This document shows positions 1 through 64,000 of a stretch of 64,000 bases of DNA, piece by piece. The position numbers were made by a program, and so were the translations under genes. The DNA comes from Phyllobates terribilis (lineage: Eukaryota). Position 1 is the first letter of the stretch; every line of letters begins with the position of its first letter. The notes below the pieces were generated by a model, which was given only the letters and a program-made list of their open reading frames with translations, was not told the DNA's origin and did no database searches. The stretch covers positions 226,796,001 to 226,860,000 of the forward strand of contig NW_027362771.1 of the NCBI RefSeq assembly GCF_046119375.1, given 5' to 3'.

Positions 1-569
1 CATGTGAGACAGTTTCTTTGTAGCTTTCTTGGTATTTGCAACTGCACTTGGGGACACTTTCAAAGTTTGCCCAATTTTTCGCACTGTCTGACCTTCATTT
101 CTTAAAGTATTGATGGCCACTCGTTTTTATTTACTTAGCTGCTTTTTTCTTGCCATAATACAAATTCTAACAGTCTATTCAGTAGGACTATCAGCTGTGT
201 ATCCACCTGACTTCTGCACAACACAACTGATGGTCCCAACCCCATTTATAAGGCAAGAAATCCCACTTATTAAACCTGACAGGGCACACCTGTGAAGTGA
301 AAACCATTTCCGGTGACTACCTCTTGAAGCTCATCAAGAGACTGCCAAGAGTGTGCAAAGCAGTCATCAAAGCAAAAGGTGGCTACTTTGAAGAACCTAG
401 AATATAAGACATATTTTCAGTTGTTTCACACTTTTTGTTAAGTATATAATTCCACATGTGTTAATTCATAGTTTTGATGCCTTCAGTGCGAATGTACAAT
501 TTTCAAAGTCATGAAAATACAGAAAAATCTTTAATTGAGAAGGTGTGTCCAAACTTTTGGTCTGTACTG
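1..569 (-). mobile_element. Tc1/mariner element, left part (5' end of transposase plus ~270-bp terminal inverted repeat); continues upstream of the window
   Basis: 1-120 matches the degenerate minus-strand transposase N-terminus at 35226-35462 (LRNEGQSVRKIG...). It ends in GTGTGTCCAAACTTTTGGTCTGTACTG followed by TA (570-571), the reverse complement of the terminus at 34269. Confidence 0.85.
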
Positions 570-582
570 TACATAACAAAAA

Positions 583-2115
583 ATGTCCCGCTCATCCCAA
601 ACTCGCTATTCAGCGGAGGAGGCATATGCTTTTTGACAGCGAGGGCGAGGATCCCACATTTCTTTTTTTTTCCTCCTCCTCATCTTCTTCCTCCTCCTCC
701 TCTTCTTCCTCCTCTTCCTCTTCCTCGTCAGGTGCTGCTGGACTGGATTCGTGGCGGAATCAGGAATCAAGTTTGACACCACCGGCCTCACAGAAATAGA
801 CTTTTTCAAAGTCTTTTTCTCTGAGGATTTCGTAATCCTCATGGTGGGCCAAACTGATTTATACGCTCATCAATTTTTGGAAAAAAACCCCTCTTCATCA
901 TTTTCTAACTGGTCTCCTGTAGACACAGTAGAAATGATGAAGTTTTGGGGCCTGGTATTTCTTATAGGGATCCTGAATAAGCCAGAACTTTGGCAATACT
1001 GGAGTGTTGACGTTTTGTATACACTCCAGTGTTCCGAATGGTCATGATCTGGAGACGTTTTCAGGTCATCCACAAGTTCTTGCATTACAACGATAGTGCA
1101 AGGTGTCCTGCACGCGATGACCCGGACTTTGATCGTGTTTTCAAAGTTCGGCCTGTCATCGAACACTTCAACAACAAGTTTGCTGAAGTTTACGTGCCCC
1201 AAAGGGACATCTGCATGCATGAGTCCTTAATCGCTTTTAAAGGGCGGTTTGGATTCCGGCAGTATCTGCCCAGTAAGAGGGCCATGTACAGAATCAAGCT
1301 GTATAAACTTTGTGAGAGTACCTCAGGGTACACTCACAAGTTTAGAGTTTATGAAGGGAAGGAATCCCCGATTGAACCTCCTGAATGCCCCTCTGTTCTG
1401 GGAGTGAGTCAGAAAATTGTGTGGGACTTGGTGCACCTACTGCTGGATAAAGGTTATCATCTATACGTGGATAACTTTTATACCAGTGTCACTCTCTTCA
1501 AGTCCATCTCTGAGCGACGTACTGCAGCCTGCGGTACTGTTCGCAAAAATCAGAGAGGCCTCCCAAAGACGCTAATTGAGCAGCTGCTCAGAAGGGGTGA
1601 GAGCAGAGCCCAATGTAGCCACCACCTGCTGGTGGTCAAGTACAAGGACAAGAGGGATGTCCTTTTCTTGATCACCATACATGGTGATGGCAGCACCCTC
1701 AGCACTGTACAAGGTTCCACTACATAGGTCGCCAAACCAGACTGTATAGTGGGGTACAACAAGTACATGGGGAGAGTTGATCTCTCTGATCAAGTCCTCC
1801 AGCCGTACAGTGCTTTGAGAAAGGCCAAGGTATGGTATAAGAAGCTGGCCGTGCACATCGTTCAGATGGCAATGCACAACGTTTTCCTTCTGTCACAATG
1901 TGCAGGCCAGACTTCTACGCTGTATCTTCACTTTCAGGAGACAGTTATCAAGGCCTCACAGCGAAAAAAAAGGTAAGTCGCAAAAGAAGTGCAGAGTGTG
2001 TTATAAAAGGGGAATATGCAAGGACACCATTTACCAATGTGACACCTGCCCCGACAAACCTAGCCTGTGCATAAAAGACTGCTTCAAAAGCTACCATACT
2101 TCAATTGACTACTAA
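583..2115 (+). pseudogene. piggyBac (PGBD4-like) transposase pseudogene with frameshifts and stops
   Basis: ORF pieces 751-1047, 1029-1727, 1749-1976 and 1900-2115 contain HESLIAFKGR, QYLPSK, KLYKLCESTSGY, YVDNFYTS, YNKYMGRVDLSDQ and a C-terminal Cys-rich domain (CRVC...CDTC...LCIKDCFKSYH). Confidence 0.92.
671..727 (+). repeat. (TCC/TCT)n microsatellite, a poly-Ser tract in the piggyBac N-terminal region
   Basis: Directly visible trinucleotide run. Confidence 0.85.
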
Positions 2116-2269
2116 ATTAATTTCTGACATATGACAACCTGATGAACACTACACAACTGACGTAGTGTCCGTCAGGTTGTCTTACGTAAGTTGTGTAGTG
2201 TTCTTCAGGTTGACTTACACAACTGACGTATGACGCTACATTATAAGATTCAAAAATCAGCTATCACTT

Positions 2270-3700
2270 CCAAAAAGGGGGCACTTGTTGGGCATTTCCA
2301 CTGTTTAGGCACATCAGGAGCTCTGGGAACGTGACATGATGCCCGCAGACCGTTCCATCAAAGTCTGCATTCCAAAGCGTCACTCCTTCCCTTCCGAGCC
2401 CTGACATGCGCCCAAACCGTAGTTTTCTCCAACACATGGGGTATCAACGTACTTAGGAGAAATTGCACAACAACTTTTAGGGTCCAATTTCTCCTAGTGC
2501 CCTTGTGAAAATAAAAATATTGCGCCTAAAAGATCGTTTTTGTGGAAAAAAAATAGATTTTTTTTTTCACGGCTCTACGTCATAAACTTTTTCAAAAGTG
2601 CTCTCCACACATCTGAAGAAGTTCCCTGAGGGGTCTAGTTTCCAAAATTGGGTCACTTGTGGGGGGATTCCACTGTTTAGGCACATCAGGGGCTCTCTAA
2701 ATGCGACATTGGGTCCGCTGTCAATTCCAGCGAGTTTTGCATTGAAAACGTCAAATGGCGCTCCTTCCCTTCCGAGCCCTGCCGTGTGCCCAAACAATGG
2801 CTTTCCCCCACATATGAGGTATCAGCGTATTCAGGAGAAATTGCAAAACAACATTTGGGGTCCAATTTCTCCTAGTACCATCGTGAAAATAAAAATATTA
2901 TTGCTAAAAGATTGTTTTTGTGGAAAAAAAAGATTTTTTTTTACATTGCTCTACGTCATAAACCTTTGCAAAACAATTGGGGTTTCAAAGTGCTCGCCAC
3001 ACATATAAATAAATTTCCTGAGGGGTCTTGTTTCCAAAATGTGGTCAATTGTGGGGGGTTTCCCCTGTTTAGGCACATCAGGGGCTCTCCAAACACGACA
3101 TGGGGTCCGCTGTGAATTCCAGCAAGTTTTGCATTGAAACCGTCAAATGGTGCTCCTTCCCTTCTGAGCCCTGCCATGCACCCAAACAATGACTTTCTCC
3201 CACATATGAGGTATCAGCATACTCAGGAGAAATTGCACAACAACATTTGGGGTCCAATTTCTCCTAATACCCTCGTGAAAATAAAAATATTGCGGCTAAA
3301 AATGATTTTTTTTTTCACGGCTCTACGTCATAAACCTTTGCAAAACACTTGGGGGTTAAAAGTTCTCACCACACATCTAAATAAGTTCCCTGAGGGGTAT
3401 AGTTTTCAAAATGGGGTCACTTTTTGGGGATTTCCACTGTTTAGGCACATCAGGGGCTCTCCAAACGCGACATGGGGTCCACTGTGAATTCCATCAAGTT
3501 TTGCATTGAAAACGTCAATTGGCGCTCCTTCCCTTTTGAGCCCTGCCGTGCGCCCAAACAATGGCTTTCCCCCACATATGAGGTATCGGCGTACTTAGTA
3601 GAAATTGCACAACAACTTTTTGGGTCCAATTTCTCCTGGTACCCTTGTGAAAATAAAAAATTGGGGTCTAAAATAAAATTTTAGTGAAAAAAAAGTTAAA
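2270..3700. repeat. About 4 tandem units of ~370-390 bp inside the piggyBac 3' region
   Basis: The motif GTGCTC-CCACACAT...CCTGAGGGG recurs near 2598, 2990 and 3362. Confidence 0.85.
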
Positions 3701-4306
3701 TGTTCATTTTTTACTTTCACATTCAATCAATTGAAGCACGTGAAGGGTTAATAAACTTCTTGAATGTGTTTTTGAGTACCTTGAGGGGTGCAATTTTTAG
3801 AACGGTGTCACTTTTGGGTATTTTCTGTCATAAAGGCCCCTCAAAGTCACTTAAAATGTGATGTGGTCCCTAAAAAAATAGTTTTGTAAATTTTGTTGTA
3901 AAAATGAGAAATCACTGGTCAACTTTTAACCCTTATAACTCCCTAACAAAAAAAAATTTTGGTTCCAAAATTGTGCTGATGTAAAGTAGACATGTGGTAA
4001 ATGTTATTTATTAACTATTTTGTGTGACATATCTCTCTGATTTAAGGGCATGAAAATTCAAAGTTTGAAAATTGTAAAATTTTCAAATTTTTTGCCAAAT
4101 TTCCATTTTTTTCACAAATAAATGCAAGTGATATCGATGAAATTTTACCACAATCATGAAGTACAATATGTCACGAAAAAACAGTCTCAGAATCAGGGGG
4201 ATCCGTTGAAGCGTCCCAGAGTAATTACCTCATAAAGTGACAGTGGTCAGAATTGTAAAAATTGGCCTGGTCATTAACGTGCAAACCACCTTGGGGGGTA
4301 AAGGGG

Positions 4307-4776
4307 TTAAGGAGAAATGTGTGAATGTTTTGCAGTGGCCTAGTTAAAGCCCAGACTTTAATCCAAATGAGAATCTGTGCTCAGACTTGAAGATTGCTGT
4401 TCACCAGCGGAAACCATCTAACTTGAAGGAGATGGAGCAGTATTGCCTTAAGGGATGGGCAAAAATCCCAGTGGTAAATGTGGAATGCTCATAGAGAGTT
4501 ATCCAAAGTGGCTTGCAGCTGTAATTACCACAAAGGAGGCTCTACAAAGTACTGACTTCAGGGGGGTGAATAGTTATGCCCACTGAAATTTACAGTTATG
4601 TTGTCCTATTTGTTGTTTGCTTTACAATAAAAGTAAAAACAAATGTTCGCAGTTTTAGGCATGTTCTTTACATGAACTGATGCAAACCCTCAAGAAAAAC
4701 AAACAGTGAAATTCCAAGTTGTGAGGTAGGAAAACACAAAAAATACCAAGGGGGTGAATACTTTCAAAAATCACTG
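4307..4776 (+). mobile_element. Tc1 element 3' end (degenerate transposase C-terminus plus right terminus), interrupted by the piggyBac at a TTAA
   Basis: Translates to KEKCVNVLQWPS*SPDFNPNENL..DLKIAVHQRKPSNLKE. It ends GGGGTGAATACTTTCAAAAATCACTG followed by TA. Confidence 0.8.
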
Positions 4777-6962
4777 TAGCTTTTCAGTGTGTGTCAAGTG
4801 TGTACATGAGGACTAACACCATTCCCTGCTATTATATGACTCATATCCTGCATTTTGTACCAATTTTTTTCTAATTTTCAATTCTTTCTGAATTAGTGGG
4901 TTAAGACTAGATGTTATGATGTCTCATAAAAAAGCAGCCATACTTATCAATAACTGGCTACAGTACCAATTTACTGCAGGATGCAGACAGGCCCAAGTGA
5001 GACGTGGTGGAGTTAGTATAGGTGCAAAATACTGATAAACAACCTCTCACACATCTATTATCCATGAGAAGGGGTAGTTGTATGAGTGTCTTTTTTATCA
5101 GCATCAGCCATGAGCAGTGCTGGTTTCTTATTACAGGCTAAATGGTTTGTTCGGCCTTACTCCAGCGGGTTCAACGGAGTATCCTCACAATGCGCAATTC
5201 ACTGCACATTGCACATGATGTGAGGATTCAAAAGTCTGCAGTCACCTAGAATGACTGCAGATTTGTAGCCTAAGGCCAAACAACTCCTTTAAGGCTTGTA
5301 TAAGGTGTAAGTTACACAGATACGTGTAGTGCACCATGCAGACTAACAGCCTACAGGTTCACTGTCTCACACAATGTAAGTATACCCCACAAGGACCTCT
5401 ACCACATATCACTTTGGCCTGTCTATATGCTTCAGTTTATTGATATTCTAACAAGTTATTGGTAAATACGGCATCTTTTTTCTGTGATGTGTTTTGATTT
5501 GATTTCCTTTTCAGTGACCTTCTTGTTAGATATCTCTTATATGGTTACCTAAATTTAGTTTGGTATAACCGCTAGTGGTTCAGGTACTGCCATAATATCG
5601 ACACTAAAATGTGACCTCATTACCGTTGTCAAAAAAACTGCCTAAGATTGCCGATGTGATTATCTGTATATAGCATTTATTGTGATTATCTGTATATAGC
5701 ATTTATTACAATTTGCTGTCCTTCCATATACAGCTCAAACAAAATTGAGTTGCTCTGTAGAGCTATAGAACTTTTTGTAGCCTTTACTAATCTTGTCTAA
5801 CCAGCATCCAAAAACGTTATTGCCTTCTACATCCTTTTGTAATTTGTCCTTGTATATATGTGTAAAGGCCCTTTGTTAAGTGCTGAAAAGCATTTCCTTG
5901 CTTGTCCTATATTTCAACTCTCAGCTTTGTAAGCATAGCGAAAATGAAAAACTCTTCTCGGGCCTGTGGACTCGTATATCGATTAATAAGTACTGCAATA
6001 ACATCAATTGTTTATATCCTAATCCAGAAATGAAAATGATTATAGTCCAATACTGTATACTTTATCCGCCAAAGTGTAGTTTGTTTTCAATTTTGAACTT
6101 GGTGAGGTGAAAGTGATCTTCATTTGTCATTGCTAATGTGAGACAGGCTGCCTGCTTTGCTAACACATTTCAGGCTTTCATTTATCAAGGGAATATTGAC
6201 TGAACTGGAGTGTGGAGAAAGGGGACTGACTGCATCTTTCAGTAAACTATTAAGAATTACACAGCGAATGTGGATTTCTGTTTTATTGTGAGCGACATAT
6301 AAAGTCTTATCTAACACTATACTAGGCCACAGGTCCCCGTCATAATCTAAAATGTTTATTAATTGTTCATGCTTTTATATCAAAAACTGAATATTTCAAA
6401 TGATAGAAAAAGCAATAAATAAGCTTGCCTTAATTTAAGCTTGACACAGTTGAATTCAGTAATGGTCATGCCAGATGTAATTTGCATAGTGTTGCTTCTG
6501 ATTTAGATTAGTTGGTTTATTTGATTTATGGCTTATTAAGGTCTACATTTGTAACTTAATCAATAAGAGTTTTATATGTTGGCTGACATTCATTTGAACT
6601 CTCTTTTTATAGCCATAGCTACATATATCAAAATAATGGACAGAGGCTTGAGTAAGAAGTTTATATACTGTATGTCATTTAGGCCTATTTTTAAGATGAA
6701 CAATACAAAGTTATATTGTGGTACCGTGTTAGCCAGAAAAATCAATGTAAATACTTTTATGCCAAAAATGACAAAAGTATTCTAGGAGTGATGCCTTTAT
6801 TGGCTAACCAGAAATATATATATATATATATACAGTACATAAGCAAGCTTTCAGAGCACAGAGGCTCCTTCGTCAGGCAAGATTACAAATGAAAAGGCCT
6901 ATTTTTAAATATTTAATGTTTGGCACAAAGGATGCATAGGTAGATAGACTGAAAGTAGTTAA

Positions 6963-7408
6963 AGGGAATCTGTCAGCAGGATTTCAACCCCCTAACAATT
7001 TATATGCACATGTAGCTTGTTCAAAGACAAGTCCAGCAATACATTTACATGGCTAGTCTATTCATCCCTTACTGAGAAATCAGTGTTTGAATTGGCATGC
7101 AAATGAAGTTGTAGATCTGAAGACTATCACTCCAGCTCAATTCCTCGTCCAACACCGCCTCCTTCTGCTTGACTGATAGCTGTGTGACTTCAGGCAAAGG
7201 AGTCATCAGTCAAGTAGAAGAAGGCGGTGCTGGGCGGGGAATTTAGCTGGAGTGATAGAGCCTTTGGATCTACAGCCTCTTCAAACACTCATTTCTCAGT
7301 AATGGAGGAACGGATCGGCCTTGTAGAGGTATTGTTGGACTTGTCTTTGAAAGAGCTACATGCAAATATAAATAGTTTAGGGTGTGAAATCCTGCTAACA
7401 GATTCCCT
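6963..7408. mobile_element. Kolobok/T2-type MITE
   Basis: TTAA flanks at 6959-6962 and 7409-7412. TIRs are AGGGAATCTGTCAGCAGGATTTCA and TGAAATCCTGCTAACAGATTCCCT. Confidence 0.85.
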
Positions 7409-8581
7409 TTAAGTGTCTCAGATATGGTTCTGCCTTTAGGCTGTATTGAAATTTACTGGAGTTGGTGCAGGGCTGGCCATCACACCTGGGCTCTAGTGCC
7501 TAGGGGAGCTCAAAAAGTCCCCTTGGACCACATGATACGACTAATACTATTAAAGATCCACGATAGTTGGGTGCCCTGTTGGAGATGTATTGCGACTTAT
7601 GAGCACCAATGCCAATGACTGGAGTTCAAGATAATGTTAAATAGGAATATTTTACACTGTGGACACAGATGAGGGTCTATATTTATCTACACTGTCTGTT
7701 CCTACTCTATAGTACATTAGACTGTGCCTCATCATTTTTCGTTGACATTAATAGTCTTATGACCTTTCTCTGTCAATTGACTTAAGTTTTTTGCAGCAGC
7801 TATAAAGCACATACATCCTGCTGCAGATAATAAAGGAAGTATAAGAATTCCGTCAATATAGTCTTGTCAGGAAAGTCTTTAAGAGTGAGATGTATCAATA
7901 AAATGTAAAAAATAGACCAAATATTTTATCTGTCTTCTACATACCTGCGATGTTGGTGCCAGTTCTCCCGGGGCTCGTGTAACATTTTTATGCCACATGA
8001 GCCATGCAGCCAATCAGCAGCATTACTCACACCACCTTCAGATGTTTGTTCATCTGAAGGAAGTGAGATTGCAACTAGTGTTGAGCCACCCCCGTAGTGT
8101 TCGAGTTCGGTTCGGTTCGTCGAACACCCGTGTGTTCGCCGAACTGTTCGTCGAACTGTTCGTCGAACACCTTCGAACACCGTTAAAACCAATGGCAGGC
8201 AAACAAAAACACATAGAAACACATAGAAAACACCTTCAAAGGTGTCCAAAAGCTGACAAACTGCTCAGAAGACATAACTAACACATGGAAAAGTGACAAG
8301 TACATATAGTCATGCGAAAATAAAAGAGGTGGAGGAGTAAAAGGAGGGGGAGACACAGATATAGGCATGTCATGCCCTTCTAAAATCCAAAAAGTGAGAA
8401 GCCGACACGGCCAGTCCGCTCCTGCCCGTGCCACCTCCGTGTCGCCGGGTTTGTGCCAGAGCCGCGGTGAACCCTGACGGCCAGCCCCCCTCTCCCAATA
8501 CTGGTGCCTGTCCGCTGGTGGGTCGAGCGAGCCCCCCTGTGGTGGAGGCAGCTCTAAGCTTTTTAATTTAAATTGTCTCTC

Positions 8582-8852
8582 TAATTTGAATGAATACACT
8601 TTAAATCCATTTACAAGGATCTATTGGAGGGCAAGTCTCATGCCAGCAGCCGCGGTAATTCCAGCTCCAGTAGCGTCCACTAAAGCTGCTGCAGTTAAAA
8701 AGCTTTTATAAGGATCGAGCTCGGCTGTCCACCGCAAGGCATCCTACTGCCAGTCCCAGCCCCTATGCCTTGGGGTGCCTCCTGATGCTCTTCACTAAGT
8801 ATCCCATGGTCCCGAAGCATTTCCTTTGAAAAAATTAAGTGTCTAAACTACA
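8582..8852 (+). pseudogene. Degenerate 18S rRNA fragment (helix-18/530-loop region into V4) carried inside hAT copy 1
   Basis: The sequence TTGGAGGGCAAGTCT..TGCCAGCAGCCGCGGTAATTCCAGCTCCA.TAGCGT...GCTGCAGTTAAAAAGCT...CCCGAAGC.TTT.CTTTGAAAAAATTA matches vertebrate 18S rRNA as I recall it, with many substitutions. Confidence 0.92.
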
Positions 8853-9118
8853 GGTGGTGCAGCTTGCTTAACAGCCGGGATAATCCGCTCACTAGCAGAC
8901 ACTGCTACTAGGCACAAAGTATTTCCTGGGCTAGATGCAGTTAAAAATTTGTAATTAGATACTCTCGTTGGATGCTGAGAAAGCATTCCATAGAGTCTCC
9001 TGGCACGCCATATATGATTCTCTTAAAAAGCTTGGGGTAGGGGTCTAGGGGACCCTTTTATAGCCAAAATCACGGCCCTGTATCGCAATACGTCACCTAG
9101 GCTGAAGATAAATGGAAC

Positions 9119-10331
9119 TGTAGCACCCTGAGGGCTCGGTTGCTACAGACGTATTGCACCTCACCCAGAGGTGTGATATCTCACTCTCAGGTAAGGATGG
9201 AGTGTGGATCAGGACCCGACACCTGCATGCATTACACCACATTGCCGTGGGGCAGGGCGACCAATATGCCCCTGAGATGGGCACGACAGTCCCTGTCCCT
9301 GGCTGGAGTGGGGGGAGGGAACATTGAGGAAGGGGAACCCTGTAGTGCAGGAGCAGGGAGGAAGCAGTTCCTGGGTGCATTGAGAAGGGAGTATAAAAGG
9401 TGGGCACCATCTTAGTTCAGTGCAGAGAAGTCTGAGCAGAAGTGGCAGGGAGCAGGGGCTCTGCATGAGCTCTGCTCCGGAGGCGGGCCTAGTAACAGAG
9501 GCCCAGGCCTGGAAGAGGGAGAAGGAAGGAAGAGGAGCGGAGAAGGCTCCAGGAACGAGGAATGAAGGGATCCCAGGGGTGCGGACGGGCGAGTCGCCAC
9601 CGCACGCCCGAATCCACCTGCGTGGAGGGGTCAGGCCAAAGGGGGAGACCGGTCCCCGAACTAGTGGAGGCAGGAAACGACCCTCAGCTAGAAACCGGAG
9701 GCTCTGACATTTTATGTGGCGCAGCCCCTCGCTACACCCGCTAGGAAGGCACCACATAGGGTCAGGGAAACTGGCGCCAAGTTTACCAAGAGGAGGCCCG
9801 AGGCAGCCGGACAGAAGTGTTGGTAAGAAAGGCCAGACAAAGGACACACAAAGGGGGTCCTGTGAAGTGCTCCAAAGTTATCTGGGAGTTGTCTGAGCCC
9901 CTCACCTGGTGAGCACAGTACGACGTGGGCAGCCGTTACCTGCAGACGTGGTCTGGATAATAAGAACTGTGAGTAAAGGCCCTGAACTGCATCACTGACT
10001 CCGTGTCGTTACTGCTGCTGCCCTGCACCATCACCCCCATCCTCCGCATACACTGCCCTGAGGCTATACTCCTCCCGTGGGGAGTTATGCTACGCTCTGC
10101 TGCACCCACAACACCAGCCTCAGTGGTCTGCCGTGTAGCGGCGGTTCACTCTGACCGCAATCCACTGGTGGCGTAGTCGGACATTTAAACATGAAAACCA
10201 CATAAATAGTTCCGCCACTGGTTTGACCGCCCTGAGCCACGGAACTGGGTCGCCGCCACGAAGACTACAACCACCAGCATCCACCAAAAAGGGTCCGGCT
10301 CCGGGTGTCCCAAGGCCCAGGGGGTGCGTCA
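9119..10331 (+). mobile_element. Solo LTR (probably Gypsy-type) nested in hAT copy 1
   Basis: TG...CA termini, 4-bp TSD GAAC at 9115-9118 and 10332-10335, TATAAAA at 9392-9398, and no internal coding region. Confidence 0.8.
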
Positions 10332-10335
10332 GAAC

Positions 10336-10770
10336 ATTTTCACAATCACCAATGGGACAAGGCAGTGATGTCCTCTGTCCCCTCTCTTATACATCCTAGT
10401 GACGGAGCACCTGCTCTCATCAATTCGCCATAACCCCAATATTAGGTGGATTGAGGTGGGAGGCACCGAGTACAAGTGCTCTCTATTTGCTGATGATGTC
10501 CTAGTATATATCACTCAATCACATATATCCATCCATGCTGTTATGGCTGAAATAGATCACTTTGTTACATGGTAAAATTTTAAAATCAATGCAGCGAAGT
10601 CTGAGGCCCTCGATGTCTCCCTCCCCAAATCCATATAGGATTCCATCCAGTCCAACTTTCCCTTTGCCTGGCCCTCACAGGGTATCAAATACTTAGGAAT
10701 TCCTATTCATAGAGACCTCTCCCATCTATGTTATCTTAATTTTGGGCCCTTTATTGAACAACTCCATACA
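10336..10770 (+). pseudogene. L1-clade LINE reverse-transcriptase fragment inside the hAT
   Basis: Translates to GTRQ*CPLSPLLY...SLFADDVLVY...FKINAAKSEAL...IKYLGI. Confidence 0.88.
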
Positions 10771-10843
10771 GACCACGGTTGGCAAGTTAGAACTGTAAGA
10801 TTCACTACGTGAACCACTGGTGTTTTGTGGAAAAGCACATGTA

Positions 10844-12215
10844 CACTGCGTTCCAAATTATTATACAAAAAGTGTTTAGGAGTGATAAGGGAAGAATTTG
10901 TTTGTTTGTCAGTTAAACTCATTGATGGTGATGTGTGTCAGGGCTCTTTATATCACTGTAAGCAATTGCAGACACCTGTGCTAATTAGTTTGGCAGGTGT
11001 GTCCAATGAAAGGCAAGACTACTTAAGAAGGCTCTCTCACATTATTAAGCAGCCTACATTTTCTGCCAAAATGGGAAAGAAAAAGGATGTGTCGGCTGCT
11101 GAGAAGCAACAAATTGTGGAGTGTTTAGGTCAAGGCATGACTACAATCAACATTGTGCGATGATCAGGATGAAGTGTCTTGGCAATCAAGAAGTATGTAG
11201 CTGATTCACAGTACACACGTGTGCGTGCTGATAAGGGCAAATTGAGGACTCTTTCCTACAGGCAATTACGTCAGGTTGAAAGAGCAGCGGCAAAAAAGCC
11301 TTGTCATAGCAGCAGACAAGTTTTTGAAGCTGCTTGTGCCTCCAACGTCCCCCGAACAACAAGATGCAGGGTCCTTCAGAGGTTTGCAGCTGTGCATGCG
11401 CCATCCTGTCGACCTCCTCTATCCACTTCACACAAGCAGAAACGGCTCCAGTGGGCCAAACATTACATGAAGACTGATTTCAAAACTGTTTTGTTCACGG
11501 ATGAGTGCCGTGCAGCGCTCGATGGTCCAGATGGATGGAGTGGAGGATGGCTGGTTGATGGACACCCCACGCAAACACGGCTACAGCGCCAACAAGGAGG
11601 AGGTGGAGTAATGTTTTGGGCTGGAATCATGGGGAGAGAGATTGTCGGCCCCTTTAGGATCCCTGAAGGCGCTAAAGATGAACTCCATAATGTATGTGGA
11701 TTTTCTCAAACAGCACTTCCTGCCATGGTTCAAGAAGAAGAACCGTGTATTTCACAGCAAGATCATTTTTCTGCATGATAATGCACCATCTCATGCTGCA
11801 CATAAAACATCTGCATCTCTGGCTGATATGGGCATAAAAGGGGACAAACTTATGGTGTGACCCCCATGCTCCCCTGACCTCTACCCCATTCAGAACCTTT
11901 GGAGCATCATTAAAAGGAGTGTCTATGATGGCGGGAGGCAGTTCACATCTAAGCAACAGCTCTGGGAGGGTATTCTGTCCTCATGCAAAACAATTGAAGC
12001 AGAAACCATCCAAAACCTGACAAATTCAATGGACGAGAGAGTTCAGAAGCTCCTTTCGAACAAGGGGTCCTATGTGAAAATGTAACATCACCTAGAATAA
12101 AGTTTTGAGTTGAAAACTGTTTGATTTCAGTTTCTAACAACCTGCTAATGCTTATAATTTCAAAAATGACCATTTTTTTGGTCTTTATTAAAATGAAAAG
12201 GTTGATCGAAAAGTT
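10844..12215 (+). mobile_element. Tc1 element with left TIR and transposase pseudogene (~11071-12085), right TIR missing, inside hAT copy 1
   Basis: Starts TA-CACTGCGTTCCAAATTATT. Encodes MGKKKDVSAAEKQQIVE..., VLFTDEC, GGVMFWAGI, FLHDNAPSH and a degenerate PSPDL-PIENLW-like motif, with stops and frameshifts. Confidence 0.9.
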
Positions 12216-12543
12216 TGGGGGATCTAAGAGTGTGGCAACCCAGTAGTCATGATTACTTCGAATTCTGACAATATGAGGGTCATGCTGCAGGTAGTGCAGC
12301 AAGAAGGCACTTATGTGCCTTGCGCATCTCGGAGCCCCAAAATTATTTTCCGGGCTAGATGCAGCTAAAAATTATTTTTAATTTTAAATCTGGTGAAGCT
12401 TTAGTATAGATGGCCTAATAGGATCAGTGCTGCACACTGCTACAAAGCCCAAATTATTTTCCAGTCAAGATACAGATAAACATGATTAGTAATTTGAAAG
12501 CTTAAAACGGTTGGTAGGGTGATTTTAACCAATCATCAAGCTT

Positions 12544-15500
12544 TTACTCTCCCCAGGATGACACAGGGGTAGAAAAGTCGTTTCGGATCCATGATTTGTT
12601 CATCTTTATGAACGTGAGTCTGTCTACATTATCAGTGGAGAGCCGCGTGCGCTTATCTGTCAGCACACCACCAGCAGCGCTGAACACACGTTCAGACAGA
12701 ACGCTGGCTGCGGGGCATGACAAGATCTCCAAGGCGTAAGTGGCTAGCTCCGGCCATTTATCCAGATTGGAAGCCCAAAAAGAGCAAGGGTCCAGTGACA
12801 CAGTCGTGGCTTCAATGTTTACTTGGAGATACTCCTGTACCATCGTCTCTAGGCGTTGACTATGTGTCAGACTTCTTGTCTCCTGTGGCCTTGCAAAGGA
12901 TGGGCTAAAAAAGTGGTGAAATGATTCCGCAAAATTGATGTTACCAGCAGATACTGTGGTTCTGTTACGGTTTGAGTGCTGAACACTTGACGGTCCCACG
13001 GTTGGCAAGTTGGAACTGTGAGATTCACTACGTGCACCACTGGTATTTTGTGGAAAAGCACATGTAAGATTCTGCAACAGTCTCTGCTGATACTCCTGCA
13101 TGCGTGCATCCCTTTCTATGGCAGGAATAATTTCTGCAAATTTACTTTTGTACCGGGGATCTAACAGTGTGGCAACCCAGTAGTCAGGATTATTTCTAAT
13201 TCTCACAATTCGAGGGTCATGTTGCAGGTAGTGCAGCAAGAAGGCACTCATGTGTGTTGCGCATCCAGGAGCACCAAGTCCCTGTTGTGTTGGTGGCGAG
13301 GTAACAATCATGCTTCCTTCCTCTGTCCTCTCCCCCCAACCTCGCACAACAGAAATGTGATCAAGGTCTCCCTCATCTGATGAGTCTTCCATCAGTTCGT
13401 CCTCCACTTCTTCCTGGGCTCCTGCACCTTCCTCACTAGTTTGGCTGCTACCATGTGCCCTGGTAAAACCATCTCCCCCACCCTCACATGCCTGCCGCCT
13501 TGGTGCTGCCGACCGTCTGGACCTTGCAGATGTTAGCCCTTCCGCATACAACTCCTCCTCCTCTACTTCCTCCACCTCCTCTTGTGCCACCACCTGACTC
13601 CGAATTCTGTTTAACATGTGCTCCAGCATGTAAATCACCGGAATAGTCATGCTGATAATGGCATCATCAGCACTAAACATCTTCGTCGCCATTTCAAAAC
13701 TGTGCAGAAGGGTGCATAGGTCCCTGATCTGAGACCACTCCTCCAGCGTGATTTGCCCCACCTCTGAATCTCGTTGGCCCAGGCTATACGTCAGAACGTA
13801 TTGCACCAGGGCTTGTCGGTGCTGCCACAGTCGCTGCAACATGTGCAGAGTTGAATTCCACCGGGTAGGCACATCGCATTTTAGCCGGTGAAGTGGCAGG
13901 CCCAACGACTTCTGTAGAGATGTAAGTCGCTGAGCTGCGGGATGCGAATGGCGGAAGTGAGCACACAGTGACCGTGCCCTCTGCAGAAGGCCATCTAGTC
14001 TGGGATAGTGGGCTAAAAATTGCTGGACAACCAGGTTCAACACGTGAGCCATACAAGGCACGTGTGTGACATTGCCCCGGCGAAGGGCCGCACCCAGGTT
14101 TGCAGCATTGTCGCACATGGCCTTCCCTGGTTTCAGGTCCAGTGGAGACAACCATTCATGAAATTGGTTCTCCAGAGCTGACCACAACTCCTCAGCTGTG
14201 TGACTCACATTTCCCAGACATTTCAATGTAAAAACCGCCTGATGACGTTGAGCCCTACTGCCAGCATAGTAAGGAGGTGTGCAGGATCCCTTCTGCGCAG
14301 TTAGAAAGCTTGTGGCATGACCAGACAGGCTTTGGGTGCAGGTGGAAGACCGAGAGGAGGTTGAGGAGGCAGAAGCAGTGGAGGAACTTTGACATAAAGA
14401 GGATTGACGCACAACTCGTGGGGACGGCAAGACTTGGACAGCAGCCCCTTGTCCTGCTGTCACCATAGTTACCCAGTGCCCAGTCAGCGACATGTAACGC
14501 CCCTGTCCATGCCTACTCGTCCAAGTGTCTGTGGTGAAATGCACCCTGTCACACACAGAGTTTCTCAAAGAAGCGGTGATGTTGTGTGCGACATGCTGGT
14601 GGAGCGCAGGCACACCTTTCTTTGAGAAGTAGTGCCGACTGGGCATCTGGTACTGGGGCACTGCGACGGACATAAGGTCTCGAAAATCCTCTGTGTCCAC
14701 CAGGCGGAAAGGCAGCATTTCTGTAGCCAAGAGCTTGCAGATGGTGAAATTCAACCTCTTAGCTTTCTCATGGCTAGGAGGAAATGGTCTTTTACTTGTC
14801 CACATCTGAGGGACCGAGGGCTGGCTATTGTGCTTAGACGGGGTTGATAAGGGTGTCCCCGGCAATCTGCCGGTCTGTGAGGAAGATGCAGGCGGACATG
14901 TTAGGTTGCCTTGATCCAAAGGTGGTGCTATCGATGCCGGACAGCGCTCAACACCAGCTGGTGTTACCACCTCCAAAGAAAATGATGACCTGCCAATCAC
15001 GCTGGCTGTTGCGGGTAAAGAGGTGGCAGGTCTGCGCCCCAAAACAGGTGTGACTGCTGTCCCCCCAGTCACAGAGGATGAAGAGGCCGCGGATGCACAA
15101 GATATGGCAGACGGTGATTGGCCCGGCCGGCTAGGCCGCATTGTAGCACACTGAGCTTCCCACTGCAACTTATGCTTCATGTCCATGTGCCGGTTCATGC
15201 ATGAAGTACTCAAACTATGTATTTTTTGGCCTCTACTTAGCTTTTGCTGACAAATGTTACAGATAACACGAGTTGGGTCATCTTTATCGATCTGAAAAAA
15301 TGCCCAGGCTATGCAAGGCTTAGCACCCATGCGACCTGAAGAGCCACCACGACTTGTGGTGAGAGGCAGAGTTGTGTTTGAGGATGCAGTTGTTGACGTG
15401 CTTCAAGTACTACGTCTCTGTCCAGGAAGGCGCAACCTGACCTCGTCGTCACTAGCATCTTCCTCCACCTCCTCTGCTGACCTCATCTCTTGGCTGACTG

Positions 15501-16245
15501 TGGGTTGACAGTAAGTGGGATCTCCGACCTCATCATCATCACCCTGTGCGTTATCACACCCGTCGTCCTCAGAGCCAACCTGTTCCTGCCCTGACAAAAA
15601 ACTAAAGTTGTCGCTCCAATCAGGTATTTGAGTCTTATCATCGTCTTCCTCATTGTCTCCACCAACAGGAGTTACAGTTTGGGAATGAGGGTCTACATTA
15701 TGGTCAGAACCTTCTGCGTCTGGTCCTGGATCCGACTCATAAAGATTCTGGGCATCAGTGCAGATCATTTCCTTGTCTGGATTCACAGAAGCGCTGGAGC
15801 CGACCTCTGATTCCCAGGCTATAGTATGAGTAAACAGCTCTGCAGACTCAACCATCTGTTCTACCTCATACTCAGACGGGCAGCTGGAGATTTGGGAGCT
15901 GTGAGGAAGCAAGTGCGATTTGGGTGACACCTTTGAGGACTGGAGTATTTGTGATGTTGAAGTTGATGTGGAGGAGAGCCCACTTAAAGGAGCACTTGAT
16001 ATCCGTTGAAGCACCTGCTGTTTTTGTGCCTCATCTGGAATTTGTAGCGATTGGCGTGGCCGTAAGAAAGGGATCTTATCACATTGTCCGCTAAAAGAAG
16101 TAGACATTTTAGTTTGGCTGGAAGATGGTCTTTCTTCTGTAGATGTTACTGTTGCTTTAAAACCTACCCCACGGACACAACCTTTTTTCCCCTTCCCAAC
16201 ACGCCTATTCCCCTTTCCACCAGCAGCAGGCCTTTTTCCACTCAT
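12544..16245 (-). pseudogene. hAT transposase with BED zinc finger, 1233 codons broken by one in-frame nonsense codon at 15403-15405
   Basis: ORFs 15403-16245 and 12544-15330 are in the same frame; TGA here corresponds to GGA in the other copies. Motifs: AWAFF..CNIC..RHMDMKH (BED), FTTDTWTS, CDNAAN, CMAH, TRWNST, SERVFS, and the hATC dimerisation region. Confidence 0.95.
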
Positions 16246-16360
16246 TTTGGTGGTTAACTAATTCACAACTCTGGAGTTGTTTGCACAAAAAAACAATGGA
16301 TGGTAACCGAGCAGAGCTGAGTGGCCAAACTGTGGTATTAGGCCAAAACTATTGGCTGGG

Positions 16361-17858
16361 TTAGATGCAGAAAAAAATTATTTTGAATTTGCAACCTGAT
16401 GGAGGTCAGTATAGATGGACTAATAGACCAAGTCCCACACACTGCTAGAAGCCCAAATATTTTTTCAGAGCTAGATGCAGAAAAAAATTATTTTTAATTT
16501 GCAACCTGATGGAGGTCAGTATAGATGGACTAATAGACCAAGTCCCACACACCGCTAGAAGCCCAACTATTTTTTCAGAGCTAGATGCAGAAAAAAATTA
16601 TATTCAATTTGCAACCTGCTGGAGGTCAGTATAGAAGGACTAATAGAACAAGTCCCACACACTGCTAGAAGCCCAAATATTTTTTCAGAGCTAAATGAAG
16701 AAAAAAATTATTTTTAATTTGCAACCTGATGGAGGTCAGTATAGATGGACTAATAGACCAAGTCCCACACACTGCTAGAAGCCCAAATATTTTTTCAGAG
16801 CTAGATGCAGAAAAAAATTATTTTTAATTTGCAACCTGATGGAGGTCAGTATAGATGGACTAATAGACCAAGTCCCACACACTGCTAGAAGCCCAAATAT
16901 TTTTTCAGAGCTAGATGCAGAAAAAAATTATTTTTAATTTGCAACCTGATGGAGGTCAGTATAGATGGACTAATAGACCAAGTCCCACACACCGCTAGAA
17001 GCCCAACTATTTTTTCAGAGCTAGATGCAGAAAAAAATTATATTCAATTTGCAACCTGCTGGAGGTCAGTATAGAAGGACTAATAGAACAAGTCCCACAC
17101 ACTGCTAGAAGCCCAAATATTTTTTCAGAGCTAAATGAAGAAAAAAATTATTTTTAATTTGCAACCTGATGGAGGTCAGTATAGATGGACTAATAGACCA
17201 AGTCCCACACACTGCTAGAAGCCCAAATATTTTTTCAGAGCTAGATGCAGAAAAAAATTATTTTTAATTTGCAACCTGATGGAGGTCAGTATAGATGGAC
17301 TAATAGACCAAGTCCCACACACTGCTAGAAGCCCAAATATTTTTTCAGAGCTAGATGCAGAAAAAAATTATTTTTAATTTGCAACCTGATGGAGGTCAGT
17401 ATGGATGGACTAATAGACCAAGTCCCACACACTGCTAGAAGCCCAAATATTTTTTCAGAGCTAGATGCAGAAAAAAATTATTTTTAATTTGCAACCTGAT
17501 GGAGGTCAGTATAGATGGACTAATAGACCAAGTCCCACACACCGCTAGAAGCCCAACTATTTTTTCAGAGCTAGATGCAGAAAAAAATTATATTCAATTT
17601 GCAACCTGCTGGAGGTCAGTATAGAAGGACTAATAGAACAAGTCCCACACACTGCTAGAAGCCCAAATATTTTTTCAGAGCTAAATGAAGAAAAAAATTA
17701 TTTTTAATTTGCAACCTGATGGAGGTCAGTATAGATGGACTAATAGACCAAGTCCCACACACTGCTAGAAGCCCAAATATTTTTTCAGAGCTAGATGCAG
17801 AAAAAAATTATATTCAGTTTGCAACCTGATGGAGGTCAGTATAGATGGACTAATAGAA
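16361..17858. repeat. 110-bp tandem satellite (~13.6 monomers) upstream of the transposase ATG
   Basis: CTAGATGCAG recurs at 16471, 16581, 16801, 16911 and onward, with a 110-bp period. Confidence 0.97.
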
Positions 17859-20476
17859 TGATGCTATGCCCAAAAGATTTTACTTCACTAGGTGCAGTAA
17901 AAAAATTGGTATTCTATACACAGGTGTTATATCTTGCAACACAGATAGGCTACTCCACTGACTAACACACTCTGCAATAGGCCAAAAAGGATTAGCTTTG
18001 CTAGATTCAGCCAAATGCTGTGAAAAAAACTTGCACAGCACTGGCACAGACCTGCCTGGCAAAAACTGATAGGAACTCATGTAACCTAGTCCTGAAAAGG
18101 ACTCCAATTACAATTAGTCTTTACTCCCACAACCTATCTATTTAAGAGCACAGACCTCCCTGATAAAAGTCATAGGAAATGCTGTAACCTAGTCCTTAAA
18201 AGGACTGCAATCACAACTATTCCCTACTCCCAAGCTATCTGTAGATTTGTGCGAAAATTGGCTTGAAATTAACAAGGTATAGCGCACACAGCAACAGCGG
18301 TGCCGTCTAACACGCAGCTGCAGCAGTGAGAAAATGGTGGCGACGGGGAAAATGGCTTGGTCTTATAGGGCAAGGACATGTGACATACACTGCCAATGAC
18401 ACATGCCCTTGCTTGTGTGAAAAAAAGCACTTTGCTCCGTGTGTGCGCTGCTGATAGGCTGACAGATTGCACCTTCCCACTGCAAATGCGGGAAAGAGAA
18501 AAAAAAATGGAGATCTTCATTGTTCCTGCAGAGATCCATCCCCTGCCCCTCCCCCCACCCCGCTGTACACTCAAACTGCGTATTAACATTAATTTTCATC
18601 ATTACTGAGAAAAAATCCAGTTATGATTTTGGTGCACGAACAGTTATCGAACATAACCTCGAACAGCCGAATTTTTCTCAAATTGTTCGTGTTCGCCGAA
18701 CGGCTCGAACACCGCCCAAAACAGCTCAAATTTGAGATTGGCGAACAGTTCGAGTAGAACAACGCTCATCTCTAATTGCAACAGCTCAATACCTGCCACT
18801 GATTGGCTGCAAGGCTCCTGTGATATAATATTGTCACGCAAGCCCTGAGAGTCCCAGAGCCGGCATCCCTGGAATGGTGCCAGTACAGGAGTTGAGTGGA
18901 GGGTATATTTATTTTACAGAGGGGAATATAGTATTTAGAAAGGTCCTAGTATTGGACAATCCATTTAAATATCAAAATAGTTACACTGTCATGATTGGAT
19001 ATATTTCAGATCCTGAATGTTACATTTGAAGGACATCTGTGAATCCAAGGCATTAAGGAAATAATATCTCTAGTTTTTAAGAATAAATTGCTGTTTCTCA
19101 CTATGATGATGGAAAATGTATAATGCTATTGCCAGGAATACTGAACTGATAGCCCGCTAGGTGAAGGACTTACACAGACTCCACAGTGGCAAAATTATAG
19201 ATTATTTGCAATGAAGATTATTTAGAAAAATACTTAATTTTGAAATTAGGAAGCAAATGACCAAGAAAAAAATGGAAGGTGGAAATGGCCTTAAAATTAG
19301 CATAATTAGATGTTGCAGCCATAACTGAACTCTAGATATGGGGGAAATAGTTAGATGTTTTTCCTCCTCATATGAGGAGAATAGTACTAGACAGTTGGGG
19401 AGCCCTGTTGAAGATTATGCATCAATTCCCTTGAGGTTCAAGTTACATTTATGTCTTTCAAAGCTACTGTAAATAATTAGGAGGGCAATATTCTCCAGTA
19501 TATACATGTGAGAAGAAGAGCACTTGGTATGATATATGACATTGCGTTCTGTAACTTTCTCACAGGGCTTGCTAAATGTACTTGGAGGTTTATTCTGTAT
19601 TATGCAAATATACTTAATGAAAATCTAGTACATTCGCTTTATCTGCTTGTTTATACATTTTGATAGGAGGAAAACAATGTTTCACTGCAATCAACAGTTT
19701 TAAATGTTAATGCCTCGAGCCTCATTTGAAAGGGTACCTGCCAATACAATGCCATTTGTTTCTTGCAGATAAATATTTGACCTTTAAAAGCAAAATGTTT
19801 CTATATCAGTGTAAATTATAACATTACTGATCAGAGTGAAAAAGGTTGAGCTCATAAAGAGCTTTTTCTATAACTGTTACTAAAATCCTTATATGACTTT
19901 ATGAGTTATTTATAATAGGTAACATTAAAATATGAATTGTATCAAAATTAACCAAAAATGTCTGAATGGTATCCCCAGCTGGATTTAATAATGTTAAGAC
20001 TGACTCCACATTTCACCATTTCACAGACCACGCATGGACTGCAATTTCTGGGCCGATCACAGGTCTCCTGATGGAAAAAGTCTCATATATGCATATGAAT
20101 CTGTTAATTTGAGTCAAGAGACCCATTGAAGAGGTGACACAATGATACCACCAGGCAGGACGCAAATACAGTACAGTAGATGAGTAGGCAGAAACAAAAC
20201 ACCAGATTCATTGAAGGGCAGAGGATTTTATGCCGGAAACTAACAGTTCTTATAATGATAACGGCAATAACAGATACAAGGAGGAATAGCTGGAATGTGC
20301 CACATGAGCTGCACTCCTGCTATTGCAATAAATTGTTAAATCAAGTGAACCAGGTCTGGCACAGACCAGTCTGGCTATGAAGGGTCACTTTTAAGGGTCT
20401 AAAAATGAAATATGCCAGAAATGTAACCCCCTCACCACCACTCTTCATCTGACAATCTGTTCTGCTTCACCCACAG

Positions 20477-20712
20477 GTACGTCATCTGACCCAATCTGCA
20501 AATCCCACGCTGCTTATCTGACCGTCTTTTCCAAACTATATCTATCTGTCTCCCGGTATGTCATCTGACCCCATCTGCAAACCCCATGCTGCATATCTAA
20601 CCATCTTTTCCAAACTGTATCTATCTGTCTCCCAGTACGTCATCTGACCCAATCTGCAAACCCCACACTGCATATCTGACCATCTTTTCCAAACTGTATC
20701 TGTCTCCCAGTA
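20477..20712. repeat. About 3 copies of a 79-bp tandem repeat
   Basis: GTAYGTCATCTGACCC at 20477, 20556 and 20635. Confidence 0.85.
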
Positions 20713-20895
20713 TGTTTCCTGCATCCAATATCTGCTGTGTATCCACTGATCCCTGCTAATTTCATTCTCTCTGTCCTGGGTATGTTTGATCCCATCTGCA
20801 CGTTTATCACCTCAATCATTTGATCCCTATACAAACTGGTCCCTATCTGTCTGTTTTCTGAATACATTTAGCATCTGTGTCCTAATTATGCACAG

Positions 20896-21468
20896 TGTAG
20901 GAAAGACAAAGTACACCACAAAGGGATGAGGGGAAGGGAGCCCAGACAGCAGGGAAAGGGGGAGTGGAGTCCTCCTAGGTTGATCTAATATCGCCCTGTC
21001 TCCCCTATCGTCCCTGTATTGGCTCCTTACCAATCGCCAAACAGGATACCTAAGCCCTGTATCTCCCTAGAGCTAGGCCCTGGATAGGGAAGGGGGGAAT
21101 GAGCACTGGTCAGTCCCCACTCACAAACTAAAGACAAGAAGGGAGACAAACACAGGGGAAAGCAACTTAGCTTATGCTGACTCCTGAGAGATTACACCAA
21201 ACGTCCTCCAAAGCACCAGAGAAGAAGTAAGCAGACTGCAATAGCTCTAAGCCTTCACAAAGGAACATGTGAATATCACCGTCGCCTCCATGTAGCAAAC
21301 TGAAAGTATTTAAACACCCAGGCCAGGGTGTCAGTCAGAGCAGGAGAGAGGTAACCGCTGGGTCCTAAAGTAAGACAGATTTAAGAAGGTGTCTGCAATG
21401 CTAAACGAAGAGATCTTCTGCAGCCAACTGCAGAGCGACTGTCTTTCACATCTAACACACCCGTGACA
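20896..21468 (-). mobile_element. Possible solo LTR
   Basis: TGT...ACA termini and LTR-like composition, but I could not match a TSD. Confidence 0.4.
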
Positions 21469-21479
21469 CATGCGAACAC

Positions 21480-22490
21480 TATCTTTTCCAATAAAGAAGC
21501 TCTGTCTGAGGTTGTATGCAACCTAATTAATGATGGTGGACACAGGATCTTCTGGAGTACAAGACATCTTTACAATACTTTCAACGATGATCATTCCTTC
21601 AACAACACCCCTTACCTGCTTAAATGGGAATCAGATGTAAATAAAACATTCATCCCTGAGCAATGGGAAAATGCATTGACTACTCATATTCTTCCAACAT
21701 CTCCATGCTCCTTCACAAATCCTTTTTTAAAGTCTCAGCCAGATGTTCCTTCACTCCCGTCAGGCTCGCTCACTTTGATAGTGACGGTTCTCCCTTATGC
21801 TGGAGGAACTGTGGTCAACCGGGCACTCTCTTTCATATCTTTTGGAGTTGCCCAAAAATTAAGTCACTCTGGAGCCAGATCTTTTCTTTGACCACAAAAA
21901 TATCCAATGAAAAGATACGAATTTATCCACAAATTGCTCACAGACAGCTTCTGATACACATCTTCCTTGTCAAAAACTCCATTGCTTTTCTTTGCAAAGA
22001 TTCACCACCCAAATTACGTGATATTATCGAAAGGCTCTCCCTGCACAGTTCCTTAAAGCTTAGATATGCCTTAACTAACAACTATCTTCCAAAATACCTA
22101 AAAAAAATGGGATCCTTGGACCTTGAATTTCCCCTAACTTTTCAAGTCATTGCCACGTCATTGCCAAACGCATCTAAACATCCTCATCACTTCTGAATCT
22201 CTGCTACTCTTTGGTACTCTCATGGGTAAATTAACTTTTCAAAAGTTTGTGTGTAATTGTTTTAGTTGAATTGTATATTCTAGTTGCATACTACAATACT
22301 GTTCATTGTTATAGTCTGTCAGTAAGAAATTAAGTTCTCCCTATATCCCTTGCCCTTCCCCCTTCTCTTTCCCTCACCAGATTAATAATCTCACTCACTT
22401 ATAACTTTCCCTTACCCTATCCCCCCCTCTCTTCCCTATGTTGATTTAAAAATTTCAATAAAAATATTGGAAAAGAAAAATCCTACAGTG
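21480..22490 (+). mobile_element. 5'-truncated L1-clade LINE 3' end
   Basis: Degenerate ORF2 C-terminus with CWRNCGQPGTLFHIFWSCPKI, a pyrimidine-rich 3' UTR, AATAAA near 22457 and an A-rich tail. Confidence 0.85.
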
Positions 22491-24473
22491 ATTACAATGA
22501 TACTATGGTTTATACAGCTTTTATGTACTGCTTTTGCAATATAAATTACTCTAAAAATATCTTTGGTTTTGTGTTGCAGTATTCTACGATTCTTGTACCT
22601 TTTTTTACTAGTTCTAGACACAGCTTTATATGAGGCCATATTTTTGTGGGATATAGGTAGTTGTATAATTAAATTTGTTAGATTTTTGTGAAAATACGAC
22701 TTTTTTTATTTCATTTTGGAGATAAATAAATAGCAGCCATAAAGGCATTTTTTGGTTCACTGTTTATCATGAGGGTTAATTAACGTGTTCATTTTCTAAT
22801 ATTGGCCATCATATGCAACAATAACAATTATGTTTTTTTTTTATTTTTTAATATTTCATACTATAATATAAAACTTTTTAATAGTGAAAAGCTTTTTTTC
22901 CTTAGTTTTTTTTTATTTATATTTTTGCATTGCAATATATTATACCTATCAGTGGTATGCTAACATGCAACCTTAACCGGTTCCCGACCGCCCACTGTAC
23001 ATAAACGTCCGCGCTGCCTGGGCTCTGTGCAGCGCGGACGTTTAAAAACGGTGGGTGGTCTCGCAGCGCTCAGGACCCCCAGGGTCCTGCAAGCGCTGCG
23101 ATTCCGGTGCAGAGCGTTAGCTCTGACAGGGAACATCATCGGGACCTGATTGGATCAGGTCCCAGTGATGTTAACCCTTTGCTGTCTTCTATATGCTGCG
23201 ATCTATAGTGATCGCGGCATATAGGAGACAGCAGGAGGAGAGGGGGTCGTCTTACTTACCTCTCCGAAGACCTCCGATTCCTTCCAGGACCTGGGGTTGC
23301 TATGGCAGCTGGAGGTCACATGACCGCCTCCAGCTCTGCCATATATGGTGTCCTGTCTGGCTCAGCTGCAGCTGAGCCAGACAGGAGACTCTGACTGAAA
23401 CAGTCAGGGAAGATCTCATGTAATGTAATATATGTCTATTACATTACATGAGATAAAAATTAGTGTCCCATACAGGGACTAAGTAAAAATGTAAAAAAAA
23501 GTAAAAAAAAAAGTTTTTAAACTGTTAAAAAAAAAAATCACAAAATAAATAAAAATAAATAAATAAAATATTAAACCAATAAATCCGTATATTTTTACAA
23601 AACCAAAAAAAGAACACATATTTGGCATCGCCGTGTCCAAAACAACCCGAGCTATAAAATTGTCACACTAATTAACTCCTTCTGTGCACACCGTAATAAA
23701 AATAAATAAAAAAACAGAGCAAAAAAATATGCTTTTTCATCATATCGCCAAACAAAAAGTGGAAAAAAATGCGATCAAAAAGCAAAATAGAAATAAAAAT
23801 GGTACCGCTGAAAACGTCATCTTGTTCTGCAAAAAACAAGCCACCATACAGCTCCATCAGCCGAAAAATAAAAAAGTTATACTGCTCAGAATAAAGCAAT
23901 GCAAAAAAAATATTTTTTTCTAGAAATTTGTTTTATTGTGTAAAAGCGCCAAAACATAAAAAAAAATACAGTAAGTGTAGTATCGCTGTAAATGTACTGA
24001 CCCGAAGAATAACGCTGCCTGATCACTTTTACCACACGCAGAACGGCATAAAAAAAAAACCTCAAAGAACAATTCCTGAATTGTTGGTTTTTGTTAATTT
24101 TACCTCCCAAAAAACGGAATAGAAAGCGATCAAAAAATGTCACGTACCCAAAAATGGTACCAATAAAAATGTCAACTTGTCCCGCAAAAAACAAGCCATC
24201 ATATGACTCTGTCGGCCGAAATATAGAAAAATTATAGCTCTCAAAATATGGTGATGCAAAAACTAGATTTTGCAAAAAAAAGCATCTTTTAGTGTGTGAC
24301 AGCTGTCAATCATAAAAACCCGATATAAATCTGGTATCTCTGTAATCGCACCGACCCGAAGAATAAAGTAATCTCATCACTTATACTGCACGAGGAGCGG
24401 CGTAAAAAATAAATAAAACCAATTCTTCACCTGCTACTGATTTGTTTATTATGTCTCCGAAAGATCGCATTAA

Positions 24474-24860
24474 GGCTCTGCTCACATTTATCCTGCGCTC
24501 TGCGCTGAGCACTTACACCAGAGTTTCCGTGTAAATCTCTGAAATATGTGATTCAGCCAGAACCCATGATGGAAGATTCCCTGTAATGAGGCAGATATAG
24601 GCCACTGTGGACGCCGTCTAGCCTGGGATCCCACGGTGTCATTTGTTTTAGGCGTGCATAAAAGTGCGGTTGGCCACAGTTTTGTGCACTTCTGAAAAAA
24701 AGGACACCGCTAAACAGAGGCCAGACGGAGTCCAGAGTAACTCTGCTGCCTCATTACAGTGAATGGATCCCGCAGGGGTTTCATCTGAATTATATCACTT
24801 GGAAATTTAGATGGAAACCCCGATGTAAGTGCTCAGCCTAGAGCGCCGGATAAATGTTAC
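24474..24860. mobile_element. Palindromic MITE-like segment inside the non-autonomous piggyBac
   Basis: The arm ACATTTATCCTGCGCTCT..GCTGAGCACTTACA is inverted relative to TGTAAGTGCTCAGC..AGAGCGCCGGATAAATGT. Confidence 0.55.
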
Positions 24861-25289
24861 ATAAAATGTTCCCAATAAAAGCTTCAACTCAGTCCTCAAA
24901 AAAAGCTAGTCCCCACTCAGGTCTGTCATCTGTTAAAAATATAAGGGACTTCCAAGTTACTGGTAGCAGAAAGGCTCTGGAAAAGCGAAATGGCCCTTGC
25001 CCCCCAAAAGAAATTCAGAAAATTTTGTGCTCCCAAATCCAAATGCCTATTCTACAATAATTTGTTCTCCAATTGTCAAATTCAGATCTCACCGTATGGC
25101 TGAGCGGTACGATACAGCCACATATGGGGTATTGCCACTTTTAGAAGAAATTGTGTGACACATTTCAGCACCATTTTTACCCATTGCCCTGTGTGAAAAT
25201 GTAAAATCTGAGGGTAAAACATTTTTTTGTGGTAAAGATATAATTATGCTTTTTTCACTGTCCAATGGTATAAATTTAAAAATTAAAAA

Positions 25290-26870
25290 ATACTCACTAC
25301 TTCCTTAGATGAATTCCTTGAGAGGTGTAGTTTACAAAATGGGGTCACTTGTGGGGGTTTCTGCTGTTTCGGCATGTCAGCGACTCTTCAAATGTGACAT
25401 GGTGTCTGCCACCTATCCCAGCCAACATAGCGCTCCTTTCTCTTCCGAACCCTGCCGTACACCAAAGCAGTGGTTTTCCCCCACATATGGGGTATCGGCG
25501 TACTCAGGAGAAATTGCACAACAAATTTCATGGTGCAATTTATCCTATTACCCTTATGATAATGCAAAATTAAGGGATGAAAAACGGTTTTGTGGGAAAA
25601 ATTAGAAAATTTTATTTTTACAGCTCAATATTATAATCTTCTGTGAAGCACCTTGGGGTTCAAGGTGCTCACCACACATCTAGATAAGTTCCCTAAGGGG
25701 TCTAGTTTCCAAAATGGTGTCACTTGTGGGGGGTTTACACTGTTTAGGCACATCAGGGGCTCCCCAAATGCAACATGGCATCCGCTAATTATTCAAACAA
25801 ATTTTACATTCAAAAAGTCAAATGGCGCTCCTTCCCTTTCAAACCGTGCCGTGCGCACAAACAGTGGTTTGCCTCCACATATGGGGTATCAGCGTGTTCA
25901 GGAGAAATTGCAAAACAAATTTCATGGTACAATTTTTCCGATTACCCTTATGATAATGCAAAATTAAGGGATGAAAAACGTTTTTGTGGGAAAAATGTGA
26001 AAATGTTATTTTTACAGCTCAATATTATAAACTTCTGTGAAGCACCTTGGGGTTCAAGGTGCTCACCACACATCTAGATAAGTTCCCTAAGGGGTCTAGT
26101 TTCCAAAATGGTGTCACTTGTAGGGGGTTTCCACTGTTTAGGCACTTCAGAAGCTCTCCAAACGCAACATGGCGTCCGCTAATTATTCAGACAAATTTTA
26201 CATTCAAAAAGTCAAATGGCGCTCCTTCCCTTTCAAACCCTGCCGTGCGCCCAAACAGTGGTTTGTCTCCACATATGGGGTATCAGCGTGTTCAGGAGAA
26301 ATTGCACAACAAATTTCATGGTGCAATTTTTCCTATTACCCTTATGATAATGCAAAATTAAGGGATGAAAAACGTTTTTGTGGGAAAAATGTGAAAATTT
26401 TATTTTTACAGCTCAATATTATAAACTTCTGTGAAGCACCTGGGAGTTCAAGGTGCTCACCACACATCTAGATAAGTTCCCTAAGGGGTCTAGTTTCCAA
26501 AATGGTGTCACTTGTGGGGGGTTTCCACTGTTTAGGCACATCAGGAGCTCTCCAAACGCAACATGGTGTCTGCTAATTATTCAGACAAATTTTATATTCA
26601 AAAAGTCAAATGGCGCTCCTTCCCTTCCGAACCCTTCAGTGCGCCCAAACAGTGGTTTTCCCTCACATATGGGGTATCAGCATGCTCAAGAGAAATTGCA
26701 AAAAATAATTTGGGGTCCATTTTTTCCTGTTACCCCTGTGAAAATAGAAAAAATTGGGTCTAAAGTAACATTTTTGTGAAAAAAGTTAAATGTTAATTTT
26801 TTTCTTCCACATTCCAAAAATTCCTGTGAAGCACCTGAAGGATTAATAAAGTTCTTGAATGTGGTTTTGA
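25290..26870. repeat. About 4 copies of a 394-bp tandem repeat
   Basis: AAGGTGCTCACCACACATCTAGATAAG at 25662, 26056 and 26450. Confidence 0.92.
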
Positions 26871-28010
26871 GCACCTTGAGGGGTGCAGTTTTTAGAATGG
26901 TGTCACTTTTTGGTATTTTCTGTCATAAAGACCCCTCAAAGTGACTTCAAATATGATGTGGTCCCTAAAAAAATGTTTTTGTAAATTTTGTTGGAAAAAT
27001 GAGAAATTGCTGGTCAACTTTTAACCCTTATAGCTCCCTAACAAAAAAAAATTTTGGTTCCAAAATTGTGCTGATGTAAAGTAGATATGTGGGAAATGTT
27101 ATTTATTAACTATTTTGTGTGAGATATCTCTCTGATTTAAGGGCATGAAAATTCAAAGTTAGAAAATTGCAAAATTTTCAAAATTTTTGCCAAATTTCCG
27201 ATTTTTTCACAAATAAACGCAAGTTATATCAAAGAAATTTTACCAGTATCATGAAGTACAATATGTCACGAAAGCACAGTCTCAGAATCAGGGGAATACG
27301 TTGAAGCGTTCCAGAGTAATTACTTCATAAAGTGACAGTGGTCAGAATTGAAAAAATTGGCCCGGTCACGAAGGCAAAAACAGGCTCTGGTGCGAAGTGG
27401 TTAATAAGCAGTACTTAATAAGCTCTATTTCCCTGAGAATAAACATTTTTTTCTATTGCTGTTTGAGTATATTTGGTCATTTCATGAGAACTTTTGAATA
27501 GAGCACGTGATAGCTTAAAATCCATTCTAATTATAGCTATGGAATTTGCATTATGACATCTCCTGACTTTTCTTTGAACTTAGCTTCCAGTTGACTTGTA
27601 TGTTTTAAAAGTGTGGAATGAACTTATTGCATAATAGCACAATAGGCACACCATTTTATTTCATTGGCATGCACACTTTTTCAAGTCAACGGGAAGAACT
27701 CACTAAATTATTATCTGACAACGTGTGGAGCAAAGGTACATGAAATGCTGTTACATACTTGAATTTGTTACCATAGGAACACACACTGTAATTATTACTT
27801 AAGCAATGAACCATTCAAATGAAATTTTTGAGACAATGAATTTCCAAGAGAAGCATATTACATTTAACATACCTAGGAATTATTAAATCAAAATACTAGT
27901 CTAATGGGCTCCGTCATATATAGGAGGTCAATTCCTTCATGAAAGGTAAAATGCATATTTGCATTAATAAATCTTCATTTGATGCCAGCTCAACAATGTT
28001 TTAATTTTAA

Positions 28011-28999
28011 AGCGAAGCTCTCACTTGATTCATGCTGCTCAAACCATGAGCAGCATAAATCAGAGATTGGCTGCACAATTACTTGGTTTCAGAGAAAATA
28101 TAGTTAGAATATCTAGTCAGGGACCATAGCCAGAGATGACACTAGTCTGACACTTCCCCCAACCTGCTTTCCTAAGCACTGCTGCAGGTGATTGACAGAT
28201 CTCTTGCTATGGTTAGGCATCATAGCCAGGGACAAGACCAGTCCGATGTGGCACACAACCAACTTTTTCCAGTGCTGCTGCAGGTGATTGACAGATCTCT
28301 CGCTATGGTTAGGGACTATAGCCAGAGATGAGATTAGTCTGACGCTGCCCCAACCGGCTTTACCCAGTGCTGCTGCAGGTGATTGAAAGATCTCTCTATG
28401 GTCAGGCACCATAGCCAGAGACAAGATTAGTCTGGCGCTACCCCTAACCGGCTTTTCCAAGGGCTGCTGCAGGTGATTGACAGATCTCTCGCTATGGTTA
28501 GGGACCAAAGGCAGAGACAAGACTAATCTGACACTGCCCTCAACTGCCTTTTCCCAGCACTGCTGCAGATGATTGACATATCTCTCGCTATGGTTAGGGA
28601 CCATAGCCAGAGACGAGACTGCCCCCAACTGTTTTTTTCCAAGCACTATTGCAGGTAATTGACAAATTTCTCTCTATGGTTAGGGACCATAGCCATAGAT
28701 TAGACTAGTCTGACGCTGCCCCCAACCGGCTTTTCCAAGCGCTGCTGCTGGTGATTGACAGATGTCTCACTATGAGAGACACCAGACAGTCATCTGGAGC
28801 CGCAGTGGGAAAAGTCATTCAGGGGTGACATCAGACTAGTCTCTTCTCTTCTTATAGTCCATGGCCAGATAATCTAACTGTATTTTAACTTAAATGCTGG
28901 AGCATTTTAGAGATAAATATAACTGGTTACATCCATGCAGCTAGGCTCTAATTCATGCTGCTCGTGATTGGGAAGCATGAATCTAGTGACAGATTCACT
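28011..28999. mobile_element. Degenerate T2/Kolobok-like MITE containing about 7 copies of a ~96-bp tandem repeat (~28115-28775)
   Basis: TTAA at 28007-28010 and imperfect TIRs. GCTGCAGGTGATTGACAGATCTC recurs near 28181, 28277 and 28372. Confidence 0.65.
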
Positions 29000-29854
29000 A
29001 AAAATGAATGATGGTTGATGTAGTTCAATAGTATAATGACAATTTTTGTTTTAGATTTACCAAAGCCATAATAGATTAAATTAATTAATTAGAATAAGAT
29101 AGAGATACATAATCATTTTTTCTAATCCATTTTATGCTCTGATTGTAGATTTTTTATTACATGACTATGGTGACTGCCAAATTATCTGATTTGGAGATAA
29201 ACTGTCCAACTGTACCATGGATCATATCTAGAGTCTATAGAAGTATTTTCTAGACATGCTCTATGATCTGTGCAGAGGTTCAAGGAGGAGTAGGAAGAAG
29301 GGAGCTGTGAAAATCATCTGTTGTGAATGGTGGATCCTTTGTTTTTAATATAAAAGTGTTACTAAATAGTGATACTTATTTTTTTGCCTGAACTTTTGTT
29401 AACAGCTTTTAAAGATATGCTTTATTGCAAGTCAAATTGACAACAGCAATAAATAGTTTGGAACTGACTCACTCATTTTTCTATAGAAGCATTTTCTAGT
29501 CATGCTGTACAAAGGGTCATTGTGCAGAAATAAGAGGGAATGTGTGATTGTCATCTATTGTGAATGATGGATCCTGTGTGATCTATATATACGTCTTATC
29601 TTTGACTGTAATCCTACTTGAGATGATAATGAAACTGCTGAAAAGTGATCTCTACAGAAAACATCAACCTAATATTAAGCATAGTGGCCAATGAACATAG
29701 AAAGTAAAAAAAATATATATATTTTTATGCTTTTAACATAACCTATTGTTAAAATCAATTTTCTATTTTTCTGATGACATATTCCCTTAAGCCTGTTCAG
29801 TATTTAAAGCAGTGATGATTTTAGGTCATGGTAAATATATGGTTTATTCATTTT

Positions 29855-30132
29855 ACTCGCTTATATAACACCATTAATTCCACAGCACTTTAAAGACATC
29901 ATCATCACTGTCTCCATTGGGGCTCACTATCTAAATGATGTCTTTAGAGTGTGAGAGGAAACCCACGCAAACACGGGTAGGACATACAAAAGCTTTGTAA
30001 ATGTTTTCTTGGTGGGATTTGAACTCAGGAGCCCACCACTGCAAGACTACTGTGCTAACCATCAGCCCCCTTTCCACCTTTGAACTCAAGGCCCCAACTC
30101 TCCAAGTGTACAGAGCTAACCACTTAGCCACC
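29855..30132 (-). mobile_element. tRNA-derived V-SINE with a partly duplicated head
   Basis: The minus strand has box A/B-like TGGTTAGCAC and GAGTTCAAATCCC, followed by the V-domain-like CCCGTGTTTGCGTGGGTTTCCTC. Confidence 0.75.
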
Positions 30133-30145
30133 TTGCTTCCTTTAA

Positions 30146-30647
30146 AGGGAACCATGTGAAAAAATAATATTAACCTGCAGATATGGGGTTAATCTGTAGG
30201 TTAATAGCATTCTGAATTTGCCCGATGCCGGCACTTGGACCCCCACAGCCGGGAGGAAATTAACTTTATTATTTTTGGTAGATTCCAGATTTCAGTGACG
30301 GGGGTGGCACTGGCACCGCTCAGTCACTGCTCTGTATAGAGAGCGACAGCTTTAGCCGCGCCCCCTACCCGAATTAACTGACAGCAGCACAGCATTAGGG
30401 CCGGCTGTCAGTCAGTGCCGGAGGCGAGGCTACAGTTGCCACTCTCTATACACAGAACAGTGACTAAACTGGCAACGGCACCACCCCCTTGACTGAAACC
30501 TGAATGCTGCCGTGAGCATGAAGTTCATTTCCTCCCAGTAATGGGGGCCTAAGTCCTGATGTTGGACAGGTTCAGAATGCTATTAACCTGCAGATTAACC
30601 CCATATCCTGCAAGTTAATAGCGTTTTTTTCACATAACAGGTTCCCT
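30146..30647. mobile_element. Kolobok/T2-type MITE
   Basis: TTAA at 30142-30145 and 30648-30651, AGGGAAC...GTTCCCT ends, and long inverted arms. Confidence 0.85.
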
Positions 30648-32432
30648 TTAAGTACAAGTCACAAATTAAAGTTGTCTTTATACAGTATGACCTGAATGCG
30701 GGTCAATTTTAAATTCAATGATGGCCTTAATGATGCACTATGTACCACCAAATTTTAATTTTTGTGTTTACTCACAGTGGCATAACTTGAAGCTTGTGGA
30801 CCCCGATATAAAATCTCCCACAGGGCCCCCAACTATCACTGGTCTGTAATAATGTTGGTCTTTTCAAATAGTCCAAAGGGACAGAAAACCATGTGGGTCC
30901 AGCTACTACTGTAAAGTGATAGATTCCCTTTGATCTGTTTTTGTAAAATACTTTTGGAAGACGTCAGGGTTTAGGGTCCTATTGATATATATTTGGCATA
31001 TGCACCACAAAGTGAATAGAACCTCACTCAAAGCTGCTACAATGTAGAAACTATACTTCAATAGAAGACCTTGTATAGCATGATTTTTATTCTTTACATG
31101 ATTTTTCCTTTAAAATGAAACTGAAACTGTACTTTTAACAAATCTTGCACAAAGCAATTGCTCAAGCTAATAAAAGATATTTAGAAGCATATATTATCAG
31201 AGAAATTTGTTTGTTCCTTCCCCACTTATGAGCCATTTTTCCCATTCATGCCAACTTACCTTGTTATCTACGCTGAAAAAAAGCTTGCTCAGACAAGGTG
31301 GACTGCTACCTCACTGTGGAGAGGGAAAGGGGAGAGCAGTGAGCAGCACAGTGAGAAAATAGACAGAGGGAGACACAGAAAGTTCATGCTCAGCTTTCTA
31401 ACAAGTATTCTATTTCACTGCAGAGCTTAATTCATATCCACACTGCTCAGTACTGCAGTTTATCGTCCTCCATGCTGCTGCTACTTCTTTTTGTTTGCTA
31501 AAAAGTAATGATGAGTAGAAAAAGGAGATTTGATATTTCAAAGTAGACTGCACTGCTGTATAAAGAAAGCAGTTCCAGAGTGAAATAGCAATTTCGTAGT
31601 TTTTATCTTTACGTGTTTCGTGCTCGCACCGAGCTCTTTTTAAAAAACAGACGTTACATCTCCTTTTTCTATTAATCGATATGCAATAGAGGGTTTACCT
31701 TCATTTGCCGATGGGACTGCAGCATCTGTAGTATTCACGGGCAATTATTGGAGTTGTGACAATCACAACCCTTTCAGCTGAGCAACTCCATAACTCTCTT
31801 CTCACCAGTGCATTTCAATATCACCCCCCACACACTTTTTTTTCAAAAAGTAATGATAATCAGGAATCCATCTCTGTGTGCTGAGCTGAATAGGGGACAC
31901 ATCATAGCAGCTATTCTCCTCCCACCTGTTCAGAGTCAATTGTAAATTAAGATGTAGGGCTTGCAGAGGGGAAAACTGGTGAAAATCCAGAATACAAGAC
32001 ATATAGGCGATTAATTATTTGCCTTTTTTTAAAATCACTCTCCTTTTTCATCTTGTGGCATTAGTTGCCCTTTTTGACACCAAATTATTGAAAAATGGCG
32101 CATGTGATTCATGAACTTGGCACAAAGTCAAAAATTATCTTATTTTATGTCTTGAACTGTTTTTGTGACTTTTTGGAGCCAGTATTCGAACATAGCACAA
32201 AATGGTGCAAATATAATGCCAAAATACTGGCATGCTAAAAGAATACACCAGGAAGGGGGTACTGGAGTGGAGTTGCACCAAATTTTGACACCACTTTTTA
32301 AAATGTCACAATTGATGAATCAGGTGAAAACATCTGGAACCTCTAAACTCTACCCACAAAGCAGAAAACTGAAAAAAATTGGCAAGCACATATAAAATAG
32401 ACATAAAAAGGCACAAATAGAATAATGAATTA

Positions 32433-34038
32433 CAGTGGGTACGGAAAGTATTCAGACCCCTTTAAATTTTTCACTCTTTGTTTCATTGTAGCCATTTGGT
32501 AAATTCTAAAAAGTTCATTTTTTTCTCATTAAAGTACACTCTGCACCCCATCTTGACTGAAAAAAGGTAGAAATTTTTGGAAATGTATTCAAAAAGAAAA
32601 ACTGAAATATCACATGGTTATAAGTATTCAGACCCTTTGCTCAGTATTGAGTAGAAGCACCCTTTTGAGCTAGTATAGCCATGAATCTTCTTGGGACTGA
32701 TGCAACAAGTTTTTCACACCTGGATTTGGGAATCCTCTGCCATTCTTCCTTGCAGATCCTCTCCAGTTCCGTCAGGTTGGATGGTGAACGTTGGTGGGCA
32801 GCCATTTTCAGGTCTCTCCAGAGATGCTCAATTGGGTTTAGGTCAGGGCTCTGGCTGGGCCAGTCAAGAATAGTCACAGAGTTGTTCTGAAGCCACTCCT
32901 TTGTTATTTTAGCTGTGTGCTTAAGGTCATTGTCTTGTTGGAAGGTAAACCTTCGGCCAAGTCTGAGGTCCAGAGCACTCTGGAAGAGGTTTTCATCTTA
33001 GATATCTCTGTACTTGGCCGCATTCATGTTTCCTTCAATTGCAACCAGTCGTCCTGTCCCTACAGCTGAAAAACACCCACATAGTGTGATGCTGCCATCA
33101 CCATGTTTCACTGTTGGGATTGTATTGGGCAGGTGATAAGCAGTGCCTCATTTTCTCCATACATACCGCTTAGAATTATCACCAAAAAGTTCTATCTTTG
33201 TCTCATCAGACCAGAGAACATTATTTCTCATAGTCTGGAAGTCCTTCATGTGTTTTTGAGCAAACTCTATGCGGGCTTTCATATGTCTTGCATTGAGGAG
33301 AGGCATCCGTCGGGCCACTCTGCCATAAAGGCCCAACTGTTGGAGGGCTGCAGTGATAGTTAACTTTGTGGAGCTTTCTTCCATCTCCCTACTGCATCTC
33401 TGAAGCTCAGCAACAGTGATCTTGGGGTTCTTCTTTACCTCTCTCACTATGTCTCTTCTCCCATGATTGCTCAGTTTGGCTGGATGGCCAGGTCTAGGAA
33501 GACTTCTGGTGGTCCCAAACTTCTTCCATTTAAGGATTATGGAGGCCACTGTGCTCTTAGGAACCTTGAGTAATGCAGACATTCTTTTATAACATTAGCC
33601 AGATGTGTGCCTTGCCACAATTCTGTTTCTGAGCTCCTTGGGTAGTTCCTTTGAGGTCATGATTCTCATTTGGTCTGACATGCACTGTAAGCTGCATGTG
33701 TGTGTCTTTCCAAATCAAGTCCTATCAGTTTAATTAAACACAGCTGGACTCCAATGAAGGAGTAGAACCATCTCCAGGAGGATCACAAGGAAATGGACAG
33801 CATTAAATATGAGTGTCTGAGCAAAGGGTCTGAATACTTATGACCATGTGATATTTCAGTTTTTCTTTTTTAATAAATTTGCAAAAATTTCTACCTTTCT
33901 GGGTTTTTTCCAGTCAAGATGGGGTGCAGAGTGTACTTTAATTAGAAAAAAAATGAACTTTTTAGAATTTAATAAATGGCTGCAATGAAACAAAGAGTGA
34001 ACAATTTAAAGGGGTCTGAATACTTTCCGTACCCACTG
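32433..34038 (-). mobile_element. Full-length Tc1 element (1.6 kb) with long ITRs and a degenerate transposase
   Basis: TA TSDs at 32431-32432 and 34039-34040. Terminus CAGTGGGTACGGAAAGTATTCAGACCCC occurs at both ends. ORF pieces 33148-33582 (WSDETKIELF) and 32641-32877 (WPSQSPDLNPIEHLW). Confidence 0.95.
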
Positions 34039-34268
34039 TAGGTGAAAGCATATAAAGGCGCAAAACTAGACAAAAAGCAGCCACAAAGGCAATTATGAAT
34101 TTGGGCCTATACAGTGGTTTGTAAAAGTTTGGCCACCCCTGGTTAAAATTACTGTTATTGTGAACAGGTAAGCAAGTTCAAGATGAAATGATCTCTAAAA
34201 GGCCTAAAGTTAAACTGACACAGTTCCTTTGTATTATAGGCAAAAAAATATATATTGTCATATATATA

Positions 34269-35455
34269 CAGGACAGACCAAAAGTTTGGACACACTCATT
34301 TAAAGATTTTTCTGTATTTTCATGACTATGAAAATTGTACATTCACACTGAAGGCATCAAAACTATGAATTAACACATGTGGAATTATATACAGTACGTA
34401 ACAAAAAAAGTGTGAGACAACTGAAAATATGTCTTATATTCTAGGTTCTTCAAAGTAGCCACCTTTTGCTTTGATAACTGCTTTGCACACTCTTGGCATG
34501 CTCTTGATGAGCTTCAAGAGGTAGTCACCGAAAATGGTCTTCCAGCAATCTTGAAGGAGTTCCCAGAGATGCTTAGCACTTGTTGGCCCTTTTGCCTTCA
34601 CTCTGCGGTCCAGCTCACCCCAAGCCATCTCGATTGGGTTCAGATCTGGTGACTGTGGAGGCCAGGTCATCTGGCGTAGCACTCCATCACTCTCCTTCTT
34701 GGTCAAATAGCCCTTACACAGCCTGGAGGTGTGTTTGGGGTCATTGTCCTGTTGAAAAATAAATGATGGTCCAACTAAACGCAAAACGGATGGAATAGCA
34801 TGCCGCTGCAAGATGCTGTGGTAGCCATGCTGGTTCAGTTTGCATTCAATTTTGAAAAAACCTCCTCCTCCATGCTTCACGGTGGGAACCAGGCATGTAG
34901 AGTCCATCCGTTCACCTTTTCAGCGTCGCACAAAGACATGGTGGTTGGAACCAAAGATCTCAAATTTGGACTCATCAGACCAAAGCACAGATTTCCACTG
35001 GTCTAATGTCCATCCCTTGTGTTCTTTAGCCCAAACAAGTCTCTTCTGCTTGTTGCCTGTCCTTAGCAGTGGTTTCCTAGCAGCTATTTTACCATGAAGG
35101 CCTGCTGCACAAAGTCTCCTCTTAACAGTTGTTGTAGAGATGTGCCTGCTGCTAGAACTCTGTGTGGCATTGACCTGGTCTCTAATCTGAGCTGCTGTTA
35201 ACCTGCGATTTCTGAGGCTGGTGACTCAGATAAACTTATCCTCAGAAGCAGAAGTGACTCTTGGTCTTCCTTTCCTGGGGCGGTCCTCATGTGAGCCAGT
35301 TTCTTTGTAGCGCTTGATGGTTTTTGCAACTGCACTTACGGACACTTTCAAAGTTTGCCCAATTTTTCGGACTGACTGACCTTCATTTCTTAAAGTAATG
35401 ATGGCCACTCGTTTTTTTTTACTTATAATTTGTATTATGGCAAGAAAAAAGCATA
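34269..35455 (-). mobile_element. Tc1 element of the same family as 1-569, internally deleted and lacking its left ITR
   Basis: ORF 34434-34907 (QQDNDPKH, WPPQSPDLNPIE, ...GGYFEEPRI*) and ORF 35226-35462. Inserted at a TA run. Confidence 0.9.
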
Positions 35456-35719
35456 TATTCACTGATGCCTTTTTGCCACTTTTTTGACTATTGTCAGGGT
35501 ATGATCCTATACAGGGACAAAGGCATATTTTCTAGCTTTTAATATACTTGTTATGTGTATTGTCAATTTTATATTAAGGATTGCCAAATCTTTTATTTTT
35601 GATAGTAAAAGTTAAGTTTTAAATCCACTATAGTTGCTATATATGATTTTGAACTGTGGACTTGGCAGGAGAGGCAACCCACACATATTGCCTCCCCTTG
35701 AATTTTGCTGTTAATGTTC

Positions 35720-37083
35720 AATAATAATCAGTTCCAATGCTTTCTGGCTGATGTTTTGGTCACTTTTAAATGTTGGTTGTGCTTTCACACTCGTGGTAGC
35801 ATGAGACGGACTCCACAACCCACAGAAGTTGCTCAGGAAGTGCAGCTCATCCAGGATGGCACATCAATGTGAGCTATGGCAAGAAGGTTTGCCGTGTCTG
35901 TCAGCGCAGTAGCCAGAGGCTGGAGGCGCTACCAGGAGACAGGTCAGTACACCAGGAGACTTGGAGGGGGCCATAGGAGGGCAGCAACCAAGCAGCAGGA
36001 CCGTTACCTCTGCCTTTGTACAAGGAGGAACAGGAGGAGCACTGCCAGAGCCCTGCAAAATGACCTCCAGCAGGCCACAAATGTGCATGTGTCTGCACAA
36101 ATGGTTAGAAATCGACTCCATGAGGGTGGTATGAGGGCCCGACGTCCACAGATGGGGGTTGTGCTCACAGCTCAACACTGTGCAGGACGCTTGGCATTTG
36201 CCACAGAACACCAGGATTGGCAAAGTCGCCACTGGCACCCTGTGCTCTTCACAGATGAAAGCAGGTTCACACTGAGCACATGTGACAGACGTGACAGAGT
36301 CTGGAGATGCCATGGAGAGTGATCTGCTGCCTGCAACATCCTTCAGCATGATCTATTTGGTAGTGGGTCAGTAATGGTGTGGGGTGGCATTTCTTTGGAG
36401 GGCGTGTAGCCCTCCATGTGCTCGCCAGAGGTAGCCTGACTGCCATTAGGTACCGAGATGAGATTCTCAGACCCCTTGTGAGACCATATGCTGGTGCGGT
36501 TGGCCCTGGGTTCCTCCTAATACAGGACAATGCCAGACCCCATGTGGCTGGAGTGTGTCAGCAGTTCCTGCAAGATGAAGGCATTGAAGCTATGGACTGG
36601 CCCGCCCGTTCCCCAGACCTGAATCCGATTGAGCACATCTGGGACATCATGTCTCGCTCCATCTACCAACGTCACGCTGCACCACAGACTGTCCAGGAGT
36701 TGGCGGATGCTTTAGTCCAGGTCTGGGAGGAGATCCCACAAGAGACCATCCACAACCTCATCAGGAGCATGCCCAGGCGTTGTAGGGAGGTCATACAGGC
36801 ACGTGGAAACGACACACAATACTGAGCCTCATTTTGACTTGTTTTAAGGACATTACATCAAAGTTGGATCAGCCTGTAGTGTGTTTTTCCACTTTAATTT
36901 TAGGGGTGACTCCAAATCCAGGCCTCCATTGGTTAATAAATTTGATTTCCATTGATGATTTTTGTGTGATTTTGTTGTCAGCGTATTCAACTTTGTACAG
37001 AACAAAGTATTCAATGAGAATATTTCATTCATTCAGATCTAGGATGTGTTATTTGAGTGTTCCCCTTATTTTTTTGAGCAGTG
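35720..37083 (+). mobile_element. Tc1 element with transposase pseudogene at ~35801-36825 and a right TIR
   Basis: ORFs 35876-36322 (VLFTDESRF) and 36379-36825 (QDNARPH, WPARSPDLNPIEHIW). Ends GTGTTCCCCTTATTTTTTTGAGCAGTG followed by TA. Confidence 0.92.
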
Positions 37084-37087
37084 TATA

Positions 37088-37151
<64 letters not shown>

Positions 37152-37160
37152 CATATATAT
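37084..37160. repeat. (TA)n microsatellite
   Basis: Directly visible. Confidence 0.95.
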
Positions 37161-37385
37161 TTGCCTAAAATAAATAGGAAATGTGTAATGTTCAACTTCA
37201 GCCCTTTTACTTTTAGAGATCATTTCATCTTCAACTTTCTTAACAGTTCACGATAACAGTAATTTTGACCACGGGTGCCCAAACTTTTCATTGCCAGTGT
37301 ATATCCAGAAATAGTGTTATTCCGTATGTCAGTACACAGGACACCTTATTTTGAAAAGTTACTTGAAAATATGGTTACCCTTTAA

Positions 37386-38712
37386 CCCCTTTCTGGCCCA
37401 GGGCGTACTAATACGTACCTGTGCCCTGGGCCTTATAGGCCTGATACGTATTAGTACGCCCTAGCGATATCGCCGGGCGAGATCGCCGCCGGGTGTCAGC
37501 TGTAACAATCAGGTGCTATATGCCAGGAGTGGTCCCGCACTGCTCTCTGCACATTAACCCCCGAAATGCTGCGATCGAAATCGATCGCAGCATTCTGGTG
37601 GCAAGAGGAGGTAAGCGTAATACTTACCTTCTCTGCCAGCGTCCCGCGGCGTCTAAGTCCGGTCCCAGATGTTGCCATGGTGACCCGATGACAAAATGAC
37701 AACATCTGGGTCACCAGGAGGCAGGAAGTTGCTTTGGTCATGCGCAGTGCACGACCAAAGTAACTTCTCCCTGTGCAGCGCTGACAGGCTACATAGGACA
37801 GGGATGGCTCAGCATCCGATCAGGCTGCAAAAAGTGAAAGTCCCATAGTGGGACAAAATGTAAAAGTCATAAAAATGTCATAAAGTGAAAAAAAAAAAAT
37901 CGTAAAAATATAAAAAAAAATGAAAAACATAATAAAAAAAATATATATATATATATATATTGTACCCATAAATAAATAATCTTATGAAAAAAAAATAAAA
38001 CAATAAAAGTACACATATTTGGTATCGCCGCGTCCGGAACGACCTGACCTATAAAACTGTCCCACTAGTTAACCCCTTTAGTGAACACGGTAAAAAAAAA
38101 AAAAAAAAAACGAAACATAAAACTATGTTTTATCATCATACAGCCAAACAAAGTGTGGAATAAAATGCGATCAAAAATACGAATATAAATAAAAATGGTA
38201 CCGCTGAAAACGTCATCTTGTGCCACAAAAAACAAACTGCCATACAGCTCCAGTGGCCGAAAAATAAAAAAGTTATAGCTCTCAAAATAAAGTGATGCAA
38301 AAACAATTCTTTTTTCTATAAAATAGTTTTTATTGTGTAAAAGCGCCAAAATATAAAAAAATATATAAATGTGGCACCGCTGTAAACATACTGACCCGAA
38401 GAATAAAGCTACCTTATCAATTTTACCACACGCAGAACGGCATAAAAAAAAAAGAAAAAAAAATTCCTGAATTGTTGGTTTTTGTTTATTCTGCCTTCTA
38501 AAAATCAGTATAGAAAGCGATCAAAAAATGTCACATGCCCGAAAATGGTACCAATAAAAACGTCAACTTGTCCTGCAAAAAACAAGCCATCACATGACTC
38601 TGTCAGGCAAAATAAGGAAAAATTATAGCTCTCAAAATATGGCAATGCAAAAACTAGTCTTTGCAAAAAAATGCCTCGTTTAGTGTGTGACAGCTGTCAA
38701 TCATAAAAACCC
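37386..38712 (+). mobile_element. Left part of a non-autonomous piggyBac-like element, truncated by the Penelope-like element
   Basis: Starts TTAA-CCCC. 37950-38712 is homologous to 23560-24320, and the homology stops at ...CATAAAAACCC where the pLTR begins. Confidence 0.75.
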
Positions 38713-39030
38713 AATAATTAATAAAGACCAAGCTCAACTATTGAAAAAGAAGGGTGCCAGGAATACAACACATGCATCCGTGTAGATAAAGATTCCGGCA
38801 CACCAAATAATATAGAAAAGTCTCATATAGGTGATAAAATAGTAGATGCTTTGTTTCTCCAATATCAACTGGTTCAAATCGTGGTCAGTATACAGTTGCC
38901 CAACGTTTCAACCCCAACGGGGTTTTCCTCAGGGGCTTCAGAAGAGCTTAAAAACCAGAGCATAAACAAAAATAAAGACATAAGTGAGATACAATATAGT
39001 AGATAATACAATGAGTAATATATACCAAAA
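38713..39030 (-). repeat. 3' pseudo-LTR of PLE copy 1
   Basis: Near-identical to 61640-61957, with about 4 differences seen by eye. Confidence 0.92.
38897..38937 (-). ncRNA. Minimal type I hammerhead ribozyme in the pLTR
   Basis: Minus strand reads GCCC-CUGAGGA-A-AACCCC-GUU-GGGGUU-GAAAC-GUU-GGGC. Confidence 0.8.
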
Positions 39031-39639
39031 TAGGTACAAGTTGATGGAACAAGACGAGGGGGAAAAAAAGAAGGGGGGGGAGGGGGCTAGGGGGAGGAAA
39101 AGGATGGGAAGGGAGAAAAAAGGGGAAGTGTTAGGGAGAACAACGGGAGTAGAGAGAAAAGGGAGCGTTATACACTCAAAACAAAAGGAGCGGACCGTTG
39201 TAAAGTGAAAGATTTTCAAGATACCTAGTTGCTATGTACTGCTTAATATCTGGGGATCTATCCATGTGACTGTAGAGAAGCTCAGGATAAATTACAATAA
39301 AGAGAACCAGTCGTTGTTGTGGTAAGGGAAAAATGTCAGCCGGCAATAGTAGCTGTGGTAGACAGCAAAGGTAAAATGAGTCACCAGTACCCAGATATAA
39401 CCTGTATCAAGGCAAGAAAATACTTGCCTTAAGCAATAATAGTGGTAATGGCCGAGGAGGTATGCCTACGGGGTATGGGAATAGACCTGAGACCAGAAAA
39501 AGTGGGTAAATACCAAAGTCTACATGGGGTCATAGGGGATAGAGATGATCAGCCCAGAAGGCTCTTACCTATGTGCCTCTTGGAAAGTGTATCCTGCCGG
39601 TGGTGGTGTGGTGTCAGGAGCGGTGACGGTGTTTAAATA

Positions 39640-39770
39640 GCGCTGTGTGACTTCCTGCTTCCGGAGTGCGATGACGCAACAACCGGTCTCGTGGAACGCA
39701 AATTCCGGTTGCGTGGAACGCATGACAGCGCATGTGCGCGACACAATGGGTGAGATATACATAGAGGGAA
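39640..39770 (-). promoter_or_regulatory. Candidate internal promoter of the PLE
   Basis: CpG-rich patch with CCGGAAG/GGAAGT (ETS-like), TGACGCAA (CRE-like) and GCGCATGTGCGC (NRF1-like) motifs upstream of TATTTAAA on the sense strand. Confidence 0.4.
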
Positions 39771-40360
39771 AAAAACACAACAGCGCGTGCGCAGGATGCG
39801 TACTGTGGAGCTGAGTGAACCTAAAGAAAGCCATTAGGAGCTAAGTGAGTGGTAGCTAAAAATGGATGAGGGTAATAAAGATGAAGGGGAGGACCATATT
39901 GGGGAAATGTTAATGTATGCCTGGGGGAAGGAGAAAAAGAAAAAATGAATAAACATATACATAAGAGGGGAAAGGCTGGGGAAACATATACAGATAGTAT
40001 ATGATGGTACATGCAGGGAGAAGGGGAAAGACAGGGGGGATGATTGATAAATAGACACACATACATATCCATGTGAGAGGGGAGAGGCAGGGGAAATATA
40101 TATTATATAGAGTACATGTAATATAGCATCCGCAAAACATTATAAGCAATTCAGTGTAACATAGAAAGTATTATATAGGGTGACACAAAGGATATATCCG
40201 GTTCATATATGTAGGGTCTGTGAAAAAAGTAAAAACATAATATAAGAAATACAGAACAAAGCGATAATAATGGGCAATATGCATATTGCCCTATGTATTT
40301 GTATTTACATAAGGAAGAACAAAGGATCATCACTGATAAACTTTCAAATAAGGTGGTATC

Positions 40361-40759
40361 TCAAACGTGAACCTCATATTCCCTGCTAAGGCCATGAGGT
40401 TCCAATGTCTTTAAGGTGAAGATCCAGAAGGCCTCCCTTTCTTTGAGCCTCTGGATCCTGTTTCCCCCTCTCCTGCCTGGTGGGACATGATCAATTACCA
40501 GGAAGCGTAATTGTGCGATAGAGTGATGGTGGGCAAGGAAATGGTTAGGGATGGGTAATAAATTGTACTTACATCGAATAGTGGATTTATGTTTGCTGAT
40601 CCTATCTCTGATGTGCTGTGTTGTTTCGCCAACGTACCCTAGACCGCATGGACACTTGATCAAATGCACTACGAATGAAGATTCACATGTTAAGTAACCC
40701 TTGACTGGGAACCTTTTGCCTGTAAGAGGATGTGTAAATGTACTTCCTCGAGTTATGTT
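40361..40759 (-). pseudogene. GIY-YIG endonuclease domain of PLE ORF2, separated from the RT by the hAT insertion
   Basis: Translates to VVHLIKCPCGLGYVGET..RDRISKH...LKEREAFWI...PHGLS. The expected Tyr and Asn consensus positions read His and Ser. Confidence 0.92.
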
Positions 40760-41265
40760 TAGTGTTGAGCCACCCCCATAGTGTTCGAGTTCGGTTCGGT
40801 TCGTCGAACACCCGTGTGTTCGCCGAACTGTTCGTCGAACTGTTCGTCGAACACCTTCGAACACCGTTAAAACCAATGGCAGGCAAACAAAAACACATAG
40901 AAACACATAGAAAACACCTTCAAAGGTGTCCAAAAGCTGACAAACTGCTCAGAAGACACAACTAACACATGGAAAAGTGACAAGTACATATAGTCATGCG
41001 AAAAGAAAAGAGGTGGAGGAGTAAGAGGAGGGGGAGACACAGATATAGTCATGTCATGCCCTTCTAAAATCCAAAAAGTGAGAAGCCGACACGTTCAGTC
41101 CGCTCCTGCCCGTGCCACCTCCGTGTCGCCGGGTTTGTGCCAGAGCCGCGGTGAACCCTGACGGCCAGCCCCCCTCTCCCAATACTAGTGCCTGTCCGCT
41201 GGTGGGTCGAGCGAGCCCCCCTGTGGTGGAGGCAGCTCTAAGCTTTTTAATTTAAATTGTCTCTC

Positions 41266-41536
41266 TAATTTGAATGAATACACTTTAAATCCATTTACAA
41301 GGATCTATTGGAGGGCAAGTCTCATGCCAGCAGCCGCGTAATTCCAGCTCCAGTAGCGTCAACTAAAGCTGCTGCAGTTAAAAAGCTTTTATAAGGATCG
41401 AGCTCGGCTGTCCACCACAAGGCATCCTACTGCCAGTCCCAGCCCCTATGCCTTGGGGTGCCTCCTGATGCTCTTCACTGAGTATCCCGTGGTCCCGAAG
41501 CATTTCCTTTGAAAAAATTAAGTGTCCAAACTACAG
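41266..41536 (+). pseudogene. Degenerate 18S rRNA fragment in hAT copy 2
   Basis: Near-identical to 8582-8852, with a 1-nt deletion in GCCGCG(G)TAA. Confidence 0.92.
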
Positions 41537-41801
41537 GTGGTGTAGCTTGCTTAACAGCCGGGATAATCCGCTGACTAGCAGACACTGCTACTAGGCACAA
41601 AGTATTTCCTGGGCTAGATGCAGTTAAAATGTTTTAATTAGATACTCTCGTTGGATGCTGAGAAAGCATTCCATAGAGTCTCCTGGCACGCCATATATGA
41701 TTCTCTTAAAAAGCTTGGGGTAGGGGTCTAGGGGACCCTTTTATAGCCAAAATCACGGCCCTGTATCACAATACGTCACCTAGGCTGAAGATAAATGGAA
41801 C

Positions 41802-43013
41802 TGTAGCACCCTGAGGGCTCGGTTGCTACAGAGGTATTGCAGCTCACCCAGAGGTGTGATATCTCACTCTCAGGTAAGGATGGAGTGTGGATCAGGACCC
41901 GACACCTGCATGCATTACACCACATTGCCGTGGGGCAGGGCGACCAATATGCCTCTGAGATGGGCACGACAGTCCCTGTCCCTGGCTGGAGTGGGGGGAG
42001 GGAACACTGAGGAAGGGGAACCCTGTAGTGCAGGAGCAGGGAGGAAGCAGTTCCTGGGTGCATTGAGAAGGGAGTATAAAAGGTGGGCACCATCTTAGTT
42101 CAGTGCAGAGAAGTCTGAGCAGAAGTGGCAGGGAGCAGGGGCTCCGCATGAGTTCTGCTCCGGAGGCGGGCCTAGTAACAGAGGCCCAGGCCTGGAAGAG
42201 GGAGAAGTAAGGAAGAGGAGCGGAGAAGGCTCCAGGAACGAGGAATGAAGGGATCCCAGGGGTGCGGACGGGCGAGTCGCCACCGCACACCCGAATCCAC
42301 CTGCGTGGAGGGGTCAGGCCAAAGGGGGAGACCTGTCCCCGAAACTAGTGGAGGCAGGAAACGACCCTCCGCTAGAAACCGGAGGCTGTGACATTTTATG
42401 TGGCGCAGCCCCTCGCTACACCCGCTAGGAAGGCACCACATAGGGTCAGGGAAACTGGCGCCAAGTTTACCAAGAGGAGGCCCGAGGCAGCCGGACAGAA
42501 GGGTTGGTAAGAAAGGCCAGACAAAGGACACACAAAGGGGGTCCTGTGAAGCGCTCCACAGTTATCTGGGAGTTGTCTGAGCCCCTCACCTGGTGAGCAC
42601 AGTACGACGTGGGCAGCCGTTACCTGCAGACGTGGTCTGGATAATAAGAACTGTGAGTAAAGGCCCTGGACTGCATCACTGACTCCGTGTCGCTACTGCT
42701 GCTGCCCTGCACCATCACCCCCATCCTCCGCATACACTGCCCTGAGGCTATACTCCTCCCGTGGGGAGTTATGCTACGCTCTGCTGCACCCACAACACCA
42801 GCCTCAGCGGTCTGCCCTGCAGCGGCGGTTCACTCTGACCGCAATCCACGGGTGGCGTAGTCGGACATTTAAACATCAAAAACATAAATAGTTCCGCCAC
42901 TGGTTTGACCACCCTGAGACACGGAACCGGGTCGCCGCCACGAAGACTACAACCACCAGCATCCACCAAAAAGGGTCCGGCTCCGGGTGTCCCAAGGCCC
43001 AGGGGGTGCATCA
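41802..43013 (+). mobile_element. Solo LTR in hAT copy 2
   Basis: TG...CA termini with the same GAAC TSD as in copy 1. Confidence 0.8.
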
Positions 43014-43027
43014 GAACATTTTCATCA

Positions 43028-43460
43028 CCTTTCACAATCACCAATGGGACAAGGCAGTGATGTCCTCTGTCCCCTCTCTTATACATCCTAGTGACGGAGC
43101 ACCTGCTCTCATCAATTCGCCATAACCCCAATATTAGGTGGATTGAGGTGGGAGGCACCGAGTACAAGTGCTCTCTATTTGCTGATGATGTCCTAGTATA
43201 TATCACTCAATCACATATATCCATCCATGCTGTTATGGCTGAAATAGATCACTTTGTAACATGGTCAAATTTTAAAATCAATGCAGCGAAGTCTGAGGCC
43301 CTCGATGTCTCCCTCCCCAAATCCATATAGGATTCCATCCAGTCCAACTTTCCCTTTGCCTGGCCCTCACAGGGTATCAAATACTTAGGAATTCCTATTC
43401 ATAGAGACCTCTCCCATCTATGTTATCTTAATTTTGGGCCCTTTATTGAACAACTCCATA
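43028..43460 (+). pseudogene. L1 RT fragment in hAT copy 2
   Basis: ORF 43091-43330 contains SLFADDVLVY. Confidence 0.88.
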
Positions 43461-43535
43461 CAGACCACGGTTGGCAAGTTAGAACTGTAAGATTCACTAC
43501 GTGAACCACTGGTGTTTTGTGGAAAAGCACATGTA

Positions 43536-44900
43536 CACTGTTTTCCAAATTATTATGCAAAAAGTGTTTAGGAGTGATAAGGGAAGAATTTGTTTGTTTG
43601 TCAGTTAAACTCATTGATGGTGATGTGTGTCAGGGCTCTTTATATCACTGTAAGCAATTGAAGACACTTGTGCTAATTAGTTTGGCAGGTGTGTCCAATG
43701 AAAGGCAAGACTACTTAAGAAGGCTGTCTCACATTATTAAGCAGCCTACATTTTCTGCCAAAATGGGAAAGAAAAAGGATGTGTCGGCTGCTGAGAAGCA
43801 ACAAATTGTGGAGTGTTTAGGTCAAGGCATGACTACAATCAACATTGTGCGATGATCATGATGAAGTGTCTTGGCAATCAATAAGTATGTAGCTGATTCA
43901 CAGTACACACGTGTGCGTGCTGATAAGGGCAAATTGAGGACTCTTTCCTACAGGCAATTACGTCAGGTTAAAAGAGCAGCGGCAAAAAAGCCTTGTCATA
44001 GCAGCAGACAAGTTTTTGAAGCTGCTGGTGCCTCCAACGTCCCCCGAACAACAAGATGCAGGGTCCTTCAGAGGTTTGCAGCTGTGCATACGCCATCCTG
44101 TCGACCTCCTCTATCCACTTCACACAAGCAGAAACGGCTCCAGTGGGCCAAACATTACATGAAGACTGATTTCAAAACTGTTTTGTTCACGGATGAGTGC
44201 CGTGCAGCGCTCGATGGTCCAGATGGATGGAGTGGAGGATGGCTGGTTGATGGACACCCCACGCAAACACGGCTACAGCGCCAACAAGGAGGAGGTGGAG
44301 TAATGTTTTGGGCTGGAATCATGGGGAGAGAGATTGTCGGCCCCTTTAGGATCCCTGAAGGCGCTAAAGATGAACTCCATAATGTATGTGGATTTTCTCA
44401 AACAGCACTTCCTGCCATGGTTCAAGAAGAAGAACCGTGTATTTCACAGCAAGATCATTTTTTTGCATGATAATGCACCATCTCATGCTGCACATAAAAC
44501 ATCTGCATCTCTGGCTGATATGGGCATAAAAGGGGACAAACTTATGGTGTGACCCCCATGCTCCCCTGACCTCTACCCCATTCAGAACCTCTGGAGCATC
44601 ATCAAAAGGAGTGTCTATGATGGCGGGAGGCAGTTCACATCTAAGCAACAGCTCTGGGAGGGTATTCTGTCCTCATGCAAAACAATTGAAGCAGAAACCA
44701 TCCAAAACCTGACAAATTCAATGGACGAGAGAGTTCAGAAGCTCCTTTCGAACAAGGGGTCCTATGTGAAAATGTAACATCACCTAGAATAAAGTTTTGA
44801 GTTGAAAACTGTTTGATTTCAGTTTCTAATAACCTGCTAATGCTTATAATTTCAAAAATGACCATTTTTTTGGTCTTTATTAAAATGAAAAGGTTGATCG
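43536..44900 (+). mobile_element. Tc1 pseudogene in hAT copy 2
   Basis: Carries the same stops and frameshifts as 10844-12215. Confidence 0.9.
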
Positions 44901-45344
44901 AAAAGTTTGGGGGATCTAAAAGTGTGGAAACCCAGTAATCATGATTACTTCGAATTCTGACAATATGAGGGTCATGTTGCAGGTAGTGCAGCAAGAAGGC
45001 ACTTATGTGTCTTGCGCATCTCGGAGCCCCAAAATTATTTTCCGGGCTAGATGCAGCTAAAAATTATTATTAATTTTAAATCTGGTGGAGCTTAGTATAG
45101 ATGGCCTAATAGGATCAGTGCTGCACACTGCTACAAAGCCCAAATTATTTTCCAGTCAAGATACAGATAAACATGATTAGTAATTTTAAATCTGGTGGAG
45201 CTTATTATAGATGTCCTAATAGAATCAGTGCTGCACACTGCTACAAAGCCCAAATTATTTTCCAGCCAAGATACAGATAAACATGATTAGTAATTTGAAA
45301 GCTTAAAATGGTTGGTAGGGTGATTTTAACCAATTATCAAGCTT

Positions 45345-48300
45345 TTACTCTCCCCAGGATGACACAGGGGTAGAAAAGTCATTTTGGATCCATGATTTGT
45401 TCATCTTTATGAACGTGAGTCTGTCTACATTATCAGTGGAGAGCCGCGTGCGCTTATCTGTCAGCACACCACCAGCAGTGCTGAACACACGTTCAGACAG
45501 AACGCTGGCTGCGGGGCATGACAAGATCTCCAAGGCGTAAGTGGCTAGCTCCGGCCATTTATCCAGATTGGAAGCCCAAAAAGAGCAAGGGTCCAGTGAC
45601 ACAGTCATGGCTTCAATGTTTACTTGGAGATACTCCTGTACCATCGTCTCTAGGCGTTGACTATGTGTCAGACTTCTTGTCTCCTGTGGCCTTGCAAAGG
45701 ATGGGCTAAAAAAGTGGTGAAATGATTCCGCAAAATTGATGTTGCCAGCAGATACTGTGGTTCTGTTACGGTTTGAGTGCTGAACACTTGACGGTCCCAT
45801 GGTTGGCAAGTTGGAACTGTGAGATTCACTACGTGCACCACTGCTGTTTTGTGGAAAAGCACATGTAAGATTCTGCAACAGTGTCTGCTGATACTCCTGC
45901 ATGCGTGCATCCCTTTCTATGGCAGGAATAATTTCTGCAAATTTACTTTTGTACCGGGGATCTAACAGTGTGGCAACCCAGTAGTCAGGATTATTTCTAA
46001 TTCTCACAATTCGAGGGTCATGTTGCAGGTAGTGCAGCAAGAAGGCACTCATGTGTGTTGCGCATCCAGGAGCACCAAGTCCCTGTTGTGTTGGTGGCGA
46101 GGTAACAATCTTGCTTCCTTCCTCTGTCCTCTCCCCGCAACCTCGCACAACAGAAATGTGATCAAGGTCTCCCTCATCTGATGAGTCTTCCATCAGTTCG
46201 TCCTCCACTTCTTCCTGGGCTCCTGCACCTTCCTCACTAGTTTGGCTGCTACCATGCGCCCTGGTAAAACCATCTCCCCCACCCTCACATGCCTGCCGCC
46301 TTGGTGCTGCCGACCGTCTGGACCTTGCAGATGTTAGCCCTTCTGCATACAACTCCTCCTCCTCTACTTCCTCCACCTCCTCTTGTGCCACCACCTGACT
46401 CCGAATTCTGTTTAACATGTGCTCCAGCATGTAAATCACCGGAATAGTCATGCTGATAATGGCATCGTCAGCACTAAACATCTTCCTCGCCATTTCAAAA
46501 CTGTGCAGAAGGGTGCATAGGTCCCTGATCTGAGACCACTCCTCCAGCGTGATTTGCCCCACCTCTGGATCTCGTTGGCCCAGGCTATACGTCAGAACGT
46601 ATTGCACCAGGGCTTGTCGGTGCTGCCACAGTCGCTGCAACATGTGCAGAGTTGAATTCCACCGGGTAGGCACATCGCATTTTAGCCGGTGAAGTGGCAG
46701 GCCCAACGACTTCTGTAGAGATGTAAGTCACTGAGCTGCGGGATGTGAACGGCGGAAGTGAGCACACAGCGACCGTGCCCTCTGCAGAAGGCCATCTAGT
46801 CTGGGATAGTGGGCTAAAAATTGCTGGACAACCAGGTTCAACATGTGAGCCATACAAGGCACGTGTGTGACATTGCCCCGGCGAAGGGCCGCACCCAGGT
46901 TTGCAGCATTGTCGCAAACGGCCTTCCCTGGTTTCAGGTCCAGTGGAGACAACCATTCATGAAATTGGTTCTCCAGAGCTGACCACAACTCCTCAGCTGT
47001 GTGACTCACATTTCCCAGACATTTCAAAGTAAAAACCGCCTGATGACGTTGAGCCCTACTGCCAGCATAGTAAGGAGGTGTGCAGGATCCCTTCTGCGCA
47101 GTTAGAAAGCTTGTGGCATGACCAGACAGGCTTTCGGTGCAGGTGGAAGACCGAGAGGAGGTTGAGGAGAAAGAAGCAGTGGAGGAACTTTGACATAAAG
47201 AGGATTGACGCACAACTCGTGGGGACGGCAAGACTTGGACAGCAGCCCCTTGTCCTGCTGTCACCATAGTTACCCAGTGCCCAGTCAGCAACATGTAACG
47301 CCCCTGTCCATGCCTACTCGTCCAAGTGTCTGTGGTGAAATGCACCCTGTCACACACAGAGTTTCTCAAAGAAGCGGTGATGTTGTGTGCGACATGCTGG
47401 TGGAGCGCAGGCACACCTTTCTTTGAGAAGTAGTGCCGACTGGGCATCTGGTACTGGGGCACTGCGACGGACATAAGGTCTCGAAAATCCTCTGTGTCCA
47501 CCAGGCGAAAGGCAGAATTTCTGTAGCCAAGAGCTTGCAGATGGTGAAATTCAACCTCTTAGCTTTCTCATGGCTAGGAGGAAATGGTCTTTTACTTGTC
47601 CACATCTGAGGGACCGAGGGCTGGCTATTGTGCTTAGACGGGGTTGATAAGGGTGTCCCCGGCAAACTGCCGGTCTGTGAGGAAGATGCAGGCGGACATG
47701 TTAGGTTGCCTTGATCCAAAGGTGGTGCTATCGATGTCGGACAGCGCTCAACACTAGCTGGTGTTACCACCTCCAAAGAAAATGATGACATGCCAATCAC
47801 GCTGGCTGTTGTGGGTAAAGAGGTGGCAGGTCTGCGCCCCAAAACAGGTGTGACTGCTGTCCCCCCAGTCACAGAGGATGAAGAGGCTGCGGATGCACAA
47901 GATATGGCAGACGGTGGTTGGCCCGGCCGGCTAGGCCGCATTGTAGCACACTGAGCTTCCCACTGCAACTTATGCTTCATGTCCATGTGCCGGTTCATGC
48001 ATGAAGTACTCAAACTATGTATTTTTTGGCCTCTACTTAGCTTTTGCTGACAAATGTTACAGATAACACGAGTTGGGTCATCTTTATCGATCTGAAAAAA
48101 TGCCCAGGCTATGCAAGGCTTAGCACCCATGCGACCTGAAGAGCCACCACGACTTGTGGTGAGAGGCAGAGTTGTGTTTGAGGATGCAGTTGTTGACGTG
48201 CTTCCAGTACTACGTCTCTGTCCAAGATGGCGCAACCTGACCTCGTCGTCACTAGCATCTTCCTCCACCTCCTCTGCTGACCTCATCTCTTGGCTGACTG

Positions 48301-49045
48301 TGGGTTGACAGTAAGTGGGATCTCCAACCTCATCATCATCACCCTGTGCATTATCACACCCGTCGTCCTCAGAGCCAACCTGTTCCTGCCCTGACAAAAA
48401 ACTAAAGTTTTCGCTCCAATCAGGTATTTGAGTCTCATCATCGTCTTCCTCATTGTCTCCACCAACAGGAGTTACAGTTTGGGAATGAGGGTCTACATTA
48501 TGGTCAGAACCTTCTGCGTCTGGTCCTGGATCCGACTCATAAAGATTCTGGGCATCAGTGCAGATCATTTCCTTGTCTGGATTCACAGAAGCGCTGGAGT
48601 CGACCTCTGATTCCCAGGCTATAGTATGAGTAAACAGCTCTGCAGACTCAACCATCTGTTCTACCTCATACTCAGACGGGCAGCTGGAGATTTGGGAGCT
48701 GTGAGGAAGCAAGTGCGATTGGGGTGACACCTTTGAGGACTGGAGTATTTGTGATGTTGAAGTTGATGTGGAGGAGAGCCCATTTAAAGGAGCACTTGAT
48801 ATCCGTTGAAGCACCTGCTGTTTTTGTGCCTCATCTGGAATTTGTAGCGATTGGCGTGGCCGTAAGAAAGGGATCTTATCACATTGTCCGCTAAAAGAAG
48901 TAGACATTTTAGTTTGGCTGGAAGATGGTCTTTCTTCTGCAGATGTTACTGTTGCTTTAACACCTACCCCACGGACACAACCTTTTTTCCCCTTTCCAAC
49001 ATGCCTATTCCCCTTTCCACCAGCAGCAGGCCTTTTTCCACTCAT
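45345..49045 (-). pseudogene. hAT transposase, copy 2, with a 1-nt deletion near 47505 and a CGA>TGA stop at 46728-46730
   Basis: ORFs 47366-49045, 46728-47501 and 45345-46706 are collinear with the copy 1 transposase. Confidence 0.95.
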
Positions 49046-49160
49046 TTTGGTGGTTAACTAATTCACAACTCTGGAGTTGTTTGCACAAAAAAACAATGGA
49101 TGGGAACCGAGCAGAGCTGAGTGGCCAAACTGTGGTATTAGGCCAAAACTATTGGCTGTG

Positions 49161-51947
49161 TTAGATGCAGAAAAAAATTATATTCAATTTGCAACCTGAT
49201 GGAGGTCAGTATAGATGGACTAATAGAACAAGTCCCACACACAGCTAGAAGCCCAAATATTTTTTCAGAGGTAGATGCAGAAAAAAATTGTATTCAGTTT
49301 GCAACCTGATGGAGGTCAGTATAGATGGACTAATAGAACAAGTCCTACACACAGCTAGAAGCCCAAATATTTTTTCAGAGGTAGATGCAGAAAAAAATTA
49401 TATTCAGTTTGCAACCTGATGGAGGTCTGTATAGATGGATTAATAGAACAAGTCCCACACACAGCTAGAAGCCCAAATATTTTTTCAGAGGTAGATGCAG
49501 AAAAAAATTGTATTCAGTTTGCAACCTGATGGAGGTCAGTATAGATGGACTAATAGAACAAGTCCTACACACAGCTAGAAGCCCAAATATTTTTTCAGAG
49601 GTAGATGCAGAAAAAAATTATATTCAGTTTGCAACCTGATGGAGGTCTGTATAGATGGATTAATAGAACAAGTCCCACACACAGCTAGAAGCCCAAATAT
49701 TTTTTCAGAGGTAGATGCAGAAAAAAATTATATTCAGTTTGCAACCTGATGGAGGTCTGTATAGATGGATTAATAGAACAAGTCCCACACACAGCTAGAA
49801 GCCCAATATTTTTTCAGAGGTAGATGCAGAAAAAAAAAATATTCAGTTTGCAACCTGATGGAGGTCAGTATAGATGGACTAATAGAGAAAGTCCCACACA
49901 CTGCTAGAAGGCCAAATATTTTTTCAGAGCTAGATGCAGACAAAAAATTATTTTTAATTTGCAACCTGATGGAGGTCAGTATAGATGGACTAATAGAGAA
50001 AGTCCCACACACTGCTAGAAGGCCAAATATTTTTTCAGAGCTAGATGCAGATATAAATTATTTTTAATTTGCAACCTGAGGGAGGTCAGTATAGATGGAC
50101 TAATAGAGAAAGTCCCACACACTGCTAGAAGGCCAAATATTTTTTCAGAGCTAGATGCAGAAAAAAATTATATTCAGTTTGCAACCTGATGGAGGTCAGT
50201 ATAGATGGACTAATAGAACAAGTCCCACACACAGCTAGAAGCCCAAATATTTTTTCAGAGGTAGATGCAGAAAAAAATTATATTCAGTTTGCAACCTGAT
50301 GGAGGTCTGTATAGATGGATTAATAGAACAAGTCCCACACACAGCTAGAAGCCCAATATTTTTTCAGAGGTAGATGCAGAAAAAAAAAATATTCAGCTTG
50401 CAACCTGATGGAGGTCAGTATAGATGGACTAATAGAGAAAGTCCCACACACTGCTAGAAGGCCAAATATTTTTTCAGAGCTAGATGCAGACAAAAAATTA
50501 TTTTTAATTTGCAACCTGATGGAGGTCAGTATAGATGGACTAATAGAGAAAGTCCCACACACTGCTAGAAGGCCAAATATTTTTTCAGAGCTAGATGCAG
50601 ACAAAAAATTATTTTGAATTTGCAACCTGATGAAGGTCAGTATAGATGGACTAATAGAGAAAGTCCCACACACTGCTAGAAGGCCAAATATTTTTTCAGA
50701 GCTAGATACAGATAAAAATTATTTTTAATTTGCAACCTGATGGAAGTCAGTATAGATGGACTAATAGAGAAAGTCCCACACACTGCTAGAAGGCCAAATA
50801 TTTTTTCAGAGCTAGATGCAGAAAAAAATTATATTCAGTTTGCAACCTGATGGAGGTCAGTATAGATGGACTAATAGAACAAGTCCCATACACAGCTAGA
50901 AGCCCAAATATTTTTTCAGAGGTAGATGCAGATAAAAATTATTTTTAATTTGCAACCTGATGGAGGTCAGTATAGATGGACTAATAGAGAAAGTCCCACA
51001 CACTGCTAGAAGGCCAAATATTTTTTCAGAGCTAGATGCAGACAAAAAATTGTTTTGAATTTGCAGCGTGATGGAGGTCAGTATAGATGGACTAATAGAA
51101 CAAGTCCCACACACTGCTAGAAGGCCAAATATTTTTTCAGAGCTAGATGCAGAAAAAAAATATATTCAGTTTGCAAACTGATGGAGGTCAGTATAGATGG
51201 ACTAATAGAGAAAGTACCACACACTGCTAGAAGGCCAAATATTTTTTCAGAGCTAGATGCAGACAAAAAATTATTTTTAATTTGCAACCTGATGGAGGTC
51301 AGTATAGATGGACTAATAGAGAAAGTCCCACACACTGCTAGAAGGCCAAATATTTTTTCAGAGCTAGATGCAGAAAAAAATTATATTCAATTTGCAACCT
51401 GATGGAGGTCAGTATAGATGGACTAATAGAACAAGTCCCACACACAGCTAGAAGCCCAAATATTTTTTCAGAGGTAGATGCAGAAAAAAATTATATTCAG
51501 TTTGCAACCTGATGGAGATCTGTATAGATGGATTAATAGAACAAGTCCCACACACAGCTAGAAGCCCAATATTTTTTCAGAGGTAGATGCAGAAAAAATA
51601 TATATTCAGTTTGCAACCTGATGGAGGTCAGTATAGATGGACTAATAGAGAAAGTCCCACACACTGCTAGAAGGCCAAATATTTTTTCAGAGCTAGATGC
51701 AGACAAAAAATTATTTTTAATTTGCAACCTGATGGAGGTCAGTATAGATGGACTAATAGAGAAAGTTCCACACACTGCTAGAAGGCCAAATATTTTTTCA
51801 GAGCTAGATGCAGATATAAATTATTTTTAATTTGCAACCTGATGGAGGTCAGTATAGATCGACTAATATAGAAAGTCCCACACACTGCTAGAAGGCCAAA
51901 TATTTTTTCAGAGCTAGATGCAGAAAAAAATTATATTCAGTTTGCAA
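49161..51947. repeat. 110-bp satellite array (~25 monomers)
   Basis: Same monomer as 16361-17858. Confidence 0.97.
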
Positions 51948-53265
51948 AACAGGTGTGACTGCTGTCCCCCCAGTCACAGAGGATGAAGAGGCCGCGGATG
52001 CACAAGATATGGCAGACGGTGGTTGGCCCGGCCGGCTAGGCCGCATTGTAGCACACTGAGCTTCCCACTGCAACTTATGCTTCATGTCCATGTGCCGGTT
52101 CATGCATGAAGTACTCAAACTATGTATTTTTTGGCCTCTACTTAGCTTTTGCTGACAAATGTTACAGATAACACGAGTTGGGTCATCTTTATCGATCTGA
52201 AAAAATGCCCAGGCTATGCAAGGCTTAGCACCCATGCGACCTGAAGAGCCACCACGACTTGTGGTGAGAGGCAGAGTTGTGTTTGAGGATGCAGTTGTTG
52301 ACGTGCTTCCAGTACTACGTCTCTGTCCAAGATGGCGCAACCTGACCTCGTCGTCACTAGCATCTTCCTCCACCTCCTCTGCTGACCTCATCTCTTGGCT
52401 GACTGTGGGTTGACAGTAAGTGGGATCTCCAACCTCATCATCATCACCCTGTGCGTTATCACACCCGTCGTCCTCAGAGCCAACCTTTTCCTGCCCTGAC
52501 AAAAAACTAAAGTTGTCGCTCCAATCAGGTATTTGAGTCTCATCATCGTCTTCCTCATTGTCTCCACCAACAGGAGTTACAGTTTGGGAATGAGGGTCTA
52601 CATTATGGTCAGAACCTTCTGCGTCTGGTCCTGGATCCGACTCATAAAGATTCTGGGCAACAGTGCAGATCATTTCCTCGTCTGGATTCACAGAAGCGCT
52701 GGAGTCGACCTCTGATTCCCAGGCTATAGTATGAGTAAACAGCTCTGCAGACTCAACCATCTGTTCTACCTCATACTCAGACGGGCAGCTGGAGATTTGG
52801 GAGCTGTGAGGAAGCAAGTGCGATTGGGGTGACACCTTTGAGGACTGGAGTATTTGTGATGTTGAAGTTGATGTGGAGGAGAGCCCATTTAAAGGAGCAC
52901 TTGATATCCGTTGAAGCACCTGCTGTTTTTGTGCCTCATCTGGAATTTGTAGCGATTGGCGTGGCCGTAAGAAAGTGATCTTATCACATTGTCCGCTAAA
53001 AGAAGTAGACATTTTAGTTTGGCTGGAAGATGGTCTTTCTTCTGCAGATGTTACTGTTGCTTTAACACCTACCCCACGGACACAACCTTTTTTCCCCTTC
53101 CCAACACGCCTATTCCCCTTTCCACCAGCAGCAGGCCTTTTTCCACTCATTTTGGTGGTTAACTAATTCACAACTCTGGAGTTGTTTGCACAAAAAAACA
53201 ATGGATGGGAACCGAGCAGAGCTGAGTGGCCAAACTGTGGTATTAGGCCAAAACTATTGGCTGGG
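51945..53265 (-). pseudogene. Internal duplication of the transposase 5' third and its leader, embedded in the satellite
   Basis: Copy of ~47840-49160. ORF 51888-53150 encodes the N-terminus plus BED finger and then runs into satellite. Confidence 0.95.
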
Positions 53266-56200
53266 TTAGATGCAGAAAAAAATTATATTCAATTTGCAAC
53301 CTGATGGAGGTCAGTATAGATGGACTAATAGAACAAGTCCCGCACACAGCTAGAAGCCCAAATATTTTTTCCGAGGTAGATGCAGAAAAAAATTGTATTC
53401 AGTTTGCAACCTGATGGAGGTCAGTATAGATGGACTAATAGAACAAGTCCTACAAACAGCTAGAAGCCCAAATATTTTTTCAGAGGTAGATGCAGAAAAA
53501 AATTATATTCAGTTTGCAACCTGATGGAGGTCTGTATAGATGGATTAATAGAACAAGTCCCACACACAGCTAGAAGCCCAAATATTTTTTCAGAGGTAGA
53601 TGCAGAAAAAAATTATATTCAGTTTGCAACCTGATGGAGGTCTGTATAGATGGATTAATAGAACAAGTCCCACACACAGCTAGAAGCCCAATATTTTTTC
53701 AGAGGTAGATGCAGAAAAAAAATATATTCAGTTTGCAACTTGATGGAGGTCAGTATAGATGGACTAATAGAGAAAGTCCCAGACACTGCTAGAAGGCCAA
53801 ATATTTTTTCAGAGCTAGATGCAGACAAAAAATTATTTTTAATTTGCAACCTGATGGAGGTCAGTATAGATGGACTAATAGAGAAAGTCCCACACACTGC
53901 TAGAAGGCCAAATATTTTTTCAGAGCTAGATGCAGATATAAATTATTTTTAATTTGCAACCTGATGGAGGTCAGTATAGATGGACTAATAGAGAAAGTCC
54001 CACACACTGCTAGAAGGCCAAATATTTTTTCAGAGCTAGATGGCGAAAAAAATTATATTCAGTTTGCAACCTGATGGAGGTCAGTATAGATGGACTAATA
54101 GAACAAGTCCCACACACAGCTAGAAGCCCAAATATTTTTTCAGAGGTAGATGCAGAAAAAAGTTATATTCAGTTTGCAACCTGATGGAGGTCTGTATAGA
54201 TGGATTAATAGAACAAGTCCCACACACAGCTAGAAGCCCAATTTTTTTTCAGAGGTAGATGCAGAAAAAAAATATATTCAGTTTGCAACCTGATGGAGGT
54301 CAGTATAGTTGGACAAATAGAGAAAGTCCGACACACTGCTAGAAGGCCAAATATTTTTTCAGAGCTAGATGCAGACAAAAAATTATTTTTAATTTGCAAC
54401 CTGATGGAGGTCAGTATAGATGGACTAATAGAGAAAGTCCCACACACTGCTAGAAGGCCAAATATTTTTTCAGAGCTAGATGCAGATATAAATTATTTTT
54501 AATTTGCAACCTGATGGAGGTCAGTATAGATGGACTAATAGAACAAGTCCCACACACAGCTAGAAGGCCAAATATTTTTTCAGAGGTAGATGCAGATAAA
54601 AATTATTTTTAATTTGCAGCCTGATGGAGGTCAGTATAGATGGACTAATAGAGAAAGTCCCACACACTGCTAGAAGGCCAAATATTTTTTCAGAGCTAGA
54701 TGCAGACAAAAAATTATTTTGAATTTGCAACCTGATGGAGGTCAGTATAGATGGACTAATAGAGAAAGTCCCACACACTGCTAGAAGGCCAAATATTTTT
54801 TCAGAGCTAGATGCAGAAAAAAATTATATTCAGTTTGCAACCTGATGGAGGTCAGTATAGATGGACTAATAGAACAAGTCCCACACACAGCTAGTAGCCC
54901 AAATATTTTTTCAGAGGTAGATGCAGATAAAAATTATTTTTAATTTGCAACCTGATGGAGGTCAGTATAGATGGACTAATAGAGAAAGTCCCACACACTG
55001 CTAGAAGGCCAAATATTTTTTCAGAGCTAGATGCAGATATAAATTATTTTTAATTTGCAACCTGATGGAGGTCAGTATAGATGGACTAATAGAACAAGTC
55101 CCACACACAGCTAGAAGGCCAAATATTTTTTCAGAGGTAGATGCAGATAAAAATTATTTTTAATTTGCAGCCTGATGGAGGTCAGTATAGATGGACTAAT
55201 AGAGAAAGTCCCACACACTGCTAGAAGGCCAAATATTTTTTCAGAGCTAGATGCAGACAAAAAATTATTTTGAATTTGCAACCTGATGGAGGTCAGTATA
55301 GATGGACTAATAGAGAAAGTCCCACACACTGCTAGAAGGCCAAATATTTTTTCAGAGCTAGATGCAGAAAAAAATTATATTCAGTTTGCAACCTGATGGA
55401 GGTCAGTATAGATGGACTAATAGAACAAGTCCCACACACAGCTAGTAGCCCAAATATTTTTTCAGAGGTAGATGCAGATAAAAATTATTTTTAATTTGCA
55501 ACCTGATGGAGGTCAGTATAGATGGACTAATAGAGAAAGTCCCACACACTGCTAGAAGGCCAAATATTTTTTCAGAGCTAGATGCAGATATAATTTATTT
55601 TTAATTTGCAACCTGATGGAGGTCAGTATAGATGGACTAATAGAACAAGTCCCACAAACAGCTAGAAGCCCAAATATTTTTTCAGAGGTAGATGCAGAAA
55701 AAAATTATATTCAGTTTGCAACCAGATGGAGGTCTGTATAGATGGATTAATAGAACAAGTCCCACACACAGCTAGAAGCCCAATATTTTTTCAGAGGTAG
55801 ATGCAGAAAAAAAATATATTCAGTTTGCAACCTGATGGAGGTCAGTATAGATGGACTAATAGAGAAAGTCCCACACACTGCTAGAAGGCCAAATATTTTT
55901 TCAGAGCTAGATGCAGACAAAGAAATATTTTTAATTTGCAACCTGATGGAGGTCAGTATAGATGGACTAATAGAGAAAGTTCCACACACTGCTAGAAGGC
56001 CAAATATTTTTTCAGAGCTAGATGCAGATATAAATTATTTTTAATTTGCAACCTGATGGAGGTCAGTATAGATGGACTAATAGAGATAGTCCCACACACT
56101 GCTAGAAGGCCAAATATTTTTTCAGACCTAGATGCAGAAAAAAATTATATTCAGTTTGCAACCTGATGGAGGTCAGTATAGATGGACTAATAGAACAAGT

Positions 56201-58068
56201 CCCACACACAGCTAGTAGCCCAAATATTTTTTCAGAGGTAGATGCAGATAAAAATTATTTTTAATTTGCAACCTGATGGAGGTCAGTATAGATGGACTAA
56301 TAGAGAAAGTCCCACACACTGCTAGAAGGCCAAATATTTTTTCAGAGCTAGATGCAGATATAATTTATTTTTAATTTGCAACCTGATGGAGGTCAGTATA
56401 GATGGACTAATAGAGAAAGTCCCACACACTGCTAGAAGGCCAAATATTTTTTCAGAGCTAGATGTAGAAAAAAATTATATTCAATTTGCAACCTGATGGA
56501 GGTCAGTATAGATGGACTAATAGAACAAGTCCCACAAACAGCTAGAAGCCCAAATATTTTTTCAGAGGTAGATGCAGAAAAAAATTATATTCAGTTTGCA
56601 ACCAGATGGAGGTCTGTATAGATGGATTAATAGAACAAGTCCCACACACAGCTAGAAGCCCAATATTTTTTCAGAGGTAGATGCAGAAAAAAAATATATT
56701 CAGTTTGCAACCTGATGGAGGTCAGTATAGATGGACTAATAGAGAAAGTCCCACACACTGCTAGAAGGCCAAATATTTTTTCAGAGCTAGATGCAGACAA
56801 AAAAATATTTTTAATTTGCAACCTGATGGAGGTCAGTATAGATGGACTAATAGAGAAAGTTCCACACACTGCTAGAAGGCCAAATATTTTTTCAGAGCTA
56901 GATGCAGATATAAATTATTTTTAATTTGCAACCTGATGGAGGTCAGTATAGATGGACTAATAGAGAAAGTCCCACACACTGCTAGAAGGCCAAATATTTT
57001 TTCAGACCTAGATGCAGAAAAAAATTATATTCAGTTTGCAACCTGATGGAGGTCAGTATAGATGGACTAATAGATCAAGTCCCACACACAGCTAGAAGGC
57101 CAAATATTTTTTCAGAGGTAGATGCAGATAAAAATTATTTTTAATTTGCAGCTTGATGGAGGTCAGTATAGATGGACTAATAGAGAAAGTCCCACACACT
57201 GCTAGAAGGCCAAATATTTTTTCAGAGCTAGATGCAGACAAAAAATTATTTTTAATTTGCAACCTGATGGAGGTCAGTATAGATGGACTAATAGAGAAAG
57301 TCCCACACACTGCTAGAAGGCCAAATATTTTTTCAGAGCTAGACGCAGACAAAAAATTATTTTTAATTTGCAACCTGATGGAGGTCAGTATAGATGGACT
57401 AATAGAGAAAGTCCCACACACTGCTAGAAGGCCAAATATTTTTTCAGAGCTAGATGCAGATAAAAAATATTTTTAATTTGCAGCCTGATGGAGGTCAGTA
57501 TAGATGGACTAATAGAGAAAGTCCCACACACTGCTAGAAGGCCAAATATTTTTTCAGAGCTAGATGCAGAAAAAAATTATATTCAGTTTGCAACCTGATG
57601 GAGGTCAGTATAGATGGACTAATAGAACAAGTCCCACACACAGCTAGAAGCCCAAATATTTTTTCAGAGGTAGATGCAGATAAAAATTATTTTTAATTTG
57701 CAACCTGATGGAGGTCAGTATAGATGGACTAATAGAGAAAGTCCCACACACTGCTAGAAGGCCAAATATTTTTTCAGAGCTAGATGCAGACAAAAAATTA
57801 GTTTGAATTTGCAGCGTGATGGAGGTCAGTATAGATGGACTAATAGAACAAGTCCCACACACTGCTGGAAGGCCAAATATTTTTTCAGGGCTAGATGCAG
57901 AAAAAAATTATATTCAGTTTGCAACCTGATGGAGGTCAGTATAGATGGACTAATAGAACAAGTCCCACACACTGCTAGAAGCCCAAATATTTTTTCAGAG
58001 CTAGATGCAGAAAAAAATTATATTCAATTTGCAACCTGATGGAGGTCAGTATAGATGGACTAATAGAA
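53266..58068. repeat. 110-bp satellite array (~44 monomers)
   Basis: Same monomer, with apparent 5- and 8-monomer higher-order periodicity. Confidence 0.97.
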
Positions 58069-58984
58069 TGATGCTATGCCCAAAAGATTTTACTTCACTA
58101 GGTGCAGTAAAAAAATTGGTATTCTATACACAGGTGGTATATCTTGCAACACAGATAGGCTACTCCACTGACTAACACACTCTGCAATAGGCCAAAAAGG
58201 ATTAGCTTTGCTAGATTCAGCCAAATGCTGTGAAAAAAACTTGCACAGCACTGGCACAGACCTGCCTGGCAAAAACTGATAGGAACTGATGTAACCTAGT
58301 CCTGAAAAGGACTGCAATTACAATTAGTCTTTACTCCCACAATCTATCTATTTAAGAGCACAGACCTGCCTGATAAAAGTCATAGGAAATGCTATAACCT
58401 AGTCCTTAAAAGGACTGCAATCACAACTATTCCCTACTCCCAAGCTATCTGTAGATTTGTGCGAAAATTGGCTTGAAATTAACAAGGTATAGCGCACACA
58501 GCAACAGCGGTGCCGTCTAACACGCAGCTGCAGCCGTGAGAAAATGGTGGCGACGGGGAAAATGGCTTGGTCTTATAGGGCAAGGACATGTGACATACAC
58601 TGCCAATGACACATGCCCTTGCTTGTGTGAAAAAAAGCACTTCGCTCCGTATGTGCGCTGCTGATAGGCTGACAGATTGCACCTCCCCACTGTAAATGCG
58701 GGAAAGAGAAAAAAAAATGGAGATCTTCATTATTCCTGCAGAGATCCATCCCCTGCCCCTCCCCCCACCCCGCTGTACACTCAAACTGCGTATTAACATT
58801 AATTTTCATCATTACTGAGAAAAAATCCAGTTATGATTTTGGTGCACGAACAGTTATCGAACATAACCTCGAACAGCCGAATTTTTCTCAAATCGTTCGT
58901 GTTCGCCGAACGGCTCGAACACCGCCCAAAACAGCTCGAATTTGAGATTGGCGAACAGTTCGAGTCGAACAACGCTCATCTCTA

Positions 58985-60850
58985 GTTATGTTTGAACATT
59001 GGCGGCAGCCTATGCATGGGAAATTGCCTAAGCGTGGTGTAGATAATGTCGTCTGGTGTGTCCTTAGGTTAAAACTCCCAATGTCGGCCCGTACCAGTCT
59101 GTCCCTAAGGTTCAGAGGTCTTTTGTTACATACCATGACCGGCTCTTGAAAGTCCGTGATCTTGGGATATGAATTGCTCAGTATTGGCCAATGAACCCTC
59201 AGAATATCACGGATTAGAGTCTGGCATGGATGGTAGGTGTTTACAAAAGTCATGCGGTTCGTCTTGGGTGTCTGTCGTCTGGGGGTAAGTGGTGGAAAGG
59301 CTGTTGGAGATGGGTAAACTCTGTTAATGAACTTTTGTCCCATTTCCATGTGTCGTTGGGTACGTGATGCTGGATCCGATACAATTCTACTGACTCTGGT
59401 GTGTTGTGAAATGGGTAGGGCATTTTTAATATGTCGGGGATGGCAACTGTTGTAATGAAGTAGACTATTACGGTCTGTAGGTTTGACAAAAAGATCAGTT
59501 GTGAAGTGGCCTCCTTCCTCTTGGATGATGGTTATATCAAGGAAATTGATGCAATGTTTGTCATGGTTCATAGTAAAGGAAATTTGAGGGGTACAATTAT
59601 TTAGGTAGTTGACAAATTCCATAAGTTTAGTCTCGGTGTTACCCCAGATGACATCAATATAACGTTTCCACATTTTGACGTCAGTGAAGGTGTTCAAAGA
59701 CACATACTGATGTTCGAAGTGTGCCATGAAGATATTAGCATATTTGGGGGCCATGTTGGACCCCATAGCTGTCCCTCGTTTCTGGATGTAATATTTGTCC
59801 CCAAAGAGGAAAAAATTATTATTAAGGATAATATCCGCTAGATCCCTACAGAGATCTATACGTGATTGGGGATATCCGCTATATTTGTCTAGGAACCATT
59901 GCAATGCCTGCAAACCAAGAGTATGATCAATTGATGTATATAGGCTATTCACATCAAATGTGACAAGAATGCATCCTGGGGGAATGGTGACCAGGTGATG
60001 AAGTTGTGACAGAAAATCAGAGGAGTCTTTGATATATGATGGAATGGCCGGTAACAATGGTGTCAAGATTTTCTCTACGGTTTTGGCTAGAGGGGATAAT
60101 AGTGAGTCTGTGGATGCCACAATGGGGCGTCCTGGAGGGTGTAGTAAATTTTTATGAATCTTGGGAAGTGTATAGAACACTGGGGTGACTGGATGTGTGT
60201 TAATGAGATACTCAGATAGTTTCTGATCAATAATGCCACGGCTAGATAGTGATTCTACTTTGCTCTGTATAAGTCGACTGATGCGATGTGTAGGGTTAAT
60301 GGTGACCTGGGTGTACACTTGTTGGTCATTTAGCTGTCCCTCAATCTCGCTCACATAATAAGAGCGATCCATGACCTCTATGGTGCCCCCCCTTGTCCAC
60401 TGGCTTAATCATGATTAGGTTATTCTTGGATAAGGAATTCCGGGTCTGTTTTTCCTCCCTAATAAGGTTGGTGTGTAAAGGGTATTCATTATGTTGTATT
60501 TTTGTCCTGAGTGTTTCAATGTCCTTATTGACAAGTGAGATATAAGTTTCCACTGGGTGATATATTTTTGGGGGGTTAAAGCGTGAAAGTAACCTCAGTC
60601 CCAGTTCCGTCAGTGATAGTTGTTCAGGATTCTGTGGTGCAGTGGAAGAAGGTGTCGAGTGGTCATCATTGGTGGAGAAATGTACCCTAAGCCTCAGACT
60701 GCGAAAAAAGCGTCTAAGTTCGAGGTCTAGGGTGAATGGGTCGTAGGACGGGGTTGGGCAAAAGGATAATCCCCTCTGTAGTGGTCCAATCTCTGTGGGG
60801 GTAAGGACTTGTGAGGAAATGTTGTATACAAGGTTGTCGGCCTACCTGTG
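58985..60850 (-). pseudogene. PLE ORF2 reverse-transcriptase region of copy 1, frameshifted and with a damaged YIDD motif
   Basis: Motifs DKG, FYTLPKIHK, PGRPIVAS, FDVNSLYTSI, GTAMGSNMAP, INFLDITI and a CxxCxxC linker. The catalytic motif reads RYIDVIWG, lacking the second Asp. There is a +1 shift near 60385. Confidence 0.93.
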
Positions 60851-61595
60851 ATCGGAGGGTCATTCTCTCGGGCTGCACCTGTAGGGGAACAGGAGGTGGT
60901 ATAGTGGTTAGGAATCTGGGGGACTCTGTAGACTGAACCCCTATGGCCCCGTCGCGTTTGGCGCGTCGGGGTTGTCGTGCCCCAAAAAAACATCTGGGAC
61001 GTTGGGATGTGTACTCGCTGTCGCTGCCGGAGGATGAGTAAAAACGTGAGCTGTATGTAGTGTGGCCTGATCGCCATTTATATACCCTGCCGGATAAGTA
61101 GTCTTCCTCGTCTCGCTTGAACTTAAGTAATTTACGGTCTTTTAGTGTCTTCTTATAAGAGAGTAGGATGTCAGTCGTTTTCTTCTTAAGGCCCTCAAAT
61201 TGTTCGGTGGAAATGGTATTCACCAGTTGGTCTTCTAAGGAGATGATCCTCCCTTCTAGTTCTGTTATCTCCTTTTGTATGGATTCAATGGTCAGTAAAA
61301 TCAAGTCCATGGAGCATTTGTTGAGGATGCTCTCGAATTTATTGCAGAAGTCAGCGTTATCGGAAAATAGGGTGGGTTGAAGATTGACCCTGAGTCCTCT
61401 GGGGATCCTTTTGACGCGGTGATACTCAGCAAGAGTGGAGAGATGAAGGTCCAGAGCAACTAGTTTCTTTCTTTCCTTTTCGTAGTCTCGTGTCTTGTTG
61501 TCCTCAATGGACGAGTGAAGAAAGATATTTCTATCAATTTTCGATAGAATTGCTACGGTATCTTCCTCATTGTAGGCAAATGTGTTAAATGACAT
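60714..61595 (-). CDS. PLE ORF1 (coiled-coil/basic protein of unknown function), copy 1
   Basis: 293-aa ORF directly upstream of and overlapping the RT region, with heptad-like IQKEITELEGRIISLEDQL. Near-identical to 62453-63196. Confidence 0.75.
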   Translation of the reverse strand: MSFNTFAYNEEDTVAILSKIDRNIFLHSSIEDNKTRDYEKERKKLVALDLHLSTLAEYHRVKRIPRGLRVNLQPTLFSDNADFCNKFESILNKCSMDLILLTIESIQKEITELEGRIISLEDQLVNTISTEQFEGLKKKTTDILLSYKKTLKDRKLLKFKRDEEDYLSGRVYKWRSGHTTYSSRFYSSSGSDSEYTSQRPRCFFGARQPRRAKRDGAIGVQSTESPRFLTTIPPPVPLQVQPERMTLRSQVGRQPCIQHFLTSPYPHRDWTTTEGIILLPNPVLRPIHPRPRT

Positions 61596-61639
61596 GGGGA
61601 TATAGCCTAGGAGCCTTGGTTACAACCAAATAGAAATAA

Positions 61640-61957
61640 ATAATTAATAAAGACCAAGCTCAACTATTGAAAAAGAAGGGTGCCAGGAATACAACACATG
61701 CATCCGTGTAGATAAAGATTCTGGCACACCAAATAATATAGAAAAGTCTCATATAGGTGATAAAATAGTAGATGCTTTATTTCTCCAATATCAACTGGTT
61801 CAAATCGTGGTCAGTATACAGTTGCCCAACGTTTCAACCCCAACGGGGTTTTCCTCAGGGGCATCAGAAGAGCTTAAAAACCAGAGCATAAACAAAAATA
61901 AAGACATAAGTGAGATACAATATAGTAGATAATACAATGAGCAATATATACCAAAAT
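61640..61957 (-). repeat. 5' pseudo-LTR of PLE copy 1
   Basis: Direct repeat of 38713-39030. Confidence 0.92.
61823..61863 (-). ncRNA. Minimal type I hammerhead ribozyme
   Basis: Minus strand reads UGCCC-CUGAGGA-A-AACCCC-GUU-GGGGUU-GAAAC-GUU-GGGCA. Confidence 0.82.
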
Positions 61958-62044
61958 ATATAGAAAAGTCTCATATAGGTGATAAAATAGTAGATGCTTT
62001 ATTTCTCCAATATCAACTGGTTCAAATCGTGGTCAGTATACAGT

Positions 62045-62085
62045 TGCCCAACGTTTCAACCCCAACGGGGTTTTCCTCAGGGGCA
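62045..62085 (-). ncRNA. Minimal type I hammerhead ribozyme (tandem duplicate)
   Basis: Identical motif 222 nt from the previous one, inside a ~130-bp duplicated pLTR piece (61958-62088). Confidence 0.82.
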
Positions 62086-62184
62086 TACCTATTTTGGTAT
62101 ATATTGCTCATTGTATTATCCACTATATTGTATCTCACTTATGTCTTTATTTTTGTTTATGCTGTGGTTTTTAAGCTCTTCTGA

Positions 62185-62225
62185 TGCCCCTGAGGAAAAC
62201 CCAGTTGGGATTGAAACATTGAGCA
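62185..62225 (+). ncRNA. Degenerate hammerhead ribozyme
   Basis: The core CUGAGGA...GAAA is kept, but there are 4 substitutions in stems I, II and III. Confidence 0.6.
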
Positions 62226-62452
62226 ACTGTATACTGACCACGATTTGAACCAGTTTATATTGGAGAAATAAAGCATCTACTATTTTATCACCTATATGAG
62301 ACTTTTCTATATTATTTGGTGTGCCGGAATCTTTATCTACACGGATGCATGTGTTGTATTCCTGGCACCCTTCTTTTTCAATAGTTGAGCTTGGTCTTTA
62401 TTAATTATTGATTTCTATTTGGTTGTAACCAAGGCTCCTAGGCTATATCCCC

Positions 62453-63196
62453 ATGTCGTTTAACACATTTGCCTACAATGAGGAAGATACCGTAGCAATT
62501 CTATCGAAAATTGATAGAAATACCTTTCTTCACTCGTCCATTGAGGACAACAAGACACGAGACTACGAAAAGGAAAGAAAGAAACTAGTTGCTCTGTACC
62601 TTCATCTCTCCACTCTTGCTGAGTATCACCGCGTCAAAAGGATCCCCAGAGGACTGAGGGTCAATCTTCAATCCACCCTATTTTCCGATAACGCTGACTT
62701 CTGCAATAAATTCGAGAGCATCCTCAACAAATGCTCCATGGACTTGATTTTACTGACCATTGAATCCATACAAAAGGAGATAACAGAACTAGAAGGGAGG
62801 ATCATCTCCTTAGATGACCAACTGGTGAATACCATTTCCACCGAACAATTTGAGGGCCTTAAGAAGAAAACGACTGACATCCTACTCTCTTATAAGAAGA
62901 CACTACAAGACCGTAAATTACTTAAGTTCAAGCGAGACAAGGAAGACTACTTATCCGGCAGGGTATTTAAATGGCGATCAGGCCACACTACATATGGCTC
63001 CCGTTTTTACTCATCCTCCGGCAGCGACAGCGAGTACACATCCCAACGTCCCAGATGTTTTTTTGGGGCACGACAACCCCGACGCGCCAAACGCGGCGGG
63101 GACATAGGGGTTCAGTCTACAGAGTCCACCAGATTCCTAACCACTATACCACCTCCTGTTCCCCTACAGGTGCAGCCCGAGAGAATGACCCTCTGA
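62453..63196 (+). CDS. PLE ORF1, copy 2
   Basis: 247-aa ORF. It ends at a TGA where copy 1 has CGA. Confidence 0.75.
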   Translation: MSFNTFAYNEEDTVAILSKIDRNTFLHSSIEDNKTRDYEKERKKLVALYLHLSTLAEYHRVKRIPRGLRVNLQSTLFSDNADFCNKFESILNKCSMDLILLTIESIQKEITELEGRIISLDDQLVNTISTEQFEGLKKKTTDILLSYKKTLQDRKLLKFKRDKEDYLSGRVFKWRSGHTTYGSRFYSSSGSDSEYTSQRPRCFFGARQPRRAKRGGDIGVQSTESTRFLTTIPPPVPLQVQPERMTL

Positions 63197-64000
63197 TCAC
63201 AGGTAGGCCCGACAACCTCGTATACAACATTTCCTCACAAGTCCTTACCCCCACAGAGATTGGACTACTACAGAGGGGATTATCCTTTTGCCCAACCCCG
63301 TCCTTCGACCCATTCACCCTAGACCTTGAACTTAGACGCTTTTTTCGTAGTCTGAGACTTAAGGTACATTTCTCCACAAATGATGACCACTCGACACCTT
63401 CTTCCACTGCACCACAGAATCCTGAACAACTATCACTGAAGGAACTAGGACTGAGGTTACTTTCATGCTTTAACCCCCCAAAAATATATCACCCAGTGGA
63501 AACTTATATCTCACTTGTCAATAAGGACATTGAAACACTCAGGACAAAAATACAACATAATGAATACCCTTTACACACCAACCTTACTAGGGAGGAAAAA
63601 CAGAGCCTGAATTCCTTATCCAAGAATAACTTTATCATGATTAAGCCAGCGGACAAGGGGGGTGCCATAGTGGTCATGGATCTCTCTTATTATGTGAGTG
63701 AGATTGAGGGACAGCTAAATGACCAACAAGTATACACCCAGGTCACCATTAACCCTACACATCGCATCAGTCGACTTATACAGAGCAAAGTAGAATCACT
63801 ATCTAGCCATGGCATTATTGATCAGAAACTATCTGAGTATCTCATTAACACACATCCAGTCACCCCAGTGTTCTATACACTTCCCAAGATTCATAAAAGT
63901 TTACTACACTCTCCAGGACGCCCCATTGTGGCATCCACAGACTCACTATTATCCCCTCTAGCCAAAACCGTAAAGAAAATCTTGACACCATTGTTACCGG
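62971..64000 (+). CDS. PLE ORF2 (RT N-terminal part), open to the window edge and not listed in the ORF track
   Basis: Manual translation from ATG 62971 has no stop to 64000: ...NLVYNISSQVLTPTEIGLLQRGLSFCPTP...KPADKGGAIVVMD...FYTLPKIHK...PGRPIVAS. Confidence 0.9.
   Translation, partial: MAIRPHYIWLPFLLILRQRQRVHIPTSQMFFWGTTTPTRQTRRGHRGSVYRVHQIPNHYTTSCSPTGAARENDPLITGRPDNLVYNISSQVLTPTEIGLLQRGLSFCPTPSFDPFTLDLELRRFFRSLRLKVHFSTNDDHSTPSSTAPQNPEQLSLKELGLRLLSCFNPPKIYHPVETYISLVNKDIETLRTKIQHNEYPLHTNLTREEKQSLNSLSKNNFIMIKPADKGGAIVVMDLSYYVSEIEGQLNDQQVYTQVTINPTHRISRLIQSKVESLSSHGIIDQKLSEYLINTHPVTPVFYTLPKIHKSLLHSPGRPIVASTDSLLSPLAKTVKKILTPLLP

Follow-up and report, generated by a model that had tools for sequence, protein, structure and literature searches.

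The closest described system to the element analysed here is hobo_AC of Anolis carolinensis, an autonomous hAT transposon of 9–15 kb with 290 autonomous copies, 11-bp terminal inverted repeats (TIRs; TAGGCTTGAGC) and the insertion site NTRNNYAN; it is young and comprises structural lineages with recombination between copies (Novick et al., PMC3014272). In that account, so far as it treats cargo, the foreign segments are interpreted as having been captured from the genome instead of having inserted themselves, and long elements are said to stay few in number, possibly through purging by selection. Multicopy Pack-TIRs such as Pack-hAT-N8_XT of Xenopus carry inserts of 0.1–5 kb with a single traceable parental copy, exist in few copies each, and have been proposed to arise by template switching (Tan et al., PMC8277862). 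LINEs have also been reported within DNA transposons, namely Tx1L in Tx1D of Xenopus and Tx1-clade LINEs and SINEU in Mariner-N4; the targets named for this clade in the relevant sections of these sources are piggyBac, U2 and a microsatellite, and not 18S (PMC4494074, PMC6719617).

The family found in the window (the whole 64,000-nucleotide stretch of Phyllobates terribilis DNA that was analysed) is, like hobo_AC, a putatively autonomous hAT enlarged by fragments of other elements, whose copy number is raised with its own; it shares with hobo_AC a recent age, the presence of structural lineages and recombination between copies. It differs from hobo_AC in scale and route: there are ~65,000 copies instead of 290 and the long form is dominant, nested insertion of cargo is shown by intermediates, and the cargo includes an rDNA piece with a LINE group that likely targets it. 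The two families are likened by description and not by sequence, and in place of TAGGCTTGAGC the TIR here starts with TAG and ends with TGAGC. We consider it very probable that this is an Ac-family hAT that gathered the dead passengers of its left arm stepwise and that likely moved by means of a transposase of its own.

Coordinates refer to the window, with features on the plus strand unless a minus strand is given and with no strand assigned to the two copies, to the tandem duplication of B or to the solo LTR. Copy A (10,699 bp, 8076–18774) is flanked at both ends by ATTGCAAC, an 8-bp target-site duplication whose left half (8068–8075) is identical to its right half (18775–18782); copy B (18,225 bp, 40760–58984) is flanked by GTTATGTT (8-bp duplication at 40752–40759 and 58985–58992). 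In a self-comparison, similarity between A and B sets in at 8076/40760 and runs to within 3 bases of 18774/58984, with divergence of 0.6–2.7% per bin over the full length and identical cargo order and junctions. The initial annotation had claimed that each copy has its own duplication, that both hold the same ordered cargo, that an element of more than 10 kb moved as a single unit, and that the cargo predates both insertions. The coordinates given there are exact and the flanks unrelated, and both movement as a unit and a cargo older than either insertion are supported. The TIRs of A (8076–8086 and, on the minus strand, 18764–18774) are imperfect, matching at 9 of 11 bases, which corrects an earlier reading. 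B holds the same cargo with longer satellites and also has a 4.1-kb internal tandem duplication (47840–56051) of the transposase 5' part and satellite, with coding parts 99.3% identical; this duplication, like the 5' external transcribed spacer (ETS) piece, the transposase relic around Tc1 and the 110-bp satellite, was not mentioned in the earlier description.

The transposase gene lies at 12544–16245 on the minus strand and has 1233 codons in intact siblings. It encodes a BED finger, a DDE core and a dimerisation domain, with Pfam matches above cut-off to PF02892 and PF05699 and a match to Hermes at E 3e-18 (PDB 4D1Q). As in Hermes and Ac, the BED finger, DDE core, CxxH, RW and dimerisation domain occur together with an 8-bp nTnnnnAn duplication; unlike Hermes (612 aa), the transposase is about twice as long (1233 aa), and the element has passengers and an internal satellite. 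The 8-bp duplications, 11-bp TIRs and transposase domains all place the element among hATs. Scored by eye, 30 duplications had T2 in 24, A7 in 25, both in 20 and a central TA in none, a preference for nTnnnnAn, the Ac-family site rule, over nnnTAnnn (bioRxiv 10.1101/2022.09.16.508221). By this site preference the element is probably an Ac-family hAT.

The earlier claim that the element has its own transposase stands for the lineage and fails for the two copies in the window, both of which are broken: A has an in-frame stop at 15403–15405, and B is frameshifted by 1 bp near 47506. Two position samples yielded 8 copies with intact frames of 1226–1233 aa among 20 and another 3 among 10, a total of 11 of 30, so that the family has potentially autonomous members. 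The D, D, E, CxxH and W residues are conserved in all 17 intact frames compared and the R in 16. The dN/dS is 0.34 between subfamilies and 0.74 within the burst, on a basis of 34 differences. A single read in 12.7 million was seen in one RNA library, which has another organism label and undefined tissue and is uninformative for the germ line. The enzyme that moved the element was likely its own transposase, with the two ends as sole substrate.

A and B are co-oriented and 22 kb apart, and they had been suggested to be products of local hopping. Local hops do occur in the family: 3 of 8 other neighbour pairs are nearest or near-nearest relatives, and of 99 gaps 16 are shorter than 33 kb, where 9.6 would be expected. 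For this pair, however, B ranks only 24th–27th among 30–38 copies in relatedness to A; the nearest relatives of A lie elsewhere in the genome at 0–0.7% divergence, against 1.1–1.8% between A and B. At this copy number the chance of a neighbour within 32.7 kb is 18%. Barring later gene conversion of A, the relatedness ranking refutes a hop between the two. A search for shared flanks beyond the TIRs found none, and segmental duplication was rejected on the different target-site duplications, the unrelated flanks, a right flank of A that is single-copy above 79% identity, and a continuous retroelement reading frame that B interrupts in frame. The reverse transcriptase (RT) frame of this retroelement, which we take to be Penelope-like, lies at 58985–60408 on the minus strand and continues in frame to the left of 40759, where it runs into a GIY-YIG-like stretch; this interrupted stretch had no match in Pfam. 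That A and B are donor and daughter of a local hop, a segmental duplication or an assembly artefact is therefore very improbable.

Junction counts give ~65,000 copies of the subfamily in the 10.6-Gb assembly. The LTR 5' junction occurs 64,777 times and the relic/Tc1 junction 66,168 times at up to 2 mismatches, the transposase 3' motif 81,584 times, the older left arm 13,529 times and the pre-LTR junction 3,944 times as exact matches, and the reversed-pattern control gave 0 in each case. At the average length measured on 20 bounded copies, the subfamily likely totals ~0.6–0.7 Gb, or ~5–6% of the genome, an estimate that may be too high. A genome search for copies with the same cargo and independent 8-bp duplications recovered both ends and a perfect duplication in 19 of 30 sampled copies (15 of 20 and 4 of 10 in two position samples, which were drawn through exact motif matches from the initial 51 Mb of a single contig and are biased to young copies). 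Within 20 kb, the other 11 had no perfect matched duplication; one was off by a single base and the others were nested, truncated or interrupted. Perfect own duplications were also found in 7 of 10 best matches and 6 of 9 pre-LTR copies. LTR-bearing copies diverge from one another by 0.8–1.4% and, in each of the four segments compared, by 3–5% from pre-LTR copies. All 30 bins of the element are covered, with identical junctions, by contigs that bear three other organism labels.

The cargo of A begins with an ETS piece of rDNA (8398–8559; 83% identity, ~570–410 bases upstream of this genome's 18S) and a decayed 18S piece (8577–8842; 18S positions 559–833, Rfam 71.6 bits) that is 86% identical over 276 bp to the genome's own 18S. 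Next comes the final 113-bp unit of the repeats that made up the ancestral left arm (8848–8960), with the L1 insertion at its end. The L1 RT piece is split into a first part (8962–9118), the 5' end of a 5'-truncated insertion, and a second (10336–10772), which in an older subfamily continues in frame as far as poly(A); the RT motifs read on across the intervening solo LTR, and this short piece had no Pfam match. The solo LTR (9119–10331) has TG..CA ends and the 4-bp duplication GAAC on either side, and its relatives at 65–80% identity occur as direct pairs, one of which encloses a 1,389-aa protease-type frame. Beyond it, a minus-strand transposase relic in two parts (10773–10843, 94% identical to 12996–13066; 12218–12340, 89% identical to 13155–13277) surrounds a dead Tc1 (10844–12205) that sits at a TA in the relic, is frameshifted, has no right TIR and matches Pfam weakly (E 2e-4, below cut-off). 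A short array of 110-bp units (12337–12502; one extra unit in B) follows. The 110-bp satellite of the right arm (16362–17857; 13.6 units in A) is the chief cause of length differences among copies.

From the perspective of cargo assembly, the older subfamilies are informative: one is without the LTR, another without the LTR and the relic/Tc1 block, and a third additionally without the L1. Because these show a stepwise order, we suggest that most of the cargo arose by nested insertion and not by Pack-type capture. The alternative is that a single copying event took the entire block from a place in the genome that already held old element fragments, the model proposed for hobo_AC (PMC3014272) and for multicopy Pack-TIRs (PMC8277862). 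It accords with an rDNA piece that lacks the marks of an insertion and in which ETS abuts 18S over a ~970-base gap, with the short microhomology at the relic/array junction, and with the 88–94% identity of the relic to every transposase subfamily compared, which traces the relic to another, older copy. Against it, an LTR-free form exists within the same hAT (9 of 12 loci reach the left terminus), and in older copies the L1 is complete to poly(A) and flanked by a ~17-bp duplication that derives from the repeat of the hAT itself. Two passengers or more therefore came separately, each by its own mechanism. The complete L1 also overturned a reading of the L1 piece as an internal fragment without ends. 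One-step capture is thus rejected for L1 and LTR but may apply to the rDNA piece or to the relic/Tc1 block; for the cargo as a whole we regard it as improbable.

The likeness to Pack-type elements drawn in the initial annotation therefore holds for the rDNA piece, which resembles captured host DNA, and not for the L1, LTR and Tc1, which carry insertion hallmarks of their own and are nested. Like multicopy Pack-TIRs, which include a frog hAT example, this is a TIR element that re-transposes with foreign DNA inside; unlike them, it is coding and present in tens of thousands of copies, and only the rDNA piece fits their pattern. For that piece alone a parental copy can be named, and its 83–86% identity to the genome's own ETS and 18S does not reach the 90% that Tan et al. 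applied. In the preferred scenario of stepwise nested insertion, the rDNA piece (ETS and 18S) would have been captured first, likely via template switching in repair, and a 5'-truncated L1 would then have retrotransposed into the left-arm repeats. Recombination between copies or deletion may next have exchanged the 3' half of the L1 for the relic with its dead Tc1 and 110-bp units, after which an LTR element would have inserted and been reduced to a solo LTR. Among the copies examined, none had the relic without the Tc1. A recent burst would have followed, of which A and B are independent, dead insertions. The order of steps is taken from presence and divergence.

All passengers are located beyond the stop codon of the transposase, on its downstream side, yet internal to the end sequences, and are thus likely cheap, neutral hitchhikers. 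Alternatively, the cargo could benefit the element as a silencing shield, a promoter or an aid to packaging, with every step selected. The largest subfamily is indeed the most loaded, as the excess of LTR-bearing over pre-LTR junctions and older arms indicates, but exact-match counts favour young bursts over old ones regardless of cargo. Moreover, the cargo has diverged at least as much as the transposase, 3 of 15 copies with own duplications have lost Tc1 or more, and sister subfamilies carrying other passengers have also spread. We consider selection for the cargo unlikely, if slightly less so than a single capture, and retain the neutral reading.

As a by-product, the 18S piece likely provides a site-specific LINE group with its main target. 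In other copies LINEs are inserted at a single base of this piece (8658–8659, empty in A), with 730 junctions and 13 different LINE 3' ends among 20, in copies collected through the junction itself. Their ORF1 has RNA-binding and CCHC domains and their ORF2 an APE, an RT and a zinc finger, a layout that we take to mark the Tx1 clade; homologues have generic names only. The 5' junction, visible in 4 of 20 upstream stretches and at one further locus, shows the loss of a few bases and lacks a clear duplication. A search for exact junctions carrying true-18S letters gave 7, namely three hAT copies, three dispersed 18S pseudogenes and one unclear case; none of the 7 lies in an rDNA-array contig, in a search weakened by the exact pattern and by collapsed arrays. 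As in Tx1L/Tx1D and Mariner-N4, a LINE lineage, here a putatively site-specific one, is lodged in a DNA transposon; unlike in those cases, the probable target is captured host 18S, which is also struck outside the transposon, in the three pseudogenes. The R7 and R8 elements of invertebrates are specific to 18S. Searches of the openly accessible literature listed no description of this hAT family or of a frog LINE that targets 18S. We give even weight to the further possibility that the hAT, through a captured piece of 18S multiplied ~80,000-fold, is where a vertebrate clade of LINEs specific to this 18S site, so far undescribed, chiefly resides. Such colonisation may divert insertions from working rDNA.

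There are practical consequences for the study of frog genomes. If all copies carry the cargo, annotation would misscore as separate recent bursts ~79 Mb as 'LTR', ~88 Mb as 'Tc1', ~38 Mb as 'L1', ~29 Mb as 'rDNA' and ~97 Mb as satellite, which bears on claims about the classes that drive anuran genome size (PMC12822217). A rough count of ~79,000 18S-like candidates in the genome would skew estimates of rDNA copy number. The natural transport of 8–13 kb units makes the transposase a candidate vector for large cargo. The top three families of the strawberry poison frog are given as 52–86 Mb each (PMC6278860), against ~0.6–0.7 Gb here in one subfamily of a long, coding DNA transposon, and the family is a direct test case for the retention of long repeats in giant frog genomes. 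If the habitat reading is true, 18S is a host target that one parasite took away from rDNA and a second one then settled, and such a habitat, in a 10-kb coding transposon at ~6% of the genome, would upend the expected rarity of long cut-and-paste elements.

Two copies of a long hAT element lie in the window, copy A at 8076-18774 and copy B at 40760-58984. As the initial annotation held, they are separate insertions: each is flanked by its own perfect 8-bp duplication, and their similarity ends at the termini. Segmental duplication, which would leave shared flanks, is rejected, given that the right flank of A lacks a close second copy and that B splits a continuous RT/GIY-YIG-like open reading frame, which resumes across the 8-bp duplication. 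A and B diverge by about 1.6%, evenly along their length, and B owes its extra length to an internal duplication of 4.1 kb and to 110-bp satellites that are larger than in A. The TIRs are 11 bp long with two mismatches. The transposase gene (minus strand, 16245-12544 in A) encodes BED and hAT dimerisation domains according to a domain search, and its protein relatives are anuran 'ZBED4/6-like' sequences (30-50% identity), which points to a frog as host. The element is a real, Ac-type hAT. The suggestion that it has its own transposase is correct for the family, in which other copies have intact frames, but the genes of A and B are broken, by an in-frame stop and a frameshift, respectively.

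Other repeats share the window. The 5' part of the retroelement split by B forms an inverted pair (60048-61958 and 62090-64000) whose members share 97% identity across 1.9 kb. Two arrays, at 2268-4273 and 25120-27368, consist of units of 372 and 394 bp and are related (about 80% similarity), a piggyBac-type transposase piece (PF13843) is found at 1011-1727, and decayed Tc1-like pieces cluster at 32641-36825.

The entire cargo sits 3' of the transposase stop codon. From the left it starts with a 162-bp piece of the rDNA 5' ETS and a 266-bp 18S piece (83% and 86% identical to the genome's own rDNA), followed by a 113-bp repeat unit. Next comes an L1 RT piece into which a 1,213-bp solo LTR, flanked by a 4-bp duplication, is inserted. 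Behind it lies what is left of a related transposase (10773-10843 and 12218-12340 in A); within this relic, at a TA, sits an inserted Tc1 whose right TIR is missing, and 110-bp units complete the cargo. Relatives of the solo LTR occur as LTR pairs. The common order of 18S piece, solo LTR, L1 RT piece and dead Tc1 described earlier for A and B is confirmed.

Nested presence and divergence allow the order of assembly to be inferred. Older copies (88-92% identical) hold the TIR, the rDNA piece, the 113-bp units and the transposase; L1, LTR and Tc1 are all absent from them. A second subfamily has the L1 with an identical 5' junction, continuing in frame beyond 10772 to a polyadenylation signal and poly(A), and ending with a duplication of about 17 bp of the hAT's own repeat (5/5 loci); the L1 arrived by ordinary retrotransposition into the hAT. 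In the pre-LTR subfamily (3,944 exact junctions) the L1 is cut at 10772 and followed by the relic/Tc1 block; nine of the first 12 copies extend to the left terminus, six of them with perfect duplications. The relic may have arrived by recombination or deletion between copies, and some relatives are fused forms in which a dead left portion is joined to a second arm. The LTR-bearing burst subfamily diverges by 0.8-1.4% internally and by 3-5% from the pre-LTR stage.

Rearranged relatives were also observed. Loci L071 and L073 have in common a deletion from the relic (10773-10843) to the matching transposase stretch (12996-13066) that removed Tc1. As either copy is bounded by a duplication of its own, the shortened form transposed again after the deletion. 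Sister subfamilies (L261-L272, L153-L177) have other fixed passengers, including an 830-bp piece at the 8394 position, presumably RT-like, and a 1.4-kb passenger that we take to be tyrosine-recombinase-like; a solo LTR occupies one transposase-gene position in four of five loci. In one subfamily (L268-L272, 5/5 loci) a reversed right arm stands at the expected left end, which suggests elements with two right ends.

Junction patterns were counted across the 10.57-Gb assembly, and each reversed control gave 0. At up to two mismatches the LTR 5' junction matched 64,777 times, the relic/Tc1 junction 66,168 times and the 3' motif of the transposase 81,584 times; the pattern for an older left arm gave 13,529. 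The older-arm and relic/Tc1 counts sum to 79,697, close to the transposase count, with some elements holding the older arm twice. A genome-wide count had been proposed as a check on the A/B interpretation; both ends and an independent perfect 8-bp duplication are kept in 15 of 20 copies (taken at intervals of five from the first 100 exact matches) and 4 of 10 (at intervals of ten from the first 100 LTR-junction matches). One further copy is off by one base, and the others are nested, truncated or interrupted. If the mean length of 20 bounded copies (10.4 kb) is typical, the LTR-bearing subfamily would occupy about 676 Mb or 6.4% of the genome, probably an upper estimate. Contigs under three other organism labels, from three studies, cover 30/30 bins of 9000-16300, and one, with 14 differences, runs through LTR, L1 and relic, which rules out an assembly artefact as the source of the structure. 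L031 and L033, 0.8 Mb apart on one contig, have a rearranged copy and its flanks in common and are likely a segmental duplicate, so that some matches do not stand for insertions of their own. Copies often nest in or adjoin one another (L031, L037, L043, L071, L231, L233, L243, L245).

A LINE 3' end breaks the 18S piece at one base in seven fetched loci, versus 57 uninterrupted alignments (loci overlap), and this junction occurs 730 times. Of the first 20 junctions, nineteen lie within hAT copies, and every one of the four stages is represented; a single copy among them is LTR-bearing, yet that subfamily is the large majority, a rarity that age or target decay could explain. The LINE ends form 13 groups at 90% identity, and the same group turns up in different hAT stages, which suggests independent insertions. 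The identical base is struck in three dispersed true 18S pseudogenes, which makes the 18S sequence as such the likely target. Related LINE coding sequence (54-86%) is present in all 20 upstream stretches fetched, from 17 of these 20 junction loci (without L184, L186 and L189) and the three pseudogenes. ORF2 has APE, RT and zinc-finger domains and ORF1 ZCCHC3-type and CCHC domains, a layout by which we assign the group, presumptively, to Tx1; relatives are present in other frogs. Site specificity is a candidate property, as all copies were collected via the junction. B (window 41337) and the pre-LTR copy L141 are missing one base just upstream of the target site.

Uninterrupted transposase frames of 1226 or 1233 codons are found in 8/20 and 3/10 sampled copies and in 0/9 pre-LTR copies. 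In 17 aligned intact frames (11 sampled, six best hits) D, D, E, CxxH and W are all conserved, and the R of RW is kept in 16. dN/dS is 0.34 between subfamilies (16 synonymous and 18 non-synonymous substitutions); comparison with older forms gives 0.45 and comparison within the burst 0.74, values that point to purifying selection between subfamilies and near-neutral change within the burst. A single transcript read was found, in one RNA library under another organism label. Judged from sequence, the intact frames make the family a candidate for autonomy.

The local hop suggested between A and B is not borne out: B is only the 24th-27th closest relative of A among 30-38 copies, and two copies would be spaced this closely by chance in 18% of cases. 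Elsewhere in the family local hopping happens, with 3/8 neighbour pairs being nearest or near-nearest relatives.

Among known systems, hobo_AC of Anolis is a long autonomous hAT with element debris (9-15 kb, 290 copies) whose 11-bp TIR resembles the one here (PMC3014272), multicopy Pack-hATs are on record in Xenopus (PMC8277862), as are LINEs that target DNA transposons (PMC4494074, PMC6719617), and poison frogs are described, at superfamily level, as rich in hATs (PMC11152451, PMC6278860, PMC12822217). Our search, with Repbase, subscription papers and supplements outside its scope, returned no account of this copy number, of nested-insertion intermediates or of an rDNA piece with its LINE. 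Compared with these systems, the long form here is about 200-fold above hobo_AC in copy number, its intermediates reveal nested insertion, and it carries an rDNA piece together with that piece's own LINE.
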